Source of the DNA: a virus
Length of the DNA: 64,000 nucleotides
IMG/VR virus record: IMGVR_UViG_3300025598_000021
Direction: 5' to 3' (one strand)
Part shown: positions 1 to 64,000 of the stretch, one piece after another
Numbering within the stretch: the first letter of the stretch is position 1
How the letters are laid out: each line of letters begins with the position of its first letter
Notes under the pieces: generated by a model
Databases searched by the model: none
What the model saw: only the letters and a program-made list of their open reading frames with translations
What the model was told of the DNA's origin: nothing
Made by a program: the position numbers and the translations under genes

Positions 1-2
1 CA

Positions 3-1385
3 ATTACTCTCGGTTATGAGACAGAATTCTATGACCAAGAGAGAATGGTAGCGAGCGTATCTAACGAAGTAGCCCGTATGGGTGGCGCGAAGTCTATGAC
101 TGTCCATTCTAACTTTACGACTGACACTCCTTTCGTGTCGCCTCTGATCGACACCGTTCGCGCGAACGCACTTATCATTAGAAACTTGGTAGACTATCCA
201 CAGTTCTCATATAACGAGTATTATAACAACGGTCTATCTAGAACAAAGTATATATCAAAGGTAGTTACTCTAGCTGCTGGACAAGACGCGCAGGACCTGC
301 AGGTAATTCTATCTGCCCATAGACCGCCTGGAACTGACATCAAGGTCTATGTTAAGCTTCTAAGCGGACAAGATCCAGACGTCATCAGCGCTAAGACTTG
401 GACGCCATTGAACAATCTGTCGTACACCATCTATGCAGATCCGAGTAATCCATCTGACATGAGAGAGTATACGTACTCGTTCTACAACGGCTATAGCCTA
501 GTTCCAACATCCGGAACCATCACCACGACAAGTGCGTGCACCGTGATCAACGGCGTAGGAACGCTGTTTGGCAGTGAGATCGACGTCGGGTACTACATCA
601 ACATGGCCGCTAACGCGACTTACGGTGAGACTGCTAGACAGGTAGTGTCTATCGCTAACTCCACACAGCTCACGCTGAACGCCCCGTTTGGAACGACATA
701 CACCGCTAACGCATACTACATCGTCCCTCCTCCAACAACTGCGTGGATGGCCACGAACGCTAACACGAGCATACTCGGCTCCGTCAGCATGTCGACCAGC
801 AACAACACAATCACCGGTACTTTCCAGACCTTCACGGCAAACACGCTAACGGTTTTCAACAACTCGATCTACATCACAAACGCTAATTCGTACTTCAACG
901 TAGGCGATAGAGTATACTACGCCGTACCTTCTGGTAATACTGCGATCGGCGGGTTGACCGGCAACACCAGCTACTACATCGCGACTTCTAATAGCACGGC
1001 CGTGACACTAAACATTCAGCAGAACAACACGTCACCGACTACTCTAACTGGAGCTACTACTAATCCTGGTCAGACGCACAGTCTCAACACGACGTACTTC
1101 ACTTCGCAGTTCAACGTCGGCAGCATAATCGGTATCGCCGGCGACAGACAGACTATCACAGCTATTCAGAACAACGTGTCTCTGTCTGTAGGTGAGCCTT
1201 GGAGCTCAACAGGCAGTCAAGTGAACGCCTATCTTGTAGCGTCAGGCGGTGCGTCGTATGTCTCTAACACTGGCGCTGCTTATACGAACTTCAAACAGTT
1301 CGCTATTAAGATCATTCTACAGTCAAAAGACAGCTCTAAGATTCCAATTATCGACAGTCTACAGGCACTGGCTCTACAACTATGA
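3..1385 (+). CDS. C-terminal part of a large baseplate/virion structural protein (DUF4815/VrlC-like); 5' truncated by the window
   Basis: Frame is open from nt 3. Motifs AHRPPGTDIKVYVK and FKQFAIKIIL...IPIIDSLQALAL resemble the C-terminus of large baseplate-region proteins of environmental T4-like phages. Confidence 0.65.
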   Translation: MTLGYETEFYDQERMVASVSNEVARMGGAKSMTVHSNFTTDTPFVSPLIDTVRANALIIRNLVDYPQFSYNEYYNNGLSRTKYISKVVTLAAGQDAQDLQVILSAHRPPGTDIKVYVKLLSGQDPDVISAKTWTPLNNLSYTIYADPSNPSDMREYTYSFYNGYSLVPTSGTITTTSACTVINGVGTLFGSEIDVGYYINMAANATYGETARQVVSIANSTQLTLNAPFGTTYTANAYYIVPPPTTAWMATNANTSILGSVSMSTSNNTITGTFQTFTANTLTVFNNSIYITNANSYFNVGDRVYYAVPSGNTAIGGLTGNTSYYIATSNSTAVTLNIQQNNTSPTTLTGATTNPGQTHSLNTTYFTSQFNVGSIIGIAGDRQTITAIQNNVSLSVGEPWSSTGSQVNAYLVASGGASYVSNTGAAYTNFKQFAIKIILQSKDSSKIPIIDSLQALALQL

Positions 1386-1612
1386 TCAATGAGACTCAAT
1401 ACATAAAAACAGACACAGAAGGGTTTGTTAAAGATCCTTCTTCTGGAGCGATTCTTAGCGTGGATAACGCAAAACTTGAAGCTTACAAGCGTCAGAAGCA
1501 GTTTATAAATAATACTACAAGAACTAATGAGAGAATCGAAAAAGTAGAGAAAGATCTCTCAGACATAAAAAATATGCTTCAAGCATTACTAAGAGAAAAT
1601 AATAAATGCTAA
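1382..1612 (+). CDS. small conserved T4-like phage protein with coiled-coil C-terminus
   Basis: FVKDPSSGAIL...LSDIKNMLQALL pattern, typical of the small gene following the large baseplate protein; ATGA overlap. Confidence 0.6.
   Translation: MINETQYIKTDTEGFVKDPSSGAILSVDNAKLEAYKRQKQFINNTTRTNERIEKVEKDLSDIKNMLQALLRENNKC
1504..1511 (+). promoter_or_regulatory. T4-type late promoter
   Basis: TATAAATA upstream of the 1606 ORF; gp55 is encoded in the window. Confidence 0.6.
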
Positions 1613-2328
1613 CAATCGCAAACACGAATCTAACGAACACATTTGACTACTGGAGATCGCGTACAAACGAGTTAGCAACTGCTATGTCAACTTGTGTTGT
1701 GACCACTGACGCTAATACCAGTTCTACTACCGCCGTTGGTAACGCGAGTATAACTGGAACTTTTACCTCAAACAATCAAATTGTAAATAATAACATATTC
1801 GCAAATACGCTAACGGTAAACTCTGTAGCCGTAAGCGCTGCAGGAATGTACGTCGGCAACTCTACGACCAACACCGTAATCTCATACAACACTGTCAGCT
1901 TAGCCAACTCTTCAAGCACTCTGACGCTAGGCATTCCTACCACGACCCAGGTGTCGAACGGCCAGTTCTTCTTGAACGCTAACGGATCATGGGCTGCTCT
2001 TTCAGGCTTCCCGTACTTAGCGGCCACCACGTTTAATACCGTAGGTGTCGGCCTCCAGCTAGTAGACTCATTCAACGCCGGTAACTTCACCACGGCCGAC
2101 TATATCATTCACGTTCGCGATAACATCAACAACATCGACTTCTCAACTAAAATATTTGTCATGGCGCTATCCACGGGCGTCCAGATGACTGAATACGCTC
2201 AGTTGACGACTGGATCTTCTATCGGATACTTCAACGTCACATGTGACGGTACCACATCGATACTGTACTTCACACCAACTAATGGTACGACATCAGCTAC
2301 CATCCGATTTGTTAGGATCACGACGTAA
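1606..2328 (+). CDS. virion structural/fibre-like protein
   Basis: N-terminal TNTFDYWRSRTNEL motif seen in T4-like fibre proteins; N/T/S-rich; late promoter at 1504. Confidence 0.55.
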   Translation: MLTIANTNLTNTFDYWRSRTNELATAMSTCVVTTDANTSSTTAVGNASITGTFTSNNQIVNNNIFANTLTVNSVAVSAAGMYVGNSTTNTVISYNTVSLANSSSTLTLGIPTTTQVSNGQFFLNANGSWAALSGFPYLAATTFNTVGVGLQLVDSFNAGNFTTADYIIHVRDNINNIDFSTKIFVMALSTGVQMTEYAQLTTGSSIGYFNVTCDGTTSILYFTPTNGTTSATIRFVRITT

Positions 2329-2714
2329 TGGCTAGTAAGACAAATATAGTCATAGATCAGGGAACGACATTCTCGACAGACTTAAATCTGACGGACGACA
2401 CAGGCTTTCCTCTAAATCTGTCTGGATTTTACGCTAACTCTATGATGAAGAAGTGGTATACTTCTTCAAACTCTATAGTATTCACCACTTCAGTAAACGC
2501 CCTAGCTGGTATAATCACGCTCAGTCTGACGGCTAATGTAACTTCTAGCATAACACCCGGTAGATACGTATACGATGTGGACATTACAGAATCCGCGTCA
2601 GGTGCAGTATCTAGAGTCGTAGAGGGCTTGGTTACAGTTACTCCTTCTGCGACCGCCGTGACTTATCCAGCACCAAACACGAACATATATCCAAATAGCG
2701 CACCGTTAACATAA
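2328..2714 (+). CDS. virion structural protein (Ig/BppU-like adaptor)
   Basis: NIVIDQGTTF...GRYVYDV...RVVEGLVTVTP motifs common in T4-like tail regions. Confidence 0.6.
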   Translation: MASKTNIVIDQGTTFSTDLNLTDDTGFPLNLSGFYANSMMKKWYTSSNSIVFTTSVNALAGIITLSLTANVTSSITPGRYVYDVDITESASGAVSRVVEGLVTVTPSATAVTYPAPNTNIYPNSAPLT

Positions 2715-2983
2715 TGGTAAATGTAGTAGTATCCAGAAAGAGAACAGTCAATGTATCGACCCACGGAACTGGTGGGATCATCGATACATCTGTTCCAGTT
2801 ACTTTAAAGAATATTCCTGTACTATCCACCGGCGTGAATAGTATAGATCAGATGGTAGACGTTAATTTAACTCAAAGATCAGATGGATCTACTCTTATAT
2901 ACGATCAACCGACAGATACTTACATAGTAAAGCACGTTGATTTTACCGAGATAGATGGCAATTTAGATGGTGGCGTTTTTTAA
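2714..2983 (+). CDS. small tail-associated protein
   Basis: Translationally coupled; ends LDGGVF, like the next fibre (LDGGAF). Confidence 0.5.
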   Translation: MVNVVVSRKRTVNVSTHGTGGIIDTSVPVTLKNIPVLSTGVNSIDQMVDVNLTQRSDGSTLIYDQPTDTYIVKHVDFTEIDGNLDGGVF

Positions 2984-2985
2984 AA

Positions 2986-2993
2986 TATAAATA
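2986..2993 (+). promoter_or_regulatory. T4-type late promoter
   Basis: Intergenic TATAAATA before the fibre gene at 3021. Confidence 0.8.
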
Positions 2994-3020
2994 ATTAAAA
3001 ATTTCAGGAGAACCATTTAA

Positions 3021-5138
3021 ATGGCCAATAACAAGATTCAAATCAAAAGATCGGTAGCCAACGCCGTTGTTACTGGTCTCTCAAATGGTGAGTTAGCATA
3101 TACCCAAGCCAGTAACACTCTCTGGATCGGCCTTCCAGATGGTTCGGGCGCAGCCGCAATCGCCGGAGCGCGTTATCCTGGTACGCTTACAGCCAACCAA
3201 GCGCTCGTAGCAAACGCCACTTCCGGCATCGATAGAATCATCGTCGCCAACGCCATCGTTACGACTCTTACCGCTAACGGCTCAGTTGGTACCAACGGAC
3301 AGGTTCTCGTCACAAACGGTACTGCGATATACTGGGGCACTGGTACTTCTGGCGCGAACACCAACATTCAGTTCAACGACTCTGGCGTCGCAAACGGCGT
3401 CGCCGGCTTTACGTTCGATAAGACTCAGAACAATCTATTCGTAGCTAATTCTCTATTCGTCGGCAACACCTCGCTCGTAAGTCCGACTGCAGTAGTTAAT
3501 ACTACAATAATGTACGTCGGTAACTCGGCCGGCAACACGACACAGAACACCACTTCATTCTTTATCTCCGGCAACGGCACGACTCTACCAACCGCCACTA
3601 TGACATCGAACGGTCTGGTCGTTGGTAACAGCTCGGTAATCGGCGCGCCGACACTCGTTCTTGCGAACTCAATAGGTAACACGGTCGTAAACACTACGTC
3701 CTATACCATGAGCAACGCGAACTACGTCGTTCTAGTAGCCAACACCTCCGGTTTCTTTGCCAACCAAGGCGCCATCCAATACGTCGGTAACACTACCGCT
3801 AACACAACTCAGAACTCATCGTCGTTCTTCATCACCGGTAATACTACCACACTACCGACTGCCACACTACTCGCTAACAACCTAACCATCGGTAACAGCT
3901 CAGTAACTGGTCTGCCAGGCATCAACATTGCCAACTCGACCGGCAATACTCTTATCTCAGTAACTTCATACGCTATAAGCAACTCTACAGCCAACGTAGT
4001 TACGATCAGCACGACTGGCATCGTCGGCAACACCGGCACGTCGATCGTCCTCGGTAACACTACGGTAAACACCGTAGCCAACTCATCTACTTTCCAGGTC
4101 GTCGGCAACACATCTACTCAGGCTACTGCTACTGTCAACTCTGCCGGTATCACGATCGGTAATACTACGATCACGAGCGCCGTCAACATCTACGTCGCTA
4201 ACACGACCGGTAACATATCAGTCAATACGACGTCGCTGGCCATCGGTGGTAATACTACCACGCTTGCAGCCGTATCGGTAACCGGCAACGGTGCGCTGTT
4301 CGGCAACGGTACGGTTACAGCGGCTCCTCAGCTCGCAGTATCTAACTCTACCGGCAACACGGTAATCAATACCACTTCGTTCTTGATGAGCAACGCCACA
4401 GGCACTGTCTACAGCATGAACACGACGTCTATGACGTTCAATGGTAACACATTCCTAAACGGTACAAACACGACTATCGCCTCTAACGTTACGATCTCCG
4501 GTGCGTACGTTAACGCTCCTGCTACTGATCTTACTATCAGAAACGTTTCGGTCGGTGGTAACCTCGTCGTCACTGGCACGGTATTCTCTGTTAATACCAT
4601 AACGCTTCAGGTAAACGACAACATCATCGAGCTCGGTGACAACAACACCACATCAGACGTCGTAGATACTGGCTGGTTCTCTCCTGCAGGTAACAGCACG
4701 AGCATCTGGTATTCTGGTATGGTTCGCGTCGCTAATAGATCGACGAACGCTAATCCATACTTCTGGCTATTTGGTTCTAATACTAATCCAAACACTGCAG
4801 TCAACATAGACACTTCTTCTAACTCAGCCACGGCTACCCTGCAGGCTTACCTAGTACCATACGGTGTCGGTGGTGGATTTGTAGCCAACTCTTCGAACGT
4901 CCAGATTACTGCCAACAGCACTCTCGGCGTTAATATAGTAGCAAATACTCTAACGTTATCAACTGCTCTTGCAGGAACTGAAGGTGGTACTGGTTATAAG
5001 ACTGTTACTAATAATGCGTTATTAGTTGGTAACTCAACAAATGGTTATAATCAACTAAGTCTTGGTACTTCTGGATACGTTCTTCAGTCTAACGGCACCA
5101 CTGTCGTTTACGATATTCTTGACGGTGGAGCTTTCTAA
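3021..5138 (+). CDS. tail fibre protein
   Basis: N-terminal IQIKRS...GELAY fibre anchor motif, beta-repeat N/T/S/G-rich body, C-terminal LDGGAF; RBS AGGAG and late promoter upstream. Confidence 0.75.
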   Translation: MANNKIQIKRSVANAVVTGLSNGELAYTQASNTLWIGLPDGSGAAAIAGARYPGTLTANQALVANATSGIDRIIVANAIVTTLTANGSVGTNGQVLVTNGTAIYWGTGTSGANTNIQFNDSGVANGVAGFTFDKTQNNLFVANSLFVGNTSLVSPTAVVNTTIMYVGNSAGNTTQNTTSFFISGNGTTLPTATMTSNGLVVGNSSVIGAPTLVLANSIGNTVVNTTSYTMSNANYVVLVANTSGFFANQGAIQYVGNTTANTTQNSSSFFITGNTTTLPTATLLANNLTIGNSSVTGLPGINIANSTGNTLISVTSYAISNSTANVVTISTTGIVGNTGTSIVLGNTTVNTVANSSTFQVVGNTSTQATATVNSAGITIGNTTITSAVNIYVANTTGNISVNTTSLAIGGNTTTLAAVSVTGNGALFGNGTVTAAPQLAVSNSTGNTVINTTSFLMSNATGTVYSMNTTSMTFNGNTFLNGTNTTIASNVTISGAYVNAPATDLTIRNVSVGGNLVVTGTVFSVNTITLQVNDNIIELGDNNTTSDVVDTGWFSPAGNSTSIWYSGMVRVANRSTNANPYFWLFGSNTNPNTAVNIDTSSNSATATLQAYLVPYGVGGGFVANSSNVQITANSTLGVNIVANTLTLSTALAGTEGGTGYKTVTNNALLVGNSTNGYNQLSLGTSGYVLQSNGTTVVYDILDGGAF

Positions 5139-5155
5139 ATAGGAGTGATTATATT

Positions 5156-5743
5156 ATGGAAAATGGTGATGAGGCGGCGAATATAGCAGTAGCGTATGTG
5201 CAGAGACAAGAACAGCTTCTAGTAGACTATATTAGAAAGACTATTCAGCTAGAAGTATCGTATGCCGGCCTTAAGGCTAAATTCGAAGAGCTCAGCGAAC
5301 ATAACTCCAATAATCTAAACATGATTAAAGAGTTATCCACCTCTCTAGAGCTTATAACTGTTGAGAGAAACGATCTAAAGAAAGCCGACACGAAGCTTCG
5401 CGATAGAATCGTTGAGATAGAAGAGATAAATAAACAAAAACTAATAGACGCAAAAGCCGAAGCCGACAAGAAGGTGAAAGAAGTAGAGGGTAAGACTTCT
5501 AACTATACCGTAGAATATACCAACCAGATCGGCGAACTAAATAATAATGTAACTGAATTAAAGACAAACTATGAATCTATAAAGAAGAATTTCGATACTC
5601 TAAATAGAGAATACGAGAGACAAAAGCAAGAACTACAGACTACATTTAATGAGAACGAATTATTAAAGTCAGAGCTGAGTAGATACTCAACAGATTTTAA
5701 GAAAGTAGCGAAGAAGAAGATACCAGAAGACAATACATTTTAA
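5156..5743 (+). CDS. coiled-coil protein, possibly a fibre assembly factor
   Basis: Charged heptad-rich 195 aa ORF between two fibre genes; RBS AGGAG. Confidence 0.55.
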   Translation: MENGDEAANIAVAYVQRQEQLLVDYIRKTIQLEVSYAGLKAKFEELSEHNSNNLNMIKELSTSLELITVERNDLKKADTKLRDRIVEIEEINKQKLIDAKAEADKKVKEVEGKTSNYTVEYTNQIGELNNNVTELKTNYESIKKNFDTLNREYERQKQELQTTFNENELLKSELSRYSTDFKKVAKKKIPEDNTF

Positions 5744-5773
5744 CGCCGGTATATACTGGTCTGAGGGAGCCAT

Positions 5774-8700
5774 ATGGCAGGTAATACAGTATTTCAGCTC
5801 AAGCGCTCTAGCGTCGCAGGCAAGAAGCCTACAACATCAACGCTAAACACCGGCGAGCTCGCGTTAAACTTAACTGACCGCAAGCTGTATTCATCTGATG
5901 GCACGAACATCTTTGAGACCGGCGCGAATCTAACTACCCTAGTAGTCTCCACAAACACGACAGTCAACAACGTCATCTTTGGCACCGGCGGCATATACGC
6001 CAACGGTTCGTTCGGTGGCTCAGGTGCGACCCTGTTCTCTAACGGCTCTTCGGTGTACTGGGGAACTGGCGCAGGCACTGGTACTGTCACACAAGTAAAC
6101 AGCGGCAACGGCCTGTTCGGCGGTCCTGTCACGACAGTCGGTACGATATACGTACTAGCGAATACCGGTATCATATCTAATACGTCCGGCGTGTTCGTAG
6201 ATCCGGTGTACATCAACACGATCACCACGCCTCCTGGATCTAACACTCAGATCGTGTTCAACGACTCAGGCAAGTCTAACGCTCTAGCGTCGTTCACGTT
6301 CAACAAGACCACAAATACTCTATTCGTATCTAACACGATAAACACAATAACTGTCGTAGCGAATACTATCAACGCTAACGGCGGCGTCGGTACTCTCGGC
6401 CAGGTACTGACGTCTAACGGCACGAGCTCGTTCTGGAGCAGTCTAAACACATCCACGCCCGTCAGACAGCAGTACACAGGCGATGGGTCTACTACGTTAT
6501 TCTTTGTTACAGGCGGTTACACGCCTGGCACTCTATCAGTATACGTCAACGGCGTACTCTCGAGAAACACTACAGAAGTAACCGCGACAAACGGCAGCTC
6601 TATAACTTTTGCGACACCGCCGAACAACGGCGCGCTGATCGACGTCATAGGATACGTAAACAACCTCCCATACTCGAACTTCGGTCCGAGCATACTAGTA
6701 TCACAACAGTACACCGCGAACGGTACGGCTAACAGCTTCGCTATAACCGGCGGATACATTCCTGGCGGTGTTCAAGTATATCTAAACGGCGTCAAACAGA
6801 TACCGTTCGTTGACGTCGATATATCTTCTGGTGCCAACGTAAACTTCTATGTCACACCGTCTAACACATGGGCGATTGACGTATTTGGGTTTCAGTCTCA
6901 AATCATATCGGCATCTTCTGTTCCTGATCCGCTGGTGGCCAACAACCTCTATATCGGTGGTAACGTAACTGTAACTAAGAGCTCGTTTACTTTTGGCAAC
7001 AGCACAGTAAACACGAATATCAACACGAGCGGCATAACGTTTGGCAACAGCGTAGCCAACACGAGCATCAACTCCAACGGCGTCAATCTAAGTAACACAG
7101 TACTCTACATCGGTAACTCTTCAGTAAACGTCGTAATCAACTCATCTTCGGTTTATGTCAACGGCGGACCACTCAGCGGCACCAACACCAATGCCCAGTA
7201 CGTCTGGTCTAACGCTCATACGTTCAACGCGAACGTAAATATTAATGGCAACGTGACCATTAGTACATCTGCCGGCATATCGGCTAATGGTTCATATGGT
7301 ACTGCTGGTCAGGCGCTCCTGTCTAACGGCTCTACAGTATACTGGGGTGCCGCTGGGGTTAACACTTCCGCGCAGTACACTTGGACTAATACACAATCAT
7401 TTAGCGCTAATGTCGTACTAAACGGTAATGTCGTTATAAGCAATACTATATACGCTAACGGCTCGGCCGGTGTTGCTGGACAGATACTGGTATCCAATGG
7501 CGCTGGAGTATACTGGTCTAACGCCGCTACTACCATCAGACAGTCTTTTACAGGTAATGGTTCAGCGACGAACTTTGCGATCACCGGCGGCTATACGCCG
7601 TTGAATCTAGACGTGTACGTTAACGGCGTCAAGCAAGAGAGTGTAGTAGACGTAAACTTAAGCTCTGGCGCTAACATAGTATTCACCGTCGCTCCTCCAA
7701 ACGGGGCATACATTGACGTCGTAGGTCTATCGCCGACTACATACACCTATGCTAACACGTCTGCGCAGTATAGCTGGACTAACACTCAGACGTTCTCTAA
7801 CCTAGTTATGATATCGACTGCAGGTATATCTGCGAACGGCTCGTATGGCACGAACGGCCAGGTACTGACGTCTAACGGCAGCTCTGTATACTGGAGCAAC
7901 AGCTCAGTGTTTGTCAGACAGACATTCACCGGTACAGGTTCTGCAACAACGTTCACGGTCACCGGCGGTTATACGCCAAACAACCTAGACGTCTATCTTA
8001 ACGGCGTGAGACAGAGCAACCCGACCGACGTCAACACCGGTTCAGGATCGATCATAGTATTCTCTACACCGCCTATTAATGGTTCTACCATTGACGTAGT
8101 AGGCGTCGTGCCCCTAAACTATACTATAACTAATACCTCTGCGCAGTACACTTGGACTAACACACACTCATTCACCAACGCCATTACGGCCAACGTCATT
8201 AACGCTAATAATATTACATCATCTAATGGTCTATACTCTATCGGTCCATTTAATGGGAGTTATTCAGATGGTATAGTCACAGACTATGTTACAGGTAATG
8301 GCAGAATAAGCGTTGGTCCATTAGATAACTTAACTTTCTATACCGGAGGCGTCGCTGCAAATCAGACGATGATTATTAATGCGACTGGTGTGTTCGTTAA
8401 TGGTACGATAAACTCATATTCTACTACATCATCTAATGGTCTATACTCTATCGGTCCATTTAATGGAAGTTATTCAGATGGTACAGTAATAGACTATGTG
8501 ACAGGTAATGGACGTATATCTGTAGGTCCAGGAGATGGTTTAAGTATATATAATGCTGGTGTCGGAGCAAATGCAATGGTCACGATACTTGCTAATGGAA
8601 ATATGGGTATAGCCTGCACCTCTCCGACTGGATTATTAGACGTATCTTCACGTGGTATCACCAAAGGTTCGATGCCAGCTGGTTCTATTATTCAAGTAGT

Positions 8701-9106
8701 AAACGTTCCATTTACGAATGTTGTTTCTACAACTTCTGCAACTGCAACTAATGTACCAAATTTTGCAGTATCAATAACGCCAAGTTTAGTATCTAGTAAA
8801 ATTCTTTTAATAATAAATTGTCAAATTGGTATGTCTACTGCGGGTGACGCCTACTGTCGCGTACTACGCAATGGAACACTTATTGACTCTAGCACTTCCG
8901 GTTCGTTTGGACATACTGCAGGCCAATATAATTTATCAACTAGTGATGCAAGTATTTGTTTTTTAGATAGTCCGGCAACAACTTCTTCTGTGACTTATCA
9001 AGTTCAATTTTGGACTGGGGCTGGAACAGTTTACGTAAATGGTAGAGGATATGCAGGAGATCAAACTACTAGCAGTGATATCACAGTCATGGAGTTAGCT
9101 CAATGA
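5774..9106 (+). CDS. long tail fibre protein with internal repeats
   Basis: FQLKRSSVAGKKPT...GELALNLTDRKLY anchor; four repeats of RQxxTGxGxxTxFxxTGGYxPxxLxVYxNGV; C-terminal GSIIQVV...ITVMELA tip domain. Confidence 0.8.
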   Translation: MAGNTVFQLKRSSVAGKKPTTSTLNTGELALNLTDRKLYSSDGTNIFETGANLTTLVVSTNTTVNNVIFGTGGIYANGSFGGSGATLFSNGSSVYWGTGAGTGTVTQVNSGNGLFGGPVTTVGTIYVLANTGIISNTSGVFVDPVYINTITTPPGSNTQIVFNDSGKSNALASFTFNKTTNTLFVSNTINTITVVANTINANGGVGTLGQVLTSNGTSSFWSSLNTSTPVRQQYTGDGSTTLFFVTGGYTPGTLSVYVNGVLSRNTTEVTATNGSSITFATPPNNGALIDVIGYVNNLPYSNFGPSILVSQQYTANGTANSFAITGGYIPGGVQVYLNGVKQIPFVDVDISSGANVNFYVTPSNTWAIDVFGFQSQIISASSVPDPLVANNLYIGGNVTVTKSSFTFGNSTVNTNINTSGITFGNSVANTSINSNGVNLSNTVLYIGNSSVNVVINSSSVYVNGGPLSGTNTNAQYVWSNAHTFNANVNINGNVTISTSAGISANGSYGTAGQALLSNGSTVYWGAAGVNTSAQYTWTNTQSFSANVVLNGNVVISNTIYANGSAGVAGQILVSNGAGVYWSNAATTIRQSFTGNGSATNFAITGGYTPLNLDVYVNGVKQESVVDVNLSSGANIVFTVAPPNGAYIDVVGLSPTTYTYANTSAQYSWTNTQTFSNLVMISTAGISANGSYGTNGQVLTSNGSSVYWSNSSVFVRQTFTGTGSATTFTVTGGYTPNNLDVYLNGVRQSNPTDVNTGSGSIIVFSTPPINGSTIDVVGVVPLNYTITNTSAQYTWTNTHSFTNAITANVINANNITSSNGLYSIGPFNGSYSDGIVTDYVTGNGRISVGPLDNLTFYTGGVAANQTMIINATGVFVNGTINSYSTTSSNGLYSIGPFNGSYSDGTVIDYVTGNGRISVGPGDGLSIYNAGVGANAMVTILANGNMGIACTSPTGLLDVSSRGITKGSMPAGSIIQVVNVPFTNVVSTTSATATNVPNFAVSITPSLVSSKILLIINCQIGMSTAGDAYCRVLRNGTLIDSSTSGSFGHTAGQYNLSTSDASICFLDSPATTSSVTYQVQFWTGAGTVYVNGRGYAGDQTTSSDITVMELAQ
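8215..8511 (+). repeat. near-identical intragenic direct repeat, 210 nt period
   Basis: tacatcatctaatggtctatactctatcggtccatttaatgg(g/a)agttattcagatggta at 8215 and 8425. Confidence 0.9.
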
Positions 9107-9414
9107 TTCATGACGCAGTTAAAATAGTTCATCCTAATGCTGTAACTATATCTACAGGTAATGATATTATAGAAGCGTGGGATGAATCTGGTAAATTAAT
9201 CAATATTGATAAAAATAAAATAGATATCGAGATCGATCGTCTAAAGCAGGAGTACTTAAAGAGCGAGTACCAGAGATCTAGAAAGACAGAGTATCCGTCT
9301 ATAGAAGACCAGCTCGACATGCTCTGGCACGCGATAGACGAGGGTAAGCTGGACAAGAATTCAGAATTCTATACGTCTATCAAGACAGTTAAAAATAAAT
9401 ATAAGAAACCATAA
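9103..9414 (+). CDS. tail fibre assembly chaperone-like protein
   Basis: YQRSRKTEYPSIEDQLDMLWH...IKTVKNKYKKP motif typical of small genes following fibre tips. Confidence 0.65.
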   Translation: MIHDAVKIVHPNAVTISTGNDIIEAWDESGKLINIDKNKIDIEIDRLKQEYLKSEYQRSRKTEYPSIEDQLDMLWHAIDEGKLDKNSEFYTSIKTVKNKYKKP

Positions 9415-9422
9415 GGTAAGTT

Positions 9423-10061
9423 ATGACACAGAACAGCCAACTAGGAACGCTAGCTCAGCTCGTCACGGTAAATACCGCGGCTAACTCTGTGCAATTTTCT
9501 AGTGGTTTTTCAGTAGGTAACGCTTCAGTTAATGTCGTTCATTCATCGACGGGATTTATAGTAAATGGAGTAAATGGATGGTTAGTACCGAGTGGTACTA
9601 TTCATACGTTTCAACAGTCTGCCGCTCCTACAGGATGGACAAAAGTTACTACATATCATGATTATGCGATGAGAATAGTATCTGGTTCTGTTGGAAATGG
9701 TGGATCTGTAGCATTCTCTTCCGCGTTTTCATCTCAGTCTGTCTCTGGTTCAATTAGTTCTGTTAGTGTTACTGGTACAAGTGATGGTCACACACTTTCT
9801 ACTTCAGAAATTCCAAGCCATCTTCATGGCGGCGGTGGTTATGAAACTATTCATATTCGTGGCAGCTTGGGTGGATATAGTAATGGTCCTCAAGCAGCTT
9901 CAGGAGGTGATGGATTTGCTGGATGGTATGATATAGGAGCGGGTGGTGGCGGTGCTCATAGCCATACATTCACGGCAACTTCTCATAATCACACATTCAC
10001 AGGTACTAATATAAATATGGCCGTAAATTATATTGACTTTATTCTAGCACAGGCAAATTAA
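9423..10061 (+). CDS. short fibre / tail-collar domain protein
   Basis: VPSGTIHTFQQSAAPTGW collar motif; HTLSTSEIPSHLH and AHSHTF His motifs typical of metal-binding fibre tips. Confidence 0.7.
   Translation: MTQNSQLGTLAQLVTVNTAANSVQFSSGFSVGNASVNVVHSSTGFIVNGVNGWLVPSGTIHTFQQSAAPTGWTKVTTYHDYAMRIVSGSVGNGGSVAFSSAFSSQSVSGSISSVSVTGTSDGHTLSTSEIPSHLHGGGGYETIHIRGSLGGYSNGPQAASGGDGFAGWYDIGAGGGGAHSHTFTATSHNHTFTGTNINMAVNYIDFILAQAN
10010..10017 (+). promoter_or_regulatory. T4-type late promoter
   Basis: TATAAATA about 50 nt before the 10065 ORF. Confidence 0.55.
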
Positions 10062-10064
10062 ATT

Positions 10065-10388
10065 ATGGAATTAAAACCAGGAAAATATTGTCCTTTACTT
10101 AAAAAAGATTGTGTGCAGTTACAGTGTAACTGGTTCATTCAAGTTCGTGGTAAAGATATGAATACTGGTAAAGAGATTGATGAATGGGGATGTTCAATTG
10201 CGTGGTTACCACATTTATTGATTGAAAACGCAGGACAAGTTAGACAAGGTGCTGCTGCCACAGAAAGTTTTAGAAACGAAATGGTTAAAGCATCAGAGAA
10301 CAGTATTCAAGCTATGTTGCAAATAGCAAATAGTAATAGAGAAGAAAATAAAACTATGAGGCTGATAGATGCGTCTGACAATAATTAG
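10065..10388 (+). CDS. conserved Cys-containing phage protein (fibre-associated)
   Basis: CPLLKKDC..LQCNWF...CSIAWLP...AATESFRNEMVK; late promoter at 10010. Confidence 0.55.
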   Translation: MELKPGKYCPLLKKDCVQLQCNWFIQVRGKDMNTGKEIDEWGCSIAWLPHLLIENAGQVRQGAAATESFRNEMVKASENSIQAMLQIANSNREENKTMRLIDASDNN

Positions 10389-10611
10389 AGAAGATAATGC
10401 TGTCTATGTAGATGGTATTGCTAAGAATATAGATTGTTCTGATTTACCTCCAGACTTTCATGCTTTACAATGGAATGGTTCTTCTGGTTGGATTGAATTT
10501 GTTAATAATTGTAAATTACAAGAAGAAATAACCGATATTTCAGATTATCAAAAATATATTGATATGTGGAATGCAAAAATCACACCAGTTTCTAATACAC
10601 AAGGTAACTAA
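10369..10611 (+). CDS. hypothetical fibre-associated protein/chaperone
   Basis: MRLTII..DNAVYVDG...HALQW....GWIEF motif; coupled to both neighbours. Confidence 0.5.
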   Translation: MRLTIIREDNAVYVDGIAKNIDCSDLPPDFHALQWNGSSGWIEFVNNCKLQEEITDISDYQKYIDMWNAKITPVSNTQGN

Positions 10612-11105
10612 TGTCACAGAACCAACAGCTCAGTGTACTCGGTCAGTTCGTAACGGCAAACGCCACGACCAACACCGCCACGTTCTCAAACGCGGTAGTG
10701 GCTGTCACCGGCTCTTTCACTAACCACACTTATGCCAACGGTGAGGGTGTTGGTACCACATACCTGATAGACGACTTCTCTCATCAGTTCAACGGGTTCT
10801 CAAACACGTTCGCGCTTACAGTAAACAGCGTATCGATTACACCATCAAATCCGAGTATGATAAATATAGTTATAGGCGGGATTCCTGTCACTCCAGCCAG
10901 CTACATTAGAGACTTTCAGAACCTACCAGAGCTATATACGTTCAAGTCTGGGTTTGTAGTAAGTGGTTCCAACGTATCATTCTCGACCGCGCCGATGCCG
11001 GGCATGAGTTTCTACGGGACCTACAGGACCAGTCAAGACGCTGCACCCAGTTTTTCATATAAGCAGACCCCGTTTTCTGCGATAAATATAATGTTTGGAG
11101 CATAG
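10611..11105 (+). CDS. virion structural protein
   Basis: DDFSHQFNG...F.LT motif; N-terminus paralogous to 9423 and 19256. Confidence 0.5.
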   Translation: MSQNQQLSVLGQFVTANATTNTATFSNAVVAVTGSFTNHTYANGEGVGTTYLIDDFSHQFNGFSNTFALTVNSVSITPSNPSMINIVIGGIPVTPASYIRDFQNLPELYTFKSGFVVSGSNVSFSTAPMPGMSFYGTYRTSQDAAPSFSYKQTPFSAINIMFGA

Positions 11106-11117
11106 AGGAAATTTACA

Positions 11118-14100
11118 ATGGCAAGAAGAGTAATTCTCGATACACAATATACGTTCTCACCATCTACTCAGACAGTGACGATTCCAAGAGCGCTCCCGCG
11201 CGAGCGCCTACTTCTTATCACCAACGTTACTACCAATCAGGTGATCTACAACTTCAGCGATCCTGCGCTCACTGCTACTTCCTATTCCATAACACAGGGA
11301 ACGAACACGACCAATCCTGTAACTACGGTGACGCTGAGCTTCAACACCACTGCGATGCTTGCCACACATCAGCTCCAGATCGTAGTAGACGAACCCGCTG
11401 AGCTGTTCGCTCCAGATGAGGCGTTTCTAGATCCGGTAGGTAAGATCAGAACATCGCAACCTCAGGCCCTTATCGATACCGACTTTGAGTACGGTCTACA
11501 GCCTACCAAGTGGGAGACACTCACTCTCCTGAATAACCGCCCGAGCTTCTACGTCAACACTCAGTCGCCATTCGCGATCAACGGTGTGTTCGCTACAAAC
11601 AGCTCTACGACAGTATACGTATCTACACCGCTGCAGACTACTACCAGTATCCCGTTCCTGATGCAGGACTCTCTGTTCCAAGGCGGTAACGGCCCGTTCC
11701 TAGTTGAAAACTCATACGCAGCTGGTTCTAGCTACACCATCTCGGCCGCGGCCGCAGGAACATACGTAGCTGGACAGGGTCTCTCTGTCGTATTAAGCGT
11801 CACATCAGGTACCGGTTTCGTGGCGGGTGCGTACGTCACGATCGCCGGCATCACCGGCTCGCTCGCAGGCTACAACACCTCTTCTTCTAATCCAGCATAC
11901 GTTCTCGTCGGCGGCACTACTTCAATTACGGTGTTGTTCCCAGGTCTGACAAGCAGCCTAGGCACATCGATCGCCGGCTCACCTACTATCCAGCAGAGCT
12001 CGTACTTCACGTACACGGCCCGCTACGCGTTCACAGGCACAACGGGTCAGGTATACAACTCAGCGCTGACACAGGTCTATACTGGCTCGTTCTACACCGG
12101 CGCCGCGTACACCCTTCCATCTCAGCCGACAGTGTCCGGCAACACAATCACGGTGGCCACCACAGAGCCTCACGGCCTTCAGGTCGGTGACGGCTGCTAT
12201 CTTGCAAACTCATCGGTGACGTCTGGCGGACCTATCAACTCGTCGTATCAGGTCGCGGCCGTGACTAACAGCACGTCGTTCCAGATTCTGACTACGACTT
12301 CTCCTTCCGGCACGGTGACTAACGCAGCGGTCTATCCAAGACCTGACGGTGTGTACCTGCATCGCGCGTTCGACGGCGGTGTTCAGTTCACGACTGGTAA
12401 CCAGGCGCACAATAACCAGACGATTCGTCAGACTCGCAGATACTTCCGCTACCAGTCTGGTAAGGGCATTCAGATCTCTACTGGTACTATTCTCAAGCCA
12501 AACATAAACGTAGACGATATCAGCTCTTCCGGAACGACGGTGACTGTAACTACTAAAGTAGCGCACCAGATCAACCCAGGCGCGACCATCGTAGTTTCTA
12601 GCGCGAACGAGACGGCGTACAACGGCACGTTCGTGGTCACATCAGTGCTGAACGCTTTCCAGTTCACCTACACCGCTCTGTCTACTCCTTCTGCGACTCC
12701 GGCTACAGGCCTTCCGACAGTTTCAGTATCTAGTTGGTACGGGGCAGTTACTCGTCTCGGACTGTTTGATAACCAGAACGGAATGTTCTTTGAGTTCGAC
12801 GGTCAGACGCTGTATGCAGTTCGCAGGAGATCCACAGACCAGATCGCAGGTTGGGTGTCAGTCACCAACGGCTCGGCGGTGATCACCGGCGCTACAGTAA
12901 ACGGTGTTACGACTAAGTTCACCAAGCAGCTCGTTCCTGGAGACTTCATCGTCATCCGCGGCTCTTCTTATCGCGTTCTCGATATCCTGTCTGACACGTC
13001 GATGACGATAACTCCTCCGTATCGCGGCGCTACTCTAGTGGCTCCAAACTACGCCATCATATCTAAGACCGTAGAGGTGCGCGTGCCTCAGTCACAGTTC
13101 AACATCGACAAGCTAGACGGCACCGGTCCTTCCGGCCTAGTTCTAGACCTATCGAAGATGCAGATGTTCTACCTCGACTACTCGTGGTACGGCGCAGGCT
13201 CACTTCGCCTAGGGTTTAGAGACAGTCAGGGTAAAGTAATCTACGTGCACAGGTTCGTCAACAACAACCAAAACACCGAAGCGTGGATGCGCTCTGGTAA
13301 CCTACCTGCGCGATACGAGACAAACACGATCGCGCCAAAGACTCTACTCGGCGCTACTATAGACGGCGTCAACACTTCGATCCTTCAGGTGGCAAACACC
13401 ACAGGATTCCCAAGCAACGGCACGCTGCTGGTCGCAGACCCAGCGTCCTACGAGTACATCAGCTATACCGGACTGTCAGGCAACACATTCACCGGTCTAA
13501 CCAGAGGCAAGCTGTCTAACACGGTCGCCTCGGTGCTGACGACGAACAACTCAGCCACTCTTACAACGACCAGCGCGGTGACCGGCGTTCAACCCGGCAT
13601 GCTCGTGACAGGTACCGGCATTCCAAACGGCACGTACGTGTACTCTATCGTTCCTGGCGCTCCTAACAACAACATCGTCATGACTCAGGCGGCGACTGCG
13701 ACCGGCACTGTCACGATAAACGTAAATCAGATGGCGTCTGCCAACGCGCCTCACACGTACTCGGCCGCGGCTCCTATCGGCGTATATCTACACGCTCCAC
13801 AGTTCGCACCGACCATCTCTCACTGGGGTACTTCGGTCATCATGGACGGTCAGTTTGACAACGATAAGTCTTTGATCTTTACGTTCGGTGAGACGATCCA
13901 GACGACTGCCGTCGCCGGAAACGTATCGTCGGTGACTGTCACGTCTGGCTCTAACACGGTCAGCATCGCTAACACGGTTCCGATCTGGCCAGGAATGCTC
14001 GTGTCCGGCACGAACATCCCAGCAGGCACGTACGTGTACTCGGTGACTCCTGGGTCTACGAACAACAGCATCGTGTTGTCGCAGGCAGGTGCTGGAACAG

Positions 14101-14669
14101 GTTCCACTACGGTGCAGTACAACCAACAGGTAGCGATGTTCAGCGTGCGGTCTTCACCGGCGGTCGACTCCGGCGTTCCTAGCTCTCTAGGTCTTAAAGA
14201 GATCCTCAACCGCATGCAGCTGACTCTGAACTCGACAGACGCTCTCGTCAACGGCTCGTTCCTGATCCAGCTGATTCTAAACGGCACGCCGATAGCTTCT
14301 ACGTCGACGACCACCAGCTACACGGGTCCAAACGGCAACCTCAGCACGTTCGCGCGTATCGCTACCGGTACGTCTTCGCTCGCTCAGATCGCGGATCACA
14401 CCGGCCCGTGCTACGTATCAGGCGGTGAGGTGATCTACGGGTTCTACGCGGTTAACTCGGCGGGTTCTACCAACCAGTCGGTCATCACGGCCGATCTGAC
14501 GAAGCTCAGAGATCTTGGTAACTCTATCCTCGGCGGTGGTCTCACCAACACTCCAGGCACTAGTATCTACCCAGACGGGCCGGACGTACTGACAGTCGTC
14601 GCCACCAACATCGGCACGGCGAACGCAGTCGTTCAGGGTCGTCTATCTTGGACGGAAGCGCAGGCGTAG
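11118..14669 (+). CDS. large virion structural protein (baseplate/fibre hub)
   Basis: 1183 aa; YTF.P...LLLITNVT.N..IYNF N-terminal domain, PQALIDTDFEYG.QPTKWE, RQTRRYFRYQSGKG, repeated HGL..GD beta domains, C-terminal RLSWTEAQA. Confidence 0.7.
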   Translation: MARRVILDTQYTFSPSTQTVTIPRALPRERLLLITNVTTNQVIYNFSDPALTATSYSITQGTNTTNPVTTVTLSFNTTAMLATHQLQIVVDEPAELFAPDEAFLDPVGKIRTSQPQALIDTDFEYGLQPTKWETLTLLNNRPSFYVNTQSPFAINGVFATNSSTTVYVSTPLQTTTSIPFLMQDSLFQGGNGPFLVENSYAAGSSYTISAAAAGTYVAGQGLSVVLSVTSGTGFVAGAYVTIAGITGSLAGYNTSSSNPAYVLVGGTTSITVLFPGLTSSLGTSIAGSPTIQQSSYFTYTARYAFTGTTGQVYNSALTQVYTGSFYTGAAYTLPSQPTVSGNTITVATTEPHGLQVGDGCYLANSSVTSGGPINSSYQVAAVTNSTSFQILTTTSPSGTVTNAAVYPRPDGVYLHRAFDGGVQFTTGNQAHNNQTIRQTRRYFRYQSGKGIQISTGTILKPNINVDDISSSGTTVTVTTKVAHQINPGATIVVSSANETAYNGTFVVTSVLNAFQFTYTALSTPSATPATGLPTVSVSSWYGAVTRLGLFDNQNGMFFEFDGQTLYAVRRRSTDQIAGWVSVTNGSAVITGATVNGVTTKFTKQLVPGDFIVIRGSSYRVLDILSDTSMTITPPYRGATLVAPNYAIISKTVEVRVPQSQFNIDKLDGTGPSGLVLDLSKMQMFYLDYSWYGAGSLRLGFRDSQGKVIYVHRFVNNNQNTEAWMRSGNLPARYETNTIAPKTLLGATIDGVNTSILQVANTTGFPSNGTLLVADPASYEYISYTGLSGNTFTGLTRGKLSNTVASVLTTNNSATLTTTSAVTGVQPGMLVTGTGIPNGTYVYSIVPGAPNNNIVMTQAATATGTVTINVNQMASANAPHTYSAAAPIGVYLHAPQFAPTISHWGTSVIMDGQFDNDKSLIFTFGETIQTTAVAGNVSSVTVTSGSNTVSIANTVPIWPGMLVSGTNIPAGTYVYSVTPGSTNNSIVLSQAGAGTGSTTVQYNQQVAMFSVRSSPAVDSGVPSSLGLKEILNRMQLTLNSTDALVNGSFLIQLILNGTPIASTSTTTSYTGPNGNLSTFARIATGTSSLAQIADHTGPCYVSGGEVIYGFYAVNSAGSTNQSVITADLTKLRDLGNSILGGGLTNTPGTSIYPDGPDVLTVVATNIGTANAVVQGRLSWTEAQA

Positions 14670-14672
14670 TAC

Positions 14673-15119
14673 ATGTCAGTAAACAAGCTACAGCTCGAGA
14701 CAGACGGACTGGTTGTTGGAGTCAACCAGCTCGTCACCTCGGGTAACGGTGTAAGCGTAGGAAACAACCTAGTAGTTCGCGGTAACACGTACCTCAGTCC
14801 GGCGTCCGGACTGTTCATCGGTAACTCGACGGTAAATGTGGTCGTCAACTCGTCCTCAGTGTACGTCAACGGCGGGCCACTGAGCGGCACAAACACTTCT
14901 GCCCAGTACACGTGGACCAACACGCACACGTTCAACGCGCAGGTCGTATTGAACTCACAGATAACGCTAGCTACTACGCCGTTCTACGAGAACGCGACTA
15001 ACGTTACAGCTAACTACACGATATCAAACGGCATGAACGCGTTCTCTGCAGGTCCTATAACGATAAACTCCGGCGTAGTGGTGACCGTACCGGTCGGCTC
15101 GACTTGGTCAGTAAGTTAG
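14673..15119 (+). CDS. short fibre-like adaptor protein
   Basis: Shares the GNS.VNVV.NSSSVYVNGGPLSGTNT.AQY.W segment with 5774; C-terminal AGPITINSG..VTVP.GS.W motif. Confidence 0.55.
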   Translation: MSVNKLQLETDGLVVGVNQLVTSGNGVSVGNNLVVRGNTYLSPASGLFIGNSTVNVVVNSSSVYVNGGPLSGTNTSAQYTWTNTHTFNAQVVLNSQITLATTPFYENATNVTANYTISNGMNAFSAGPITINSGVVVTVPVGSTWSVS

Positions 15120-15129
15120 GAATTAAGAT

Positions 15130-16227
15130 ATGGCGTTAACACTCAGCGGTAACGGTGCGATAAGCGGTCCACTAAACCTAAACACAACCAACGCCGTGTC
15201 TATAGCTAACACGCTGAGCTTCGGCGACTCTACACAGATGAGTACGACTAACTCTCTTGGACCTAGAAATCGTATCATCAACGGTGACTTTAAGATATTT
15301 CAAAGATCAGCGACTGCTACAACAGTAACATTAAACGGTGTGGGTTATACAGGACCAGATAGGTTCTTTGTTTATCAGAATGGAACTGCCGGCGTACAAA
15401 CTACACAAGTTGCTTCAGGACTTACTGGATTTCAGTACGCACTAAAGTGGGGCAGACCAGTATCAAATACAACAACTGGTGTTACGGTTTTAGGTCAAGC
15501 ATTAGAAACTATAAATTCTGTAGATCTGCAAGGTCAGTCTGTCACTCTGTCTTTCTGGGCAAAAGCTGGCGCTAACTTCTCTGCTGCATCTAGTCAGATA
15601 TATGTTGCATTATACACTGGTACCGGAACAGATCAGTCTGCAGCAAATATGACTACAGGTTCATGGACAGGATCTGCTACACCTATAAGCGCGACTGCAA
15701 CTCTAACTACTTCATGGCAGAGGTTTTCATTTACTGCAACACTAGGTTCAACAGTAACACAGACAGGTGTCTATATAAACTGGTCTCCAGTGGGTACAGC
15801 AGGCGCTGATGACAACGTGTATATCACTGGTGTCCAACTAGAACAAGGTTCAGTAGCGACGCCGTTCGAACGTAGATCATATGGTATAGAGTTAGCGTTG
15901 TGTCAAAGATATTTCTTATCGTATTCAGGAAATAATCAAAATATTTGTTGTGGATCGGATAATGGCAATGCAGGCGCTCAAGGAAACGTTGTATTTCCTG
16001 TAACAATGAGGGTTGTACCTACTGCTTCTGTTAGTTCGGTAAGTCATTTCAGTTGGTATGCTAGTAAATCAGCGACAATTGTTGTTTTATCATCAATAAC
16101 TCATTGGAATTTATCTACTACTGGAGATGTTTTTGTTTTTACTGTAGGCAATCAAGGCGTTGGAGTTCCATACTCTGTATACATAAACACCGCTTCTGGT
16201 TATCTTTGGTACAACGCAGAATTATAA
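15130..16227 (+). CDS. tail fibre / receptor-binding protein with carbohydrate-binding-like domain
   Basis: RNRIINGDF.IFQR...VTLSFWAK...ITGVQLE.GS.ATPFERR.YG.ELALCQRY signature. Confidence 0.7.
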   Translation: MALTLSGNGAISGPLNLNTTNAVSIANTLSFGDSTQMSTTNSLGPRNRIINGDFKIFQRSATATTVTLNGVGYTGPDRFFVYQNGTAGVQTTQVASGLTGFQYALKWGRPVSNTTTGVTVLGQALETINSVDLQGQSVTLSFWAKAGANFSAASSQIYVALYTGTGTDQSAANMTTGSWTGSATPISATATLTTSWQRFSFTATLGSTVTQTGVYINWSPVGTAGADDNVYITGVQLEQGSVATPFERRSYGIELALCQRYFLSYSGNNQNICCGSDNGNAGAQGNVVFPVTMRVVPTASVSSVSHFSWYASKSATIVVLSSITHWNLSTTGDVFVFTVGNQGVGVPYSVYINTASGYLWYNAEL

Positions 16228-16237
16228 AGGTAATTAA

Positions 16238-16852
16238 ATGCCACTAAAACTACTATCACCAGGCGGAGGTTCGGTCACGCTAAACGCTGCGAGCACAGCT
16301 GCGACGACTACTCTTAATATTCCTGCTGTTAACGGAAACATCATCACTTCTGCTGATACTGGTACAGTTGTTCCTACATTATTAGCTAATCCTCTTACAA
16401 CACTTGGTTCTCAAACACTATCAGGAACTTATACAAATTTCACTAATATACCTTCTTGGGTTAGGCGAATTACTATTATGATAAGTTATTTACAAAATAA
16501 TAGCGGATCAGACAAATGTATTCAATTAGGAACATCAAGCGGATTTGTTACTACTGGATATGTTGGCGGAGAGGCTTATACTGGCGGATCAAGTGCCGCT
16601 GGTAACTGGAGTAGTGGAATAGTATTTCCAACAGGTTCTTCTAATGATATTATGCATGGTATAGTTACGATGTGTTTATTAACAGCAAACACTTGGGTAA
16701 TTTCTGGTTGTGGCGCTTATTCTAGTTCTAATAATACTTGGGAACTTGGTGGAACAATAGCACTTTCTTCAACACTAACTCAGTTTAGATTTGGATCCGT
16801 TGCTGGCACTGCGACTTGGACTCAAGGTACAGTCAACGCCTTATATGAATAA
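16238..16852 (+). CDS. tail fibre-like protein
   Basis: GSVTL.A..TA...L.IPA anchor motif; FTNIPSWVRRITI domain. Confidence 0.55.
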   Translation: MPLKLLSPGGGSVTLNAASTAATTTLNIPAVNGNIITSADTGTVVPTLLANPLTTLGSQTLSGTYTNFTNIPSWVRRITIMISYLQNNSGSDKCIQLGTSSGFVTTGYVGGEAYTGGSSAAGNWSSGIVFPTGSSNDIMHGIVTMCLLTANTWVISGCGAYSSSNNTWELGGTIALSSTLTQFRFGSVAGTATWTQGTVNALYE

Positions 16853-16861
16853 GGAACATTA

Positions 16862-17920
16862 ATGTCATATCTTAAAGTCGTAAACCTACAGCATCCAACT
16901 AGCGCGAACGTCAATATAACTCTCGACGCTAACAGCAACATGTATGTGAACAACACCGCGATAAACTACTATCAGGGTATGAAGAACCGTATCATCAACG
17001 GTGGTATGCAATTTTGGCAGAGAGGTACGTCTAATACTACAATTGGTAACGTTACAACGTATGTTGCAGACAGATGGTATGGATTTGTTGGAGCGCACGT
17101 CTTTCAACAGCAGATAGTTCAGAGCTCTAGCGTTCCTACTGGGTTTAATTACTCTGCAGCGTTTGGAAGACCATCGGGAAATACTAACGTAAATTCTGTA
17201 TGGTTTGCACAGAATATAGAATCAGTCAATATGATCGATCTGCAGTCTCAGTCTGTCACTCTGTCTTTCTGGGCAAAGACCGGAGCTAATTATTCTGGCG
17301 GCACAATGACAGTTCGCGTTTGTACTGGAACATCTGCAGACGAATCTGCTGCGACATTCAGTGCGGGTCCAGCGTCAGGGTATACTGGAAACGCTTATGT
17401 AGTGAACGCTACGCAGACTCTTACTGCTACTTGGACTAGATACTCATTCACTGGATCTGTAGCGTCTAATGCTCTAGAAATGGCAGTGGCTTTTGGATAT
17501 ACACCGACCGGTACAGCAGGTGCTGATGATAACATCTATATCACAGGAGTCCAACTCGAAGCGGGTTCTGCCGCTACTGCGTTTGAGAGAAGACTATATG
17601 GAACTGAATTAGCGCTGTGTCAGAGATATTATTATACTTCTGGAACATCTACAGCGCCTGGAGTCATGTTTCAAGCGCAAGGCACGACTACTACAGTTTC
17701 TTTTGTTCAGCATCCAGTCAAAATGAGAGTAACTCCAACATTTTCATATTCAGGAACTTGGACATATTCTATCAACGGAAGTGATACTTCAACTTCATCA
17801 GTAACTTCTAGTTCTATTACAGACTTTATTGCACAAATAGAAACAGCAACAAGTGGTTTAACTGTCGGTCAAGCTGGACGAATTAGAGGTGGTATATACA
17901 ACTTTTCAGCAGATTTTTAA
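16862..17920 (+). CDS. tail fibre / receptor-binding protein, paralog of 15130
   Basis: KNRIINGGMQFWQRG...VTLSFWAK...ITGVQLEAG...ELALCQRY. Confidence 0.7.
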   Translation: MSYLKVVNLQHPTSANVNITLDANSNMYVNNTAINYYQGMKNRIINGGMQFWQRGTSNTTIGNVTTYVADRWYGFVGAHVFQQQIVQSSSVPTGFNYSAAFGRPSGNTNVNSVWFAQNIESVNMIDLQSQSVTLSFWAKTGANYSGGTMTVRVCTGTSADESAATFSAGPASGYTGNAYVVNATQTLTATWTRYSFTGSVASNALEMAVAFGYTPTGTAGADDNIYITGVQLEAGSAATAFERRLYGTELALCQRYYYTSGTSTAPGVMFQAQGTTTTVSFVQHPVKMRVTPTFSYSGTWTYSINGSDTSTSSVTSSSITDFIAQIETATSGLTVGQAGRIRGGIYNFSADF

Positions 17921-17930
17921 GGAATTGGAC

Positions 17931-18191
17931 ATGACATACACTCTTACATCAACATCAATTATTATCAGAGATGCTGATAAATCTTGTATTCCAGCTGATC
18001 CAGGTAACGTGGACTATCAGCAGTACCTAGCTTGGGTCGCAGACGGTAACACGCCAAACCCATACGTCCCTCCACCGCCGCCTCCCGCGTCTCCTCAGCC
18101 GACCATCGCAGAGCTGCAGGCTCAGCTCGCGGCTATAGCGGCTCAGATAGCGGCGCTGGCCAACACCTCGACATCTAACACGGGAAGCTAA
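17931..18191 (+). CDS. fibre chaperone-like small protein (probable start ATG 17931)
   Basis: IPADPGNVDYQQYLAW.A.GNTP motif, Pro linker, short coiled coil. Confidence 0.55.
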   Translation: MTYTLTSTSIIIRDADKSCIPADPGNVDYQQYLAWVADGNTPNPYVPPPPPPASPQPTIAELQAQLAAIAAQIAALANTSTSNTGS

Positions 18192-19228
18192 TGTCACTAG
18201 AGAACGCACTCGCCAACCTAGCAAACTCTGCTAACGTACTCGCTACGGCGATCACGGTAAACGCTACTGCGATCACATCGATAAACGCTGCAAGTTATAG
18301 TGTCAGTACTAACGTCGTGGCGAACACGTCCGGCATATTCACTATCGGCGTGCCTATCGTATCTGGTAACGGGCTCTACTCTAACTCTACTTTCAATGGC
18401 ACGTATGGTGACGGTATAGTAGTCGACTACGTCACCGGCAATGGAAGAATCTCAGTTGGTGCAGCTGACTCACTGAGCTTCTATACCAACAACGTGGCCG
18501 GTAACCTGATGTTACAGATGAGCGCTACCGGTACTATCGTTAACGGTTCTATAAACGCCGCCTCTCATACGGTAGGAACTTCGTTTACTGCTAATTCTAC
18601 CATGACAAATACGGTGTCACTTGTCGTTTCTACTAACACTGCTACTATTGGAACTGGAACTTATTTTGTATCTAACGGTAACGTCGGTATAGGTAACTCT
18701 GCGCCGACTACTGCCCTGTCGGTGACAGGTGACATCAGCTATTCTGGTAACATAAACTTTCTGACCAACAACAAGTACCTGAACTTCAAGACCACAAACG
18801 GAAACACAGTCAACTTCGTCCAGCAGAACGACGACAACTTCGTCATGTACTCTACAAACACCGTCGGCGGTGCGAGACCAATATGGTCTGTGTACGCTAA
18901 CAGTATAACTTCTAATGTGAACTTTTCTGTGCCAGTAAATATATCAGGAAACATTCTAGGTCTTGGAAGTTCTTCTATAACCGCTAACGGATATACGTAT
19001 CTACCAAATGGATTACTACTTCAGTGGGGATCTGCACCTGCTTCTACTAGTGGTGTCACTTCTAACTTTCCTACACCATTTCCCACTAACGCTTTTGCAA
19101 TTGTGGCAGTAAACAACAATCAGACTAACCCTCCAGCCCCATCTGCAACTATTGTTAGCAGGTCTCAATTTAATCTAATCGTTTCAGCTGGATCGCCACA
19201 GTGTTATTATTTTGCGATAGGTAACTAG
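18191..19228 (+). CDS. tail fibre protein with gp53-like C-terminal domain
   Basis: NGYTYLPNGLLLQWG...FPTPFP...YFAIGN C-terminus; GNVGIG..P...L.V.G fibre repeat. Confidence 0.7.
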   Translation: MSLENALANLANSANVLATAITVNATAITSINAASYSVSTNVVANTSGIFTIGVPIVSGNGLYSNSTFNGTYGDGIVVDYVTGNGRISVGAADSLSFYTNNVAGNLMLQMSATGTIVNGSINAASHTVGTSFTANSTMTNTVSLVVSTNTATIGTGTYFVSNGNVGIGNSAPTTALSVTGDISYSGNINFLTNNKYLNFKTTNGNTVNFVQQNDDNFVMYSTNTVGGARPIWSVYANSITSNVNFSVPVNISGNILGLGSSSITANGYTYLPNGLLLQWGSAPASTSGVTSNFPTPFPTNAFAIVAVNNNQTNPPAPSATIVSRSQFNLIVSAGSPQCYYFAIGN

Positions 19229-19231
19229 AGA

Positions 19232-19239
19232 TATAAATA
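19232..19239 (+). promoter_or_regulatory. T4-type late promoter
   Basis: Intergenic TATAAATA. Confidence 0.8.
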
Positions 19240-19255
19240 TCTAAAAAGGTAATAG

Positions 19256-19597
19256 ATGGCACAGAACCAAAGACTAAGTTCACTCGGTGACGCGTTAAGT
19301 ACTGCGCAGTCTAACGGTCAGCTGTTAGCCGCTAATGGCGCCGGTGGATACTACTGGACCACACCTGGTGGTATACTAACTGTTAATACTACTCCACCCG
19401 CATCTGCTAACAGCGCGGACATGTGGCTGAACCCTTCTGATGGTATACTGTACACTTATATAAATACTGGATCGAGCAGTCAATGGATAGAATATGGTCC
19501 TAATGAGTTATATACTCCGACATACGTAGTCGATGGTGGCGCTGCTAATACGATCTATCAATTAACGCCATTGGTTGGCGGAGGAGCTGCTGGATGA
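19256..19597 (+). CDS. small tail-associated protein
   Basis: PP..A..ADMWLN..DGILY.Y...SSQWIE motif; late promoter at 19232. Confidence 0.55.
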   Translation: MAQNQRLSSLGDALSTAQSNGQLLAANGAGGYYWTTPGGILTVNTTPPASANSADMWLNPSDGILYTYINTGSSSQWIEYGPNELYTPTYVVDGGAANTIYQLTPLVGGGAAG

Positions 19598-19959
19598 CGA
19601 TTCAATATCAATATCGTAGAGACACGTCTGCGAATTGGACTGCAAACAATACTACGCTCGCTGTCGGCGAACCAGGTTATGAGATCGATACAGGTCGTCT
19701 CAAGATCGGCACGGGTTCTACCCCATGGAACTCACTAGCGTATACTTCAGTAAACCCTGCAGGCTCTAACACCAACGTCATATTCAACGGATCCGGATCT
19801 TTCGCAGCTAACGCTTCTTTCAGCTTCAACCAGGCTACGACGACTCTTACGATCGGTAACTCCTCAGTGAACACGTCGATGTCTAATACTGGCATAGCGA
19901 TCAACGGCGTCGCTGTTCCGTCTATAGTCACCATGCTAACGTATAACCTAGCGTTCTAA
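19594..19959 (+). CDS. Mtd_N-like (major tropism determinant N-terminal) domain protein
   Basis: QYRRDTSANW..NNT.LA.GEPGYE.DTGRLKIG.G.TPWNSLAY. Confidence 0.7.
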   Translation: MTIQYQYRRDTSANWTANNTTLAVGEPGYEIDTGRLKIGTGSTPWNSLAYTSVNPAGSNTNVIFNGSGSFAANASFSFNQATTTLTIGNSSVNTSMSNTGIAINGVAVPSIVTMLTYNLAF

Positions 19960-20612
19960 TGGCAATAAGCTTCCCAACTAGTCCAACAGTAGGTCAGACG
20001 TATACTTATAACAACCGTACATGGATATGGAACGGTTCCGGTTGGGCTATTCAACAGACTACACTGAACGCTATAGAGATCGCCACCGGTCTCGGCTATA
20101 TCCCGTTCTCTGAGAACGGCGGGCGCATCAACACTCTAGGACAGTCCGGTGAGACCGTAATATACGGCAACAACGTCACGACACCAAACCTCTATACGGC
20201 TAATCACTTCTTTGAGTCCACGCAGAACAACTACATACAGTACAATGGTTCTAATGCGTATTCGTTCATAGCCGGCGGTGCGAACGTAGGGTATGCAAAC
20301 AGCAGCTCGTTTAACTTTGGCAACACGGTAAGTAACAACGTCGTCAGTAATACTATAATAGCAAACAGTTATATAATAAGTAACGGCTATATAACAGCTA
20401 ATAGCTATATGTCTGTTGGTAACACGACTGTTAATACTTCAGCAAACGGTCTAATGTTTCACGCGCATATGGGATACACGAACGAGAAGACATTTGGTCT
20501 TGGATCGTACTCCACTAACGCAAGCCTAAATATGGTAATAGTCGGTCCATACACGATCGCGACCGGAAATACTTTTGTAGTAACTACTGGATCTAGAGTA
20601 GTCATAGTCTAA
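19959..20612 (+). CDS. fibre adaptor protein
   Basis: MAISFP.SP.VGQTYT...RTW.WNG..W N-terminus; C-terminal VGPYTIA.G....T.GSRVVIV. Confidence 0.55.
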   Translation: MAISFPTSPTVGQTYTYNNRTWIWNGSGWAIQQTTLNAIEIATGLGYIPFSENGGRINTLGQSGETVIYGNNVTTPNLYTANHFFESTQNNYIQYNGSNAYSFIAGGANVGYANSSSFNFGNTVSNNVVSNTIIANSYIISNGYITANSYMSVGNTTVNTSANGLMFHAHMGYTNEKTFGLGSYSTNASLNMVIVGPYTIATGNTFVVTTGSRVVIV

Positions 20613-20621
20613 GGAATTATT

Positions 20622-21929
20622 ATGAGTACTTTGTCTGTAACAACTATCACTTCAGCAAACGGAACGACCGATCTCACTCTATCTTCTGGCAATACGACCG
20701 CCGGACAGATGGTGGTGTTGTCGAACGGTGCCGGCGTGGTGCTAAAGAGCAACGCGACGTCTACTTCTCTTGGCGTATATTCTAACGGCACCATGACTCT
20801 GACTGGCAATCTAGTAGCCAGTAACATATCGTTTGGCACCAACACGAGCTTCGCGGCCAACGTAGGTATCGGCACGGCAAATCCAGCCGTCACGCTAGAC
20901 ATGAGTGCGAAGACAGACTCGATTCTTCTACCCATCGGTAACACTGCTAACAGAAACATTCTCACGTCCAACGGACAGCTCAGGTTCAACAACGACGTCG
21001 CTAGAAAAGAGTACTGCACTGCGGGTTTTTGGATAAACGAGCAGAACGGATATACGCAGGTCACCGGTAAGACTAGAGTAGCATTTCAGTACACTGGAGC
21101 TCTACAGTCTTGGACTATACCTTCTAACGTCAACTACATCTTCGTGAAGTTGTGGGGTGCAGGCGGTGGTGGTGGCTCATACGGCAGTTGGAGACAGGGT
21201 GCGACCGGCGGCGGTGGTGGATATTCTGAGGGAATAGTTCCGGTGGTCCCCGGTCAGACCCTGTACATTCGCGTCGGTCAGAACGGCTATGCCAGATGGT
21301 CTTCAAATAAAGCGTATCCGGACGGCGGCGCTTCTTCTACTTCTACAGGCGATAACCAGTACTGCGGAGCCGGTGGCGGCTCTACGAGCATCGCGACGCC
21401 AAACGTCAACGCAAATAACTGGTGTATGTACGCCGGAGGCGGTGGCGGTGGCGGATCCGTAAACGGTTGGGGTAGAAATCCTGGTGGCGCCGGCGGCGGT
21501 CTAACAGGTGAAGACGGTTTTACTGAGTTAACGTCCTATACACCATACGCGTACGTAGGCAAGGCAGGAACGCAGTCTGCAGGTGGAGCAGGTGGTACCG
21601 GCGGTACCGCAGTAGGTGGGGCTGGTTCAGCGAACCAAGGTGGTACTACTCAGAACGGTAACAGCTACGGTGGCGGTGGTGGCGGCGGCTACTACGGCGG
21701 TGGGTCTGGATCTTACGCAGGCTCTTCAATGGCTGGCGGCGGAGGTGGATCAGGCTACATTCATCCATCGATCATCAGAGGCGTGACTCTTACTGGCATT
21801 AGAGAATATCCAGCTATGCCTAACGACCCAGACGCTATAGCGTATTCACTTAACGGCATTAATAGGATAGGCGTCGGTGGCGACGAGGGTTCTAACGGCG
21901 GCTATGGTCTAGCCATAGTATACTACTGA
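20622..21929 (+). CDS. glycine-rich receptor-binding/adhesin-like tail protein
   Basis: NVGIGT.NP fibre repeat followed by WGAGGGGG...GGGGGGYYGGG...GGGGGSGY glycine-rich domain. Confidence 0.7.
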   Translation: MSTLSVTTITSANGTTDLTLSSGNTTAGQMVVLSNGAGVVLKSNATSTSLGVYSNGTMTLTGNLVASNISFGTNTSFAANVGIGTANPAVTLDMSAKTDSILLPIGNTANRNILTSNGQLRFNNDVARKEYCTAGFWINEQNGYTQVTGKTRVAFQYTGALQSWTIPSNVNYIFVKLWGAGGGGGSYGSWRQGATGGGGGYSEGIVPVVPGQTLYIRVGQNGYARWSSNKAYPDGGASSTSTGDNQYCGAGGGSTSIATPNVNANNWCMYAGGGGGGGSVNGWGRNPGGAGGGLTGEDGFTELTSYTPYAYVGKAGTQSAGGAGGTGGTAVGGAGSANQGGTTQNGNSYGGGGGGGYYGGGSGSYAGSSMAGGGGGSGYIHPSIIRGVTLTGIREYPAMPNDPDAIAYSLNGINRIGVGGDEGSNGGYGLAIVYY

Positions 21930-21936
21930 GGTTGAG

Positions 21937-22260
21937 ATGAACAGAGATCAAATAACACAAGCTCTAATGTTCTACGCGCCTCAGGCAAAGTGGGAATTCA
22001 CTCCCATGATAGATATGGAGAACGCTGGATACACCAACATCATATGGAAAGATCCTTTCTATAAGAAGCCGACCATGAAAGAGCTTCAGCAGTACTACAG
22101 AGACTCTGTAGAGGCTTATAAGAATCAAGTGCTGTATAAGCTCGAGAGACAACACCACTATCCATCGGTAGAAGAGCAGCTAGACTTTATATATCACAAC
22201 GGTATCGACGCTTGGAAAGAAAGAATCAAAGCAGTTAAAGATAAGTTTCCAAAGAAGTAA
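21937..22260 (+). CDS. tail fibre assembly chaperone-like protein
   Basis: YPSVEEQLD.IYH.GIDAWK..IKAVKDKFPK; paralog of 9103. Confidence 0.65.
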   Translation: MNRDQITQALMFYAPQAKWEFTPMIDMENAGYTNIIWKDPFYKKPTMKELQQYYRDSVEAYKNQVLYKLERQHHYPSVEEQLDFIYHNGIDAWKERIKAVKDKFPKK

Positions 22261-22273
22261 GCAGGATTAAAGT

Positions 22274-22936
22274 ATGTCTACGTTACAAGTCGCCAATATA
22301 TATTTTGAATCTTCTGGCAACAACAGGATCCAGTATCTTGGATCTAATAACTATTCTTTTTATGCCGGCGGCTTGCCTACACTCACTGTCAACACGTCCA
22401 CAGTACTGTTTACAGCTTCTATGTCGTTTACGAGCATCGGTGCAAACACAGCCAGCGCTAATACGCTTACAGCAAACTCGTTTACCGTCGTGAATAACTA
22501 CTTTGTAGCTAACGGCTGGGTAGGACTAGGCAACTCGACTCCGATAGATAAGTTCTACGTGCAGGGTAACATCGTCGCATCCGGCGACGTGACTACCTCA
22601 TACTCAGACGAGAGACTAAAGACTCTGCTCTATAAGATCGAGCGTCCTCTAGAAAAGATAAATAGTCTAAACGGCTGGGCCTATAGCCCATCTGCTCTAT
22701 CTCTGAAGTTAAATCCTGAACAGAAGAATGAAATAAAACTAGGTGTTATAGCGCAAGAAGTCGAGAGCGTACTGCCTGAGATAGTTTCTATCGCTCCTTT
22801 TGATAGAAACGCTAATGGAGAGTCTGTCTCTGGCGATAAATACCTTACGGTTAGTTATGATAGAATTGTACCTGTTTTAATTGAGGCTATAAAAGAACTG
22901 ACTTCTAGAATAGAGAAATTAGAATCTAGGAGGTAG
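22274..22936 (+). CDS. short tail fibre with peptidase S74 intramolecular chaperone
   Basis: YSDERLK cleavage motif, GVIAQEVESVLPEIV, V.YDRIVPVLIEAIKEL coiled coil. Confidence 0.85.
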   Translation: MSTLQVANIYFESSGNNRIQYLGSNNYSFYAGGLPTLTVNTSTVLFTASMSFTSIGANTASANTLTANSFTVVNNYFVANGWVGLGNSTPIDKFYVQGNIVASGDVTTSYSDERLKTLLYKIERPLEKINSLNGWAYSPSALSLKLNPEQKNEIKLGVIAQEVESVLPEIVSIAPFDRNANGESVSGDKYLTVSYDRIVPVLIEAIKELTSRIEKLESRR

Positions 22937-22938
22937 CT

Positions 22939-23112
22939 ATGGCGTTTAAGATTGGTTCGACTACTATAGTAAATAATAGTATTCAGATACCATGGTCTCA
23001 GATCGATCTTTCGTCGTATGGAAACTATATCAATTCAGTATATTTTACCGGTTCTGATAAGATCATCAACGTTTATAACTCCGGTTCAGTCTTATACATC
23101 ATAAGGACTTAA
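22939..23112 (+). CDS. 57-aa mini-protein, paralog 1 of the Cys-tailed peptide (not in ORF track)
   Basis: Manual translation MAFKIGSTTIVNNSIQIPWSQIDLSSYGNYINSVYFTGSDKIINVYNSGSVLYIIRT*; strong RBS AGGAGG; fills the gap exactly. Confidence 0.8.
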   Translation: MAFKIGSTTIVNNSIQIPWSQIDLSSYGNYINSVYFTGSDKIINVYNSGSVLYIIRT

Positions 23113-23116
23113 TAGA

Positions 23117-23293
23117 ATGGCTTTTAAGATCGGAAGCACTGTCGTTATCGATAATTCCGGAAACGTTCCATGGTCTACTGTAGGATCCATTCCTTCTGGT
23201 ACCGTGATATCTATATCGGCGCCGAGCAGCGGCGGTGGCGTATATAGAGTAAGTGGGTGGGACGGTTACAATCTGACTTTCTATAGATCATAG
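23117..23293 (+). CDS. 58-aa mini-protein, paralog 2 (not in ORF track)
   Basis: Manual translation MAFKIGSTVVIDNSGNVPWSTVGSIPSGTVISISAPSSGGGVYRVSGWDGYNLTFYRS*; RBS AAGGA; same N-terminus as its neighbours. Confidence 0.8.
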   Translation: MAFKIGSTVVIDNSGNVPWSTVGSIPSGTVISISAPSSGGGVYRVSGWDGYNLTFYRS

Positions 23294-23304
23294 GTCAACA
23301 CACG

Positions 23305-23562
23305 ATGGCGTTAAAAGTAAACACGACTACGGTCTTCAACAACAGCGCAAAGATTCCATACACGCAGGTGAGTGGTTTTCCACAGCTTGTGACTTCTGCT
23401 AGTTCTACTCCTACAGGTGATGGCACTAATCCGATCGGTGGCACAGGCACCTACTGCTACGCTTTCAGCTTCAGTGGTGGATCGCTAGTCGCTACATTTG
23501 ATACTAACTGTGCATGCGTTTGTGCGTGCTGCTGTTGTTGCGCCTGCTGTTGTAACTGTTAG
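23305..23562 (+). CDS. Cys-tailed peptide; candidate radical SAM substrate (RiPP-like precursor / fibre-tip subunit)
   Basis: Ends NCACVCACCCCCACCCNC*; N-terminus MALKVNTTTVFNNS..IPY paralogous to the two upstream mini-ORFs; lies near an rSAM/SPASM gene. Confidence 0.8.
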   Translation: MALKVNTTTVFNNSAKIPYTQVSGFPQLVTSASSTPTGDGTNPIGGTGTYCYAFSFSGGSLVATFDTNCACVCACCCCCACCCNC

Positions 23563-23570
23563 TTAGAGTT

Positions 23571-24458
23571 ATGGCAACTAATTTAAAGATATTCACATAT
23601 GGTTCGAACAATCCATCAATAGCGTCGATTACAGAATCATCTAATGGAAATATTGAAATAAGAATTAAGGCGGTCGATCAGCTATCTTATGACATGCCTA
23701 ATGAAGACGCGTGCAACTATATTTGGAACTTCAATCCAAAAGAATTATTAAAGTCTAAAGACCAATGTCCAAATAAAGCAGGAGTCTTTGATCTAGTAGG
23801 TTTTTCGACCAAAGACATAGTGAAGGGGACACCGATAGTTACTCCTCCGCTAGTCAATAGACTTAAGACGTACTATCAGTCTAACTTTAAAAGACTAGAG
23901 AGTAATGACTTCTTTGGCTCAATAGATATAAATCCTAAACACACAAATATATCTCTGCGCATGCAGGCCAACTGCAAGATAATTTCAAACCTATCATATG
24001 ATACCTTTGATTATGTAAAAGACAATGGTTATACGCAAGCACTTGGCACGTCTATATTAATTACGCCGCCGTCGAATAAGCACCAAGGAAACACCACGCC
24101 AGTGCCACAAGACGTGTATCCTTTTACTCTTTCATACAGTGGTCCTACGCAGATACCACTAAGTGGCGGAATATTTAATATATCATTCGACTTTGATAAT
24201 CATGGAATAAAAGGTAAAGGTGGTAAGAACAAGAATCCAGGTAAAAAACCAGGTCAAGAGTATCATGACTTGTGCGACTACAACGTAGTATATGCCAACG
24301 CTGATAAAGGTAAGATCGATCCTTCTTGTAAGATAATAAATAAAAAAGGAAGTATAAGCTTTGATCCTACTGGGCTGTCAGTAGGAGACACAGTTACGGT
24401 AGATATTGGAGTGCACTGGTTTCTACTATCAATAAGAATACAGTTTCAAATAATATAA
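23571..24458 (+). CDS. hypothetical protein with beta-rich/Ig-like C-terminus; accessory of the rSAM cluster
   Basis: 295 aa ORF between the peptide and the rSAM; C-terminal G.ISF...GL..GDTVTV.IG beta-strand pattern. Confidence 0.5.
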   Translation: MATNLKIFTYGSNNPSIASITESSNGNIEIRIKAVDQLSYDMPNEDACNYIWNFNPKELLKSKDQCPNKAGVFDLVGFSTKDIVKGTPIVTPPLVNRLKTYYQSNFKRLESNDFFGSIDINPKHTNISLRMQANCKIISNLSYDTFDYVKDNGYTQALGTSILITPPSNKHQGNTTPVPQDVYPFTLSYSGPTQIPLSGGIFNISFDFDNHGIKGKGGKNKNPGKKPGQEYHDLCDYNVVYANADKGKIDPSCKIINKKGSISFDPTGLSVGDTVTVDIGVHWFLLSIRIQFQII

Positions 24459-24475
24459 ATGATAAGGATTTTATT

Positions 24476-25792
24476 ATGTTTGAATTGATTATGATAGATC
24501 AAGAAAATAAAAGACGTTCTATATTTTATGATCCACATAAGTCTACCGTCTCTGATAAAGATGGAAAAGATATACTAATAACTGATGTTAAACCTCATTC
24601 TTGCTTTAAGAAAGCAATAGGTATATCGCCGACAAATCCTGGCTCAAAGGTATCCAAATTAAGTAAAATTCGTATCCAGTTAGGACTCGGGTGTAACTAT
24701 TCATGCTCGTACTGTCTTCAGAAAGATCAAATTAAAGATTCAACAAAGACAAGTCTTAGAGACGCTGAAATATTCATGAAGAATCTAGACAAGTGGGTAG
24801 AAGGAGCTCCAGCAGAGATTGAGTTCTGGGGAGGTGAGCCTCTTCTTTATTGGAATAAGATTAAGTTTCTTCTTGAAAAATTAACTGAAAGATTTCCGGA
24901 AGTTTCATATCTTATTATCACCAACGGAAGCTTGATAGATGACGATTTTATTGAGACCGTAGAGAAATATAACATTAGAGTCGCTATATCTCATGATGGT
25001 CCTGGTCAGTATAACCGAGGACCAGATCCATTAGACAATCCTATACAGTTTGAGATGATTAAGAAGTTCTTCGATCGTAGAAAAAACAACATGAGTTTTA
25101 ACTCAGTGATCACCCCTTCTAATATGAATCTCGATAAGATAGAACAGTTCTTTAAATCAAAGTTTGGTCAAGAAGCGAGAATAAGTTTTGAAGGTGTAGT
25201 GATAAACTACGACGACGGTGAGTCAAATACTTTTACTACTGAGCAGTATAATGAACTTTCTAAGAACGTAGCGATGTCTTGTATGAGACCATTTGAGAAT
25301 CTACCTAATACGTTCCAGATAAAGATTCGCGAATTCATGAAGACTCTACAGAATAAGTTAAGTTCTGATTCTGTATTTCAGAAGTGCGGAATGGACAGAG
25401 AAGACTATATAGCCGTAGATCTATTAGGTAACGTCATGACGTGTCAGAATACTGGTTCTACTGGAAAGCATAGAATTGGACACGTCTATTCGCTAGATAA
25501 AGTTAAACTTAATACGTCGTGGCATTGGTCGCAGAGAGAAGAATGCTCCCACTGTCCCGTGCTGCAGCTATGTGCAGGATCGTGCATGTATGTTGAGGGT
25601 CCAAGCTGGTATCACTCGTGCAACAATGAATACTACTACAACATGGGAATACTCGCAGGAGCGATGTATCATATGACTGGAATGATCTTAGAAGAAGTAA
25701 AAGGAGAGACCTGGAGGCCGGATCCAGCTGACTATGGCGTTACTATTAAAGATCATAGTCAAAATATAGTTGATGGACTTTTAGAAGTATGA
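24476..25792 (+). CDS. radical SAM enzyme with SPASM domain (peptide/protein maturase type)
   Basis: CNYSCSYC (CxxxCxxC), FWGGEPLL, ITNG, ISHDG; SPASM Cys pattern CG...C...CSHC...CAGSC...C. Confidence 0.92.
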   Translation: MFELIMIDQENKRRSIFYDPHKSTVSDKDGKDILITDVKPHSCFKKAIGISPTNPGSKVSKLSKIRIQLGLGCNYSCSYCLQKDQIKDSTKTSLRDAEIFMKNLDKWVEGAPAEIEFWGGEPLLYWNKIKFLLEKLTERFPEVSYLIITNGSLIDDDFIETVEKYNIRVAISHDGPGQYNRGPDPLDNPIQFEMIKKFFDRRKNNMSFNSVITPSNMNLDKIEQFFKSKFGQEARISFEGVVINYDDGESNTFTTEQYNELSKNVAMSCMRPFENLPNTFQIKIREFMKTLQNKLSSDSVFQKCGMDREDYIAVDLLGNVMTCQNTGSTGKHRIGHVYSLDKVKLNTSWHWSQREECSHCPVLQLCAGSCMYVEGPSWYHSCNNEYYYNMGILAGAMYHMTGMILEEVKGETWRPDPADYGVTIKDHSQNIVDGLLEV

Positions 25793-26535
25793 GACAGCTA
25801 AAGATAGATGAGACCGTTTGTCTTGATGATTTAGTAGATGTAGAAGAACTTAAGTCTCTTCATGATAGATTATGTGTGTCTATAGCCAATGCGTACGACG
25901 ACGGAAGAGTTTCAGTACAGTCTCTTGGAAATTTGCTGTCTGAGAGATATCCATATCCTAGCATACTAGATAAATTTATTCAATTTGGAAAAGCTAAAGT
26001 AAATATTCCTAAAGAAATAGACAATAATGACAAGCTATTAAGATACATAATGTTCACTGAAAAGACTACCGGAATAGCTAGTGTAATAAGTATATTTAAT
26101 TATAAAATCAGCGATGATCATAAAATTAGTAAAAACTATAAAGAATTTTATTCTATAATAGAGTGGATAAAGAAACAGGATCTATACTCAGAACTTATAC
26201 AGTGTAATCTAGTATTAAGTCAGAGCGGTGAACCAACACCTATTCACGATCATCCTAGACCAAAGAGTTTTCCAAATAGCTTTGAAGAAATAGACGAAGA
26301 GACAAGATTTTCTTTATGGATAAGACTTAACACTGATAGAAAATTATTCATGTACGATCATAAAACAAAAACTAAACACTATATAAAAGACAAAGATGGC
26401 GGTGGACTGGTGTTCTATTGGGATTCTAGCAGCTTCCATGGTGCCGATCCGTCATGGAACGCCACGTACGCGTTCGTGATAACGGGTATTCCATCAAAAA
26501 AACTGTTTGATTTTATTGATCAAAAACTCAAATAA
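25789..26535 (+). CDS. cupin/DSBH Fe(II) oxygenase-like protein
   Basis: TPIHDH...FYWDSSSFHGAD metal-ligand spacing; ATGA-coupled to the rSAM gene. Confidence 0.6.
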   Translation: MRQLKIDETVCLDDLVDVEELKSLHDRLCVSIANAYDDGRVSVQSLGNLLSERYPYPSILDKFIQFGKAKVNIPKEIDNNDKLLRYIMFTEKTTGIASVISIFNYKISDDHKISKNYKEFYSIIEWIKKQDLYSELIQCNLVLSQSGEPTPIHDHPRPKSFPNSFEEIDEETRFSLWIRLNTDRKLFMYDHKTKTKHYIKDKDGGGLVFYWDSSSFHGADPSWNATYAFVITGIPSKKLFDFIDQKLK

Positions 26536-26563
26536 ATAAATTAAAAAAAGATAGGATAAACAG

Positions 26564-27247
26564 ATGTCAACATTAACGGTAGGTAACATCACAGGAACGC
26601 CTATAATTAGTTCTGGACCTATAACAGGTACCGGTGATTTTACTACTACCGGCAATATAACTGCCAATAATCTAACAGCTAATGGTACTTTTACCGGTAA
26701 TAATCTTACAGGTAATAGCTTTTCTGGTAATAATTTTTACGGCATCAACGCATCGATTAATACTCTGCAGCCAAGATCTGGTAATCTTATAAGTGTTCCT
26801 GTTGGTTATAATATCTATTCTCCAGGTACTCCTGTGCAGACCGTTATAAACAGAGTCACGTCTTCATATAGTACATCGTCTTCAACTCTTAGTAATTTTT
26901 TTAATACTTCTATAACTATTAAAACGGTGGCTCCTATAATTATGGTTTTTCTACACTGTAAGCAGAGGTGTGACGTTAGTGGAACTTGGAATCTAGCGTA
27001 TTTTCAGATATACGAAAATCTTACAGCAACACCGGTAGCGTATTCTGGATATAACGGTGTTAACGCTTCTGGTTGGATTCATGATTATACTACAGAAAAA
27101 CCGTTCTATGCTCCTGGAGCTATAGGAACAACATATACATTTGCGCTTAATGTCGGTTCGTATAGTGGAACACAGTATTTTAATTCTCCATCAAACTCAT
27201 CAGATGATGGTTATGCAATAATGAAATTAACAGAGATAGCGAGATAA
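26564..27247 (+). CDS. tail fibre tip protein
   Basis: MSTLTVGNI start; PGTPVQTV...MKLTEIA tip domain like the C-terminus of 5774. Confidence 0.65.
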   Translation: MSTLTVGNITGTPIISSGPITGTGDFTTTGNITANNLTANGTFTGNNLTGNSFSGNNFYGINASINTLQPRSGNLISVPVGYNIYSPGTPVQTVINRVTSSYSTSSSTLSNFFNTSITIKTVAPIIMVFLHCKQRCDVSGTWNLAYFQIYENLTATPVAYSGYNGVNASGWIHDYTTEKPFYAPGAIGTTYTFALNVGSYSGTQYFNSPSNSSDDGYAIMKLTEIAR

Positions 27248-27249
27248 AG

Positions 27250-27633
27250 ATGAAATACACTATAATAGAAGCTCTTTCTGTTTTATCTCCTGGTTCAGAA
27301 TGGAGCATAAGAGACACTGATTACTCTTCAATCCAATGGATGAGTCCAGGTTATCCACCTTATTTAGAATCTCTAGAATCTAAAGTATTAGAACTAAACA
27401 CTGCTGAGCCGATGAGACTGCTTAGGTTGGAACGAGACAGAAGATTGTCAGAAACAGACTGGATGGCCGTGTCTGACAGGATTATGACAGACGATCAAAA
27501 GACTTATAGGCAGGCTCTTAGAGACCTACCAGATAAGATAACAACTTCTCCAAAATTAAATGAAATTTTTGAGCTAGATGTGTCCAGCGTAGACTGGCCT
27601 GTTCTGGGAAATACTGCGACGGCGACTAATTAA
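27250..27633 (+). CDS. tail fibre assembly chaperone
   Basis: LRLERDRRLSETDW...YRQALRDLP...V.WP. Confidence 0.75.
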   Translation: MKYTIIEALSVLSPGSEWSIRDTDYSSIQWMSPGYPPYLESLESKVLELNTAEPMRLLRLERDRRLSETDWMAVSDRIMTDDQKTYRQALRDLPDKITTSPKLNEIFELDVSSVDWPVLGNTATATN

Positions 27634-27644
27634 ACCCTAAAACG

Positions 27645-27652
27645 TATAAATA
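27645..27652 (+). promoter_or_regulatory. T4-type late promoter
   Basis: Intergenic TATAAATA. Confidence 0.8.
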
Positions 27653-27680
27653 AGATTATACCAAAACCAGGAAAAAAGCA

Positions 27681-29255
27681 TTGGCAACGACTTATCAGAA
27701 AATCTCGGGTTTAACCACCGCTTCTGGCGCGGGTGCGAACGATAGATTCGTAATCCTAACCAATGCCACGTCTACGCCTCTCCTGCAGACGATATCCTAC
27801 CCTGTAGTTCTTACTACAATATCTGGCAGCTTCGTCAACACGACGTCTCCTATTATCTCCAATTCTATTACCGTAAATACTTACTTCGCGGCTAATACCT
27901 CAGGCACATACACGGTAAACGCCTACGCCAATAACCTGACGGTAAACACCGCAAACGTCAACGTCAAGCTACAGGTCGGCAACGCTGCCGTAGGATTCGC
28001 GTTCGGCGCCGCGGCTTTGGTTCAGGTAGACGGCAACCAGAATACGTATGTACAGACTATCCTACAGAACGCTAACTCCGGCACAAACGCTACTACCGAT
28101 CTAATACTCACGGCCGATACTGGCACAGACTCTATAAACTATCTAGACATCGGCATCAACAGTTCTACTTATTCTAATACGCAGTATACCATCGGCAGCC
28201 CACTAGACGGCTACATATACGCTAGTAACTCTAATCTAACGATAGGCACCGCCACGGCGAATGAGCTAGTATTTCACGCTAACGGTACCACGAGCTCAGA
28301 TAGAAAATTAACCGTAAACGCCACTTCAGTATACGTATCAAATAACGTAAGCTTTATATCAAATTCCGGAACGTTCTATGGAGCGGTGACTGTAGGAACG
28401 AACCTAACGGTCAATGGAAACTTCTCAGTAACTGGCAACGTAACGTTCGCCGGTAACACCACGTTTATTAACGCCACCGTCATAACCACTAACGACAAGA
28501 ACTTCATACTAGCAAACAATGCCGCCACTGCTCTAGCGGCTGACGGTGCAGGTATCATCATTGGATCTTATGCCAACCTCGTATATGACAACGTAACAAA
28601 CTCTTGGCAGTCCAACGTAGGTATCACGCCTCTCACTAATAACTTAAATCTCGGCAATACCAGTCTAGTATGGAATATATTCTCTAATAATATCACAGCT
28701 GCAAACGTTCTAGTCGGCACTACTTCGGGCTTCACTAGAGCTAACTCTTCAGCGGTCTCAGTAGGTAACTCTACGGTAAACACCACCATCACGTCTACGA
28801 CTGTCACAATAGCAGCAAACAATCTAGGTGGATTCTACGTCGGTAACACCGTCAGTAACTCGTACGTAAACGCTACTGGATTCTTTACCACCGGTAAGAT
28901 CGGCGTCTCTAACGCTGCTTCTTCTGACACGATCAGAGTCGAGGGAACGATCAGCGCTCTAGCGTCACTCGCGGTCAGCAACTCGTCCGGCGTCATTACT
29001 CTCGCTAATACGTCTGGTCTCTTTATAAATAATGCATCTGGTTCAATAAACGTTGGTAACTCAACGGTAAATACATTTTCAAATTCTACTTACTTATTCT
29101 CAGGTAACTCGACATTCTACGGATTTGTCAATTCAACTGCAGAAGCTATAGTGAGTCCTACCAGTAATACGATAATTACCGCAAACGGAATAACCACAAA
29201 CGGAATACCGTATCCTACTGTAGTAACAATGTTAACTTATAATCTAGCCTTCTAA
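27681..29255 (+). CDS. tail fibre protein (TTG start)
   Basis: KISGLT N-terminal motif, beta-repeat N/T/S-rich body, C-terminal VTMLTYNLAF; late promoter at 27645. Confidence 0.7.
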   Translation: MATTYQKISGLTTASGAGANDRFVILTNATSTPLLQTISYPVVLTTISGSFVNTTSPIISNSITVNTYFAANTSGTYTVNAYANNLTVNTANVNVKLQVGNAAVGFAFGAAALVQVDGNQNTYVQTILQNANSGTNATTDLILTADTGTDSINYLDIGINSSTYSNTQYTIGSPLDGYIYASNSNLTIGTATANELVFHANGTTSSDRKLTVNATSVYVSNNVSFISNSGTFYGAVTVGTNLTVNGNFSVTGNVTFAGNTTFINATVITTNDKNFILANNAATALAADGAGIIIGSYANLVYDNVTNSWQSNVGITPLTNNLNLGNTSLVWNIFSNNITAANVLVGTTSGFTRANSSAVSVGNSTVNTTITSTTVTIAANNLGGFYVGNTVSNSYVNATGFFTTGKIGVSNAASSDTIRVEGTISALASLAVSNSSGVITLANTSGLFINNASGSINVGNSTVNTFSNSTYLFSGNSTFYGFVNSTAEAIVSPTSNTIITANGITTNGIPYPTVVTMLTYNLAF

Positions 29256-29266
29256 GGACTTGAACA

Positions 29267-29740
29267 ATGTCAAAACAATTAGTATCTAAATACGTAGCGG
29301 CGTTCAATCCAACAGCCCAGACTTTGGATTTTACTTCGATACCAAACTTTACTATCAGTAAGCTATACGCTGTCATCAACGTCACTAGAGGCACTCCGAT
29401 CTACGTCGCCGGCGCCCCTGGTCTTGGCGCCTCTGTCAGCGCGACCAGTCCTAACGTTATCAGTCTGACGTATAACACATCGACTCATGCGGCTTCTGAT
29501 ATACTAAATATCTACTACGATACTGCAGCCGGTGTTGAGAGTAATACGGTTGCGGAAACCGGCGGTCAGCTCGAGCTGATGCAGGAAAAGATGGATCAGA
29601 TACTTTCAGAACTTAAAGTAATGACCGAAGTGCTGATCCAAGGGTTTAACGGGTTTCCTCTTTCACAAGAAGATTCTCGCTCACTTCGCAATGATATAAA
29701 TAATCCATCGAATGTCGATAACATTGAAAATACTCAATAA
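29267..29740 (+). CDS. virion structural protein, paralog of the 11118 N-terminal domain
   Basis: FNP..QTLDF...LYAVINVTR..PIY...L.YNT......D.L.IYYD. Confidence 0.55.
   Translation: MSKQLVSKYVAAFNPTAQTLDFTSIPNFTISKLYAVINVTRGTPIYVAGAPGLGASVSATSPNVISLTYNTSTHAASDILNIYYDTAAGVESNTVAETGGQLELMQEKMDQILSELKVMTEVLIQGFNGFPLSQEDSRSLRNDINNPSNVDNIENTQ
29695..29702 (+). promoter_or_regulatory. T4-type late promoter
   Basis: TATAAATA before the 29754 ORF. Confidence 0.65.
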
Positions 29741-29753
29741 AGGAGAGTAAAAT

Positions 29754-30398
29754 ATGCTTATTCAAGGTCAGGTTGGTCAACCATCCGTTTCGTCTATTCA
29801 GGCCGGCGCTACGCCAGCCATTCGCCAGGGCCAACTTGGCGATGTGATCGTATCAGAACTCCATGGTCGTTATTACGAGTCCACTTATCGTAGAAATATG
29901 TACTCAGCTGTTCTTAACGCTGGTACTACTACTTCTGCCGGTCTCGCTACCACGTTCACTGGTCTTCTCCTCTTTAACCCACAGAACTCGACTGTCAACG
30001 TCGCGATCAACAAGGTCGGCTTGTCATTCCTAGTTGCTTTCGGTGCTGGCTCGACTGTCGGTCTTATGTCCGGTGTCGCTCCTACCAACCCAGGTACGTC
30101 GACTTCTAACATCACTGTTAGAGCTAACTACGTTGGTCTACCAAACGGTTCCGGTCAGGCTCTTGCCTACTCGACTGCTACCCTAACTGCAACTGGCGCG
30201 ACTCCTGTCCTCCATTCAGTATTCGGTGCTGGTCTAACTGGCGCAATCACTACTGTTCCACAGGTTCCTGGCTTCTTCTTCGACTACGAAGGCTCATTGA
30301 TCCTTCCACCAGGCACCTACATCGCTACTTACACTTCAACTGCTTCCGGTACGTCTTCATTGATCGCATCGTTCCAGTACGAAGAAATTCCTCTCTAA
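29754..30398 (+). CDS. virion structural protein (putatively abundant)
   Basis: Strong RBS AAGGAG, late promoter at 29695, codon usage resembling capsid genes, downstream hairpin. Confidence 0.5.
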   Translation: MLIQGQVGQPSVSSIQAGATPAIRQGQLGDVIVSELHGRYYESTYRRNMYSAVLNAGTTTSAGLATTFTGLLLFNPQNSTVNVAINKVGLSFLVAFGAGSTVGLMSGVAPTNPGTSTSNITVRANYVGLPNGSGQALAYSTATLTATGATPVLHSVFGAGLTGAITTVPQVPGFFFDYEGSLILPPGTYIATYTSTASGTSSLIASFQYEEIPL

Positions 30399-30420
30399 GC
30401 AATTAGAGTAATTAAGATCT

Positions 30421-30442
30421 GGGTTGTCCTACGGGACAACCC
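30421..30442 (+). terminator. stable hairpin with C(UACG)G tetraloop; terminator or processing/stability element
   Basis: gggttgtcc-tacg-ggacaaccc, 9-bp perfect stem; weak U-tract. Confidence 0.55.
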
Positions 30443-30468
30443 TCTACTGTCAAAAGGGAGAGTGAACT

Positions 30469-31614
30469 TTGGCAACAAACACAGCGTTCGTAATCAAGAA
30501 CGGTCTAATAGTAAATACAAATGTCCTGTTTGCAAATGCCGGTCAAGTCGGCATCAACACGACTAGCCCATCATCAAATCTTACAGTAGTTGGTACTACC
30601 AACATCACCGGAAACACGTCACTGGGTGGTACACTTACTGTTACAGGTATAGCGACATTCGCTAACCAGCTCTCATTCTCAGGAAACGGTACATTTAGCA
30701 ACTCACTCTCAGTGACGGGCAATGCTACGTTCTCCAATCTAGTGACCATTGGAGGAAGTTTATCAGTAACTGGTAACTCTACTTTCTCAAATACTATATC
30801 AGTCACTGGTAACGCTACGTTCTCAAACTTAGTTACTATATCTGGTGGTCTTTCGGTAACTGGTCAGTCTACGTTCTCAAACACGATGACTATCACCGGT
30901 GCGGTAAACGCCGTATCTATCTCGATCGGCTCTAACACCTCTACGTCAAACTCAATTATCGCGTTTACTAACACCGGATATGCTATCAGCGGGTATTCAA
31001 ACTCGTCTGCCGGCATCTACGGCATATCCACATCAAATACCGGCGTCTATGGATTTTCAAACAACGCTACCGGTATTTCTGGACAGTCTAATTCTTCATA
31101 CGCTGGCTACTTCACTTCTAACACAGGCGCTCCACTATACGTAGGTAATAACAGCGCTGCGTTCTTAACAGTGTACGCTAATGGGTTGTCTGTTCCAATA
31201 CTGATGACAGTATCAGGTAACACACAGATACAGTCTCTCGGTGTCGGCACACCGGCGTCAGGAACCACAGGTGAGATTAGAGCCAACAACAACATCACAG
31301 CATACTATTCATCAGATCAGTCGCTAAAGACTAACGTTAAGAATATATCTAACGCTCTAGACAAGCTCAACATGATCAACGGCGTAGAGTTTGACTGGAC
31401 AGACGAGTGGATCGACGAGCACGGCGGTGAAGACGGCTACTTCGTTCGCAGACACGACGTCGGCGTAATCGCACAGCAGATCGAAAAGGTATTGCCAGAA
31501 GTCGTAGCTACTAGAGAAGACGGTATCAAGGCTGTCAAATATGATAGAATCGTTCCTCTACTAATAGAAGCTATTAAAGAGCTGTCAGGTAAGATTGAGA
31601 AACTAGATAAATGA
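30469..31614 (+). CDS. tail fibre with peptidase S74 chaperone (TTG start)
   Basis: FVIKNGL N-terminus, tandem GN.TFSN....G.LSVT repeats, YYSSD..LK cleavage site, GVIAQ..E.VLPEVV, YDRIVPLLIEAIKEL. Confidence 0.85.
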   Translation: MATNTAFVIKNGLIVNTNVLFANAGQVGINTTSPSSNLTVVGTTNITGNTSLGGTLTVTGIATFANQLSFSGNGTFSNSLSVTGNATFSNLVTIGGSLSVTGNSTFSNTISVTGNATFSNLVTISGGLSVTGQSTFSNTMTITGAVNAVSISIGSNTSTSNSIIAFTNTGYAISGYSNSSAGIYGISTSNTGVYGFSNNATGISGQSNSSYAGYFTSNTGAPLYVGNNSAAFLTVYANGLSVPILMTVSGNTQIQSLGVGTPASGTTGEIRANNNITAYYSSDQSLKTNVKNISNALDKLNMINGVEFDWTDEWIDEHGGEDGYFVRRHDVGVIAQQIEKVLPEVVATREDGIKAVKYDRIVPLLIEAIKELSGKIEKLDK

Positions 31615-31661
31615 GACTCTGCCGTCAGATAAATAGATAGTATAATAAGCGGAGAGTTTAA

Positions 31662-32402
31662 ATGGCAATACCAGTAGATAGAGCGACGTTCACAGAGTAC
31701 TGTCTCAGACGTCTCGGAAAACCATTAAACGAGATAAACATAGACGACGATCAGCTACAAGATCGCGTCGATGACGCTCTCCAGTATTTCTGGGACTATC
31801 ACTTCTCCGGCTCAGAAAAGACGTACTACAAGTATCAGATTCAGCCGGCTGACAAGGTGAACAAGTACATCACTCTACCAGACAACATCGTCGGCGTAGT
31901 GAACATGTTTCCTGTTGGTCAGGCTCTCAACACGAACAATCTCTTCAACATCAGATATCAGATCGCTCTTAACGACCTATACACGCTCACTTCGGTGTCT
32001 ATGGTTCCTTACTATATGGCGCTGCAACACGTTCAGTTCTTAGAGCAGATGCTGGTCGGTCAGCAGCCGCTCAGATACAATCGATACATCAACCGCTGCT
32101 ACATCGACATGGACTGGTCTATAGTCAACGCAGGCGACTACATCATCCTTGAAGCTTATCAGGTAGTAGATCCAGTCATATACACTAAGGTGTGGACAGA
32201 TCGCTGGCTACAGAGATACGCGACTTGCCTGATTAAACAGCAGTATGGTACCAATCTCAAGAAGTACGGGTCGATGCCGCTTCCTGGTGGACTCGTGTTT
32301 AACGGTCAGAAGATATACGACGAGGCTACGGAAGAGCGCAAAGAACTAGAAGACGAGATGATCAATTCGTATTCACTTCCCGTTACGGACATGATCGGTT
32401 GA
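31662..32402 (+). CDS. gp13: neck protein gp13
   Basis: YCLRRLGKP..EINID.DQ..DR.DDALQ.F..YH; IKQQYG.NL.KY...LPGG..FNG; synteny. Confidence 0.92.
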   Translation: MAIPVDRATFTEYCLRRLGKPLNEINIDDDQLQDRVDDALQYFWDYHFSGSEKTYYKYQIQPADKVNKYITLPDNIVGVVNMFPVGQALNTNNLFNIRYQIALNDLYTLTSVSMVPYYMALQHVQFLEQMLVGQQPLRYNRYINRCYIDMDWSIVNAGDYIILEAYQVVDPVIYTKVWTDRWLQRYATCLIKQQYGTNLKKYGSMPLPGGLVFNGQKIYDEATEERKELEDEMINSYSLPVTDMIG

Positions 32403-32406
32403 TCTG

Positions 32407-33132
32407 ATGCCAGGAACGTCAGTATTCTTCAACAACTTTGGGGCATCTGCAGAGCAGGAAATGCTCACAGATCTTATCATAGAAGCGATAAGCATCTATG
32501 GTCAAGACATGTACTACATCCCACGTCAGTTGAACAACTACGACAACGTCTATGGAGCGGACGACCAGAGCAGCTACACGTATGCAGTACTAGTTCCAAT
32601 CTACATCGAGTCGTTTGATGGGTTCGGCGGTGACGGTAACTTCATGTCAAAGTTCGGCGTTGAGATTCGCGATCAGGTAACGTTCACGATAGCGCAGAGA
32701 ATATTCGATCAAGAAGTAAGTGTCAACACGACACAGCCTAGACCGAACGAAGGCGATCTCATATACTTTCCATTAAACAATAAGTGTTTTCAGATCAAGT
32801 ATGTAGACAAGTTCCAGATGTTCTATCCATTGGGATCTCTATATACTTGGAAGATGACGTGCGAGCTCTTCGAATACTCTAACGAGAGAATAAGCACAGG
32901 CATTCCACAGATAGATGCGCTGCAGAAGAAATTTGATATTAACGTTATAGACTGGACGATTAAAGACACTAGAGGCAATATACTTCTAACTGAAGATGGC
33001 GATTACATAGTATTAGAAAATTCAAGCACGAGCGATCTGGTACCAGGCGATGACGCCAATGAGATTCAGAAAGAATCAAACACGTTTGTTGACTTCTCAA
33101 TAACTGATCCATTCAGCTTGGGCAACATATAA
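32407..33132 (+). CDS. gp14: neck protein gp14
   Basis: EQ....DL..E.I..YG.D.YYIPR; SKFG.EIRD; RPNEGDLIYFP; CELFEYS.E. Confidence 0.92.
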   Translation: MPGTSVFFNNFGASAEQEMLTDLIIEAISIYGQDMYYIPRQLNNYDNVYGADDQSSYTYAVLVPIYIESFDGFGGDGNFMSKFGVEIRDQVTFTIAQRIFDQEVSVNTTQPRPNEGDLIYFPLNNKCFQIKYVDKFQMFYPLGSLYTWKMTCELFEYSNERISTGIPQIDALQKKFDINVIDWTIKDTRGNILLTEDGDYIVLENSSTSDLVPGDDANEIQKESNTFVDFSITDPFSLGNI

Positions 33133-33135
33133 ATA
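33128..33135 (+). promoter_or_regulatory. T4-type late promoter (gp15)
   Basis: TATAAATA overlapping the gp14 stop codon. Confidence 0.75.
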
Positions 33136-33170
33136 TCTCTTTAACATAAAGATAAAGTGGAGTATACCGC

Positions 33171-34022
33171 TTGTTCGGCCAGACATTCTATTTCAGCTCC
33201 ATACGCAAGTATGTCATTCTTGTCGGTACGCTATTCAACGATATTCGCGTAGTAAAGACAGATCCAAAATCCAACAATGAGATCTCTCTAGTTCGCGTTC
33301 CAATCACGTACGCGCCAAAAGACAAGATGCTCGCACGCGTGTTTCAGGACCCGAACATCGATCGTCCTTCTGCTACGATGCCTCTTCCTATGATCTCCTT
33401 TGAGATGGGTAAGATGACGTATGACGGTACTAGAAAATTGCATACTACCGGCAGGACGGCCGTGCAGAGCAACACAAATCCTAGTAACTTCAACTATCAA
33501 TATAATCCAGTACCGTATAACATAGACTTTAAAGTCCACGTATATACTAAGAACGTCGAAGACGGCACTAAGATCGTAGAGCAGATACTCCCATTCTTCA
33601 CTCCTGACTGGACTACTAGAGTAAATCTAATTCCAGAGATGAACATCATCATGGATATTCCTGTCGTTCTTAACAACATAGAATATGCTGACAACTACGA
33701 GGGTGAGTTTAAAGACAGAAGAGAGATAGTGTGGACGATGGACTTAACCGTGAAGGGTTATCTATACGGTCCTGTTAAGACTTCTGGAATCATTAAGTTC
33801 GTCAACGTCGATTTCTACATACCTGAAGTTCCAGACGGACAGCTCGCCTCAGCAGTCGGAAACACTAGCATAGACTACAAGTTTACTGTTCAACCCGGTC
33901 TGACTGCCAACGGTCAACCTACTTCTAATGCTCAACAGACTATACCATATCAACAGATTCAAGCCTCAGACGACTATGGATTTATTACACAGATTTATGA
34001 TATAGCAACACATGGTGAATAA
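33171..34022 (+). CDS. gp15: tail sheath stabilizer/completion protein gp15
   Basis: FY..SIRKY....GTLFNDI; VPI.YAPK.K; PVPY; I.EQILPFF.P. Confidence 0.92.
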   Translation: MFGQTFYFSSIRKYVILVGTLFNDIRVVKTDPKSNNEISLVRVPITYAPKDKMLARVFQDPNIDRPSATMPLPMISFEMGKMTYDGTRKLHTTGRTAVQSNTNPSNFNYQYNPVPYNIDFKVHVYTKNVEDGTKIVEQILPFFTPDWTTRVNLIPEMNIIMDIPVVLNNIEYADNYEGEFKDRREIVWTMDLTVKGYLYGPVKTSGIIKFVNVDFYIPEVPDGQLASAVGNTSIDYKFTVQPGLTANGQPTSNAQQTIPYQQIQASDDYGFITQIYDIATHGE

Positions 34023-34445
34023 ATGGATGATGATAATGATCCTATTGGTAAGGCCTTAGGTATTAATCTAAGTCCAATAGAGAATAAGATTGACGTTATA
34101 GACAAGATGATAGTCGATAGTCATAACGACTCAGCCTCCAAAGACTTTGAGACCGCTCGCGCCAACCTTCATGAGATGATTCAAGACGGTAAAGACGCCA
34201 TGTTCAAGCTAGCTGAAATAGCTGCGTCGAGTCAGCACCCGCGGGCGTTCGAGGTGTATGCTAAACTCATGGACACGCTGATAAGCGCCAATGAAAAGCT
34301 ATTAGATTTTCAGACAAAGATACGGGACATTCAGCACGCAGAATCTCCGATGAACGAGCAAGCGAAGAACGTGACTAATAACCTTTTTGTCGGTTCGACC
34401 GCCGAGCTGCAGAAGGTATTAAAAGAGATGAAGAAAGATGAATGA
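34023..34445 (+). CDS. gp16: terminase small subunit gp16
   Basis: DFE.AR.NL; HPRAFEV; NNLFVGSTAELQK. Confidence 0.92.
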   Translation: MDDDNDPIGKALGINLSPIENKIDVIDKMIVDSHNDSASKDFETARANLHEMIQDGKDAMFKLAEIAASSQHPRAFEVYAKLMDTLISANEKLLDFQTKIRDIQHAESPMNEQAKNVTNNLFVGSTAELQKVLKEMKKDE

Positions 34446-36078
34446 TAAACCAATCGGCGGCTATAAGGGTAACGTACTCCTTAAGAAGTCTAATCAAAAC
34501 ATAGAGTGGACGCCAGAACTAGTTCAAGAGTATGTGAAGTGTCAAGAAGATCCAGTATACTTCACAGAGAACTATATGAAGATCATCACGCTCAACGATG
34601 GTCTTAAGAACTTTAATCTATATCCATATCAGAAGAATATGGTTAGGTCGTTTGAGGACAACAGGTACACGATCGTCACCACGGCCCGTCAGGCTGGTAA
34701 GTCTACCACTACATGCGCCTTCATCCTCTGGTACATTATATTTCACGCAGATAAGACCGTCGCGCTTCTAGCCAACAAGGGCGATACCGCCAGAGAAATT
34801 CTATCGCGCGTCCAGCTCGCGTATCAACATCTTCCTAAATGGTTGCAGCAGGGTGTATTAGAATGGAACAAGGGCTCGTTCGTTCTAGAAAACAACTCGC
34901 GTGTTCTTGCGGCCGCGACGTCCGCATCGGCAATTCGCGGTTATACCATCAACCTACTGTTCATCGACGAGGCCGCGCACATCGAGAACTGGGACGAGTT
35001 CTTCACGTCGGTCTATCCTACTATTTCGTCTGGTCAAGACTCTAAGATCATCCTTGTCTCTACGCCAAACGGTCTAAACCACTTCTATTCTACGTGGGTA
35101 AACGCTCTAGAGAAAAGAAACGGCTATGAGGCTATACTCGTAAACTGGAAAGAAGTACCAGGCAGGGACGAGAAGTGGAAGCAAGACACTCTAGCCGGTA
35201 TGAACTTTGACGTTGAGAAGTTCAATCAGGAAATGGAGTGCGAATTCTTAGGTTCGTCCGGTACTCTTATCTCCGGTTGGAAGCTAAAGGAGCTCGTCCA
35301 TCAGGCTCCTATGATCGAGAAAGAAGGTCTGATCCAGTATTTTCAACCGATCAAAGATCATATCTATATGGCGGTGTGCGACGTGTCTCGAGGCAAGGGT
35401 CTCGACTACTCTGCATTCCAGCTAGTAGACGTGACGAGCATGCCTTATCAACAGACGTGCGTCTATAGAAATAACTCAGTGACTCCTGTAGACTACGCCG
35501 AAGTCATTCACAGGGTGGCGAAGGCGTACAACAACGCTTCAGTTCTGGTAGAAGTAAACGACATCGGCGAGCAGGTGTCTCACTCGCTACACTACGACTT
35601 CGGCTATGAGCACGTGTTGTTCACAGAGAACGCTGGTCGATCAGGCAAGCGCATCACCGCTGGATTTGGTGGTGGCAGCGTTGACAAGGGCATTAGGACT
35701 ACTAAGGTCGTTAAGTCTGTTGGATGCTCTATACTAAAGCTACTGATTGAACAGAATCAGTTTGTCGTAAATGACTTTCATACCATCAACGAACTTTCTA
35801 CATTCTCTAAGAAGGGAAATTCATACGAGGCAGAACCTGGAAAACACGACGATCTTGTGATGTGCTTGGTGCTGTTCGCTTGGTTGTCTGAGCAGCAGTA
35901 CTTTAAAGATTATACGAATATAAATACCCTCCAATCACTCAGGGACAAGTCTGAAGAAGATATGGAGCAAGACATGGCGCCTTTCGGATTCATGGAAGAC
36001 GGCAGAGATACTATAGATGAAGAGTATGAGATATACAATCCTGACGCTTGGATGTGGTCTACACAGCCAGACTTTTGA
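34438..36078 (+). CDS. gp17: terminase large subunit gp17
   Basis: RQAGKST Walker A, LFIDEAAH Walker B, STPNG, DVSRG..LDYSAF, HDDLVM nuclease motifs. Confidence 0.97.
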   Translation: MNDKPIGGYKGNVLLKKSNQNIEWTPELVQEYVKCQEDPVYFTENYMKIITLNDGLKNFNLYPYQKNMVRSFEDNRYTIVTTARQAGKSTTTCAFILWYIIFHADKTVALLANKGDTAREILSRVQLAYQHLPKWLQQGVLEWNKGSFVLENNSRVLAAATSASAIRGYTINLLFIDEAAHIENWDEFFTSVYPTISSGQDSKIILVSTPNGLNHFYSTWVNALEKRNGYEAILVNWKEVPGRDEKWKQDTLAGMNFDVEKFNQEMECEFLGSSGTLISGWKLKELVHQAPMIEKEGLIQYFQPIKDHIYMAVCDVSRGKGLDYSAFQLVDVTSMPYQQTCVYRNNSVTPVDYAEVIHRVAKAYNNASVLVEVNDIGEQVSHSLHYDFGYEHVLFTENAGRSGKRITAGFGGGSVDKGIRTTKVVKSVGCSILKLLIEQNQFVVNDFHTINELSTFSKKGNSYEAEPGKHDDLVMCLVLFAWLSEQQYFKDYTNINTLQSLRDKSEEDMEQDMAPFGFMEDGRDTIDEEYEIYNPDAWMWSTQPDF

Positions 36079-36147
36079 GTAAAAGATGAGATTTGATAAA
36101 TAAATTTAAATTTGGATTATTAATTTCTTGTCTAAAAGGAGAAAATA

Positions 36148-38493
36148 ATGGCTACTTTACTTAGTCCAGGCGTAAACGTTACAGAAATCGACCTAACTAC
36201 GATCGTCCCTTCGGTATCTACTTCGGTCGGTGCTATCGCAGGTCTATTTCGTTGGGGTCCAGTTGGCCAGAGAGCTCTCATCAATTCAGAAACTACTCTA
36301 GTTCAGCAGTTCGGTTCACCAACTAGCTACAACGCAGAGACGTTCTTCACCGCTGCTAACTTCCTATCATATACAAACTCTCTATACGTCGTCCGTGCGG
36401 CCAACACTACTGGCGGCACCGGCAACGCTACTTTCTATTCAGTCGGTGCAAACACGCTCAACCCAAACACTATCCTAACTCTAGCTGGCGGCGGTGTCAC
36501 AAACCTACTATCTTCCAGCATCGTTTCTGGAATGTACGTCACTCAGTCGACTAATACTTCGATCGTTTCAACTAACACTGTAGTGACTGTTATCAACTCT
36601 ACTGCCATAAGCGTCAACGCTAACGTTACTAGTAACTCTCAGCTGACTCTATACATGGGTTACGCTCAGACTAGCTACTCAGCTCTTGCAGTAAAGCCAG
36701 GCACTAACTACGTAAGTAACCTCGTCAACCAGATCGTCACCGGCGACGTAAGCTACAGTAATAAAGTCGCTAACTCAGCTCTCAACTTCGATACTAACGT
36801 CTACTGGGTAGCTAAGTATCCTGGTGAGATGGGTAACTCGTTGAAAATTTCAGTAGTTGATACGGCTAACGCGTTTAGCTCAAACGTCAATCTTTCTGGT
36901 ACGCTAACTGGTAACACCATTGCTGGTAGCATCTCAATTAATACTGGTAACACTTCAGCTACTGTGGTACTAACCGGTGACGGTATTAGTGGTACAGCCG
37001 GCGCTTTCGCAAACGTCGTTCTAGGTAACTTTGGTGTTGGTGACCAGATCCTATTTGGTAATACTACTATCAACCAGCAGTATATGCAGCTTAGCTCGGT
37101 CAGCAACGTTACTACTAACTCTTCTGCTAGTACTTTCACGCTAAACTTTGGTACGCCATACAGACTATCGACTGCATACTCTGCGAACAGCTTCCAGAGA
37201 CAGTGGCAGTATTACATATCAGTAGGAACTGCTCCTGGTCAGTCTAGCTGGCAGCTATACAACGGTAACACTTCGGCTCAAGACGAGCTACACATCGTAG
37301 TAGTCGACGAAGACGGTAAGTTCACCGGTACTCCTGGCACTATTCTTGAGACCTTTAAAGGTCTATCAAGAGCTACAGACGCCATGAACCAAGGTGGTAC
37401 TACCAACTACTACGCTACTGTGATCAACAAGAACTCTAAGTATATCTGGTTCGCAAATGATAGAACTCTTGCTACATCTAACACCGGCGTAAATCTTGCA
37501 TCTTCGCTAAATCCTGCGCCATTGAGTGTAAGTCTATCGCTAGGTCACGACGGTAACAACGAAGCTAATATCGATCTTGCCACTATCACGAACGGCTATG
37601 GCATGTTCGTTTCTAAAGAAGACGTTACTATCGACATTCTTCTACAAGGTAAACCAATCGGTGGTTCTACTGCCGGCGTCAACGTTGGTTCGGTAAACAA
37701 CTATCTACTCGCCAACTACCTTATTGAGAACGTCGTCAACGTAAGAAAAGACTGCGTACTCTGCGTATCACCAGATTCAAGCTTAACGTTGAATGGTTAC
37801 GGTCAGCAGGCTCTCGGTCTTATCGACTGGAGAAACGTTATCGATTCCAGCTCATATACTATCATGGATACTGGTTATAAGTATCAGTACGATCGCTATA
37901 ACGACGTCTATCGTTGGATCCCAATGAACGGCGACATCGGCGGCGTGCTAGCTAGAACCGATCACACAAACGCTCCTTGGTGGTCGCCTGCAGGTTATAA
38001 CCGCGGTCAGATCAACAACGTCGTTAAGTTGGCTTACAATCCTAACCAGTCTGATAGAGATCTTCTCTACTCAAACGGTATTGACCCTGTAGTTACTTTC
38101 CCAGGTCAAGGAACTATCCTATTTGGTGATAAGACCCTACAGACTAAGCCTTCAGCATTCGACAGAATTAACGTTCGCAGACTGTTCTTGGTTCTTGAAA
38201 GAGCCATCTCAATTGCGGCTAAATATTCACTGTTCGAGTTCAACGATACCTTCACTCAGACACAGTTTAAGAATATGATCAACCCATATCTAAGAACTGT
38301 TCAGGGTGCTCGCGGTATCACTGACTTCCTAGTCGTTTGTGACGGCACTAACAACACTCCTCAGATTGTTGATTCTAACCAGTTTGTTGGCGATATCTAC
38401 ATTAAGCCTGCAAGAAGCATCAACTTCATCCAGCTTAACTTCGTCGCTGTTGCTACTGGCGTTCAGTTCTCAACAGTTGTTGGACAGTTTTAA
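36148..38493 (+). CDS. gp18: tail sheath protein gp18
   Basis: LSPGV...EIDLT; WGP; PWWSPAG.NRG; FDRINVRRLF; IKPARSINFI.LNF. Confidence 0.97.
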   Translation: MATLLSPGVNVTEIDLTTIVPSVSTSVGAIAGLFRWGPVGQRALINSETTLVQQFGSPTSYNAETFFTAANFLSYTNSLYVVRAANTTGGTGNATFYSVGANTLNPNTILTLAGGGVTNLLSSSIVSGMYVTQSTNTSIVSTNTVVTVINSTAISVNANVTSNSQLTLYMGYAQTSYSALAVKPGTNYVSNLVNQIVTGDVSYSNKVANSALNFDTNVYWVAKYPGEMGNSLKISVVDTANAFSSNVNLSGTLTGNTIAGSISINTGNTSATVVLTGDGISGTAGAFANVVLGNFGVGDQILFGNTTINQQYMQLSSVSNVTTNSSASTFTLNFGTPYRLSTAYSANSFQRQWQYYISVGTAPGQSSWQLYNGNTSAQDELHIVVVDEDGKFTGTPGTILETFKGLSRATDAMNQGGTTNYYATVINKNSKYIWFANDRTLATSNTGVNLASSLNPAPLSVSLSLGHDGNNEANIDLATITNGYGMFVSKEDVTIDILLQGKPIGGSTAGVNVGSVNNYLLANYLIENVVNVRKDCVLCVSPDSSLTLNGYGQQALGLIDWRNVIDSSSYTIMDTGYKYQYDRYNDVYRWIPMNGDIGGVLARTDHTNAPWWSPAGYNRGQINNVVKLAYNPNQSDRDLLYSNGIDPVVTFPGQGTILFGDKTLQTKPSAFDRINVRRLFLVLERAISIAAKYSLFEFNDTFTQTQFKNMINPYLRTVQGARGITDFLVVCDGTNNTPQIVDSNQFVGDIYIKPARSINFIQLNFVAVATGVQFSTVVGQF

Positions 38494-38527
38494 TAAATAA
38501 AAATAAAACTCTAAAGGAGTAAAGTAG

Positions 38528-39142
38528 ATGCCATTTAATATTAACGCATTCAAACAACAGGGTCTGGTGTACGGTGGCGCCAGACCATCACTGTTCAACG
38601 TATATTTGACAGTACCAGCCGGTATTGGTATTAACAATATTTCAGTTCAGAAGTTCAGCTTCGTGGCTCGCGCCGCGGAGCTACCAGCCTCAGAAGTCGC
38701 TTCTTTCGACGTTCCATACTTTGGAAGAAAGATCAAGGTCGCTGGTGATAGAACTTTCGCTGACTGGCGTGTCACCATCATGAACGACGAAGACTTCGCT
38801 GTTCGCTCGATGCTCGAAGCTTGGTCAAACGCTATTAACCGTATGGTCGCTAACGTTCGCGATCCTGCTCTTGACTCAGAGCTATATAAAGCAGATCTCC
38901 AGGTAATTCAGTACGGTAAAGACGGCGTGCCACTAAGATCATACGCTATCGTCGGCGCTTTCCCAACTGTGATCGACGCTATCGCTCTAGACTGGAATCA
39001 GACTAACGCGATCGAAGAATTCGCAGTAACGTTCGCATACGACTACTGGATCCCTGTAGTTGAGACTTCAACTTTCGAGGCCGGCGGCGTTAACACCTAC
39101 GGATCTCGCGCGGTCACTAACGGCCCAATGGGTCCAAATTAA
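38528..39142 (+). CDS. gp19: tail tube protein gp19
   Basis: GGARPSLF; FGRKIKVAGDRTF.DW..TI.NDEDF; IEEF.VTFAYDYW. Confidence 0.95.
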   Translation: MPFNINAFKQQGLVYGGARPSLFNVYLTVPAGIGINNISVQKFSFVARAAELPASEVASFDVPYFGRKIKVAGDRTFADWRVTIMNDEDFAVRSMLEAWSNAINRMVANVRDPALDSELYKADLQVIQYGKDGVPLRSYAIVGAFPTVIDAIALDWNQTNAIEEFAVTFAYDYWIPVVETSTFEAGGVNTYGSRAVTNGPMGPN

Positions 39143-39145
39143 TAT

Positions 39146-39153
39146 TATAAATA
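39146..39153 (+). promoter_or_regulatory. T4-type late promoter (gp20)
   Basis: Intergenic TATAAATA. Confidence 0.75.
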
Positions 39154-39169
39154 TTCTATACTTTGACAA

Positions 39170-39196
39170 GAGGGGAGTAGATCTCCCCTCATTTTT
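39170..39196 (+). terminator. Rho-independent terminator after gp19
   Basis: gaggggag-tagat-ctcccctc-attttt. Confidence 0.7.
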
Positions 39197-39206
39197 GGAG
39201 ATTTAA

Positions 39207-41015
39207 ATGGCTGTTAAACTTTTCGGGTTTGAATTCAAACGTAAAACCCAAGATCAAGATCCAATCCCATCATTCACACCAAAAGAATCAGATGATGGTG
39301 CAGTAACAATTGCTGCCGGTGGTGCGTATGGCACTTACGTAGATCTTGATGGTACTGTAAGAACAGAAGCTGAGTTAGTCACTAAGTATCGCGAGATGTC
39401 GCTCCATCCAGAGTGTGACGCCGCGGTAGATGAGATAGTCAATGAGTCTATATCTATCGACGAAGAAGACATAGTAACCATCGATCTAGACGATACCGAA
39501 TTATCAGATCCAGTCAAAAAAGCCATCACAGAAGAGTTTGATAATTGTCTAAAGATCTTAGACTTTAAAAATCACGCTTATGATATCTATCGCCGCTGGT
39601 ATGTCGATGGTAGACTATACTATCACGTCATCGTAGATCCTAATGATCCTAAGGCTGGTATCAAAGAAGTAAGATACATCGATCCTCGCAAGATTCGCAA
39701 AGTCAGAGAGATATCAAAGAAGAGAGTAGCGTCAGAGAATCCAGGTGACGCTTCTATCGCTAAGGTAGTCAACGAATACTTCATCTTTAACGATAAAGGA
39801 TTTAACTACGGCAATAAAGTAGTTGGTCCGTCGACGTCTGGATTGAAGATCTCTAGAGACTCTATACTACACATCGTATCTGGTCTCACTGACAACCAGG
39901 GAACGATGGTCTTATCGTATCTTCATAAAGCAATTAAGGCGCTAAATCAGCTCCGCACGCTAGAAGACGCGCTTGTGATCTACAGACTATCGCGCGCTCC
40001 TGAACGACGTATCTGGTACATCGACGTCGGCAACCTACCAAAGATGAAGGCTGAGCAGTACGTTCGCGACATCATGGTCAAGCACAAGAACAGACTTATC
40101 TACGACGGCAACACAGGTGAAGTAAGAGACGATCGCAAGTTCATGACCATGCTCGAGGACTACTGGCTACCTCGTCGTGAGGGTGGAAGAGGAACTGAAG
40201 TCACGACACTTCCTGGTGGTCAGACGCTAGGTCAGATGGATGACGTTCTATACTTCCAAAAGAAATTCTTAAACTGTCTAAACGTTCCAATCTCACGCTT
40301 AAATTCAGACGCACTCTTTTCAATGGGTCGCGCAACTGAGATCACGCGCGACGAACTAAAGTTTGCTAGATTCGTTATCAGACTACGTCATAAGTTCACT
40401 ATGCTGTTCCTAAAGATGCTAGAGAAGCAGGTCGTTCTAAAAGGCGTGATGACAATCGAAGACTGGCAGAACGTATGGACAGACATCAAGTTCGACTACG
40501 CTAAAGATAACTACTTCACCGAGTTAAAGAACGCAGAGATCGCTCAGAATCGCGTGCAGCTGGTGCAGACGTTCGATCAGGCAGGTATCATCGGCAAGTA
40601 CGTGTCGCATGAGTATATTCGCAAGAGCGTGATGCAACAGACCGATGAGGATATATCTGAGCAGGATAAGTTAATCAAGAAAGAAAATAATTCTGGCGAC
40701 AGCAGGTGGATCAATCCCGCGATCGAACAGAACATCGACATGATGAATCAGATGCAAGTTCAGAACGCGCAGCAGCAGCAACAGATGCAAGGCGACGCTG
40801 ACAAGGGTCAAGGTGATCAAGATCAAGATCAAGATCCGGAACAGTCTAAAAAGATGGAGGCCCTTCGCCAGGCAATGGTGTTGATCGATCAAATGAAACA
40901 AAAAGGAAAGTCCGGAAGATCTATTCAGGACGAAGCTAGATATAAGTCTGCACTGCAGCTTGTAGCTCAGAACAAAGATATGCTTAGTCAGATGGGTCAA
41001 CCAACTAATAAATGA
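39207..41015 (+). CDS. gp20: portal protein gp20
   Basis: WYVDGR; YRLSRAPERRIWYIDVGNLPK.KAEQY; EDYWLPRREGGRGTE. Confidence 0.97.
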   Translation: MAVKLFGFEFKRKTQDQDPIPSFTPKESDDGAVTIAAGGAYGTYVDLDGTVRTEAELVTKYREMSLHPECDAAVDEIVNESISIDEEDIVTIDLDDTELSDPVKKAITEEFDNCLKILDFKNHAYDIYRRWYVDGRLYYHVIVDPNDPKAGIKEVRYIDPRKIRKVREISKKRVASENPGDASIAKVVNEYFIFNDKGFNYGNKVVGPSTSGLKISRDSILHIVSGLTDNQGTMVLSYLHKAIKALNQLRTLEDALVIYRLSRAPERRIWYIDVGNLPKMKAEQYVRDIMVKHKNRLIYDGNTGEVRDDRKFMTMLEDYWLPRREGGRGTEVTTLPGGQTLGQMDDVLYFQKKFLNCLNVPISRLNSDALFSMGRATEITRDELKFARFVIRLRHKFTMLFLKMLEKQVVLKGVMTIEDWQNVWTDIKFDYAKDNYFTELKNAEIAQNRVQLVQTFDQAGIIGKYVSHEYIRKSVMQQTDEDISEQDKLIKKENNSGDSRWINPAIEQNIDMMNQMQVQNAQQQQQMQGDADKGQGDQDQDQDPEQSKKMEALRQAMVLIDQMKQKGKSGRSIQDEARYKSALQLVAQNKDMLSQMGQPTNK

Positions 41016-41028
41016 CAGGAGTTTATAA

Positions 41029-41220
41029 ATGTTAGAAGATGATAAATATAGTGTAGATGATTTAATCTCTAACGCCGCCGATCAAAAGCCAACAGAGTTC
41101 GAAAACACATTCAGCTCACTAGTGATGGATAGAATCAGGACTGCAGTAGAGACAAAGAAACAAGAAATCGCAGCTCAGATGTATAACTACAATCCTGAGA
41201 CTGAAGCATCAGGAGAATAA
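41029..41220 (+). CDS. small prohead core protein (gp67-like position)
   Basis: Acidic 63 aa ORF immediately after the portal gene. Confidence 0.5.
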   Translation: MLEDDKYSVDDLISNAADQKPTEFENTFSSLVMDRIRTAVETKKQEIAAQMYNYNPETEASGE

Positions 41221-41225
41221 AAGTA

Positions 41226-42269
41226 ATGGCAAAATTTCTTAAGTCCATTTTAGAAGATAAACGTCTAGAAGGCGTTAAGAAATCAACGACTGTTCCTGGT
41301 CATACCGGAGACGTTCCAGGTGTAGATTACGACCCAAAAGCTCCTGAAGATCAGAAATTCGTAGCCATTCACGATACAGAAAAGCATGCTAGCCGTGCAG
41401 GCAACGGTCCCGACGTTTTCGCCGGCGCTAAGCAGAAACCAGCTCTATCGACTCCACAAGCTAAGCATATGGGACGTAAGAATCTCAAAGACGCTATGAA
41501 GGTAAATGAAGAAGAGATCGAAGAAAAGTATCTAGGTTTTGGTAAATTAAAGGCCGCTCTATCGCACAAGAGCGGCATTAAAGATCCAGGAGCTCTTGCA
41601 GCCTCTATCGGTCGCGAGAAGTATGGAAAGGCTAAGTTTCAAAAAGCTGCAGCCGCAGATCACAAGATGAAAGAAGACGTCGAAGTCGATGAGGCTGCTG
41701 AGTGTAATCACACTCCTGCTGGAACTAAATGTCCGATGCACTACCTTGCCGACTGCTCAGGTATGACAGGCAAGAGCAAGCATCTGCTCGTAGACAAGAA
41801 AGTAAACGAAGACGTTGCTATTGACGAATCTATCGCTGATCGTAAAGCGCACAGCGACCATATGCATCTTATAGCTAAGACAGGTAAGACTAATACCGGC
41901 GCTACTGCTAGCAAAGCTCTAAGAGACAAAGCTCATGCGTTCATAAAGCAGAAACAAAGCAATAAGACAGTAGCAAAAGAAGACGTTCAGATCGACGAGG
42001 TATTGACTGCTAAAGATCCAGCGTCAAAGTGGATACACGACTTCATTCACTCCGACAATCCTAAGTTTGCAGGCAAGTCAAAGAAAGAGCGTCAGCAGCA
42101 GGCACTAGCTGCTTACTACTCTAAGAAGCGTTCAGTAAAAGAAGACGCTGCAGAGCCTATGCTCGAGGGTGGAAAGAAAAAGAAATTAAAGAAAGAATCA
42201 GGACCAGACTCACAGATGGTTCCAAACGGTTATACGAATGTTAAAGCAGACACGGGATATTCAATATGA
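41226..42269 (+). CDS. prohead core/internal head protein with repeated protease-site-like linkers
   Basis: Lies between gp20 and gp21; repeated (K/N)E(D/E)xxxxE linkers separating basic modules. Confidence 0.55.
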   Translation: MAKFLKSILEDKRLEGVKKSTTVPGHTGDVPGVDYDPKAPEDQKFVAIHDTEKHASRAGNGPDVFAGAKQKPALSTPQAKHMGRKNLKDAMKVNEEEIEEKYLGFGKLKAALSHKSGIKDPGALAASIGREKYGKAKFQKAAAADHKMKEDVEVDEAAECNHTPAGTKCPMHYLADCSGMTGKSKHLLVDKKVNEDVAIDESIADRKAHSDHMHLIAKTGKTNTGATASKALRDKAHAFIKQKQSNKTVAKEDVQIDEVLTAKDPASKWIHDFIHSDNPKFAGKSKKERQQQALAAYYSKKRSVKEDAAEPMLEGGKKKKLKKESGPDSQMVPNGYTNVKADTGYSI

Positions 42270-42508
42270 TCATTAAACCACTAGGCGCAGAAGTCTCTAT
42301 CGCATCTGCAAACTCAGTAGCTAATTCTATGCTCGTAAGAGTAATTAACACCGGTGCAGCTGCTGTTTTACATATAGCTTCAAATACTGGAACAGAGTAT
42401 GCAAACCTGACTGTTTCGAATGCACAGTATGTCGTCATACAGAAAAACACCACAGACACACTTACTGGAGCTAATATGTTAGCCGTTCCAGTAGCATACA
42501 AATACTAA
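42266..42508 (+). CDS. hypothetical head-region protein
   Basis: Coupled ORF before gp21. Confidence 0.5.
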   Translation: MIIKPLGAEVSIASANSVANSMLVRVINTGAAAVLHIASNTGTEYANLTVSNAQYVVIQKNTTDTLTGANMLAVPVAYKY

Positions 42509-42517
42509 GGAAAAGAA

Positions 42518-43189
42518 ATGAAGCTAATATCGGAACTAGTAGAAGAAACAAGTGTTATTACCGAATTAAACGAAAACGGTAAGAAAGACTATTATATTAC
42601 CGGCCGCTTCATGACTGCCGATGAGCCTAATAAGAACGGAAGACTCTACGAGAAGAAGATTCTAGAAAATGAAGTCTCCAGATATGTTAGAGAGATGGTC
42701 AATACTAAAAGAGCGCTAGGCGAGCTCAACCATCCACAGGGTCCGACTATCAATCTTGACAGAGTATCACACATGATAACTGAATTATCGTGGGATAGAA
42801 ACTATGTCAATGGTAAGGCTAAGATCACAGATACTCCTATGGGTCAGATCGTTAAGGGTCTATTAGAAGGTGGATGGAAGGGCGGCGTCTCTACTCGCGG
42901 CATGGGTTCGCTAAAAGAGTCAAATGGTATAATGGTAGTTCAGTCAGACTTTAAGCTTTCAACAGTAGACATCGTCTCTGATCCATCAGGTCCAGGCTGC
43001 TTCGTCAATGGTATCATGGAAAACGTAGAATGGATATATGATCCAGTCAAAGGTACTTGGCATGAAGAACAGCTTCATACGATGAAGGAAGAGATTCATA
43101 AGATGTCTATCAAAGAGATAGAAGAGAAGAAATTGGAGCTATTTGAAAACTATATTGCTTCTCTGACAGTAAAAAACCACTTAATATAA
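42518..43189 (+). CDS. gp21: prohead protease gp21
   Basis: NKNGR.Y; ALGELNHP; GVSTRGMGSL; DIVSDPS. Confidence 0.96.
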   Translation: MKLISELVEETSVITELNENGKKDYYITGRFMTADEPNKNGRLYEKKILENEVSRYVREMVNTKRALGELNHPQGPTINLDRVSHMITELSWDRNYVNGKAKITDTPMGQIVKGLLEGGWKGGVSTRGMGSLKESNGIMVVQSDFKLSTVDIVSDPSGPGCFVNGIMENVEWIYDPVKGTWHEEQLHTMKEEIHKMSIKEIEEKKLELFENYIASLTVKNHLI

Positions 43190-43192
43190 ATA
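43185..43192 (+). promoter_or_regulatory. T4-type late promoter (gp22)
   Basis: TATAAATA overlapping the gp21 stop codon. Confidence 0.8.
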
Positions 43193-43222
43193 ATTATAAA
43201 TTTTTAAAAGGAGACTATTCTA

Positions 43223-44437
43223 ATGGCTAACTTAGAAAACGAAACAGACTTCGAAGACGTTGCTGATAACAGCGCTGAAGTTGTTGAGGAAGAGGTAGAG
43301 AACGTAGACGAAGCCGAAGAAGGATGGTCTGCTTCTAACAAGAAAGACGCTAAATTGACAAAGAAACAAGAAAAAGCAGAGAACAAGGGTGCCGCCGTTA
43401 AAGAAGACACTGTAGCTGCTGAAACTATCAAAGCTCATAAGTCAGCTGACAAGTCAAACGCCGGCAGCGATGACAAGGCTCTTACTTGTTCAAAAGTTTC
43501 AATGATGCAGCACATGGTCAACGCTATGGCCGGCATGACTAAGACAGACGCCGTTGAGTGGTTCAACAAAGCCATGGCTGTCTACGGTCCTGGCAAGTCA
43601 CACGGTGTTGGCGACGTTTCTAAATCAAACGAAGCTTCAATCGACACTACTCTAGGTAAGGGTCCAAAGACTGCATACCCAATGCCTAAGCTCGATTCAA
43701 AGAATCACTGGGCTGAAGACGTTGAGGGAATGTTCGACGATCAAGAGAACCTCTCTGAAGACTTCAAAGAAAAAGCAACTACTATATTCGAAGCAGCTGT
43801 TGGCGCTCGTGTCACTACTGAAATCGCTCGTCTCGAAGAAGAGTTCGAGACTAAGCTCGATGAGCAGGTCGAAGTAATTAGAGAAGAGCTATCATCAAAG
43901 CTCGACACTTATCTAGACTACGTCGTTGAGAACTGGATGAAAGAAAACGAAGTTGCTATCGAGTCAACTCTCCGTAACGAGATCATGGAAGAGTTCATCG
44001 AAGGTCTTAAAGGTCTATTCGCTGAGCACTACATCAACGTTCCTGAGACTAAGGTCGATGTTCTAGAAGCTCTCGCTGACAAGGTAGAGTCACTAGAGGC
44101 AAAACTCGACGAGCAGATCACTAAGAATGCTGAGCTCGAGGAAGTACTAATTGAAGAAGCTAAGAAAGACATCTTCGAAGAGATCTCTTCCGATCTTGCT
44201 CTCACGCAGCAGGAAAAGTTTGCTTCACTAGCCGAAGGCATTGAGTTCAATGGCGATCTCGAGACTTACACTAAGAAACTAAAGATCGTTAAGGAAAACT
44301 ATTTCAAGGCTCCAACCACTCACTCTTCAAACATCACTGAAGAGACTTTTGAGGGTGACGTCACTGACACTGTTGTTTCTGTCGATCCAAGCGTAAATCG
44401 TTACGTTCAAGCAATCGCAAGAACTGTTAAGAAATAA
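43223..44437 (+). CDS. gp22: prohead scaffold protein gp22
   Basis: LSEDFKEKA.TIFEAAV; YLDYVVE.WM.EN..AIE; LF.EHYI.VP. Confidence 0.93.
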   Translation: MANLENETDFEDVADNSAEVVEEEVENVDEAEEGWSASNKKDAKLTKKQEKAENKGAAVKEDTVAAETIKAHKSADKSNAGSDDKALTCSKVSMMQHMVNAMAGMTKTDAVEWFNKAMAVYGPGKSHGVGDVSKSNEASIDTTLGKGPKTAYPMPKLDSKNHWAEDVEGMFDDQENLSEDFKEKATTIFEAAVGARVTTEIARLEEEFETKLDEQVEVIREELSSKLDTYLDYVVENWMKENEVAIESTLRNEIMEEFIEGLKGLFAEHYINVPETKVDVLEALADKVESLEAKLDEQITKNAELEEVLIEEAKKDIFEEISSDLALTQQEKFASLAEGIEFNGDLETYTKKLKIVKENYFKAPTTHSSNITEETFEGDVTDTVVSVDPSVNRYVQAIARTVKK

Positions 44438-44442
44438 TTAGT

Positions 44443-44450
44443 TATAAATA
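44443..44450 (+). promoter_or_regulatory. T4-type late promoter (gp23)
   Basis: Intergenic TATAAATA. Confidence 0.85.
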
Positions 44451-44482
44451 ATTAATAAACCTTAGTAAAGAAAGGAAAATAA

Positions 44483-45886
44483 ATGTATCTAGCTGAGGAA
44501 ATTCAAAACAAGTGGGCACCAGTGCTCGACCATGACGCTCTTGGAGAAATCAAAGACGCTCATCGTCGTTCGGTCACTGCCCTTATGCTCGAGAACACTG
44601 AGAATGCTCTTCGCGAGTCAGCAGCTCATGGCAGCTACCAGACTCTAACTGAGACTTCTTCTGCTCTCCCTGCAAACTTCATGGGCTCTTCAAGCTCAAC
44701 TGCTGGTGCAGGCGGTATCGATACTTTCGATCCTGTTCTTATCAGCCTAGTTCGTCGCGCAATGCCTAACCTCATTGCATACGACATCTGCGGCGTTCAG
44801 CCAATGACTGGCCCAACTGGTCTTATCTTTGCTATGCGTTCGCGCTACGCAAACCAGACTGGTGCAAACGGTCTTGCAAACGGTGCAGTTCAAGACAACG
44901 AAACCTTCTACAACGAAGTCAACACTGCGTTCACTGGTCTCGGCGGTCTTACTGGCGTCAATCCAAACACCTACGGTCAGGGCTTCACCGGCACTATCCC
45001 AGGTGCGACTAACACCACACCACTAACTGCCACCAACACCTATAACACTGGTTTTGGTATGTCAACTGCACAGGGCGAAGCTCTCGGCGTTGATTCCGGC
45101 AACACCTTCCCTCAGATGGCTTTCACTATCGAGAAGGTTACTGTTACTGCTAACACTCGCGCCCTAAAGGCAGAGTACACTATGGAACTCGCTCAAGATC
45201 TTAAAGCCATTCACGGCCTAGACGCTGAGACTGAACTCTCCAACATCCTTTCAGCAGAAATTCTTGCTGAAATCAACCGTGAAATCGTTCGCACGATCAA
45301 CATCACTGCAGTTCCTGGTGCTCAGCTGAACACTACTACTGCCGGCGTGTTCGATCTCGACACTGATTCAAACGGTCGTTGGTCGGTTGAGAAGTTCAAA
45401 GGTCTTATGTTCCAGCTCGAAAGAGAAGCTAACCAGATCGCTAAGCAGACTCGTAGAGGGAAAGGTAACATCGTTATCTGTTCTTCGGATGTTGCATCCG
45501 CTCTACAGATGGCCGGCGTTCTCGACTACGCTCCAGCTCTTAACAGCAACAAACTAGAAGTTGACGATACTGGCAACACTTTCGCTGGTGTTCTCAATGG
45601 TCGCCTAAAAGTCTATATCGACCCATACGCTATCGGTGGTAACTACATCACTGTCGGCTATAAGGGTTCTTCGGCTTTCGATGCTGGCCTATTCTACTGC
45701 CCATACGTTCCACTTCAGATGGTTCGTGCAGTTGATCAGTCAACTTTCCAGCCAAAGATTGGCTTCAAGACTCGTTACGGCGTTGTCGCGAATCCTTTCG
45801 CTCAGGGCCTCACTAAGGGTTCTGGTGCACTTGCTATCAGCACTAACGTCTACTATCGTAGAGTTATTGTTAACAACCTTATGTAA
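44483..45886 (+). CDS. gp23: major capsid protein gp23
   Basis: LVRR.MPNLIAYDICGVQPM.GPTGLIFAMR; RALKAEYT.ELAQDLKAIHGLDAE; GLFYCPYVPLQM. Confidence 0.99.
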   Translation: MYLAEEIQNKWAPVLDHDALGEIKDAHRRSVTALMLENTENALRESAAHGSYQTLTETSSALPANFMGSSSSTAGAGGIDTFDPVLISLVRRAMPNLIAYDICGVQPMTGPTGLIFAMRSRYANQTGANGLANGAVQDNETFYNEVNTAFTGLGGLTGVNPNTYGQGFTGTIPGATNTTPLTATNTYNTGFGMSTAQGEALGVDSGNTFPQMAFTIEKVTVTANTRALKAEYTMELAQDLKAIHGLDAETELSNILSAEILAEINREIVRTINITAVPGAQLNTTTAGVFDLDTDSNGRWSVEKFKGLMFQLEREANQIAKQTRRGKGNIVICSSDVASALQMAGVLDYAPALNSNKLEVDDTGNTFAGVLNGRLKVYIDPYAIGGNYITVGYKGSSAFDAGLFYCPYVPLQMVRAVDQSTFQPKIGFKTRYGVVANPFAQGLTKGSGALAISTNVYYRRVIVNNLM

Positions 45887-45929
45887 TATAAGGCTAAGTA
45901 GACCCCGTAAACAAGGGGGCGAGAAACTT

Positions 45930-45954
45930 GGGGAGTCTTCGGACTCCCCTTTTT
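45930..45954 (+). terminator. Rho-independent terminator after gp23 with C(UUCG)G loop
   Basis: ggggagtc-ttcg-gactcccc-ttttt. Confidence 0.92.
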
Positions 45955-45958
45955 CATA

Positions 45959-45966
45959 TATAAATA
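45959..45966 (+). promoter_or_regulatory. T4-type late promoter (gp3)
   Basis: TATAAATA directly after the gp23 terminator. Confidence 0.8.
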
Positions 45967-45983
45967 CATAAAAGGAGTGTGGC

Positions 45984-46508
45984 ATGACGGCGATTGATGA
46001 TACCCCAACTAATCTTAATTATCTTACACCGTTAAACTTTAAGTTCGCTATCAAGAGAGCTCCACACGTAGAATTCTTTATTCAAAAGATCAGTATTCCA
46101 AGCATAGTGCTCGTTGAGGTAGACGCTCCGAGTCCACTCGTTAAGATTCCGTATCCAGGTGATCATATCAACTATGGTAATCTAGAGATAACGTTTAAGG
46201 TAGACGAGAAGCTTCAGAACTATCTAGAGATTCATAACTGGCTGAGAGCGCTAGGTAAACCAACTAGTACAGACGAGTACGCCGCTATAGAGGCTAATCC
46301 ATCTTGGACTGGTAAGGGTATATATTCCGATATAACTCTGTCTATTCTCAGTAATATTAAAACTATAAACTACGACGTCACCTTTGTCGATGCTTTCCCC
46401 ATTGGTGTATCTAGTGTCACCTTTAATACTACCGATGAGGACGTACAATACGTAGAGGCTTCAGCTACATTCAAATATAGCTACTATAATATATCTCAAA
46501 GCGTCTAA
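45984..46508 (+). CDS. gp3: tail tube terminator gp3
   Basis: NYL.P..FKF; PGD...YG.L.I.F.VDE.L.NY.EIHNW; F.DAFP; synteny after gp23. Confidence 0.88.
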   Translation: MTAIDDTPTNLNYLTPLNFKFAIKRAPHVEFFIQKISIPSIVLVEVDAPSPLVKIPYPGDHINYGNLEITFKVDEKLQNYLEIHNWLRALGKPTSTDEYAAIEANPSWTGKGIYSDITLSILSNIKTINYDVTFVDAFPIGVSSVTFNTTDEDVQYVEASATFKYSYYNISQSV

Positions 46509-46534
46509 TAGATAACTCTGTTTGGATAAGATCT

Positions 46535-46563
46535 ATTATAACCAAATCTTCCACATGTGTCAA
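46535..46563 (-). promoter_or_regulatory. perfect sigma70-type promoter on the minus strand (antisense to late genes)
   Basis: Reverse complement reads TTGACA-17 nt-TATAAT. Confidence 0.75.
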
Positions 46564-46571
46564 CTTTTTTA

Positions 46572-46599
46572 TGTACAATCGTAGTATTTTTGTTATAAT
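46572..46599 (+). promoter_or_regulatory. sigma70-type promoter for uvsY (extended -10)
   Basis: TGTACA-16 nt-TATAAT with TGn upstream of the -10. Confidence 0.65.
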
Positions 46600-46625
46600 A
46601 TAAAAAATGACAGCTGGAGATATGT

Positions 46626-47060
46626 ATGAATATTGAAGACATCATGAAGTTATGGGAGTCTGATACTAAGATAGATAAGACAGAGTTGGGCGACGAGTCT
46701 TTAAATATACCGAAGCTTCATTCTAAATACTATAACGTACTACTCAAAGAAAGACTCCTTCTTAGAAAGTTAGAGTCTGAGATGAAGCAGCTCAAGCTAG
46801 ATAAGTACGAGTTCTTTACACAGGGTCCTAACGAAGAGACCAAAGACAGAGGATGGAAGCTACCGCCTAAAGGTATGATATTAAAGTCTGATATTCCGAT
46901 GTACATGGACGCAGATCAAGACGTTATCAATCTGAGTCTAAAGATCGGCATGCAGCAGGAGAAGATTGAGTTTCTAGACTCAATAATTAAGACTATAATA
47001 AACAGAAATTTCTTGATAAAGAACGCTATTGATTTTATGAAATTTATTAATGGTCAATAG
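46626..47060 (+). CDS. uvsY: recombination mediator UvsY
   Basis: W..D..ID...L..ES..IPKLHSKY; Y.DAD; R.F.IKNAIDF.KF..G. Confidence 0.9.
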   Translation: MNIEDIMKLWESDTKIDKTELGDESLNIPKLHSKYYNVLLKERLLLRKLESEMKQLKLDKYEFFTQGPNEETKDRGWKLPPKGMILKSDIPMYMDADQDVINLSLKIGMQQEKIEFLDSIIKTIINRNFLIKNAIDFMKFINGQ

Positions 47061-47069
47061 CAGTCTTTA

Positions 47070-47077
47070 TATAAATA
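47070..47077 (+). promoter_or_regulatory. T4-type late promoter (homing endonuclease/uvsW)
   Basis: Intergenic TATAAATA. Confidence 0.75.
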
Positions 47078-47098
47078 AAGTCATAGGAGGAACTAACT

Positions 47099-47656
47099 AT
47101 GACTTATCATATAATATATAAAACTACTAATATTATAAATGGTAATTATTATTATGGAATACATTCTACAGAAAATTTAAAAGATGATTATTTTGGTTCT
47201 GGATCTAAATTGCAAAATGCTATAAAAAAATATGGTATTGAAAATTTTAAAAAAGAAATTATTTGTTATTTTGATAGTAGAGAAGAAGCTTTAATTTATG
47301 AATCTAAAATAGTGAATGAAGAACTTGTTAATGATCCTATGTGTTATAATTTAACTATAGGAGGTGGTGCGCCACCAAGTCAAAAGGGAAAAGTTTCTGT
47401 TACTAATAAATTAAAAGGTGAAGAAAGAACAGAAAAACAAAAAGAAGCATCTAAAAGACATTCAGAAACAATGAGAGGAAGATTAGTTTGGAATAAAGGA
47501 AAAAGAGGTGTTCAAACTGGGTGGAATAAAGGTACTAAATATGAAAGTGGAAAAAAACAAGCCAAAATAAAATATATTTGCCCTCATTGTGAAAAAGAAG
47601 GATTTGGAAATCTTATGAAAAGATGGCACTTCGATAATTGTAAAATGAGAAAATAA
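47099..47656 (+). mobile_element. free-standing GIY-YIG (Seg-like) homing endonuclease
   Basis: IIYKTTN.ING..YYG.H...Y.GSG..L..AIKKYG.ENF.KEII; YNL..GG; WNKG repeats; CPHC; very AT-rich; own TATAAATA promoter. Confidence 0.85.
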
Positions 47657-49110
47657 TGGATATAGTTCAGGTCGAACGTTTCGACGAAGTTTATATTAAG
47701 ATCAAGGCCGATCCCGGCGTCATGATGGAGCTTAGCGAGTACTTTACGTTTGACGTGCCCGGCGCTAAATTCATGCCTGCATATAAGATGAAGGTTTGGG
47801 ACGGAAAGGTCAGACTGTTAAACGTGATGACCGGACTGTTGTTTGCCGGACTGTTGAGATATGTCGAGGAGTTCTGCAGATCTAGAGAGTATATCGTAGA
47901 GCATCTGTCTGACTTCTCTTCTGAGGAGTTCTCTCTTAAAGAGGCAGACGAGTTCGTATCAAAATTAAAACCAACGATGCAGCCGAGAGACTATCAGCTC
48001 GACGCGTTCGTTCACGCCGTGAGGGAGAGAAGAGCGCTGCTGCTATCACCGACGGCTTCAGGCAAGTCATTCATAATCTATCTATTAACGAGGTACTATG
48101 CGAGTCGCACTCTTATTATTGTTCCAACTACTTCTCTTGTTTCTCAGCTTGCCTCTGATTTTGCTGACTACGGGTTTGATTCTGATTGTTTCGTACATCG
48201 TGTATTTTCTGGACAGGATAAAGTATCAGATAAGCCGATTACCATCACGACCTGGCAGTCGATTTACAAACTACCTAAGACGTATTTCTCAAACTTTGAT
48301 GTAGTGATCGGCGATGAGGCGCATCTTTTTAAAGCAAAATCGCTTACTTCTATTCTTTCTAAGCTTGATAACTGTAAATATCGCTTTGGCTTTACCGGAA
48401 CTCTGGATGGAAGTGAAACAAACAAGCTCGTTCTTGAGGGACTGTTTGGTCCTGTTCGTAAAGTAATAACCACGTCTGAGCTTATTGAGAAGAAGCATCT
48501 AGCTGAGTTTCAGATTAAAGCTCTCGTGCTCAGCTACTCTGACGAGATCCGCAAGCACGTATCTACGCTCAAGTATCAAGATGAGATCGACTATATCGTA
48601 AGACTTCCAGAGCGTAACAACTTCGTAAAGAACCTAGCACTGTCGCTGAAGGGAAACACTCTACTGCTGTTCCAATTTGTTGACAAACACGGAAAAGTAT
48701 TGTATGATATAATCAAGAAAGAAGCTGGTGAGAGGAAGGTGTTCTATGTTTCTGGATCAGTTGATGGAGAAGAGCGGGAAGAGATTAGAAAGATTGTAGA
48801 GAGTGAAAGAGACGCGATTATTGTGGCTTCTTACGGGACTTTTAGCACTGGTGTCAACATACGCAATCTACACAATATTATTTTTAGCTCTCCTTCCAAG
48901 TCTCGGATACGCAATCTACAAAGTATAGGTAGAGGTCTAAGAAAGTCAGACACTAAAGACGCTGCGACACTATACGATATAGCAGACGATCTCACGTGGA
49001 AGAACAAGAAGAACTTTACGATACTACATTTCATGGAAAGAATTAAGATATACAATGAAGAGAAATTTAAATATAAACTCTATCAAGTAAAGATTAAGGT
49101 AAAACAATGA
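47656..49110 (+). CDS. uvsW: DNA helicase UvsW
   Basis: PRDYQ; SPTASGKS; DEAH; GFTGT; FSTG.NI; LQSIGRGLR. Confidence 0.96.
   Translation: MDIVQVERFDEVYIKIKADPGVMMELSEYFTFDVPGAKFMPAYKMKVWDGKVRLLNVMTGLLFAGLLRYVEEFCRSREYIVEHLSDFSSEEFSLKEADEFVSKLKPTMQPRDYQLDAFVHAVRERRALLLSPTASGKSFIIYLLTRYYASRTLIIVPTTSLVSQLASDFADYGFDSDCFVHRVFSGQDKVSDKPITITTWQSIYKLPKTYFSNFDVVIGDEAHLFKAKSLTSILSKLDNCKYRFGFTGTLDGSETNKLVLEGLFGPVRKVITTSELIEKKHLAEFQIKALVLSYSDEIRKHVSTLKYQDEIDYIVRLPERNNFVKNLALSLKGNTLLLFQFVDKHGKVLYDIIKKEAGERKVFYVSGSVDGEEREEIRKIVESERDAIIVASYGTFSTGVNIRNLHNIIFSSPSKSRIRNLQSIGRGLRKSDTKDAATLYDIADDLTWKNKKNFTILHFMERIKIYNEEKFKYKLYQVKIKVKQ
48680..48708 (+). promoter_or_regulatory. sigma70-type promoter inside uvsW, upstream of gp55
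   Basis: TTGACA-17-TATGAT. Confidence 0.65.
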
Positions 49111-49664
49111 AAACAGATGAGAAGAAGCCTAGAAAGAAAGTTAACTACATAAACAATAAGACTCTGTATGGCTCAATGATTCATCACAAGAATGAAGTTA
49201 CTGAGGCTAAACGTGAGAACAGACAGCCGCCGATCGTACCTAAGTATATCGGTGAGTCTATCTTATTGATCTGTAGCAACTTGGCTAAGAAACCAAACTT
49301 CTCCGGCTACACGTATAAGACCGACATGATCTCTGACGCTATAATGGACTGTGTGGCCGCTGTCGATAATTTTGATCCAGAAAAGACTAATAACCCATTC
49401 GCGTACTTTACTCAGATCGCTTGGAACGCTTTCATACGTCGTATCCAGAAAGAAAAGAAGCAGACGTATATTAAACATAAAAACTTTGAGAACAGCTTTA
49501 TCATGAACGAACTATGGTCTGACGCTGAGAACATTCACCTTAAGGCTAACGAATACTCATCTGAGATAGTCAGATCTTTTGAAGATAAGAATAAGTTGAC
49601 AAAGACTAAGAAAGCGAATAAAATGGTTGGAGTCGAGAAGTTCTCGGGAGAAGAAAATGAATAA
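49107..49664 (+). CDS. gp55: late transcription sigma factor gp55
   Basis: YINNK; YIGE; KPNFSGYTY..DMISD; NFDP.K..NPFAYFTQI...AF.RRIQKEKKQ. Confidence 0.95.
   Translation: MKTDEKKPRKKVNYINNKTLYGSMIHHKNEVTEAKRENRQPPIVPKYIGESILLICSNLAKKPNFSGYTYKTDMISDAIMDCVAAVDNFDPEKTNNPFAYFTQIAWNAFIRRIQKEKKQTYIKHKNFENSFIMNELWSDAENIHLKANEYSSEIVRSFEDKNKLTKTKKANKMVGVEKFSGEENE
49596..49624 (+). promoter_or_regulatory. sigma70-type promoter in the 3' end of gp55
   Basis: TTGACA-17-TAAAAT. Confidence 0.65.
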
Positions 49665-49842
49665 GAACCTACATCTTGTGCCGATCAACGTCGTCGATAT
49701 CGTTGAGCGCCTTAACAGTAAAGACCTGAGAGACAACGAGCGACAGATCCTTCTTCAGAGACTAGAGACTATTCGCGACTACTGCGCGGCAGCGGTAGTT
49801 AAGATCAATGGTGGCTCACAGAACATTCGTAGAATCAAGTAA
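49657..49842 (+). CDS. small hypothetical protein (probable start ATG 49657)
   Basis: RBS GGGAG before ATG; RLETIRDYC motif; TAATG-coupled to gp47. Confidence 0.55.
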   Translation: MNKNLHLVPINVVDIVERLNSKDLRDNERQILLQRLETIRDYCAAAVVKINGGSQNIRRIK

Positions 49843-50912
49843 TGAAGATAGCGCTAATAACGGACTCGCACGCTGGTGTCAGAAATGACTCTCTAGCGTT
49901 TCATGACTACATGAAAAAGTTCTATGACAACATATTTTTTAAATATCTCAGTGAACACAGTATACGCACCGTGGTCCATTGCGGCGACATCATCGATCGT
50001 CGTAAGTATATCAACATCAACACGGCGTATCGTCTACGCAGAGATCTTATCGAGCCGGCACTAAATCAAGGAATCGAGTGGCACCAGATCATCGGTAACC
50101 ACGATACATATCATAAGAACACCAACGAGGTGAGTTCTTTTACTGAACTTTTTGGTTCATACGAGAACTATACAACCCTAAATATATATGATACCACAAC
50201 AGAAGTCATGTTCGGTGACACTAAGATACTGTTGATTCCTTGGATTTGTGATGACAATAAAGAACATTCCTTCGATCTAATAAGGAACACAGATGCGCAA
50301 ATCGCGTTCGGTCACTTGGAACTCCAAGGCTTTGAGATGTTCAAGGGCTCAATTGTCTCACACGGATATGACCCAGAATCTTTTGGACGGTTTGATATTG
50401 TTTGCTCTGGGCATTATCATCATCGCTCAAACCGTGGCAATATTTACTATCTCGGTTCTCCTGCAGAGTATACTTGGTCTGATTACAATGATCCTAGAGG
50501 GTTTCATATATTTGACACAGAGACGAGACAGCTAGAGTTCATTGAAAATCCATACAAGATGTTCAAGAAGGTATGGTATAACGACGGGAGCGAAGAGTTC
50601 CTAGAGAGTGAGATGGACTATTCTCAGTTTGAGAACAGTATGGTCAAGGTGATCGTCCAAGAGAAGAACAATCCTTACTGGTTCGATAAGTTTATTGAGA
50701 ACATTGAGAAGCAGAACCCAGTAGACCTGCAGGTCGTAGAAGATCATCTCAACTTAGGTCTAGAAGAAGATCAAGACATCATCGACGAAGCTGAGTCTAC
50801 GCTTGATATATTTAAGAAGTATATTGGAACTGCCGAAATAAAAGGCGTGAATAAAGTAAAGTTAGAGAATAAGATAACTGAATTGTATCATGAGGCTTTG
50901 ACTATAGAATGA
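49842..50912 (+). CDS. gp47: recombination endonuclease subunit gp47 (Mre11/SbcD-like)
   Basis: DSH, GD..DRRK, GNHD, GHLE, SGHYH metallophosphoesterase motifs. Confidence 0.95.
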   Translation: MKIALITDSHAGVRNDSLAFHDYMKKFYDNIFFKYLSEHSIRTVVHCGDIIDRRKYININTAYRLRRDLIEPALNQGIEWHQIIGNHDTYHKNTNEVSSFTELFGSYENYTTLNIYDTTTEVMFGDTKILLIPWICDDNKEHSFDLIRNTDAQIAFGHLELQGFEMFKGSIVSHGYDPESFGRFDIVCSGHYHHRSNRGNIYYLGSPAEYTWSDYNDPRGFHIFDTETRQLEFIENPYKMFKKVWYNDGSEEFLESEMDYSQFENSMVKVIVQEKNNPYWFDKFIENIEKQNPVDLQVVEDHLNLGLEEDQDIIDEAESTLDIFKKYIGTAEIKGVNKVKLENKITELYHEALTIE

Positions 50913-52615
50913 TATACTTTAAAAAGATTAGATGGAAGAACTTACTCTCTACTGGTAATGTCTTCACCGAGATAGACCTGTGCGGAAGAGACACAACACT
51001 TATTGTCGGTACTAACGGTGCCGGTAAGTCTACTCTATTAGACGCTCTATCTTTTGGTCTGTTTGGTAAACCATTTCGTAAGATCAACAAGCCACAACTT
51101 GTTAACTCTATCACAGAAAAGAACTGTGTCGTAGAGTTAGAGTTCTCTATTGGTTCGAACCAGTACAAGATCATCCGTGGTATTAAACCAAATATCTTTG
51201 AAGTATATCAGAATGATAATCTTCTCAATCAGTCTGCTGAGGTGAAAGACTATCAAGAGATACTTGAAAAGCAGATTCTAAAAGTAAATCATAAGACATT
51301 TAATCAGGTAGTCATACTAGGATCAGCTACATTTCAGCCGTTCATGCAGCTTCCCGGTGGTCAGCGCAGAGACGTAATTGAAGATCTTCTAGACCTTCAG
51401 ATATTCACGACGATGAATTCACTCCTTAAAGATAAGATACTCTTTAATAATGAGAATATAAATTCTGTTGTATCTGAAAAGAAATTAATCGAGTCTAAAA
51501 TCGAGATGACTAAAGAACATCTCAAAGAACTACAGACAAACAACGATAAACTTATAGAAGAGAAGCAGGAACTCTTAAAAGATACGTTTAATCAGTTAGC
51601 AGAGTTGAACGCAAAACACGTATTAATAGAAGAGGATATTGAAAAGCTTCAATCACAGATCGAAGATAACGACAGCATCTCTAAGAAGATAAGCAAGTTG
51701 TCTAAGCTCCGTCATCAGATCGAGGCGAAGGCGTCACTGTTGAATGACGACGTTAAGTTCTTTCACGATCATAAGAACTGTCCTACCTGCAAGCAGGACA
51801 TCGAAGAAGATTTTCGTGAGAACACTATCGCTAGCAAGATGATAGAGATCAGAGAGATAGATAATGGTCTAGAGCTCCTATCTAAAGAATATGAGGCCGC
51901 TAACGATAGACTAAAAGAGATAATGGAGATTAATAGTAAAATACAGTCTTTTCAGATGGAAAAGATCGAACTTAATACTAATATAAACTCTATGACTCGC
52001 TACTGCAAGCAGCTACAGAAAGATATCAGAGACATACATGAGAAGCATACTGCTGAAAAAGATATAAAGATTGTCGACTTTGAAAACACTCTTAAAGAGA
52101 TAGAAGACAAGTACAACGAGCTGTCTGAGGAGAAGAATGTTTTAGCCGTAGCTAGTTCTATGCTCAAAGATGGTGGTATTAAGGCTAAGATCATCAAACA
52201 GTATATTCCTGTGATAAATAAGCTCATCAATAAATATCTATCATCTATGGACTTCTTTGTATCATTTGAATTAAATGAAGAGTTTAATGAGAGTATTAAG
52301 TCCAGACATAGAGATGATTTTACGTATGCTTCCTTCTCTGAAGGAGAAAAACAAAAGATAGATCTTGCACTACTGTTTACGTGGAGAGCAGTCGCTAAAC
52401 TTAGAAACTCTATCAATACAAACTTATTAATCATGGATGAAGTATTTGACTCATCTCTAGATCAGAACGCGACAGACTATCTAATGAACATCATTAGAGA
52501 TATATCTAAAGACAGTAACATCTTTATTATATCTCACAAAGAACATATGAACGAAAAGTTCACTAACGTATTAAGATTTCAGAAACATAAGAATTTCTCG
52601 CAATTACAGGAGTAA
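50909..52615 (+). CDS. gp46: recombination endonuclease subunit gp46 (Rad50/SbcC-like)
   Basis: GTNGAGKST, CPTC zinc hook, FSEGEK, LIMDEVFD, ISH. Confidence 0.96.
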   Translation: MIYFKKIRWKNLLSTGNVFTEIDLCGRDTTLIVGTNGAGKSTLLDALSFGLFGKPFRKINKPQLVNSITEKNCVVELEFSIGSNQYKIIRGIKPNIFEVYQNDNLLNQSAEVKDYQEILEKQILKVNHKTFNQVVILGSATFQPFMQLPGGQRRDVIEDLLDLQIFTTMNSLLKDKILFNNENINSVVSEKKLIESKIEMTKEHLKELQTNNDKLIEEKQELLKDTFNQLAELNAKHVLIEEDIEKLQSQIEDNDSISKKISKLSKLRHQIEAKASLLNDDVKFFHDHKNCPTCKQDIEEDFRENTIASKMIEIREIDNGLELLSKEYEAANDRLKEIMEINSKIQSFQMEKIELNTNINSMTRYCKQLQKDIRDIHEKHTAEKDIKIVDFENTLKEIEDKYNELSEEKNVLAVASSMLKDGGIKAKIIKQYIPVINKLINKYLSSMDFFVSFELNEEFNESIKSRHRDDFTYASFSEGEKQKIDLALLFTWRAVAKLRNSINTNLLIMDEVFDSSLDQNATDYLMNIIRDISKDSNIFIISHKEHMNEKFTNVLRFQKHKNFSQLQE

Positions 52616-52618
52616 GAC

Positions 52619-53155
52619 ATGTTTAATTGGCTAAAGAAGATGTTCAATTTCAACGAATTTAATTTTAGTGCACAGCCGCTAACTCTATATTCTGCTCCAG
52701 ATTTTGATCCAAATACTCTCAAAGGAAAAGACCGACCTCTGTATGTAAAACAGGTTCTCATCGATCTTGGTTGGAAAGACTTTCAGGCCGCCGCTATGGT
52801 TGGTCAGTTCATGCAGGAGAGCTATACAGATCTTCGATGTGGAGTGTGGGGCGATAAACATACGGCTTTTGGACTGGCTCAGTGGAGAGGAGATAGGCTT
52901 GCAGATCTACAGAAGTTTGCTAATAATATCAACAGACCAATTGAAGATCTAGATACGCAGGCTCGTTTCGTACACTGGGAACTCACAAAGGGTTCTGAAA
53001 AGAGTGTAGGTTCGAAGCTCAAGAAGACTACTAATATTGACGACGCGCTGTTAATCGCTATCGCTTATGAGCGTCCACGCGGTTATACAGCTGCTCATCC
53101 TGAGAACGGTGATGGTTTTGCTAATCGCTGTAAGTATGCAAAGAGTCTAATGTGA
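52619..53155 (+). CDS. phage tail-lysozyme-like muramidase (Phage_lysozyme2 type)
   Basis: AAAMVG..MQES...AFGLAQW...R...Q..F...EL...YERP. Confidence 0.75.
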   Translation: MFNWLKKMFNFNEFNFSAQPLTLYSAPDFDPNTLKGKDRPLYVKQVLIDLGWKDFQAAAMVGQFMQESYTDLRCGVWGDKHTAFGLAQWRGDRLADLQKFANNINRPIEDLDTQARFVHWELTKGSEKSVGSKLKKTTNIDDALLIAIAYERPRGYTAAHPENGDGFANRCKYAKSLM

Positions 53156-53162
53156 GGTCGAC

Positions 53163-53633
53163 ATGGAACTTAGTGATGTATACTTGAATAAAAAATGTGA
53201 AGAGTTCGACTTTAAAGAGCCGCCGTTCGATCCAATTGAGTTTGCTAAAGAGCTGATGGCGTTCATGTATGAAAAGAATGGTCTTGGTCTCGCTGCAAAT
53301 CAGGTAGGAGTTCCATATCGAATATTTGCCATGCGTGGCGCTCCTGAAAACTTCGTGTGCTTCAATCCTAAGATAGTGACGCACTCAAAAGATGATATCG
53401 TGCTAGAAGAGGGTTGTCTTAGCTATCCAGGATTACTCGTTAAAGTCAAGAGACCATCGATGATTCGTGTGAGATTCACTACACCTAACAGTGACACTAT
53501 CACGAGACAGTTTATTGGAATGTCTGCACGCGTATTTCAACACGAATACGACCACCTAGATGGTATTAAATTTATAGATCGTGCTAATAAATTCCATAGA
53601 GATCAGGCTATGCGAAAATGGAAAAGAAAATAA
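53163..53633 (+). CDS. def: peptide deformylase
   Basis: GLGLAANQVG, EGCLS, QHEYDHLDG. Confidence 0.95.
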   Translation: MELSDVYLNKKCEEFDFKEPPFDPIEFAKELMAFMYEKNGLGLAANQVGVPYRIFAMRGAPENFVCFNPKIVTHSKDDIVLEEGCLSYPGLLVKVKRPSMIRVRFTTPNSDTITRQFIGMSARVFQHEYDHLDGIKFIDRANKFHRDQAMRKWKRK

Positions 53634-54061
53634 TCGTTCCAGCAAGGATCGCAGATACGGTCCTTTTAAAGAATATCGACGACGTTAGCTTCAATAAAGA
53701 GTTCCATGAAGACATATCTTACTATGAAGATTGTTTTAAAAATGGATACGACTGCTATCTGCTCATGGTAGACAGTCTACCCGCAGGAGAGCTCATTCTT
53801 AGATTCGACGAAGAAGATACTCTAGGTCTTGAGTCTTTTGCTATAGTCCCTCAGTATCGCGGTAGAGGTTATAGTAAGTTCTTATTAGACTTCGTGGATG
53901 CGTATGCCAAACAAAATTTTAAGAGAATCGTGCTAGAAGTTTCCACAGATAATAAGAAAGCTATTGACATTTACAAGAAACAAGGTTATAATATAAGTCA
54001 TACTATTATGGACTTCTATAAGTTTGGAATGAACGCTTATGTTATGGAGAAAATTCTGTGA
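53618..54061 (+). CDS. GNAT family acetyltransferase (RimI-like)
   Basis: IVPQYRGRGYSK acetyl-CoA motif; LEV...N.KAI..Y.K.GY. Confidence 0.85.
   Translation: MEKKIIVPARIADTVLLKNIDDVSFNKEFHEDISYYEDCFKNGYDCYLLMVDSLPAGELILRFDEEDTLGLESFAIVPQYRGRGYSKFLLDFVDAYAKQNFKRIVLEVSTDNKKAIDIYKKQGYNISHTIMDFYKFGMNAYVMEKIL
53964..53992 (+). promoter_or_regulatory. perfect sigma70-type promoter inside the GNAT gene
   Basis: TTGACA-17-TATAAT. Confidence 0.75.
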
Positions 54062-54183
54062 AGTACTTTCCCTTTAATCAGCTAGAAGATAAACTTCAGT
54101 ACGTAGATGACTGGATCAATCTAATTCTAATTGTGTCTATTACTTATGTTTTAGTAAAGAAATTCTTAGAATGGGATAATTGA
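54058..54183 (+). CDS. 41-aa small membrane protein (GTG start; not in ORF track)
   Basis: MKYFPFNQLEDKLQYVDDWINLILIVSITYVLVKKFLEWDN*; GGAG RBS 8 nt upstream; overlaps both neighbours by 4 nt. Confidence 0.55.
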   Translation: MKYFPFNQLEDKLQYVDDWINLILIVSITYVLVKKFLEWDN

Positions 54184-54722
54184 TGAATATATTTTATCTT
54201 AGTGAGAATCCTTTAGAAGCTGCGCAGTGGATGGTTGACAAACATGTTGTCAAGATGATCCTAGAGTCTGCGCAGCTTTTGTCTACCGCTCATCGCATAC
54301 TCGACGGTGATGAGCAAGTAGAACTATCTGAGACTGGAAGAAAAAAGAAAAGGTATAAACTCTATGACGCACGTGAACCAGTTATGTACTCAGCTACGCA
54401 CATTAATCACCCGAGTGCTGTATGGTGCAGGAGCAGCGTTGAAAATTATAATTGGCTTGTAGACCATTTCTTCGCACTCATGCAGGAATATACTTATCGC
54501 TATGACAAAGAGCATAAGTGTTATGGCGAACTGAGCTATCAGCTATCGTCTCCACCAAAGAATCTAGATAAATTTGATATGACTCCGATGCCGTCGTGTA
54601 TGGATGACAAGTATATTATATCTGCTAATCCTATCGATAACTATAGAAACTACTACAAGAACGGCAAGACGCATCTACATAAATGGAAAAGACGTGAGGC
54701 TCCTGCGTGGATTATCAACTAA
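54180..54722 (+). CDS. pyrimidine-dimer DNA glycosylase (DenV)-like conserved phage protein
   Basis: MNIFYL...DKHVVKMILESAQLLSTAH...TH.NHPSAVW...NY.WL...YR.YY. Confidence 0.65.
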   Translation: MMNIFYLSENPLEAAQWMVDKHVVKMILESAQLLSTAHRILDGDEQVELSETGRKKKRYKLYDAREPVMYSATHINHPSAVWCRSSVENYNWLVDHFFALMQEYTYRYDKEHKCYGELSYQLSSPPKNLDKFDMTPMPSCMDDKYIISANPIDNYRNYYKNGKTHLHKWKRREAPAWIIN

Positions 54723-55288
54723 AAGAAACTACAGTACTAGATAATATCATTCCAAAAGATCTACAAGATAAGTTTCATGATCTAGTCATGTCACAGTCTT
54801 TTAAGTTCTTAAAGGACATGTCTTATGCAGACGGCGATATTAAGTACCCGTCTTATGGTTTTAATTTGTTGTTTAAACACCCACAACATGGTATAATGTC
54901 TCCACTATATGAGACTGTCTGTGTTCCTATAGTAAACGCTCTTCTAGAAGAACTAGTTCTTAAAGTAAACGATATCTACTATACTAGAGCGTTTCTTCAG
55001 GTACCGCTCGCAGATAACTTCTACAAGGGACAAAACGGGGCCCACATAGATATTCCAGATCCGCACTACGCTTGTGTCTATTATATGAATGACTCAGATG
55101 GCGATACTATTATCTATGAACAGAATATACACGACACTCCACCAGGATCAAAACATATCGATCTAGTAGAACATAAGAGAGTAACCCCTAAGAAGGGAAG
55201 AATAGCAATATTTGATGGAGCAAGATATCACTGCTCTAGTCAGCCGAGAGAAAATTATCGTTGTATTATTAACTTTGTTCTTGTATGA
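54707..55288 (+). CDS. 2OG-Fe(II) oxygenase
   Basis: HID...YY.NDSDG.T...PKKGR..IFDG..YH.S..P....R..INF. Confidence 0.85.
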   Translation: MDYQLKETTVLDNIIPKDLQDKFHDLVMSQSFKFLKDMSYADGDIKYPSYGFNLLFKHPQHGIMSPLYETVCVPIVNALLEELVLKVNDIYYTRAFLQVPLADNFYKGQNGAHIDIPDPHYACVYYMNDSDGDTIIYEQNIHDTPPGSKHIDLVEHKRVTPKKGRIAIFDGARYHCSSQPRENYRCIINFVLV

Positions 55289-55500
55289 AAGGATTAAAGA
55301 TGGATGATAAGTTAGATGAAATTGCAAGACTGATGGCTCCAATCGATGAGCAGATTACTCTGTGTGAGAGCGGCAGTGAACAGATCATGCTTGCGTGTGG
55401 AATGATGCAGAGAGTAAAAGAGATATTGAACCACCACCTTGGAGTAGAAGGCGCGGCTAATATCTTAAAGGAATATGTTAACACTACAACTCTACAGTGA
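55285..55500 (+). CDS. hypothetical protein
   Basis: Coupled ORF, helical. Confidence 0.5.
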   Translation: MKGLKMDDKLDEIARLMAPIDEQITLCESGSEQIMLACGMMQRVKEILNHHLGVEGAANILKEYVNTTTLQ

Positions 55501-55912
55501 GGTTATAATGAGTGCTAATTGGGTAGACGACATTTATAAGATGCACCTACACTATAAGGTACATCCAGTGATTAATGTTATGGACAAAGAGAAACTAGCA
55601 AAATTTCTAGAGTTTCGCGCTAACTTTCTACAAGAAGAGTTGAATGAGCTTAAAGAAGCCAAGTCTGCGGAAGACGTAGTAGACGCGCTTATCGATCTAT
55701 GCGTAGTGGCTATCGGCACGCTAGACGGATTTGGAGTAAACTCTTATAAAGCGTGGGACGAGGTTCTTAAGGCTAATATGAATAAGACTCCTGGAGTAAA
55801 GCCTTCACGACCTAACCCGCTTGGACTTCCAGATCTTATTAAGCCAGAGGGCTGGGTTGGACCTTCGCACGAAGGTAATCACGGACTTGTGAGTAAAATC
55901 TTCGAGGACTGA
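55475..55912 (+). CDS. all-alpha NTP pyrophosphohydrolase (MazG/PRA-PH-like; candidate dCTPase/dUTPase; probable start 55508)
   Basis: EEL.EL...DALID..V...G...AWDEV..ANM.K...DLIKPEGW. Confidence 0.8.
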   Translation: MLTLQLYSEVIMSANWVDDIYKMHLHYKVHPVINVMDKEKLAKFLEFRANFLQEELNELKEAKSAEDVVDALIDLCVVAIGTLDGFGVNSYKAWDEVLKANMNKTPGVKPSRPNPLGLPDLIKPEGWVGPSHEGNHGLVSKIFED

Positions 55913-55913
55913 G

Positions 55914-56357
55914 ATGACCGATATTCGTTATGAAATGGGTAATATAGGTGAGCTTGCAGTAGAAGAACACTTTGATTCACAGAGAACAGACGATTGGTAT
56001 GACTCTCGTAAGGATGGAATGATCAACAATATGTCCTACGAGGTCAAGACCTTTCGTCTAAATGGAAAGACTAAAGGATTTTGGATTGATAAGTCTCAAT
56101 GGAAGAAAGTAGATGGAGTAGACATTCTTATCTTTGTGAGAGTACCTGAGACTACCGATGAAAGAGCTAGAATATACGTATGTATAAATCATAAAAACTG
56201 TTGGCAAAAAGCTTATAGAAACGATGGAACCGGAGTAAGATCTTATCCATTGACAAATTGCATATATATTGGTACAATAGGTGAAGAAAGATCATTACAA
56301 CTATATGAGCATTCTGTAAAGATCTCTAAACATAAGAGGTTAATCAATGCCGCATGA
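55914..56357 (+). CDS. hypothetical protein, possible PD-(D/E)XK fold
   Basis: G.IGE...DG......YEVKT pattern. Confidence 0.4.
   Translation: MTDIRYEMGNIGELAVEEHFDSQRTDDWYDSRKDGMINNMSYEVKTFRLNGKTKGFWIDKSQWKKVDGVDILIFVRVPETTDERARIYVCINHKNCWQKAYRNDGTGVRSYPLTNCIYIGTIGEERSLQLYEHSVKISKHKRLINAA
56250..56278 (+). promoter_or_regulatory. sigma70-type promoter upstream of the DNA modification genes
   Basis: TTGACA-17-TACAAT. Confidence 0.7.
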
Positions 56358-56754
56358 ACGTTACTCAGTCCAAGTTCTACAAGAGTGCATAGACCTCCAG
56401 AACAAGAAGTCTAACGACTATCAGAACCCAAACTCTACTATTAAGCAGGCTGACTATTATCCAAATGGTTGTCAGACTATCTTGGATACTATCCAAGCTA
56501 AAGTTCTTCGCATGCGTTCTGTTATGGAAGCTATGCAGTATGATAAGAACTATAAACCAAACTTCGAATCACTTGAAGATTCAGCTAAAGATCTTATCAA
56601 CTACGCTTCTTTCTTTGTGACGTTCTCGCGTGGTAAGATGGAAGGTCAAGATCCTAATCGCGACTTTCTTAATAAACAAAAACAAGTAGTGTCATACACC
56701 AGCCATACTATCACGGTAACAGCTAGTAATGAGGTAGAAGATGCAGGTTGCTAG
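56347..56754 (+). CDS. nucleotide-modification-associated (DUF1599/Nmad1-like) protein
   Basis: KKSNDY...K..R..S...ESLEDS..DLINYA.F. Confidence 0.65.
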   Translation: MPHERYSVQVLQECIDLQNKKSNDYQNPNSTIKQADYYPNGCQTILDTIQAKVLRMRSVMEAMQYDKNYKPNFESLEDSAKDLINYASFFVTFSRGKMEGQDPNRDFLNKQKQVVSYTSHTITVTASNEVEDAGC

Positions 56755-57391
56755 AGTCCAAGACATCAGAGAGTACTTCTACGATCAGTTAAAGAAACAA
56801 AACTTTGTAACTGATAAGACTGGTGTTAAGACTATCGAACTCATTGGCGCTAACTTCATTGCCAATGAGCCTACTATCTTTGGAGAAGTAAACGAAGATT
56901 ATATCCGTAAAGAATTGGCTTGGTATAAGTCGATGTCTCTAAACGTTAATGATCTAGAAGACACGCCTGCTATATGGAAGAAAGTAGCAGACGAAGATGG
57001 TTATATCAACTCAAACTACGGCTGGTGTATCTGGTCGCACGATAATCACTATCAATATCATAACGCGTTGAATGAGCTTAATAAGAATCCAGACTCACGC
57101 CGCGCTATCATGATCTATACAAGACCATCGATGTGGCACGACTATGACTATCACGGCATGTCAGATTTTATGTGTACTAACACCGTGCAGTATTTGATCC
57201 GTGATAATAGACTTAACGCTGTAGTTCAGATGAGATCTAACGACGTAGTCTATGGCTATCGCAATGACTACGCTTGGCAGGACTACGTATTAGACAAGAT
57301 GGCAAATGAGTTAAAAGTTGCTCGCGGCGATATTTATTGGAATGTAGGATCTCTTCATGTCTATGAAAGACACTTCGACTTGGTCATCTAA
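56741..57391 (+). CDS. gp42: dCMP hydroxymethylase
   Basis: Near-identical motifs to T4 gp42 as I recall it: DKTGVKTIE, INSNYGW.IWS, NPDSRR.IMIYTRPSM, GMSDFMCTNTVQYLIRD, MRSNDVV.G.RNDYAWQ (cytosine-specifying Asp), WNVGSLHVY.RHF. Confidence 0.93.
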   Translation: MQVARVQDIREYFYDQLKKQNFVTDKTGVKTIELIGANFIANEPTIFGEVNEDYIRKELAWYKSMSLNVNDLEDTPAIWKKVADEDGYINSNYGWCIWSHDNHYQYHNALNELNKNPDSRRAIMIYTRPSMWHDYDYHGMSDFMCTNTVQYLIRDNRLNAVVQMRSNDVVYGYRNDYAWQDYVLDKMANELKVARGDIYWNVGSLHVYERHFDLVI

Positions 57392-57833
57392 GTATTTAAA
57401 TCTAGCAAAACACGTAGCGACTTGGTCTAAAGATCCATCCACTAAAATCGGCGCTGTAGCTGTAGGAGAACGCGGCCAGATACTAAGTACTGGCTATAAT
57501 GGTTTTCCTAGAAATATTGAAGACAGACCGGACAGGCTAAACGATAGAGAGTCAAAGTATAAGTACGTAGTTCACGGTGAGATGAACTGCATATATAATG
57601 CGACACTCAATGGTGTGAGTTTAAATGAAGCAGACTTATACGTGTATGGATTGCCTATATGCTCTGAGTGCGCTAAGGGTGTAATACAGGTCGGCATCAA
57701 GCGCGCTTTCATGTGCTATCCTGAGAATACAAGAGACAAGTGGAAAGACTCTTATAAGATTACTTCTGAGATGTTTAATGAAGTCGGAATATATCATGAG
57801 GTCGTGTATGAGAGCGATAGTGGTAGGAATTAA
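57357..57833 (+). CDS. cd: dCMP deaminase
   Basis: SKDPSTKIGAV, GYNGFP, HGE.N, P.CSEC zinc motifs. Confidence 0.9.
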   Translation: MSMKDTSTWSSKYLNLAKHVATWSKDPSTKIGAVAVGERGQILSTGYNGFPRNIEDRPDRLNDRESKYKYVVHGEMNCIYNATLNGVSLNEADLYVYGLPICSECAKGVIQVGIKRAFMCYPENTRDKWKDSYKITSEMFNEVGIYHEVVYESDSGRN

Positions 57834-58170
57834 TCCTTCTAATCATAAGACTGTCGATAAGCACTGTATTACCATAAAGCGTCTATTCAAATGGATGGAC
57901 GACTTGAATATCAAGTATTTCTCGTTCGTAAACTGTATACCAAGTCCAGGAAGATATAATAAATCTGACATCGACTACGATATGATAGACGTCTGCACGA
58001 GAGACTATAAAGTAGTACTGGCGCTTGGTAACTTTCCATCTGAAGCTTTAAACAAAATTAACGTAAAGCACTTTAAATTGCCACATCCTTCTGGGCTAAA
58101 TAGACAATTAAATGACGTCAAATATGAATTAGACATGTTGAGACAGTGCAGGAACTATATCTATGGCTAA
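57778..58170 (+). CDS. uracil-DNA-glycosylase-superfamily small protein (probable start 57808)
   Basis: VVGINPS, LALG, LPHPSGLN motifs. Confidence 0.7.
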   Translation: MKSEYIMRSCMRAIVVGINPSNHKTVDKHCITIKRLFKWMDDLNIKYFSFVNCIPSPGRYNKSDIDYDMIDVCTRDYKVVLALGNFPSEALNKINVKHFKLPHPSGLNRQLNDVKYELDMLRQCRNYIYG

Positions 58171-59257
58171 AAAGATTTTAATAACTGGTTTTAATAAAGA
58201 GCAGTGCACACGCGACTACTTTCTTACCAAAGAACTTAGAATTTTAAACTCACACTACTCTCTAATTCGATGTCTAGAAGACATGGGATTCGAGGTAGAG
58301 CAGCGACCTGTAGACATCGGCGAAGACCTATCCGGATACGATCGCGTAATCATATATCTACATTCTATACAGTCGTTCTGCCAATTCTTGTATGACGGTC
58401 TATACGCTATTAAGGCTCGTCCGGACGCGATTCTAGCGTTTGATGACTGGCAGGTAGATCAGGTCATGGCGTGTTTTCCACAGTTTAAGCGTAACTTACT
58501 CGACGAAGAGAAGTATAATCCATTTAGACAATATCTACTAGATCTCTATTATGGATCTTCAGACGAAGCCACTATTCGCGCTCACAAGCAAGACTATCTA
58601 GAAAGTATAGAGCAGGTACTATCTTATCAAAACAAGTTGATGATCTGTGCCTACTCAGGCGGTGACCTAAGCAAGTTTAAACTCGGATGGTCAAGCGACA
58701 AGTTGTTCAGCTTTAATCCTAACCCCTACAATCTTAATCGTGGACCGCATAACAACTTTGGCGAAGAATCTACAGGTCTAAACGCTTTCTTTGAGGAGGA
58801 CACTCCTAAAGAGAAGATCAGGGCTTGGGTGTTCTCATCGCTGAATCACAAGAAAAACGATGCAGTTGTTAAGAAGAATAATTTTACGTGGGACGTCGCC
58901 ATGTATGGTCCACGACGTGGTGAATATAAAGCGCAGCGTCTAAAAGAACCTGATATGTGCAGAGAGTATGTAAAGCACTGGGGTTGTCTATTACCAAAAT
59001 ACTATCACGCCGGCTCAGGATGGTGGCGATCTAGAGTACAGCAGGTGGCAGACGCCGGCTCTATTCTACTATGTGACGACGTTGAAGGCGTAATCTATGG
59101 CGACGCGTATGTCGGTCTAAACATTGCAGATATAGAAAGCATGGACAACACGCAGCTAGAAAAGCTGGCTAAATATCAGCACGACTGTTTGTATGATAAT
59201 CATCCGCTAGACAAGAAAGTGCAGCGCGATGAATTGACTAAGATCTTGGAGATTTAA
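58163..59257 (+). CDS. DNA glycosyltransferase, remote T4 beta-glucosyltransferase (GT-B)-like
   Basis: Recalled alignment to T4 BGT: EDMGFEV/SEMGLNV, DLSGYDRVII/DVNDYDRLIV, RVQQVADAGSILLCD/RVWETMASDAVMLID, QHDCL/QHDIL; similar length; next to gp42. Confidence 0.65.
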   Translation: MAKKILITGFNKEQCTRDYFLTKELRILNSHYSLIRCLEDMGFEVEQRPVDIGEDLSGYDRVIIYLHSIQSFCQFLYDGLYAIKARPDAILAFDDWQVDQVMACFPQFKRNLLDEEKYNPFRQYLLDLYYGSSDEATIRAHKQDYLESIEQVLSYQNKLMICAYSGGDLSKFKLGWSSDKLFSFNPNPYNLNRGPHNNFGEESTGLNAFFEEDTPKEKIRAWVFSSLNHKKNDAVVKKNNFTWDVAMYGPRRGEYKAQRLKEPDMCREYVKHWGCLLPKYYHAGSGWWRSRVQQVADAGSILLCDDVEGVIYGDAYVGLNIADIESMDNTQLEKLAKYQHDCLYDNHPLDKKVQRDELTKILEI

Positions 59258-60457
59258 ATGAAGCACGCCGCAATCATTCCACTCATCGGTGGAGAAGCGC
59301 TAGCATCAGCGGCCGTATTTGGTAGTAGACCAGACTATATTTTAAGTTATACGCCATTTAAAAATCACGATGCGCACCTGCTTAATTATTGGGACCACGA
59401 AGTTCCATACTATCTACTAGACGAAGGTGGAAGGCATCCTCATAAAGTAGACGTCGTGTCTAGCGTGTGTCCGTGCGCCGGCCTGTCAATGTTGTCTACC
59501 GGCTATGGCGAACACAATCCAAATAATAAATGGATGTTAGAATCTGCAGAATACGTATTAGGTGAGATGCAGCCTAAAGTATTCTGGGGTGAGAACGCTC
59601 CTGCGCTCGCTGGAAAGATCGGAGAACCTATTAGAAACCAACTAATTGATATTGGTAATAAACACGGTTATACGATGACTCTCTATCGCACTAAGAGTCT
59701 TCTACACGGCGTGCCACAAGTTAGAGAGCGAACGTTCTACTTCTTCTGGAAAGGTGATAAGACACCAATTCTTAACTACTACAACGTTCCATACGATAAG
59801 ATCGAAGACGTAATATTGAGAATCAAAGCTAATTCTCAGATGGAACCTATCAATAAGAATAAGCCGAGCGAAGACCCGTATTATAAGTATCTCCTAGAAG
59901 TAGTCTATGGTGGTATCACTCATCGCGAACATTTTGATAAAATCGATCCTAATAACATATCCGTGAGAAGCTATGATTCGAAAAGTCTTATCGAAACTTT
60001 TGGCCATGATTATAGGCAAGTCGGCGCGTGGATGGAAGCAAATGGATATGAAAGAGAAGTCAGTAAGTGTGATCGTATGTTTAACAAGCTCGCATCGGGT
60101 AAAAACATCATGCGTCGCGGTACTATCGTACCGAAAGAATACATCGGTGCTTTTGTCGGTCACTACCCTACCATGCTTACGCACCCGCACGAAGACAGAT
60201 ACATAACATACAGAGAGGCGATGTCTATCATGGGTCTGCCTGAAGACTTTGAACTTCTAGACCCAAAGAAAAACTACAACCATATCTGTCAAAACGTTCC
60301 ATTTCGCACTGCAGTAGACATGGCTAAAGAAGTCAAGGCAGTACTAGAAGGTGAGAGAGAATTTGTTGACAATCGCTTAGTTTATCAGTATAATAGTAAT
60401 AGGAAACACGTGTTAGCTGATAAAAGACAGAACAGTCTAGCTGAATTTTTTAATTGA
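59258..60457 (+). CDS. C5 cytosine methyltransferase-fold protein with atypical SAM-binding motifs
   Basis: PCAGLS (motif IV), GEN (VI), PQ.RER (VIII), R..T.RE...MG.P.DF (IX); motif I reads IPLIGG. Confidence 0.8.
   Translation: MKHAAIIPLIGGEALASAAVFGSRPDYILSYTPFKNHDAHLLNYWDHEVPYYLLDEGGRHPHKVDVVSSVCPCAGLSMLSTGYGEHNPNNKWMLESAEYVLGEMQPKVFWGENAPALAGKIGEPIRNQLIDIGNKHGYTMTLYRTKSLLHGVPQVRERTFYFFWKGDKTPILNYYNVPYDKIEDVILRIKANSQMEPINKNKPSEDPYYKYLLEVVYGGITHREHFDKIDPNNISVRSYDSKSLIETFGHDYRQVGAWMEANGYEREVSKCDRMFNKLASGKNIMRRGTIVPKEYIGAFVGHYPTMLTHPHEDRYITYREAMSIMGLPEDFELLDPKKNYNHICQNVPFRTAVDMAKEVKAVLEGEREFVDNRLVYQYNSNRKHVLADKRQNSLAEFFN
60366..60394 (+). promoter_or_regulatory. perfect sigma70-type promoter in the 3' end of the MTase gene
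   Basis: TTGACA-17-TATAAT. Confidence 0.75.
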
Positions 60458-60464
60458 TGGAGGA

Positions 60465-60884
60465 GTGATGAGCGTCTTTAAGAATAACCCTACTATGGTA
60501 AACGGCGGAGGAACCATGATTGGATCTATAACCGCCGATGATTTATACAAGTTCGAGAACGGCAAGACATATCATGCTAGCGTTAGTTCTTCGGCTTCAG
60601 TACCAAATATCCAGTATAAATACAACGAAGGTCGTATCATTGACGACTTTCGCGCCTATATCGATAAGACATATGGGCAGCACTATATGACCGAAGACCA
60701 AAATATAGAATGTTTTGACGTGTGGCTAGCTCTCGGCGATTCAATGCCTACCTTCAGAAACACAGCTATTAAGTATCTCTGGCGCTATGGAAAGAAAAAT
60801 GGCACCAATAGAGACGACTTGATGAAAGTATTGCATTATACTCTAATGATGTTGTATGTAGACCATTACAAGAAAGGTGAATAA
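60465..60884 (+). CDS. DUF3310/SaV-like conserved phage protein
   Basis: KYNE......YID.TY..HY...KY.WRYGKK.G.N..DL.K..HY. Confidence 0.7.
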   Translation: MMSVFKNNPTMVNGGGTMIGSITADDLYKFENGKTYHASVSSSASVPNIQYKYNEGRIIDDFRAYIDKTYGQHYMTEDQNIECFDVWLALGDSMPTFRNTAIKYLWRYGKKNGTNRDDLMKVLHYTLMMLYVDHYKKGE

Positions 60885-60887
60885 AAT

Positions 60888-61745
60888 ATGGAAATTCAGA
60901 TCCCAGTTGAAAAGTTGCGCGAACGAGGTCTCTTTGTAGCAACTCCAATGTATGGCGGACAGTGCGCCGGTATGTTTGCACGATCCGTTGCAGATCTATC
61001 TGCTCTATGTACAAAGTATGGTATTCCTCTACAGTTCTACTTCCTGTTTAATGAGTCATTGATCACGCGCGCTAGAAACTATTGCTGCGATGAATTCATG
61101 CGCTCACAGACGCAGCACATGATGTTTATTGACTCCGACATCGGCTTTAATCCACAAGACGTTATCGCTCTTATGGCGCTGCAGGCCAATGATGAAGATA
61201 AGTATGATATCATCGGCGGTCCATATCCTAAGAAGTGTATCTCTTGGGAAAAGATCAAGCACGCTGTCGATAAGGGTGTCGCTGACGAAGATCCTAACGT
61301 ACTTGAGAAGTTCGTTGGTGACTACGTCTTTAATCCTAAGGGCGATCAGCAGAGTATCCCACTCAGCGAGCCAGTCGAGGTTCTCGAGATCGGAACGGGC
61401 TTCATGATGGTCACTAAGAAAGCCATGCAGAAGTTCTACGACAGCTACAAGGACCAGTACTCATACAAGCCAGATCACGTTCGCACAGAGCACTTCGACG
61501 GCTCACGTGAGATTCTAATGTTCTTCCAGGCTGAAGTAGATCCAGCGTCTAAGCGCTATCTCTCAGAAGACTATTGGTTCTGTCAGAAAGCTCAGCAGAT
61601 CGGTCTTAAGACTTGGTTCTGTCCGTGGATGGTTCTACAACACGTTGGTACGTATATCTTCGGCGGTTCACTTGCTGATATTGCTTCTGTCGGTGCAGCT
61701 GCAACCGCTGATCCATCAAAAATTGGTGGTAAAAAGAAGAAGTAA
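60888..61745 (+). CDS. GT-A-fold glycosyltransferase-like protein
   Basis: VATPMYGG, ESLITRARN, FIDSDIGF (DxD), GTGFM, LSEDY.FC, L.HVG. Confidence 0.75.
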   Translation: MEIQIPVEKLRERGLFVATPMYGGQCAGMFARSVADLSALCTKYGIPLQFYFLFNESLITRARNYCCDEFMRSQTQHMMFIDSDIGFNPQDVIALMALQANDEDKYDIIGGPYPKKCISWEKIKHAVDKGVADEDPNVLEKFVGDYVFNPKGDQQSIPLSEPVEVLEIGTGFMMVTKKAMQKFYDSYKDQYSYKPDHVRTEHFDGSREILMFFQAEVDPASKRYLSEDYWFCQKAQQIGLKTWFCPWMVLQHVGTYIFGGSLADIASVGAAATADPSKIGGKKKK

Positions 61746-61762
61746 GTGAAAGGAACTATATA

Positions 61763-62419
61763 ATGCAGATAAGTGTTAATACAATAAACGTATTAAAGAA
61801 TTTCTCATCTATCAATCCTTCAATTATCATCAACGAAGGTAACGTTATTGAGACTATCTCTAATATGAAGACAGTCAAGGCAAAGGCGAAGGTCGATACG
61901 ACCTTCCCACGCCGCTTTGCGATGTATAACCTCAATAAGCTGATCTCTATTCTCAGCCTATATGACAACGCAGACGTGCGATTTGAAGATAACAATCTAG
62001 TTATCTCAGACGGTGATAATAAGATCACCAACTTGACATACTCTGACGAGTCTACTATCATCAAACCACCAAAGACGATCAATCTACCAAGCGTAGATGT
62101 TTCAGTGTCTGTGACCAATGAAAATATCAAGGACGTCGAGAAGGCTCTTGGAGTCCTATCAGTTCGTAATATTATAATCTCAGGTGATGGTGAGTTCGTA
62201 TATCTCCAGGCCGCTGACGGTGGTAACCCATCTGGCGATGTTTATTCCATCAAGCTTGGTATGTCAGAAAAGAAGTTCAAGGCCGTGTTTAAGGCTGAGA
62301 ACATTAAAGTACTTCCTGGTAACTACACGATTGAAATTAGTTCTAAAGGAATTTCAAGGTTCTACAACGACGACGTCGAATACTTCATCGCCGTTGAGTC
62401 TGAGCTTTCGAAATTCTAA
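61763..62419 (+). CDS. gp45: DNA polymerase sliding clamp gp45
   Basis: T..VLKNFSSINPSI; F..Y.LN; EN.K.LPGNY...IS.KGIS.F; Y.IA.E. Confidence 0.92.
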   Translation: MQISVNTINVLKNFSSINPSIIINEGNVIETISNMKTVKAKAKVDTTFPRRFAMYNLNKLISILSLYDNADVRFEDNNLVISDGDNKITNLTYSDESTIIKPPKTINLPSVDVSVSVTNENIKDVEKALGVLSVRNIIISGDGEFVYLQAADGGNPSGDVYSIKLGMSEKKFKAVFKAENIKVLPGNYTIEISSKGISRFYNDDVEYFIAVESELSKF

Positions 62420-62425
62420 CTTGAA

Positions 62426-62453
62426 GGGGGACCCAGTGTCCCCCACTTTTTTT
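62426..62453 (+). terminator. Rho-independent terminator after gp45
   Basis: gggggac-ccagt-gtccccc-ac-ttttttt. Confidence 0.8.
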
Positions 62454-62469
62454 ATTATGATGAGGTGTT

Positions 62470-63411
62470 ATGATGAATGAACAGTTCTTGTGGGTCGAGA
62501 AGTATCGTCCAAAGACTATTGAAGAGACAGTTCTACCGTGTGACTTAAAATCAGTATTTCAACAGTTCGTCGATCAAAAGAGTATTCCGAATTTGATATT
62601 GACCGGCAGCGCCGGTGTCGGAAAGACGACCGTAGCTAAAGCAATGCTCGAAGAGCTGGAATGTGACTATATCGTAATCAATGGATCTATGAATGGCAAT
62701 ATCGATACCCTACGAAACGAAATCCACAATTTTGCATCAGCCGTCTCATTATCGGGTGGACGCAAATACGTTATCCTTGATGAGGCAGACTACCTTAATG
62801 CCAACAGCACTCAACCTGCACTTCGCAACTTCATGGAAGAATTTTCCAGAAACTGTGGATTTATTCTCACATGTAACTTCAAAAATAGAATTATCGAACC
62901 GTTACATTCTCGGTGCTCTGTCATAGATTTTAAGATCAACAAGAAAGCGACAGCGAAGCTAGCAGCTCAGTTCTTTAAGCGCTGCTGCACAATACTCGAA
63001 CAGGAAGGAATAACATATGACAAAGCGGTCGTTGCAGAAGTTATCAACAAACATTTTCCAGACTGGCGCCGGGTACTTAACGAGCTGCAAAGATATTCTG
63101 CTACTGGCAGCATTGATTCTGGTATTCTTGCCAATCTTAAAGAGACTTCCATCAAGCAGCTCATTGAGCTTCTAAAGGATAAAAACTTCACAGAGGTTCG
63201 TAAGTGGGTCGTAGAGAATCTAGACTACAACGTCAATGAGCTTTTTCGTAAGTTGTATGACACGTCTTCAGAATATCTAAAGCCAAACGAGGTTCCTGCA
63301 TTTATCCTTCTTATCAGCCGGTATCAGTATCAGGCCGCGTTTGTCGCAGATCAAGAGATCAACCTGATGGCGTTCTTCGCTCAGGTGATGCTTGAAGGAT
63401 TCTACGCATGA
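62470..63411 (+). CDS. gp44: clamp loader large subunit gp44
   Basis: LWVEKYRP, GSAGVGKTT, ILDEAD, SRC, FPDWRR. Confidence 0.96.
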   Translation: MMNEQFLWVEKYRPKTIEETVLPCDLKSVFQQFVDQKSIPNLILTGSAGVGKTTVAKAMLEELECDYIVINGSMNGNIDTLRNEIHNFASAVSLSGGRKYVILDEADYLNANSTQPALRNFMEEFSRNCGFILTCNFKNRIIEPLHSRCSVIDFKINKKATAKLAAQFFKRCCTILEQEGITYDKAVVAEVINKHFPDWRRVLNELQRYSATGSIDSGILANLKETSIKQLIELLKDKNFTEVRKWVVENLDYNVNELFRKLYDTSSEYLKPNEVPAFILLISRYQYQAAFVADQEINLMAFFAQVMLEGFYA

Positions 63412-63770
63412 ACCCGTTCGACATAATTAACGATATATCATACGCTAAGAGATACATACTAGAAGATGATAAAGATTATATACCATATATAGTCAATAAC
63501 CACTTCTCATACTTTGGTGATTCCATATTCTTTGCAAACCAGATGAATATGAAATCAAATCTTGATAAGAGGCTGCAGCACGATTACTACTTTCACTCGC
63601 TCCGTAAGAGTAAGAGAAAGACAAAGTGGGCAAAGAAAGAAAAGTCTGATATCTTAGAGTGTGTGCAGAAATACTATAACTATGGACCTGATCAGGCCAA
63701 AGAGGCAATTAGGCTGTTAACTAAGAAACAGATAGACTATATTGTAGACAAAGTAACTCCAAAGGATTAA
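63408..63770 (+). CDS. gp62: clamp loader small subunit gp62
   Basis: Y.PYIVN..FS...D....AN.MN; Q.DY....LRK.KR...WAK; YY.Y....A. Confidence 0.9.
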   Translation: MNPFDIINDISYAKRYILEDDKDYIPYIVNNHFSYFGDSIFFANQMNMKSNLDKRLQHDYYFHSLRKSKRKTKWAKKEKSDILECVQKYYNYGPDQAKEAIRLLTKKQIDYIVDKVTPKD

Positions 63771-63781
63771 TTCTTATGAAT

Positions 63782-63789
63782 TATAAATA
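63782..63789 (+). promoter_or_regulatory. T4-type late promoter upstream of regA
   Basis: Intergenic TATAAATA. Confidence 0.6.
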
Positions 63790-63821
63790 ATCAGTGCATA
63801 ATAATAAGAAAAGGTTTAACT

Positions 63822-64000
63822 ATGAACAATATTTTAGAATCTCTAGTAGAGGTAAAGATCGATGGAGAAGAGTCCTTCTTAAAGATCAAAGAGACCCTCA
63901 CTAGAATTGGCGTGGCTTCTCGGAAAGAGAATAAACTCTATCAATCTTGCCATATCTTCCATAAACAAGGACACTATTACATAGTACACTTTAAGGAAAT
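63822..64000 (+). CDS. regA: translational repressor RegA (3' truncated)
   Basis: FLKIKETLTRIGVASRK..KLYQSCHI.HKQG.YYIVHFKE. Confidence 0.95.
   Translation, partial: MNNILESLVEVKIDGEESFLKIKETLTRIGVASRKENKLYQSCHIFHKQGHYYIVHFKE

Follow-up and report, generated by a model that had tools for sequence, protein, structure and literature searches.

Several described maturation systems, including PapB/freyrasin, CteB/SCIFF, and NxxcB, encode a SPASM radical SAM (rSAM) enzyme beside a Cys-rich substrate, as does the phage locus reported here. NxxcB forms beta-thioethers between Cys and Asn, and accepts Ala, Gln, or Asp in place of Asn as the acceptor (PMC9389541). The cores of ranthipeptides and sactipeptides follow CxxxD/E or NxxC patterns, whereas the tails of the phage substrates strictly alternate Cys-X. 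Thioethers are also installed by rSAM enzymes on whole proteins, by QhpD on QhpC and by CrpC on CrpA (PMC13692751). These provide the closest functional analogy, a SPASM rSAM enzyme acting on a folded or large Cys-rich protein and not on a short secreted peptide; however, both systems are cellular, one acting on a subunit of an amine dehydrogenase and the other on a methanogen protein whose role is unknown, and the CrpA paper does not mention phages. Phage fibers have processing modules of their own, the S74 chaperone and Hint, which work by self-cleavage alone. To our knowledge, these auto-processing systems include no enzymatic side-chain chemistry on fibers, and fiber maturation is thought to be limited to folding, trimerization, chaperones, and self-cleavage.

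The window analyzed here is a 64,000-nucleotide stretch from a T4-like environmental phage (IMG/VR record IMGVR_UViG_3300025598_000021), in which a cassette of seven ORFs lies inside the tail-fiber genes, all on the + strand and spaced by 2–28 nt or overlapping. The initial annotation had described an S74 fiber, three mini-proteins, a 295-aa protein, an rSAM enzyme, and an oxygenase, and ORF coordinates and domain searches bore out every detail of this content. The first ORF (22274–22936) encodes a 220-aa short tail fiber that matches the Pfam Peptidase_S74 chaperone family above its gathering score (PF13884, residues 111–171 of 220; 38.9 bits, cut-off 22; E 1.1e-9), identifying a C-terminal S74-type intramolecular chaperone. 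It also matches many PHROG tail-fiber families (best 1e-25) and, by phmmer, the upstream fibers at ten other loci; at many related loci an S74-type fiber sits immediately 5' of the Cys-tailed protein. Fiber and chaperone genes had been proposed on both sides of the cassette. Downstream, the chaperone stands, a tail-fiber assembly protein at 27250–27633 (+) that matches PF16778 (49.2 bits, 4.7e-13) and phrog_4912 (1.2e-12), but the intervening 227-aa protein (26564–27247, +) resembles a fiber by composition only and has zero family matches in Pfam and PHROG.

The three mini-proteins, of 57 (22939–23112), 58 (23117–23293), and 85 aa (23305–23562), are paralogs (mutual phmmer E 5.7e-6 to 9e-4) that share the N-terminal motif MAFKIGSTT.V.NS..IPW. 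In the 85-aa protein, the presumed substrate, this motif is followed by a linker, a beta-hairpin (FSFSGGSLVATF), and the tail NCACVCACCCCCACCCNC, which is encoded at 23506–23559 and ends directly at the stop codon. The translation confirms the 12 Cys originally noted within the last 17 residues of this third mini-protein. Their codons are a mixture of TGT and TGC, and Tandem Repeats Finder detected no DNA repeat in the coding stretch of the tail. Homologs of the 85-aa protein were found by phmmer at L009 (3e-11), L014 (1e-10), and L031 (7e-7). The 57-aa paralog carries the shared motif and hairpin without a Cys tail. The 58-aa paralog, also Cys-less, matches the N-terminal part of Cys-tailed proteins at at least 15 other loci (phmmer E 1e-7 to 3e-4; alignment A4), and further Cys-less paralogs occur at L009, L014, and L038.

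Whether homologs of the rSAM enzyme co-occur with (CX)n-tailed proteins in tail loci had been suggested as a check, and the outcome was strongly positive. A same-strand ORF with (CX)≥3 lies within 4 kb upstream of the rSAM homolog at 51 of 60 non-redundant IMG/VR viral loci and at 57 of 73 bacterial (prophage-like) genome loci; against a background of 21 such runs in 4797 other ORFs, this co-occurrence is far above chance. The Cys-run-associated enzymes are distributed across the whole rSAM tree, and the gene linkage is conserved at over 100 loci, in phages of several morphotypes. The runs are found at the C-terminus of small proteins, at the C-terminus of true tail fibers, or just ahead of a self-cleaving Hint domain: 83 of 105 distinct runs end within 8 residues of the stop codon, and most of the others abut a Hint domain whose profile begins at the Cys after the run. 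Fibers bearing the tail include one at L050 with a T7 tail-fiber N-domain (72 bits), collagen repeats (108 bits), and CBM_5_12, and a second with collagen repeats at L042. Asn precedes the first Cys in 76% of runs, and the X positions are dominated by the acceptor residues of NxxcB (N 50%, A 15%, D 12%, Q 3%).

The rSAM family, with more than 2000 members, is represented in cultured phages, namely Achromobacter phage JWF, phage 2-1, and Ralstonia phage RSP15. JWF gp028 contains NCNCDCNCNCSC followed by a Hint domain, and RSP15 gp048, which carries a side-tail-fiber annotation, has the C-terminus NCQCGN; in both phages the rSAM gene lies within one or two genes 3' of the Cys protein, and its product is 36–37% identical to that of the window. 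Existing annotations call phage homologs of this enzyme sulfatase maturases or "antibiotic synthesis" genes, and the JWF homolog was labeled anSME by its depositors. Some relatives are encoded in bacterial, non-phage clusters together with short S/T-D-C-G-C peptides, so a link to virions is not intrinsic to the family.

The enzyme itself (24476–25792, 438 aa) was correctly recognized at the outset as a radical SAM protein with a CxxxCxxC motif and a full SPASM domain. It matches the Pfam Radical_SAM core domain (PF04055; 50.1 bits, cut-off 29.5) and phrog_1802 (4e-59), and carries the cluster motif C73xxxC77xxC80. The SPASM subfamily is defined by a seven-Cys pattern with two auxiliary clusters (Cx9-15Gx4C ... 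Cx2Cx5Cx3C ... C), seen here as C304-x13-G318-x4-C323 ... C357xxC360x5C366x3C370 ... C382. The Cys of both motifs are invariant or nearly so across 30 homologs, and the profile aligns across the SPASM regions of 8VPO, anSME, and CteB; the Pfam SPASM model gave no match to the enzyme at E ≤ 0.1. The nearest solved structures are 8VPO, a cyclopropyl synthase (3.5e-21), anSME (PDB 4K36–4K39; 8e-17 over residues 70–377, with shared RS-SPASM architecture), and CteB (5WGG; 4e-15). These, together with PapB and SCIFF maturases, the other best family matches, are all peptide- or protein-modifying RS-SPASM enzymes. Assignment to a curated family failed in each case considered. PapB (NF047865), the best NCBIfam match, scored 95.6 bits against an equivalog cut-off of 340. 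For the SCIFF maturase (TIGR03974) the score was 63.5 against 425, and no SCIFF peptide was found among neighboring ORFs; for anSME (TIGR03942) it was 55.7 against 349, with no sulfatase among neighboring ORFs. Because scores fall far below every family cut-off, 4–7 times in the case of the ranthipeptide and sactipeptide maturases, the chemistry of the phage enzyme is not transferable from these families.

Among the partners of the rSAM enzyme, the family (c3/c27/c32) of the 295-aa accessory protein (23571–24458) is the best conserved, being present at 54 of 73 genome loci; c27 and c3 are linked by reciprocal HMM matches. The N-terminal part of this protein is variable, and its C-terminal domain (approximately residues 183–295) was modeled by AF2 as an Ig-like beta-sandwich (pLDDT >90) resembling an intimin Ig-like domain (VIA Z 9.7, rmsd 2.5 over 87 residues). 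Most loci carry both a member of this family and an oxygenase. In the window the latter is a 248-aa protein (25789–26535) whose gene shares 4 nt with the 3' end of the rSAM gene. The AF2 model of the protein (pLDDT 81) has the double-stranded beta-helix fold of the Fe(II)/2OG oxygenase superfamily, with Foldseek E 5e-6 to 2OG oxygenases, VIA Z 11.5 to the 2OG-Fe(II) oxygenase 6N1F (rmsd 3.9 over 171 residues), and Z 11.0–11.4 to PHD2, P4H, and proline 3-hydroxylase; all 50 of the 50 best VIA rows are 2OG oxygenases. Among 1.8 billion representatives, 21 remote homologs were found, the closest of which (P0122) is encoded directly 3' of an rSAM gene in a full module. The initial description as a His-triad oxygenase holds for the fold and for putative His ligands (H153-D-H155...H217, a 3-His variant common to the two closest homologs), but not for the canonical HxD/E...H facial triad or for the basic ligand of the 2OG C5 carboxylate: Val stands at a position where 90% of the family has Arg (alignment A2). 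Lacking this Arg, the protein may have no activity or may depend on a different co-substrate.

Taken together, these data suggest that phages chemically modify, and probably cross-link, the tips of the fibers with which they reach their hosts. We consider it probable, at roughly 60%, that the cassette serves virion maturation, with the rSAM enzyme modifying the Cys tail of a fiber-type protein aided by the Ig-like helper and the oxygenase. The genes would be expressed together with the late tail-fiber genes. The 85-aa product, which we infer to be part of the virion, would be a small fiber-type protein with which the two Cys-less paralogs may co-assemble, and its C-terminal (Cys-X)9 tail would be the substrate of the adjoining rSAM enzyme. 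By analogy with the nearest characterized SPASM enzymes, a tail thiol would be bound on an auxiliary [4Fe-4S] cluster, and the 5'-deoxyadenosyl radical would take a hydrogen from a nearby residue. Sulfur-to-carbon bonds would then form repeatedly down the tail, possibly between chains of a trimer, leaving a covalently stapled tip resistant to protease and reduction. Thioether cross-links are, by the same analogy, the presumptive likeliest product, and we count toward them the Asn, Ala, Asp, and Gln at X positions, which are acceptors tolerated by NxxcB. The 295-aa protein could be a dedicated helper (chaperone or adaptor) or a structural partner assembled alongside, and the oxygenase-fold protein could supply a second, oxidative modification. 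An O2-dependent oxygenase next to an O2-sensitive rSAM enzyme is awkward for this model, which also does not account for the lack of a Cys tail in two of the three mini-proteins.

The layout is RiPP-like, with an rSAM/SPASM gene beside that of a short peptide whose N-terminus is conserved and whose Cys-rich C-terminus varies, and one related bacterial clade resembles an ordinary RiPP cluster. The mini-proteins might accordingly be leader-core precursors encoded by an auxiliary gene set, with a bacteriocin, signal, or metallophore freed at lysis. Such a diffusible product is, in our estimation, very unlikely. As first noted from the sequence, leader peptidase and transporter genes are absent, as is an immunity gene, both from the window cassette and from the recurrent gene clusters; an RRE/PqqD-like domain was not detected in the rSAM enzyme or the accessory protein, although its absence by sequence is not conclusive. 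The locus thus has a precursor-like peptide but lacks the detectable RRE, peptidase, and exporter of a canonical RiPP biosynthetic cluster. Moreover, true trimeric tail fibers of 300–730 aa that lack the mini-protein N-terminal motif bear the same tail at their distal C-terminus, and this motif is retained in Cys-less paralogs. Some tails precede a self-cleaving Hint domain, whose removal would leave them C-terminal, exposing a functional end much as S74 does. The module also lies in tail-fiber clusters of unrelated phage types, directly 3' of S74-chaperone fibers, a setting that differs from that of ranthipeptide and sactipeptide precursors. For these reasons, we favor a virion-structural target over a secreted peptide, as the initial annotation had.

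Other possibilities retain a structural role for the tail. The fiber tip might be loaded with metal or Fe-S clusters, the Cys of three parallel chains coordinating along the axis and the rSAM enzyme acting as a loader or not modifying the tail at all. T4 gp37 and gp12 offer a parallel in their iron-binding HxH motifs; alternating Cys would all face one side of a beta-strand, the tails cap trimeric (collagen-repeat) fibers, and the very long Cys-Lys ladder of L056 looks like a metal-binding repeat. Metal binding has also been raised for the Cys-rich rSAM substrate CrpA (PMC13692751). We regard this explanation as unlikely, since mere metal binding would not need the tight, nearly universal rSAM/SPASM linkage, and the bias toward Asn, Asp, and Ala at X, and toward Asn ahead of the first Cys, is indicative of an acceptor residue and not of ligand geometry. 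Similarly improbable is a different rSAM chemistry on the tail (conversion of Cys to formylglycine, epimerization, C-C cross-links, or C-terminal oxidative decarboxylation), with the oxygenase acting on the product. The ranking of the cyclopropyl synthase and anSME as best and second-best solved relatives, the failure to reach any curated cut-off, and the anSME annotation in JWF would fit this idea, but the anSME target motif C/S-x-P/A-x-R does not occur in the tails, and the many strictly kept Cys are better suited to Cys as the reactant in repeated cross-links.

The gene set is widely conserved but undescribed, and our literature search found no paper describing rSAM enzymes with Cys-tailed fibers. 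Extending the cross-linking model beyond the window, we propose tentatively, and at slightly less than even odds, that many of the tailed phages and prophages found in Proteobacteria staple their distal fiber tips in this way, using a dedicated rSAM/SPASM enzyme, in many cases accompanied by an Ig-like helper and a 2OG-type oxygenase, to place RiPP-type thioethers in a C-terminal (Cys-X)n tail. The presence of the rSAM family in cultured phages makes this directly testable. If true, it would be the first case of a virus host-recognition organelle with side-chain cross-links put in by an enzyme, and would define a new, large class of rSAM substrates that are proteins and not peptides, extending rSAM/SPASM "RiPP" chemistry to large viral structural proteins. 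Enzymatically modified, strictly alternating Cys tails could also find use as portable tags for cross-linking. Fiber modification would explain why phages carry rSAM/SPASM enzymes. With a dedicated step of radical chemistry, virion assembly would gain a new layer, as would fiber stability or receptor binding.

Seven consecutive + strand ORFs, overlapping or spaced by 2-28 nt, make up the cassette at 22274-26535. The first encodes a short tail fibre of 220 aa bearing an S74 intramolecular chaperone domain at its C-terminus (PF13884, 38.9 bits), followed by three mutually paralogous mini-proteins of 57, 58 and 85 aa, a 295-aa accessory protein without a family match (23571..24458), a 438-aa radical SAM enzyme (rSAM; 24476..25792), and a 248-aa protein whose start overlaps the rSAM stop (25789..26535). 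The 3' flank encodes a fibre-like protein and then a tail-fibre assembly chaperone (PF16778). While the mini-proteins share the N-terminal motif MA(F/L)K(I/V)..T.V..NS...P(W/Y), only the third (23305..23562) carries the Cys tail N-C-A-C-V-C-A-C-C-C-C-C-A-C-C-C-N-C. A DNA microsatellite as the origin of this tail was ruled out, as its codons are a mixture of TGT and TGC and Tandem Repeats Finder reported no repeat. The source is a T4-like myovirus whose neck protein shares 63% identity with its counterpart in Stenotrophomonas phage DLP6 and 57% with the one in Caulobacter phage Cr30; the viral record spans 125.5 kb at an estimated completeness of 74%. Searched at the DNA level, 50,697 phage records contained no match to the region; tblastn with the 85-aa protein also gave no match, and a scan for promoters and terminators found none exceeding shuffled expectation. 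Elsewhere in the window, two otherwise dissimilar fibre-like proteins (19594-19959 and 27681-29255) end in the same decapeptide, VTMLTYNLAF, which may be a docking or chaperone-recognition end, and a 435-aa protein within the fibre cluster (20622-21929) is extremely Gly-rich in its C-terminal two thirds, with runs including GGGGGGS and GGGGGGYYGGGSGS.

The rSAM contains the cluster motif C73xxxC77xxC80 and, as the initial annotation had stated, a full SPASM domain: every cysteine of the pattern is present (C304-x13-G318-x4-C323, C357xxC360x5C366x3C370, C382), and the motif residues are kept across 30 homologues of 40-56% identity. Among curated families, the PapB ranthipeptide maturase is the top match, with the SCIFF maturase, CcpM and anSME among the others, but all scores fall 4-7 times under the cut-offs. 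The nearest solved structures to the family profile are the RS-SPASM enzymes 8VPO (3.5e-21; traced to PMC10878394, which deals with radical SAM cyclopropyl synthases), anSME (8e-17) and CteB (4e-15). These family and structure matches, together with the sub-cut-off scores, identify the protein by sequence comparison as an RS-SPASM enzyme that belongs to an uncurated clade and presumably modifies peptides or proteins; its reaction is not readable from homology. Neither this clade nor the accessory family has a model in Pfam or NCBIfam (June 2026), and no model in these databases matches the Cys-tailed protein. Phage homologues of the rSAM carry the annotation "anaerobic sulfatase-maturating enzyme"; a different rSAM, from a cyanophage, has been labelled an antibiotic-synthesis gene. 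Many modules (loci L020, L050, L054, L055, L058, L121-L126, L134, L136 and L137) have a second, shorter rSAM paralogue (330-360 aa, lacking the N-terminal extension) directly 5' of the full-length enzyme, and one contig, L073, has two complete modules.

More than 2260 homologues of the rSAM were found in a 5.8-billion-protein collection. Querying viral sequences with the rSAM alone found none, so a family profile was needed; it retrieved 80 IMG/VR and 80 bacterial-genome loci. We scored each locus for a same-strand ORF containing (CX)>=3 and lying no more than 4 kb upstream of the rSAM, limiting the viral count to 60 non-redundant loci with at least 1.5 kb of upstream sequence. Such an ORF was present in 51 of the 60, whereas among the 4797 other ORFs of these loci only 21 contain such a run, an ORF-level background that may include a few chance runs. 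The run was also present in 57 of 73 genome loci, prophage-like regions of Rhodobacterales (a single clade that is numerous among the loci), Bradyrhizobium, Magnetospirillum, Comamonadaceae and others. The check proposed from the window alone, whether homologous rSAMs accompany (CX)n-tailed proteins in tail loci, gave a clearly positive answer. Two isolated phages provide named examples. In Achromobacter phage JWF, the homologue has 36% identity across its full length and lies in the tail-tip module, preceded by the central fibre J and by a 483-aa fibre that reads ...NCNCDCNCNCSC and continues into a Hint domain. The homologue in Ralstonia phage RSP15 follows a "side tail fibre" terminating in NCQCGN.

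A maximum-likelihood tree of 148 rSAMs places the window enzyme with those of L003, L004 and L006 (SH-aLRT 97) and shows the association to span the whole family and all major clades, with two clades differing. One, well supported, comprises Comamonadaceae loci in a non-phage setting (L084, L088, L095 and L113; Variovorax, Ramlibacter and others), in which a 65-118-aa peptide with a single S/T-D-C-G-C and a protein of ~770 aa are encoded directly upstream. This arrangement resembles an ordinary RiPP cluster, as yet uncharacterised, and is possibly a cellular relative of the phage system. The other (L046, L048, L053 and L056) is divergent and sits amid FAD-enzyme and 2OG-like genes, seen among the neighbours of L048 and its clade relatives. 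In L056, a 236-aa protein (3-713) ~5 kb upstream of the rSAM contains a ladder of 25 Cys-X units, mainly Cys-Lys (NCNCKCKCQCKCKC...).

Across loci, we collected 105 distinct runs of at least four Cys; in 83 of them, no more than 8 residues separate the run from the stop codon. Most of the remainder abut a Hint module (47.5 bits in JWF gp028, 34.5 bits in L010), and its Pfam profile begins at the Cys after the run; self-cleavage would therefore again make the run C-terminal. These runs occur on two kinds of protein. The first kind comprises mini-proteins of 55-110 aa, which have the N-terminus MAYK(V/I)G(S/T)T.VID..G.I.W.R, a variable linker and a beta-hairpin immediately before the tail, and are typically encoded, as in the window, 3' of a fibre with a terminal S74 chaperone. 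The second kind consists of real fibres of 300-730 aa. That of L050, to which the L042 fibre is similar, combines a T7 tail-fibre N-terminal domain (72 bits), collagen triple-helix repeats (108 bits) and CBM_5_12, and terminates in NCNCDCACACACNCDCNCND. The collagen repeats imply trimers and the N-terminal domain attachment to the tail, an arrangement that would group the Cys tails in threes at the distal tip. Since the fused fibres lack the mini-protein motif, its distribution argues that it is a docking element rather than a RiPP leader. A departure from the usual arrangement is seen in L072, where a 301-aa fibre (4561-5466) downstream of the rSAM has a short terminal Cys run, GKCSNCSCGSK, after its S74 chaperone domain.

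Clustering of neighbouring proteins revealed two recurrent partners. The first is a family of 240-340 aa (clusters c3, c27 and c32, joined by reciprocal HMM matches) found in 54 of 73 genome loci, to which the 295-aa accessory protein of the window belongs. Its conservation is confined to a C-terminal domain, confidently modeled as an Ig-like sandwich (Z 9.7 to intimin, 8.3-8.8 to pilus chaperones), a predicted fold that does not reveal function. An Atlas search with the accessory protein yielded weak Ig-like leads only, and a complex prediction with the 85-aa protein, run without controls, scored 0.00, a value with no bearing on whether the two bind. Family membership is detectable only with HMMs; comparing RSP15 and JWF neighbours pairwise by BLASTP with the 295-aa and 248-aa proteins gave no significant match.

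The second partner, a putative 2OG-Fe(II) oxygenase (PF13759; cluster c2), occurs in 44 of 73 genome loci. No c2 gene is adjacent to the window cassette, and PF13759-type genes elsewhere in this phage genome are weak matches, none adjoining it; the position c2 occupies in the closest relative, L003, is taken by the 248-aa protein. By hhalign this protein is unrelated to PF13759 and other neighbour families, it has no Pfam or NCBIfam match, and a word-indexed search returned only itself. About 20 remote homologues among 1.8 billion representatives conserve the pattern H-x-(D/H)...H...R, and its AF2 model (pLDDT 81) clearly adopts the 2OG-oxygenase fold (Foldseek E 5e-6; VIA Z 11.5). The "His-triad oxygenase" of the initial annotation therefore holds in its fold and in a 3-His variant found in this protein and its two nearest homologues, with Val replacing the conserved Arg in the window. 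The nearest homologue, P0122, is likewise encoded directly 3' of an rSAM, and the complete module there also includes a Cys-tailed protein of 192 aa, three c3-like genes and two c2-like ones. From the positional swap with L003, the fold and this module, we conclude that the oxygenase slot is part of the system and is filled by different oxygenase families. In L003 (8071-12992), the rSAM and PF13759 oxygenase are followed by at least five more small genes in a row, several with 2OG-oxygenase-like motifs (for example ...IFDGDIYHSVGKP), which suggests a larger, swappable block of tailoring enzymes.

Drawing on gene linkage, motifs and predicted folds, as do all our functional statements, we infer as the best-supported reading that the substrate of the rSAM is the Cys tail carried by a fibre or fibre-type protein. 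An alternative is that the cassette makes a released RiPP. This is weakened by the Cys tails fused to fibres, by the constancy of the tail-fibre context across myo-, sipho- and Ackermannviridae-type genomes, and by the finding of no peptidase, exporter or immunity gene, in keeping with the absence of a transporter and leader peptidase remarked on originally. No RRE was detected. We retain two further alternatives: a fibre tip that binds metal, in addition to or instead of being modified, and other rSAM chemistry, such as formylglycine formation.

For modification of the fibre tail, we favour repeated thioether formation. S-C bonds are the product of all close functional relatives acting on Cys-rich substrates (e.g., PapB, CteB, NxxcB and QhpD), and CrpC (2026) forms them on a protein, CrpA (PMC13692751). 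The runs themselves would suit this chemistry: Asn precedes the first Cys in 76%, N accounts for 50% of the X positions, A for 15%, D for 12% and Q for 3%, and an (NC)n run is a series of overlapping N-x-x-C motifs. The acceptors used or tolerated by NxxcB for Cys-Asn beta-thioethers (PMC9389541) match these X residues. In a trimer, links could form within a single chain or from chain to chain, and the two Cys-less paralogues of the window might assemble with the tailed mini-protein as a hetero-trimer. We speculate that the oxygenase hydroxylates Asn/Asp or oxidises sulfur. The literature library searched contained no description of rSAM-modified phage fibres or of this Cys-X tail family. RS-SPASM chemistry on Cys is itself known; the novel element would be its application to virion fibres.

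What the first reader, a model, noticed from the sequence alone, without database searches (positions are those of the whole stretch)
22939..23562. Three tandem paralogous mini-proteins (57, 58, 85 aa) with a shared N-terminus; only one carries the Cys tail
Seen (two are absent from the ORF track): MAFKIGSTTIVNNSIQIPWSQI, MAFKIGSTVVIDNSGNVPWSTV and MALKVNTTTVFNNSAKIPYTQV share MA(F/L)K(I/V)xxTxxxxNSxx(I/V)P(W/Y) and then diverge. Each has a plausible start, and they tile the interval tightly. Inference, two readings: (a) a common leader recognised by the rSAM system, with different cores; or (b) a fibre-docking segment, so the three could form a heterotrimeric cap on the S74-cleaved trimeric fibre upstream, with only one subunit presenting the modified Cys tail.
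Basis: partly seen in the sequence, partly recalled or inferred. Interest (0 to 1): 0.82.

Follow-up and report, generated by a model that had tools for sequence, protein, structure and literature searches.

The report
Three-gene phage fibre tip, cysteine-ladder tail
Three tiny neighbouring phage genes are real, conserved paralogues that most likely build a three-chain cap at a tail-fibre tip, one chain ending in a cysteine ladder that the adjacent radical-SAM enzyme probably cross-links; I found this fibre chemistry in no paper.

Summary
Three tightly packed ORFs (57, 58 and 85 aa) share an N-terminal motif, and only the third ends in a Cys ladder (12 Cys in 17 residues). They are real genes: the same trio sits in the same place in two distant T4-like phage contigs, the family has 75 clusters among 1.84 billion proteins, and single-copy relatives show dN/dS of 0.07-0.16.

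The shared N-terminus is not a RiPP leader. The same motif occurs six times inside a 1601-aa S74 fibre. It also heads collagen-like, glycine-rich and peptidoglycan-binding proteins that have no radical-SAM neighbour. Fibres in cultured phages JWF and RSP15 keep the ladder and the enzyme without the motif.

The three paralogues are homologous end to end, and the tailless two stop exactly where the ladder begins. Across 40 loci the copy number is 1 or 3, never 2, and triples arose at least three times. A three-chain model passed its controls (0.62 vs 0.33).

Best reading: a heterotrimeric fibre-tip module with one ladder, which the PapB-like SPASM enzyme modifies. Docking onto the S74-cleaved fibre is inferred.

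This scan has already noted the ladder-plus-enzyme module on other phage DNA. New here are the split three-gene form and the 1-or-3 rule.

The parts
22274..22936 (+). Short tail fibre with a C-terminal S74 intramolecular-chaperone (self-cleaving) domain. Its stop lies 2 nt before mini-protein 1.
   Evidence: Pfam Peptidase_S74 scores 38.9 bits against a cut-off of 22 at residues 111-171. Many PHROG tail-fibre families match. Homologues sit upstream of the minis in L004 and L005.
22939..23112 (+). Mini-protein 1 (57 aa), tailless: N-terminal fibre motif plus C-terminal hairpin, no ladder.
   Evidence: It was returned as P0002, seen on 12 contigs. It falls in the tailless clade and is chain 1 of the modelled trimer.
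23117..23293 (+). Mini-protein 2 (58 aa), tailless paralogue.
   Evidence: It was returned as P0001, seen on 9 contigs. It is chain 2 of the modelled trimer.
23305..23562 (+). Mini-protein 3 (85 aa): the same N-motif and hairpin, followed by a C-terminal Cys ladder.
   Evidence: Orthologues are in L004 (50% identity) and L005 (36%, fused to a Hint-like domain). Its C-terminal half aligns to the region before the Hint domain of phage JWF fibre gp028 (35% over 54 aa).
23509..23559 (+). The Cys ladder itself (residues 69-85, 12 Cys), ending at the stop codon. It is the probable substrate of the rSAM.
   Evidence: Read directly from the sequence. Thirty of 75 family clusters end in a strict (C-X)n-C ladder, and the commonest X are N, A, D and V.
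23571..24458 (+). Conserved 295-aa accessory protein. The C-terminal domain is Ig-like; the N-terminal 180 aa are of unknown fold.
   Evidence: Homologues occur in L004, L005, RSP15 ORF047 and about 35 further loci. In the model only residues 183-295 are confident. These match intimin/invasin-type Ig domains at Z about 10.
24476..25792 (+). Radical SAM enzyme with a SPASM domain (CX3CX2C near residue 73; CX2CX5CX3C near residue 360), of the thioether-forming peptide-maturase type.
   Evidence: Pfam Radical_SAM 4.6e-13; phrog_1802 3.9e-59. The best NCBIfam hit is the PapB ranthipeptide maturase at 3.2e-27, below its cut-off. PDB matches are 8vpo, anSME and CteB. It follows the minis in every locus whose contig reaches that far.
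25789..26535 (+). 248-aa protein overlapping the rSAM stop by 4 nt; probably a cupin/2OG oxygenase of the Asp/Asn beta-hydroxylase type (a lead only).
   Evidence: No Pfam hit. The nearest named ESM Atlas clusters carry PF05118, with feature score 0.95 and TM 0.59-0.63. Related loci carry 2OG-FeII_Oxy_5 proteins in the cassette.

Best explanation
The three ORFs encode paralogous subunits of one small, three-chain, beta-rich fibre-tip module.

Each chain has an N-terminal fibre segment (M-A-F/Y-K-V/I-G-S/T-T-x-V-x-D/N-x-S-x-x-V/I-P/D-W), a short linker and a C-terminal hairpin. Chains 1 and 2 stop after the hairpin. Chain 3 continues into a (Cys-X)n ladder that must be the free C-terminus.

I propose that one copy of each assembles into a heterotrimer, so that the tip shows a single ladder. 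The PapB/NxxcB-like SPASM radical SAM enzyme encoded two genes downstream then converts ladder cysteines into thioether cross-links. The conserved Ig-domain accessory protein and a cupin-type oxygenase probably help.

The module probably continues the upstream short fibre after its S74 chaperone domain has cut itself off.

Shown: the genes are real and conserved; the N-motif is a fibre motif; the ladder and the rSAM co-occur; a model supports assembly. Inferred: 1:1:1 stoichiometry; the chemistry of the modification; docking on the S74-cleaved fibre; a role in host contact.
For: 1. The genes are real. The same trio (tailless, tailless, ladder) lies between an S74 fibre and accessory-plus-rSAM genes in L004 and L005, whose rSAMs are 53% and 44% identical to the window's. 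The family profile finds 75 clusters at E<=1e-3 among 1.84e9 proteins, nearly all starting at residue 1. The single-copy ladder gene has dN/dS of 0.07-0.16.

2. The N-motif is a fibre element. It occurs six times inside P0018 (1601 aa; six Phage_fiber_2 repeats plus S74), each time between a GNVGIGT..P..KL.V.G segment and a Phage_fiber_2 repeat. It heads collagen-like, Gly-rich, PG-binding and propeller proteins. In L054, L068 and L090 such proteins follow an S74 fibre gene, directly or after the accessory gene.

3. The ladder is a fibre C-terminus tied to the rSAM. JWF fibre gp028 ends its fibre part in N-C-N-C-D-C-N-C-N-C-S, followed by a Hint domain above Pfam threshold that starts at the next Cys. 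RSP15 side fibre ORF048 ends in ...T-N-C-Q-C-G-N. Both are followed by an rSAM 36-37% identical to the window's, and RSP15 also carries a homologue of the accessory protein.

4. Evidence for a trimer. The three-chain model scored ipSAE 0.62 (median of 3) against a best control of 0.33. The runs agree in at least 92% of contacts and the partner's pLDDT is at least 60. That mark was reached by 58 of 80 solved complexes and 2 of 110 mismatched pairs, though these counts hold only roughly because my own alignments were used. Copy number is 1 in 34 loci and 3 in 5 (window included), never 2 or 4. The triples of the window clade, L034 and L043 arose independently.

5. Chemical precedent. PapB links Cys to the carbon next to a carboxylate, including a free C-terminal one (PMC12373016). 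NxxcB makes Cys-Asn beta-thioethers and tolerates Ala, Gln and Asp (PMC9389541); the ladder's X residues are mostly N, A, D and V. CrpC installs such links on a Cys-rich protein (PMC13692751).
Against: - The complex model cannot tell a heterotrimer from three homotrimers. Paralogues of a trimer-forming fold would also pass.
- The 1-or-3 rule rests on only three independent triple lineages, and most single-copy loci belong to a few related clades.
- In L034 two chains of the triple, and in L043 all three, carry ladders, so 'one ladder per tip' is not general.
- No solved structure or Pfam family matches the minis, and I could not inspect the model's geometry.
- Collagen-like N-motif proteins have no S74 gene nearby, so the motif need not dock on S74-cleaved ends.
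- The rSAM scores far below every NCBIfam equivalog cut-off, so its chemistry is open. The ladder could instead bind metal or form disulfides.
- There are no expression or proteomic data.
Confidence: 0.55

Rival explanations
1. Alternative tips. Each of the three paralogues forms its own homotrimer, and the shared N-terminus lets them compete for the same docking site. The phage would then carry a mix of fibre tips, ladder-bearing and bare, to widen or hedge host recognition.
For: A shared N-terminus with different C-terminal domains is the usual mark of interchangeable fibre or spike modules. The same N-motif heads very different tips elsewhere. Most loci have one ladder gene, which must act as a homo-oligomer. 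The fused fibres of JWF and RSP15 would be homotrimers with three ladders.
Against: Copy numbers of 2 or 4 would be expected but were not seen in 40 loci. The tailless chains have only about 30 residues beyond the motif and end exactly at the ladder junction, which looks like a truncated subunit rather than a binding domain. The mixed trimer is modelled with confidence, and replacing chain 2 lowers the score from 0.62 to 0.33.
Confidence: 0.25
2. RiPP reading. The three are precursor peptides with a common leader that the rSAM or its partner binds, and the matured cores are released as free peptides.
For: Small tandem genes with a conserved N-terminus and variable remainder lie beside a PapB/SCIFF-like SPASM maturase. 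A conserved accessory protein of unknown N-terminal fold could be a recognition partner.
Against: The motif is internal in a long fibre and heads proteins with no rSAM context. JWF and RSP15 keep the rSAM and the ladder without the motif. The two tailless chains have no Cys to modify. No protease or exporter was recognised in the cassette. The ladder sits on bona fide fibres and is exposed by Hint self-cleavage. The chains are predicted to fold together.
Confidence: 0.08
3. The ladder is a metal- or cluster-binding or disulfide element rather than a thioether substrate, and the rSAM acts on something else. The trio is still structural.
For: Alternating Cys on one face of a strand suits metal-thiolate binding. 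From my own recall, unchecked here, the T4 gp37 fibre tip uses His-X-His repeats to bind iron. Some S74 chaperone ends also carry CxC motifs (L005, L034, P0018).
Against: The ladder and this rSAM clade co-occur across unrelated phage types. The enzyme's nearest characterised relatives all make Cys thioethers. The X residues match known acceptor preferences.
Confidence: 0.12

Closest known systems
CrpC/CrpA of Methanococcus voltae (PMC13692751)
   Same: A SPASM radical SAM enzyme encoded beside a Cys-rich protein substrate, rather than a short RiPP, on which it installs ranthionine thioether cross-links.
   Different: It is archaeal and cellular and has no link to a virion. CrpC has a predicted RRE, and none was detected here. 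Here the substrate is an alternating Cys ladder at the extreme C-terminus of a fibre module, split into three paralogous genes.
NxxcB/NxxcA (streptococcal RaS-RiPP; PMC9389541) and PapB/PapA (PMC12373016)
   Same: These are thioether-forming SPASM enzymes. NxxcB links Cys to the Asn beta-carbon and tolerates Ala, Gln and Asp. PapB links Cys to the carbon next to a carboxylate, including the free C-terminus. The ladder is rich in N, A and D and is always C-terminal.
   Different: The window enzyme scores 95.6 bits against the PapB model's cut-off of 340, so it is not a member. Those systems make free peptides from leader-core precursors, whereas here the N-terminus is a fibre motif.
Ladder-tipped fibres of Achromobacter phage JWF (gp028-gp030) and Ralstonia phage RSP15 (ORF048-ORF045)
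   Same: They have the same hairpin and Asn/Cys ladder at the fibre's end, and an rSAM 36-37% identical. RSP15 also has the accessory protein.
   Different: There the ladder is the C-terminus of a full-length fibre: a homotrimer, with JWF's ladder exposed by a Hint domain. Here it is a separate 85-aa gene with two tailless paralogues and an S74 fibre upstream. Their genome records annotate these genes only generically.
S74 intramolecular-chaperone fibres (endosialidase type; Pfam PF13884)
   Same: The upstream gene has the S74 self-cleaving C-terminal domain.
   Different: To my knowledge (recall, unchecked) no protein is known to attach to the end exposed by S74 cleavage. That step is my inference.

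Membership tests
RiPP precursor with leader peptide | Short precursor gene beside its maturase | tested here: met
   Three ORFs of 57-85 aa lie 914-1364 nt upstream of the rSAM gene.
RiPP precursor with leader peptide | The conserved N-terminal region is specific to the maturase context (a recognition sequence) | tested here: not met
   The motif is internal six times in fibre P0018. It heads collagen-like and other proteins without an rSAM. JWF and RSP15 have the rSAM and the ladder but no motif.
RiPP precursor with leader peptide | An RRE or other leader-binding domain, and a leader protease or exporter, in the cluster | tested here: inconclusive
   No such family was found by Pfam, PHROGs or NCBIfam. 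The rSAM has only about 60 residues before its core. The accessory protein's N-terminal 180 aa could not be modelled.
PapB-family ranthipeptide maturase (NCBIfam NF047865) | Score at or above the curated cut-off | tested here: not met
   95.6 bits against a cut-off of 340; E 3.2e-27.
SPASM radical SAM peptide/protein maturases (broad class) | CX3CX2C radical SAM motif plus the C-terminal CX2CX5CX3C SPASM motif | tested here: met
   C-N-Y-S-C-S-Y-C and C-S-H-C-P-V-L-Q-L-C-A-G-S-C are read in the translation. Full-length matches to PapB, SCIFF, CcpM and anSME models and to PDB 8vpo, 4k37 and 5wgg.
SPASM radical SAM peptide/protein maturases (broad class) | Thioether formation on the neighbouring Cys-rich substrate | not testable with these tools
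   This needs anaerobic co-expression and mass spectrometry.
Pfam Phage_fiber_2 (PF03406) | Match to the repeat model | tested here: not met
   None of 9 members matches even at E<=10. The N-motif lies next to, not inside, the repeats of P0018.
Peptidase_S74 fibre (upstream gene) | Pfam PF13884 above threshold | tested here: met
   38.9 bits against a cut-off of 22, residues 111-171.
Hint/intein-like self-cleaving domain after the ladder (fused relatives) | Pfam Hint family above threshold, starting at the Cys after the ladder | tested here: inconclusive
   JWF gp028 meets it: PF05203 at 47.5 bits against a cut-off of 32.1, residues 308-344. L005, P0015, P0038 and P0042 are below threshold at 18-27 bits. 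The L005 fold failed at pLDDT 36. The window's own chain 3 has no such domain.
Asp/Asn beta-hydroxylase (PF05118) for the 248-aa protein | Family match | tested here: inconclusive
   No Pfam hit at E<=0.1. Only language-model and predicted-structure neighbours were found (0.95; TM 0.59-0.63).

The most novel reading that the evidence does not exclude
Phages build an asymmetric, heterotrimeric cap from three paralogous mini-genes. The cap docks on the end exposed when the fibre's S74 chaperone cuts itself off, and it shows a single enzymatically thioether-stapled cysteine ladder as the host-contact element. That would be both a heterotrimeric phage fibre tip and a radical-SAM-modified virion protein.
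Probability: 0.3. Interest if true: 0.85.

Novelty: new variant of a known kind. Interest (0 to 1): 0.72.

Why it matters
Fibre tips decide which bacteria a phage can attack. If phages stiffen or chemically alter these tips with radical-SAM enzymes, that adds a layer of host-range determination that cannot be read from the fibre sequence alone. Engineering a fibre without its enzyme could then fail.

The split three-gene form gives a simple test system: three peptides under 90 aa plus one enzyme. It also suggests that some trimeric fibres end asymmetrically. I found no paper describing either point; the pelagimyophage paper only mentions radical-SAM cassettes in the host-recognition cluster (PMC7029224).

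Tried and rejected
- blastn of the cassette against 50,697 phage records found no match.
- Single-protein scans of viral contigs with the rSAM and with chain 3 found nothing. Alignment-based scans worked.
- A word-index search for longer proteins carrying the family found none, which is weak evidence. The exhaustive search later found fused forms.
- The 54-sequence alignment A4 was too diverse for a locus scan.
- tblastn of mini 2 against cultured phages gave only chance-level hits at E 0.8.
- A PDB sequence search with the family profile gave only ribosomal L3 at E 1.7, which is chance. Pfam and NCBIfam found nothing on the minis.
- The fold of the 295-aa accessory protein was confident only for the C-terminal Ig-like domain. 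No RRE-like domain could be shown or excluded.
- The fold of the L005 ladder-Hint fusion had pLDDT 36 and was unusable.
- The PP-loop-like protein of L004, L005 and L043 is absent from this phage record, which is 74% complete, so it is not core.
- The promoter/terminator scan found no more sites than in shuffles.

Full report
**What is there.** The window is part of a 125.5-kb IMG/VR virus record estimated 74% complete. Its major capsid protein is 63-68% identical to those of T4-like myoviruses of Stenotrophomonas, Sinorhizobium and Pelagibacter. The finding lies in a long run of + strand tail-fibre genes.

The order of genes is:
- a 220-aa fibre with a Peptidase_S74 self-cleaving chaperone domain (22274-22936);
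- three small ORFs (22939-23112, 23117-23293, 23305-23562);
- a 295-aa protein of no known family (23571-24458);
- a radical SAM/SPASM enzyme (24476-25792);
- a 248-aa protein overlapping the enzyme's stop (25789-26535).

The intergenic gaps are 2, 4, 11, 8 and 17 nt, so this is one tightly packed block. A consensus scan found no more promoter- or terminator-like sites than in shuffled sequence.

**The observation.** It is confirmed. The three ORFs share M-A-F/L-K-I/V-x-x-T-x-x-x-x-N-S-x-x-I/V-P-W/Y, with pairwise E-values of 5e-8 to 8e-6, and they are the only three copies in the phage record. Only the third carries the Cys tail: 12 Cys in residues 69-85, with mixed TGT and TGC codons.

One correction is needed. 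The three proteins are homologous over their whole length. All have a C-terminal strand-turn-strand, and the two short ones end exactly where the ladder starts in the third.

**Are they genes?** Yes.
- Two distant viral contigs carry the same arrangement: S74 fibre, two tailless minis, one ladder mini, accessory protein, rSAM. These are L004 and L005, whose rSAMs are 53% and 44% identical to the window's.
- An exhaustive profile search of 1.84 billion representative proteins found 75 clusters at E<=1e-3 and 13 at E<=1e-10. Nearly all begin at residue 1 with the motif.
- Of these 75, 30 end in a strict (C-X)n-C ladder, 19 are short and tailless, and three are ladder-Hint fusions.
- In a clade where the ladder gene is single-copy, pairwise dN/dS is 0.07-0.16.

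**What the N-terminus is.** It is a fibre element, not a leader.
- In P0018 (1601 aa; six Pfam Phage_fiber_2 repeats and an S74 domain) the motif recurs six times. Each copy lies between a G-N-V-G-I-G-T..P..K-L-x-V-x-G segment and a Phage_fiber_2 repeat.
- The same motif heads collagen-like proteins with a G-T-W-R knob, a peptidoglycan-binding protein, a beta-propeller protein and a glycine-rich-domain protein.
- The collagen-like ones have no rSAM or S74 gene nearby.
- In L054, L068 and L090 the motif-bearing proteins follow an S74 fibre gene, directly or after the accessory gene.
- The window's own S74 fibre ends its mature part with the same kind of segment (G-W-V-G-L-G-N-S-T-P..F-Y-V-Q-G...) that precedes the motif in P0018.

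That last point is the sequence basis, and no more than that, for proposing that the minis continue the fibre after the chaperone leaves.

**What the ladder is.** It is a fibre C-terminus tied to this enzyme. The window's rSAM has full-length relatives, 36-37% identical, in the cultured Achromobacter phage JWF and Ralstonia phage RSP15.
- In JWF, two genes upstream of the rSAM lies a 483-aa T4-gp36-like fibre. Its fibre part ends in a hairpin and N-C-N-C-D-C-N-C-N-C-S. A Hint domain follows, scoring above Pfam's threshold and starting at the very next Cys.
- In RSP15 the side tail fibre ends ...L-I-L-S-M-S-N-T-N-C-Q-C-G-N. It is followed by a homologue of the 295-aa protein, an H-x-D...H protein and the rSAM.
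- Chain 3 of the window aligns to the JWF fibre over linker, hairpin and ladder (35% over 54 aa). Neither cultured phage has the N-motif.
- In 38 further viral loci the ladder mini, an accessory homologue, one or two cupin/2OG-like proteins, an S74 fibre and the rSAM travel together. The rSAM is present wherever the contig reaches.

Because the ladder is either the last residues of the protein or is followed by a self-cleaving Hint domain, a free C-terminus seems to be required.

**One or three.** Across 40 loci the number of mini genes is 1 (34 loci) or 3 (the window, L004, L005, L034, L043), never 2 or 4.
- A tree places the tailless chains of the window, L004 and L005 in one clade apart from the ladder chains.
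- The L034 triple (ladder, tailless, ladder) lies inside another subfamily, and the L043 triple (three ladders) lies elsewhere. Triples therefore arose at least three times.
- The two tailless genes of L005 are sisters, which fits renewal of a lost copy.

This pattern is what a trimer predicts: one gene for a homotrimer, three for a heterotrimer. The number of independent lineages is small.

**Assembly model.** I sent the three chains, each with its family alignment, to the complex predictor. The score was 0.62 (median of three runs: 0.62, 0.65, 0.44) against a best control of 0.33. The partner's pLDDT was at least 60, and the runs agreed in at least 92% of contacts.

That mark was reached by 58 of 80 solved complexes and 2 of 110 mismatched pairs. 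These counts hold only roughly, because I used my own alignments and three chains.

The confident interface covers residues 15-65 of chain 3, and the ladder is not in it. The model supports binding but does not show it, and it cannot separate a heterotrimer from three homotrimers.

**The enzyme and its helpers.** The rSAM has C-x3-C-x2-C and a C-x2-C-x5-C-x3-C SPASM motif. Its best curated matches are thioether-forming maturases (PapB 3.2e-27, SCIFF, CcpM), all far below their cut-offs. Its best solved relatives are 8vpo, anSME and CteB.

Published chemistry fits the ladder:
- PapB joins Cys to the carbon next to a carboxylate, including a free C-terminal one (PMC12373016).
- NxxcB makes Cys-Asn beta-thioethers and accepts Ala, Gln and Asp (PMC9389541). 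The X residues of the ladders are N 47, A 17, D 17, V 16, R 10 and Q 5.
- CrpC does this on a Cys-rich protein (PMC13692751).

In the model of the 295-aa protein only a C-terminal Ig-like domain is confident. The 248-aa protein resembles viral Asp/Asn beta-hydroxylases only by language-model and predicted-structure neighbours.

**Verdict.** I put 0.55 on a heterotrimeric fibre-tip module whose single ladder is modified by the rSAM, 0.25 on three alternative homotrimeric tips, about 0.1 on free RiPPs, and about 0.1 on a ladder that binds metal rather than being cross-linked.

**Relation to earlier notes of this scan.** Other agents' notes report the ladder-plus-rSAM module, often with a Hint domain, on other phage DNA, including JWF-like and Burkholderia phages. 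I reached JWF and RSP15 independently before reading them. I took from them only the lead to the CrpC paper, which I checked.

New here are the split three-gene form with tailless paralogues, the identification of the N-motif as a fibre segment, the 1-or-3 rule and the trimer model. My paper searches found no description of any of this.

Noticed in passing
L005:3998-5068; L034:1032-3908; P0018 C-terminus: Some S74 chaperone domains, the part that is cut off, themselves end in short CxC motifs: ...R-K-C-N-C-S-K-R-H-T; ...A-C-T-C-S-N...T-C-A-C-G-E-N-P-T-C-A-C-E-T; ...A-N-C-K-Q-C-P-C-S. The window's own S74 fibre has none. The released chaperone may also meet the rSAM, or this may be chance.
   Followed up: no
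L005:8911-9309: A 132-aa ORF right after the rSAM repeats the rSAM's N-terminal 30-residue motif (...F-Y-D-P-K-T-S...) and its SPASM-end segment (37-40% identity to the rSAM C-terminus). It lacks the radical SAM core, so it is a truncated paralogue or a remnant.
   Followed up: partly
L004:4950-6065; L005:9539-10519; L043:7878-9173: A protein with an S-G-G-L-D-S (PP-loop ATPase-like) motif follows the rSAM in three loci. It has no Pfam hit and is absent from the window's phage record. It is an optional extra enzyme of the cassette.
   Followed up: partly
window 20622-21929, and L068:941-1846: The window has a 435-aa fibre with an ALK/LTK-type glycine-rich domain (Pfam 8.6e-20). In L062 and L068 a similar glycine-rich domain carries the mini-proteins' N-motif and directly follows an S74 fibre gene. 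Tips therefore appear to be swapped between N-terminal adaptors.
   Followed up: partly
window 19594-19959 and 27681-29255: Two otherwise different fibre proteins (121 and 524 aa) end in the same decapeptide V-T-M-L-T-Y-N-L-A-F. Four fibres start M-S-T/Y-L-x-V (14673-27247 region). Earlier first-stage notes also flagged both.
   Followed up: no
L022:5268-6011 and 6330-6971 (typical of L008-L042): In the high-GC single-copy clade the ladder gene is flanked by two oxygenase-like genes. One is 2OG-FeII_Oxy_5 at 25.8 bits, just under its cut-off; the other has an ...H-N-Q-H-P-Y... motif and no Pfam hit. The S74 fibre there is a short collagen-like one.
   Followed up: partly
L080:5719-6204: A 162-aa N-motif protein with an unusually long double ladder (...N-C-N-C-A-S-D-Y-G-S-F-N-N-C-N-C-N-C-A-C-N-C-N-C-N-C) lies between two rSAM genes.
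   Followed up: no

Follow-up and report, generated by a model that had tools for sequence, protein, structure and literature searches.

The product of a small phage gene, an 85-amino acid protein that we call P0001, is best explained as a trimeric protein of a tail-fibre module whose C-terminal cysteine tract is cross-linked through thioethers into a stapled tip by a radical SAM enzyme; we consider this reading probably correct. The gene lies in the window, by which we mean the whole 64,000-nt stretch of viral DNA that was analysed. The pairing of such a tract with the enzyme recurs in about 100 sampled phage and prophage loci, which points to enzymatic modification of fibre tips, and the fibre-associated module of radical SAM enzyme and cysteine tract is widespread.

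Radical SAM cross-linking is known for small secreted peptides, and is not known from a viral host-recognition apparatus; the literature that we searched contains no description of Cys-repeat fibre tails with radical SAM enzymes. If fibre tips are enzymatically stapled, this would be a new kind of virion post-translational modification beside the HK97-type capsid cross-links, and it would affect host-range engineering, because a transplanted fibre might need its enzyme. It would also account for radical SAM cassettes that have been noted, without an explanation, in host-recognition clusters of pelagimyophages, which are marine T4-like phages (PMC7029224). The system is easily tested, since phages JWF and RSP15 are in culture and the 85-aa substrate is within the size range of mass spectrometry.

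Table 1. Coordinates of the features discussed; positions refer to the window unless a locus (L number) is named.
Feature	Position	Strand	Evidence
Tail fibre piece, 220 aa, C-terminal self-cleaving chaperone domain	22274-22936	+	Pfam Peptidase_S74 1.1e-09; 40 PHROG tail-fibre families
Mini-protein paralogue 1, 57 aa, shared N-terminal motif, without Cys tail	22939-23112	+	Alignment A2
Mini-protein paralogue 2, 58 aa, shared N-terminal motif, without Cys tail	23117-23293	+	Alignment A2
Cys-tailed mini-protein P0001, 85 aa	23305-23562	+	Family alignment A4, AF2, trimer prediction, 114 representative clusters
(Cys-X)8-Cys tract, Asn before, stop codon after	23509-23559	+	Translation, repeat search, pattern count, family statistics
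Partner protein A, 295 aa, C-terminal Ig-like (intimin/invasin-type) domain	23571-24458	+	Family clustering, AF2, VIA
Radical SAM enzyme, full SPASM domain, 438 aa, presumed tract modifier	24476-25792	+	PF04055 4.6e-13; phrog_1802 3.9e-59
248-aa protein, probable cupin/2OG-oxygenase-like (lead only)	25789-26535	+	ESM Atlas
Mini-protein trio, window	22939-23562		
Mini-protein trio, L009	1904-2565		
Mini-protein trio, L164	299-922		
Hint-bearing carrier, L001 (JWF gp028)	2835-4286		
Hint-bearing carrier, L012	4653-5480		
Hint-bearing carrier, L016	4370-5224		
Hint-bearing carrier, L029	3752-5173		
Hint-bearing carrier, L065	4246-5049		
Hint-bearing carrier, L077	3504-5075		
Hint-bearing carrier, L081	3957-5102		
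Hint-bearing carrier, L127	3208-4338		
235-aa protein with 25-Cys tract, L070	6-713		
Tandem-module proteins P0125 (1601 aa), P0162 (4676 aa), P0229 (1676 aa), P0207 (984 aa), P0213 (601 aa)			
Chromosomal precursors, L084, L087, L088, L091, L093, L095, L100, L113, L116, L120	~200 bases before enzyme gene		

The cysteine tract

P0001 ends ...SLVATFDTN-CACVCACCCCCACCCNC, followed by a TAG stop codon at 23560-23562. The tract comprises 17 residues, with Cys at every odd position (1, 3, ..., 17; nine of nine) and additional Cys at even positions 8, 10 and 14; the remaining even positions are A, V, A, A and N. The protein contains 13 Cys in all, of which 12 are in the tract and one (Cys51) is in the body. 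The translation agrees with the original prediction of a strict (Cys-X)8-Cys register that runs to the stop codon. The accompanying claim, that mixed codons distinguish the tract from a microsatellite, is likewise borne out: the tract's Cys codons are seven TGT and five TGC, the three Ala codons are all different (GCA, GCG and GCC), and Tandem Repeats Finder detects no array between 23300 and 23600. DNA slippage was rejected as the origin of the tract, since the window has no tandem repeat there. A degenerate DNA pattern that specifies Cys at every second codon (TGYNNNTGYNNNTGYNNNTGY) occurs eight times in the window, six of them within the tract, versus an expectation of 0.12 from shuffled sequences. 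Both Cys codons are used in 61 of 97 distinct tract DNAs from related loci, and the commonest hexamer fills on average only 39% of a tract. The tract is under selection at the protein level.

To judge from its homologues, the reading frame is a genuine gene. The closest, in locus L009, is 51% identical over 84 residues (BLASTP E 2.6e-17) and lies in the same gene order, and a second is found in L164. Pfam and PHROG give no match for P0001, and neither do the NCBIfam precursor families, SCIFF included, in agreement with the difference from SCIFF that had been proposed. A word-based homologue search with the 85-aa protein returned nothing, tblastn against phage records yielded only noise, with the tail masked by the low-complexity filter, and a single-sequence locus search of viral contigs was equally empty; relatives emerged only after use of an alignment of the enzyme.

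Association of the tract with the enzyme

A search at E <= 1e-20 yields 2253 relatives of the enzyme, 40 of which were aligned (alignment A1). With A1, 80 viral and 80 genomic loci were sampled, and the annotated Achromobacter phage JWF and Ralstonia phage RSP15 were added. The resulting set holds 149 non-identical enzyme relatives, 121 of them with at least 3 kb of upstream DNA. An upstream same-strand frame with (CX)>=3C is present in 97 of the 121 loci (80%), and the motif rate is 22.3 per 100,000 aa in the upstream frames versus 0.83 in the remaining frames of these loci, a 27-fold enrichment. The association is also found in the reverse direction: L164, which was looked up blind to the enzyme, encodes two Cys-less mini-proteins, a Cys-tailed one, partner A (E 2e-12) and the enzyme (49% identity, E 2e-56). 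For the two cultured phages, JWF and RSP15, the enzyme gene (gp030 and gp045, respectively) is inside the annotated tail-fibre block, and the fibre proteins (gp028 and gp048) end N-CNCDCNCNCSC and N-CQCGN, respectively.

The 98 distinct tracts contain 4 (44 tracts), 5 (21), 6 (13), 7 (12), 8 (4), 9 (3) or 25 (1) in-register Cys, which places the nine of the window at the upper end of the distribution. The X residues are N (214), A (68), D (52), R (30), K (17), Q (13), V (8), Y (8) and C (5). Because extra Cys at X are rare, the tract of the window is the most Cys-dense one seen. Asn precedes the first Cys in 83 of the 98 tracts, and in 86 no more than nine residues separate the tract from the stop codon. 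The expectation that odd-position Cys are kept among homologues while even positions vary holds: the first four in-register Cys are at least 90% conserved in family alignment A4, and X varies among the tracts as listed. The register is not absolute. The closest homologue, in L009, departs from it after ...DTN-CAC, where VPADCANCGACE follows, and reads CAC-VPAD-C-AN-C-GA-C-E.

The implied coupling of tail and enzyme stands for most of the loci and fails in a few relatives that keep the enzyme without a long tract. In a FastTree phylogeny of 143 enzymes, tracts occur on both halves of the tree, and most entries scored as lacking a tract are short CXC cases. The true exceptions are L006/L008, L059/L066 and a clade of 11 Comamonadaceae chromosomal loci. 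L006 and L008 are second enzyme copies on contigs that carry a tract elsewhere. In L059 and L066 the enzyme lies beside FAD-motif proteins and there is no tract; their relative L070 has the 25-Cys tract.

Loci of this chromosomal sister clade in Comamonadaceae (genera Variovorax, Polaromonas and Ramlibacter) encode a 64-72 aa precursor directly before the enzyme, with a single [DN]-C core (e.g., ...GSSSDCSAISPLP...). The C-terminus of the precursor is basic, and just upstream of it is a protein of approximately 780 aa that ends ...HPFT. The clade looks like an ordinary, previously undescribed RiPP cluster related to the phage system. Given its single [DN]-C core, X-Cys (usually Asn-Cys or Asp-Cys) looks like the unit recognised by the enzyme, and by sequence the phage tracts look like tandem iterations of that unit.

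Carriers of the tract

Carriers range from mini-proteins of 61 aa to fibres of more than 700 aa, and the same type of tract ends trimeric tail fibres of 300-730 aa. In the L062 carrier, a Phage_T7_tail domain at the N-terminus, triple-helix repeats of collagen and a CBM5/12 module precede the (CX) tract; the L052 carrier contains collagen. Because the large carriers are trimeric fibres whose N-terminal end binds the tail, the tract is at the distal end. Nine carriers, JWF gp028 among them, have a Hint domain with Cys as its first residue 0-7 residues behind the tract (Table 1), and self-cleavage by Hint would leave a thioester or a free carboxyl exactly at the tract end. Whether through a stop codon or through Hint, the tract is always the mature C-terminus. 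The last Cys of the tract is sometimes also the first Cys of Hint.

The mini-protein family to which P0001 belongs is coherent and spans 61-111 aa; a MAYKVGTTIVIDDSG.V.W.RI-like motif marks the N-terminus, the beta body varies, and the tail consists of N and then (CX)nC. In P0001 itself, the N-terminal motif is MA[LFY]K[VI]..T.V..NS...P, the body is a beta-sheet and the C-terminal part is (Cys-X)8-Cys. A profile of the family, run against 1.84 billion representatives, identified 114 clusters, 96 of them small (<=135 aa). Among these 96, 52 end in (CX)>=3C and 10 in CXCXC, and many of the remainder are fragments or have irregular Cys spacing. One subfamily near the protein of the window has hydrophobic X residues (e.g., ...FNTN-CACVCVCVCACDCAC-E). 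Proteins of 600-4700 aa contain 4-12 copies of the N-terminal module in tandem, an arrangement which suggests by sequence that the module is a fibre repeat unit.

P0001 and its two shorter paralogues share their first ~22 residues (alignment A2). BLASTP matches of paralogue 2 are to the N-termini of Cys-tailed mini-proteins from Rhodobacteraceae prophages. The trio of two Cys-less proteins and one Cys-tailed protein is kept in at least three phages (Table 1). The three proteins could assemble into one heterotrimer that bears a single Cys tail, instead of three homotrimers. Since the two paralogues share the N-terminus and contain no Cys at all, not every member of the trio can be a substrate.

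The AF2 monomer model of P0001 has a pLDDT of 74.7, with strands at residues 2-5, 8-11, 31-37, 50-57 and 60-66; the tail (residues 69-85), for which the original prediction had a beta-strand with thiols on one face, has no strand or other regular structure, with a pLDDT of ~50. A search with the P0001 model against viral structures gave nothing significant. Prediction of a complex of three copies gave a median ipSAE of 0.58, versus 0.00 for the best of three controls, with at least 51% of contacts in common between runs and a partner pLDDT of at least 56. The contacts are symmetric and in register (51-51, 50-50, 63-63, 29-29 and 22-22). When the tool was calibrated, 20 of 30 solved pairs and 1 of 23 single chains attained its mark; that calibration used two copies and the tool's own alignments and applies only roughly to three copies and a custom alignment. 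According to these models, P0001 probably forms a parallel trimer. The designation of the tract as a peptide tail, which the original prediction used, is too narrow for proteins of this kind: the same tract ends long trimeric fibres, P0001 is itself predicted to trimerise, and the carriers are not a free-peptide family.

The radical SAM/SPASM enzyme

Assignment of the enzyme to the radical SAM superfamily is clear (PF04055, 50.1 bits versus a cut-off of 29.5), and the CX3CX2C motif is present, with C73, C77 and C80 invariant in the 40 sequences of A1. The seven Cys of a SPASM domain are also invariant in A1 (C304, G318-x4-C323, C357, C360, C366, C370 and C382), and align with the SPASM regions of anSME and CteB. 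Among the named NCBIfam families PapB (NF047865) scores best, still far under its threshold (95.6 bits versus 340); further scores are those of the SCIFF maturase (TIGR03974; 63.5 versus 425), CcpM (61.8 versus 500), TIGR03906 (57 versus 453) and anSME (TIGR03942; 55.7 versus 349). The nearest named families are all RiPP maturases, and membership in the PapB, SCIFF-maturase or anaerobic-sulfatase-maturase family was rejected, as each score is far below the curated cut-off.

By sequence, the nearest solved structures are 8vpo, then anSME and CteB. Structure 8vpo was published in a paper on radical SAM cyclopropyl synthases, and the NCBIfam maturases are far below their cut-offs, so that sequence similarity does not fix the chemistry. 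In the region of auxiliary cluster I, where anSME has two Cys in 'CGMNGTC', HMMER alignments place a single Cys in the enzyme of the window, and likewise in CteB and 8vpo. For CteB, this arrangement of Cys is reported to keep an iron of auxiliary cluster I open for binding by a substrate cysteine. A CteB-like auxiliary cluster I would make Cys-directed cross-linking the most likely chemistry of the enzyme.

Partner proteins and phage context

The window derives from a 125.5-kb viral record that is approximately 74% complete. This record belongs to a T4-like myovirus, with genes for terminase, sheath, portal, scaffold and a gp23-like major head protein, and its major head protein is 62-68% identical to the counterparts in Stenotrophomonas phage DLP6, Sinorhizobium phage phiM12 and Pelagibacter phage Mosig. 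Genes of the window are on the + strand throughout, and Pfam and PHROG identify fibre genes on both sides of the Cys-tailed cassette. The S74 fibre piece is a marker of the fibre module, and related S74 fibres lie upstream in many of the related loci. The cassette has no blastn matches in phage records, no protease or exporter was recognised by Pfam, PHROG or NCBIfam among the neighbours of the 85-aa gene that were searched, and there is no sulfatase substrate near the enzyme gene.

Clustering of neighbouring ORFs gives a recurrent order of a tract-bearing fibre or mini-protein, A, often B, and the enzyme. The A family (~300 aa; membership assigned by clustering) is present in 102 related loci, usually right after the carrier, and family B (~230 aa) in 79, often between A and the enzyme. 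Pfam, PHROG and NCBIfam have no match for partner A of the window, and BLASTP against the neighbouring proteins of JWF and RSP15 is insignificant except for a short C-terminal match to RSP15 gp047 (E 0.016). Its AF2 model has a pLDDT of 62 overall and ~90 for the C-terminal domain, which VIA aligns with intimin (Z 9.4, rmsd 2.3, 85 aligned residues). Because fold searches return generic Ig-like matches only (Foldseek E at best 4.5e-3, besides the VIA match), no function follows from them; the model suggests a structural or chaperone role for A.

Proteins of family B are 2OG-Fe(II)-oxygenase-like. Their Pfam PF13759 matches are weak, and their profile matches the structural-genomics proteins 3bvc and 2rg4; its matches to known hydroxylases are weak. 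The 248-aa protein encoded after the enzyme of the window, whose start overlaps the enzyme's stop codon (ATGA), contains the pattern HDH...H and lies near clusters of phage Asp/Asn beta-hydroxylases (PF05118) in the ESM Atlas (features 0.95, TM 0.59-0.63). It has no Pfam match and no similarity to RSP15 gp046, and its membership in family B could not be demonstrated (hhalign probability 0.1%). A tie between Asn/Asp-rich tracts and family B was rejected, as N/D-rich loci have B in 48 of 78 cases and N/D-poor loci in 18 of 27.

Proposed modification and alternatives

In the mechanism that we favour, P0001 would be a small structural protein of the tail-fibre module, probably a parallel trimer, and its C-terminal (X-Cys)9 tract would be acted on by the SPASM enzyme whose gene is the second one downstream. 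The enzyme would probably act with the Ig-like partner A and the oxygenase-like protein encoded after it. It would most likely abstract hydrogen atoms and join the Cys sulfurs to nearby carbons, giving thioethers of the sactionine or ranthionine type within or between the three chains. In this way a poly-Cys end that is flexible and prone to oxidation would become a covalently stapled fibre tip, which would be incorporated into the virion and may serve stability or receptor contact. Since X ranges from Asn/Asp to Ala, Val, Leu and Lys, a side-chain-specific Cys-Asn link cannot be the general product. The wider proposition is one that we advance tentatively, as a possibility short of probable: many phages of Proteobacteria may staple the ends of their receptor-binding fibres with a radical SAM enzyme, an Ig-like partner and oxygenases, which would convert (X-Cys)n into an intra- or inter-chain thioether ladder or an alternating D/L structure. 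Stapled fibres would amount to a RiPP-type modification of a virion structural protein, with the mature end set by Hint or by the stop codon.

The enzyme might instead modify the tract without forming thioethers, through epimerisation of alternate residues (D-Cys or D-X, proteusin-type), conversion of Cys to formylglycine, or C-C links, all of which are known for SPASM enzymes. A strict two-residue period would suit alternate epimerisation, and the two best solved relatives are 8vpo, with its cyclopropyl-synthase background, and anSME; however, the conserved residue of the tract is Cys and not X, and the three-Cys pattern of auxiliary cluster I is common to CteB, not to anSME. We regard these chemistries as unlikely.

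Quite unlikely, in our estimation, is a tract that remains unmodified and acts as a metal-thiolate ladder or as an inter-chain disulfide zipper of the trimer, with the enzyme acting on partner A, another residue or a small molecule. With alternate spacing, the Cys of three parallel chains would stack in the trimer, and X is unconstrained, as would be expected if thiols alone mattered. The His-X-His iron ladder at the tip of the T4 long fibre (gp37) is a precedent for alternating residues of the metal-binding type at the distal end of a trimeric fibre, although these are His instead of Cys, the proteins are not related in sequence, and the phage module described here has a dedicated radical SAM enzyme. 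A ladder does not explain why tract and enzyme occur together in four-fifths of the loci and in the blind reverse look-up, nor why auxiliary cluster I of the enzyme is CteB-like, and the one [DN]-C that the chromosomal clade keeps beside the enzyme cannot form a ladder.

A classical RiPP, with the N-terminal ~25 residues as leader, the Cys tract as core, and a diffusible product (a toxin, signal or metal chelator) that is not part of the virion, would fit the small size of P0001, its conserved N-terminus and variable middle, the adjoining SPASM maturase with RiPP maturases as nearest named families, and the RiPP-like precursors of the chromosomal clade, but is improbable given that the same tract terminates long fibres with T7-fibre and collagen domains, that the locus is within a fibre module with no protease or exporter recognised among the neighbours searched, that the same 'leader' is present on paralogues without Cys, that its tandem repetition fits a structural repeat and not a leader, and that P0001 is predicted to be a homotrimer.

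Comparison with known systems

Close known counterparts of the phage system are CteB/CteA (SCIFF) and PapB/PapA (freyrasin), ranthipeptide systems that likewise consist of a SPASM enzyme encoded beside a Cys-rich substrate. The enzyme of the window aligns with CteB and PapB over the whole core and the SPASM domain; CteB likewise has a single Cys in its auxiliary cluster I region, and the motifs on which PapB acts are tandem repeats as well. The spacing is different, with Cys at every second residue in the tract of the window, not the CX3D or the SCIFF pattern. In addition, the SCIFF and freyrasin substrates are peptides of ~45 aa, whereas the substrate here would be a fibre-module protein or a full tail fibre, and compared with the ranthipeptide systems the phage module adds the conserved ~300-aa Ig-like partner and often 2OG-oxygenase-like genes.

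The streptococcal NxxcB/NxxcA system, which forms a thioether from Cys to the beta-carbon of Asn, was compared by description. The likeness is in the Asn, which precedes most tracts and is the commonest X, but whole phage subfamilies, that of the window included, have Ala, Val, Leu or Cys at X. A precedent for thioether cross-linking by a SPASM enzyme inside a subunit of a larger assembly is QhpD/QhpC of quinohemoprotein amine dehydrogenase; the enzyme of the window matches the QhpD family (TIGR03906) weakly, and the substrate there is a subunit of a periplasmic enzyme, not a phage fibre. anSME is the annotation of the JWF homologue of the enzyme, and its SPASM fold aligns over residues 70-373, but the enzyme of the window is missing the second Cys of the anSME motif, in a family whose eight Cys fully ligate both auxiliary clusters, and scores far below the family cut-off. 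Fibres with S74 chaperones offer a parallel at the level of maturation, since their C-terminal domain removes itself and exposes the mature tip; here, this position is taken by Hint, and S74 is found in the neighbouring fibre.

Further observations on the loci

Many carriers continue beyond the last Cys with a short Gly/Asp-rich extension (GG, GDA, GGGDGGG or SGGGGGG), and others stop exactly on Cys, often as R-C or Y-C. The 25-Cys tract of L070 has mostly Lys at X (CKCKCQCK...), and its gene lies ~5 kb upstream of the related enzyme, among genes for proteins with FAD-binding-type N-termini; loci L059 and L066 share this neighbourhood. Paralogous copies of the enzyme occur approximately 14 kb apart on one viral contig in two cases (L003/L008 and L005/L006). 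In these contigs, one copy follows a Cys-tailed 61-aa protein and A, and the other follows unrelated genes without a Cys tract, with a 918-aa fibre gene downstream.
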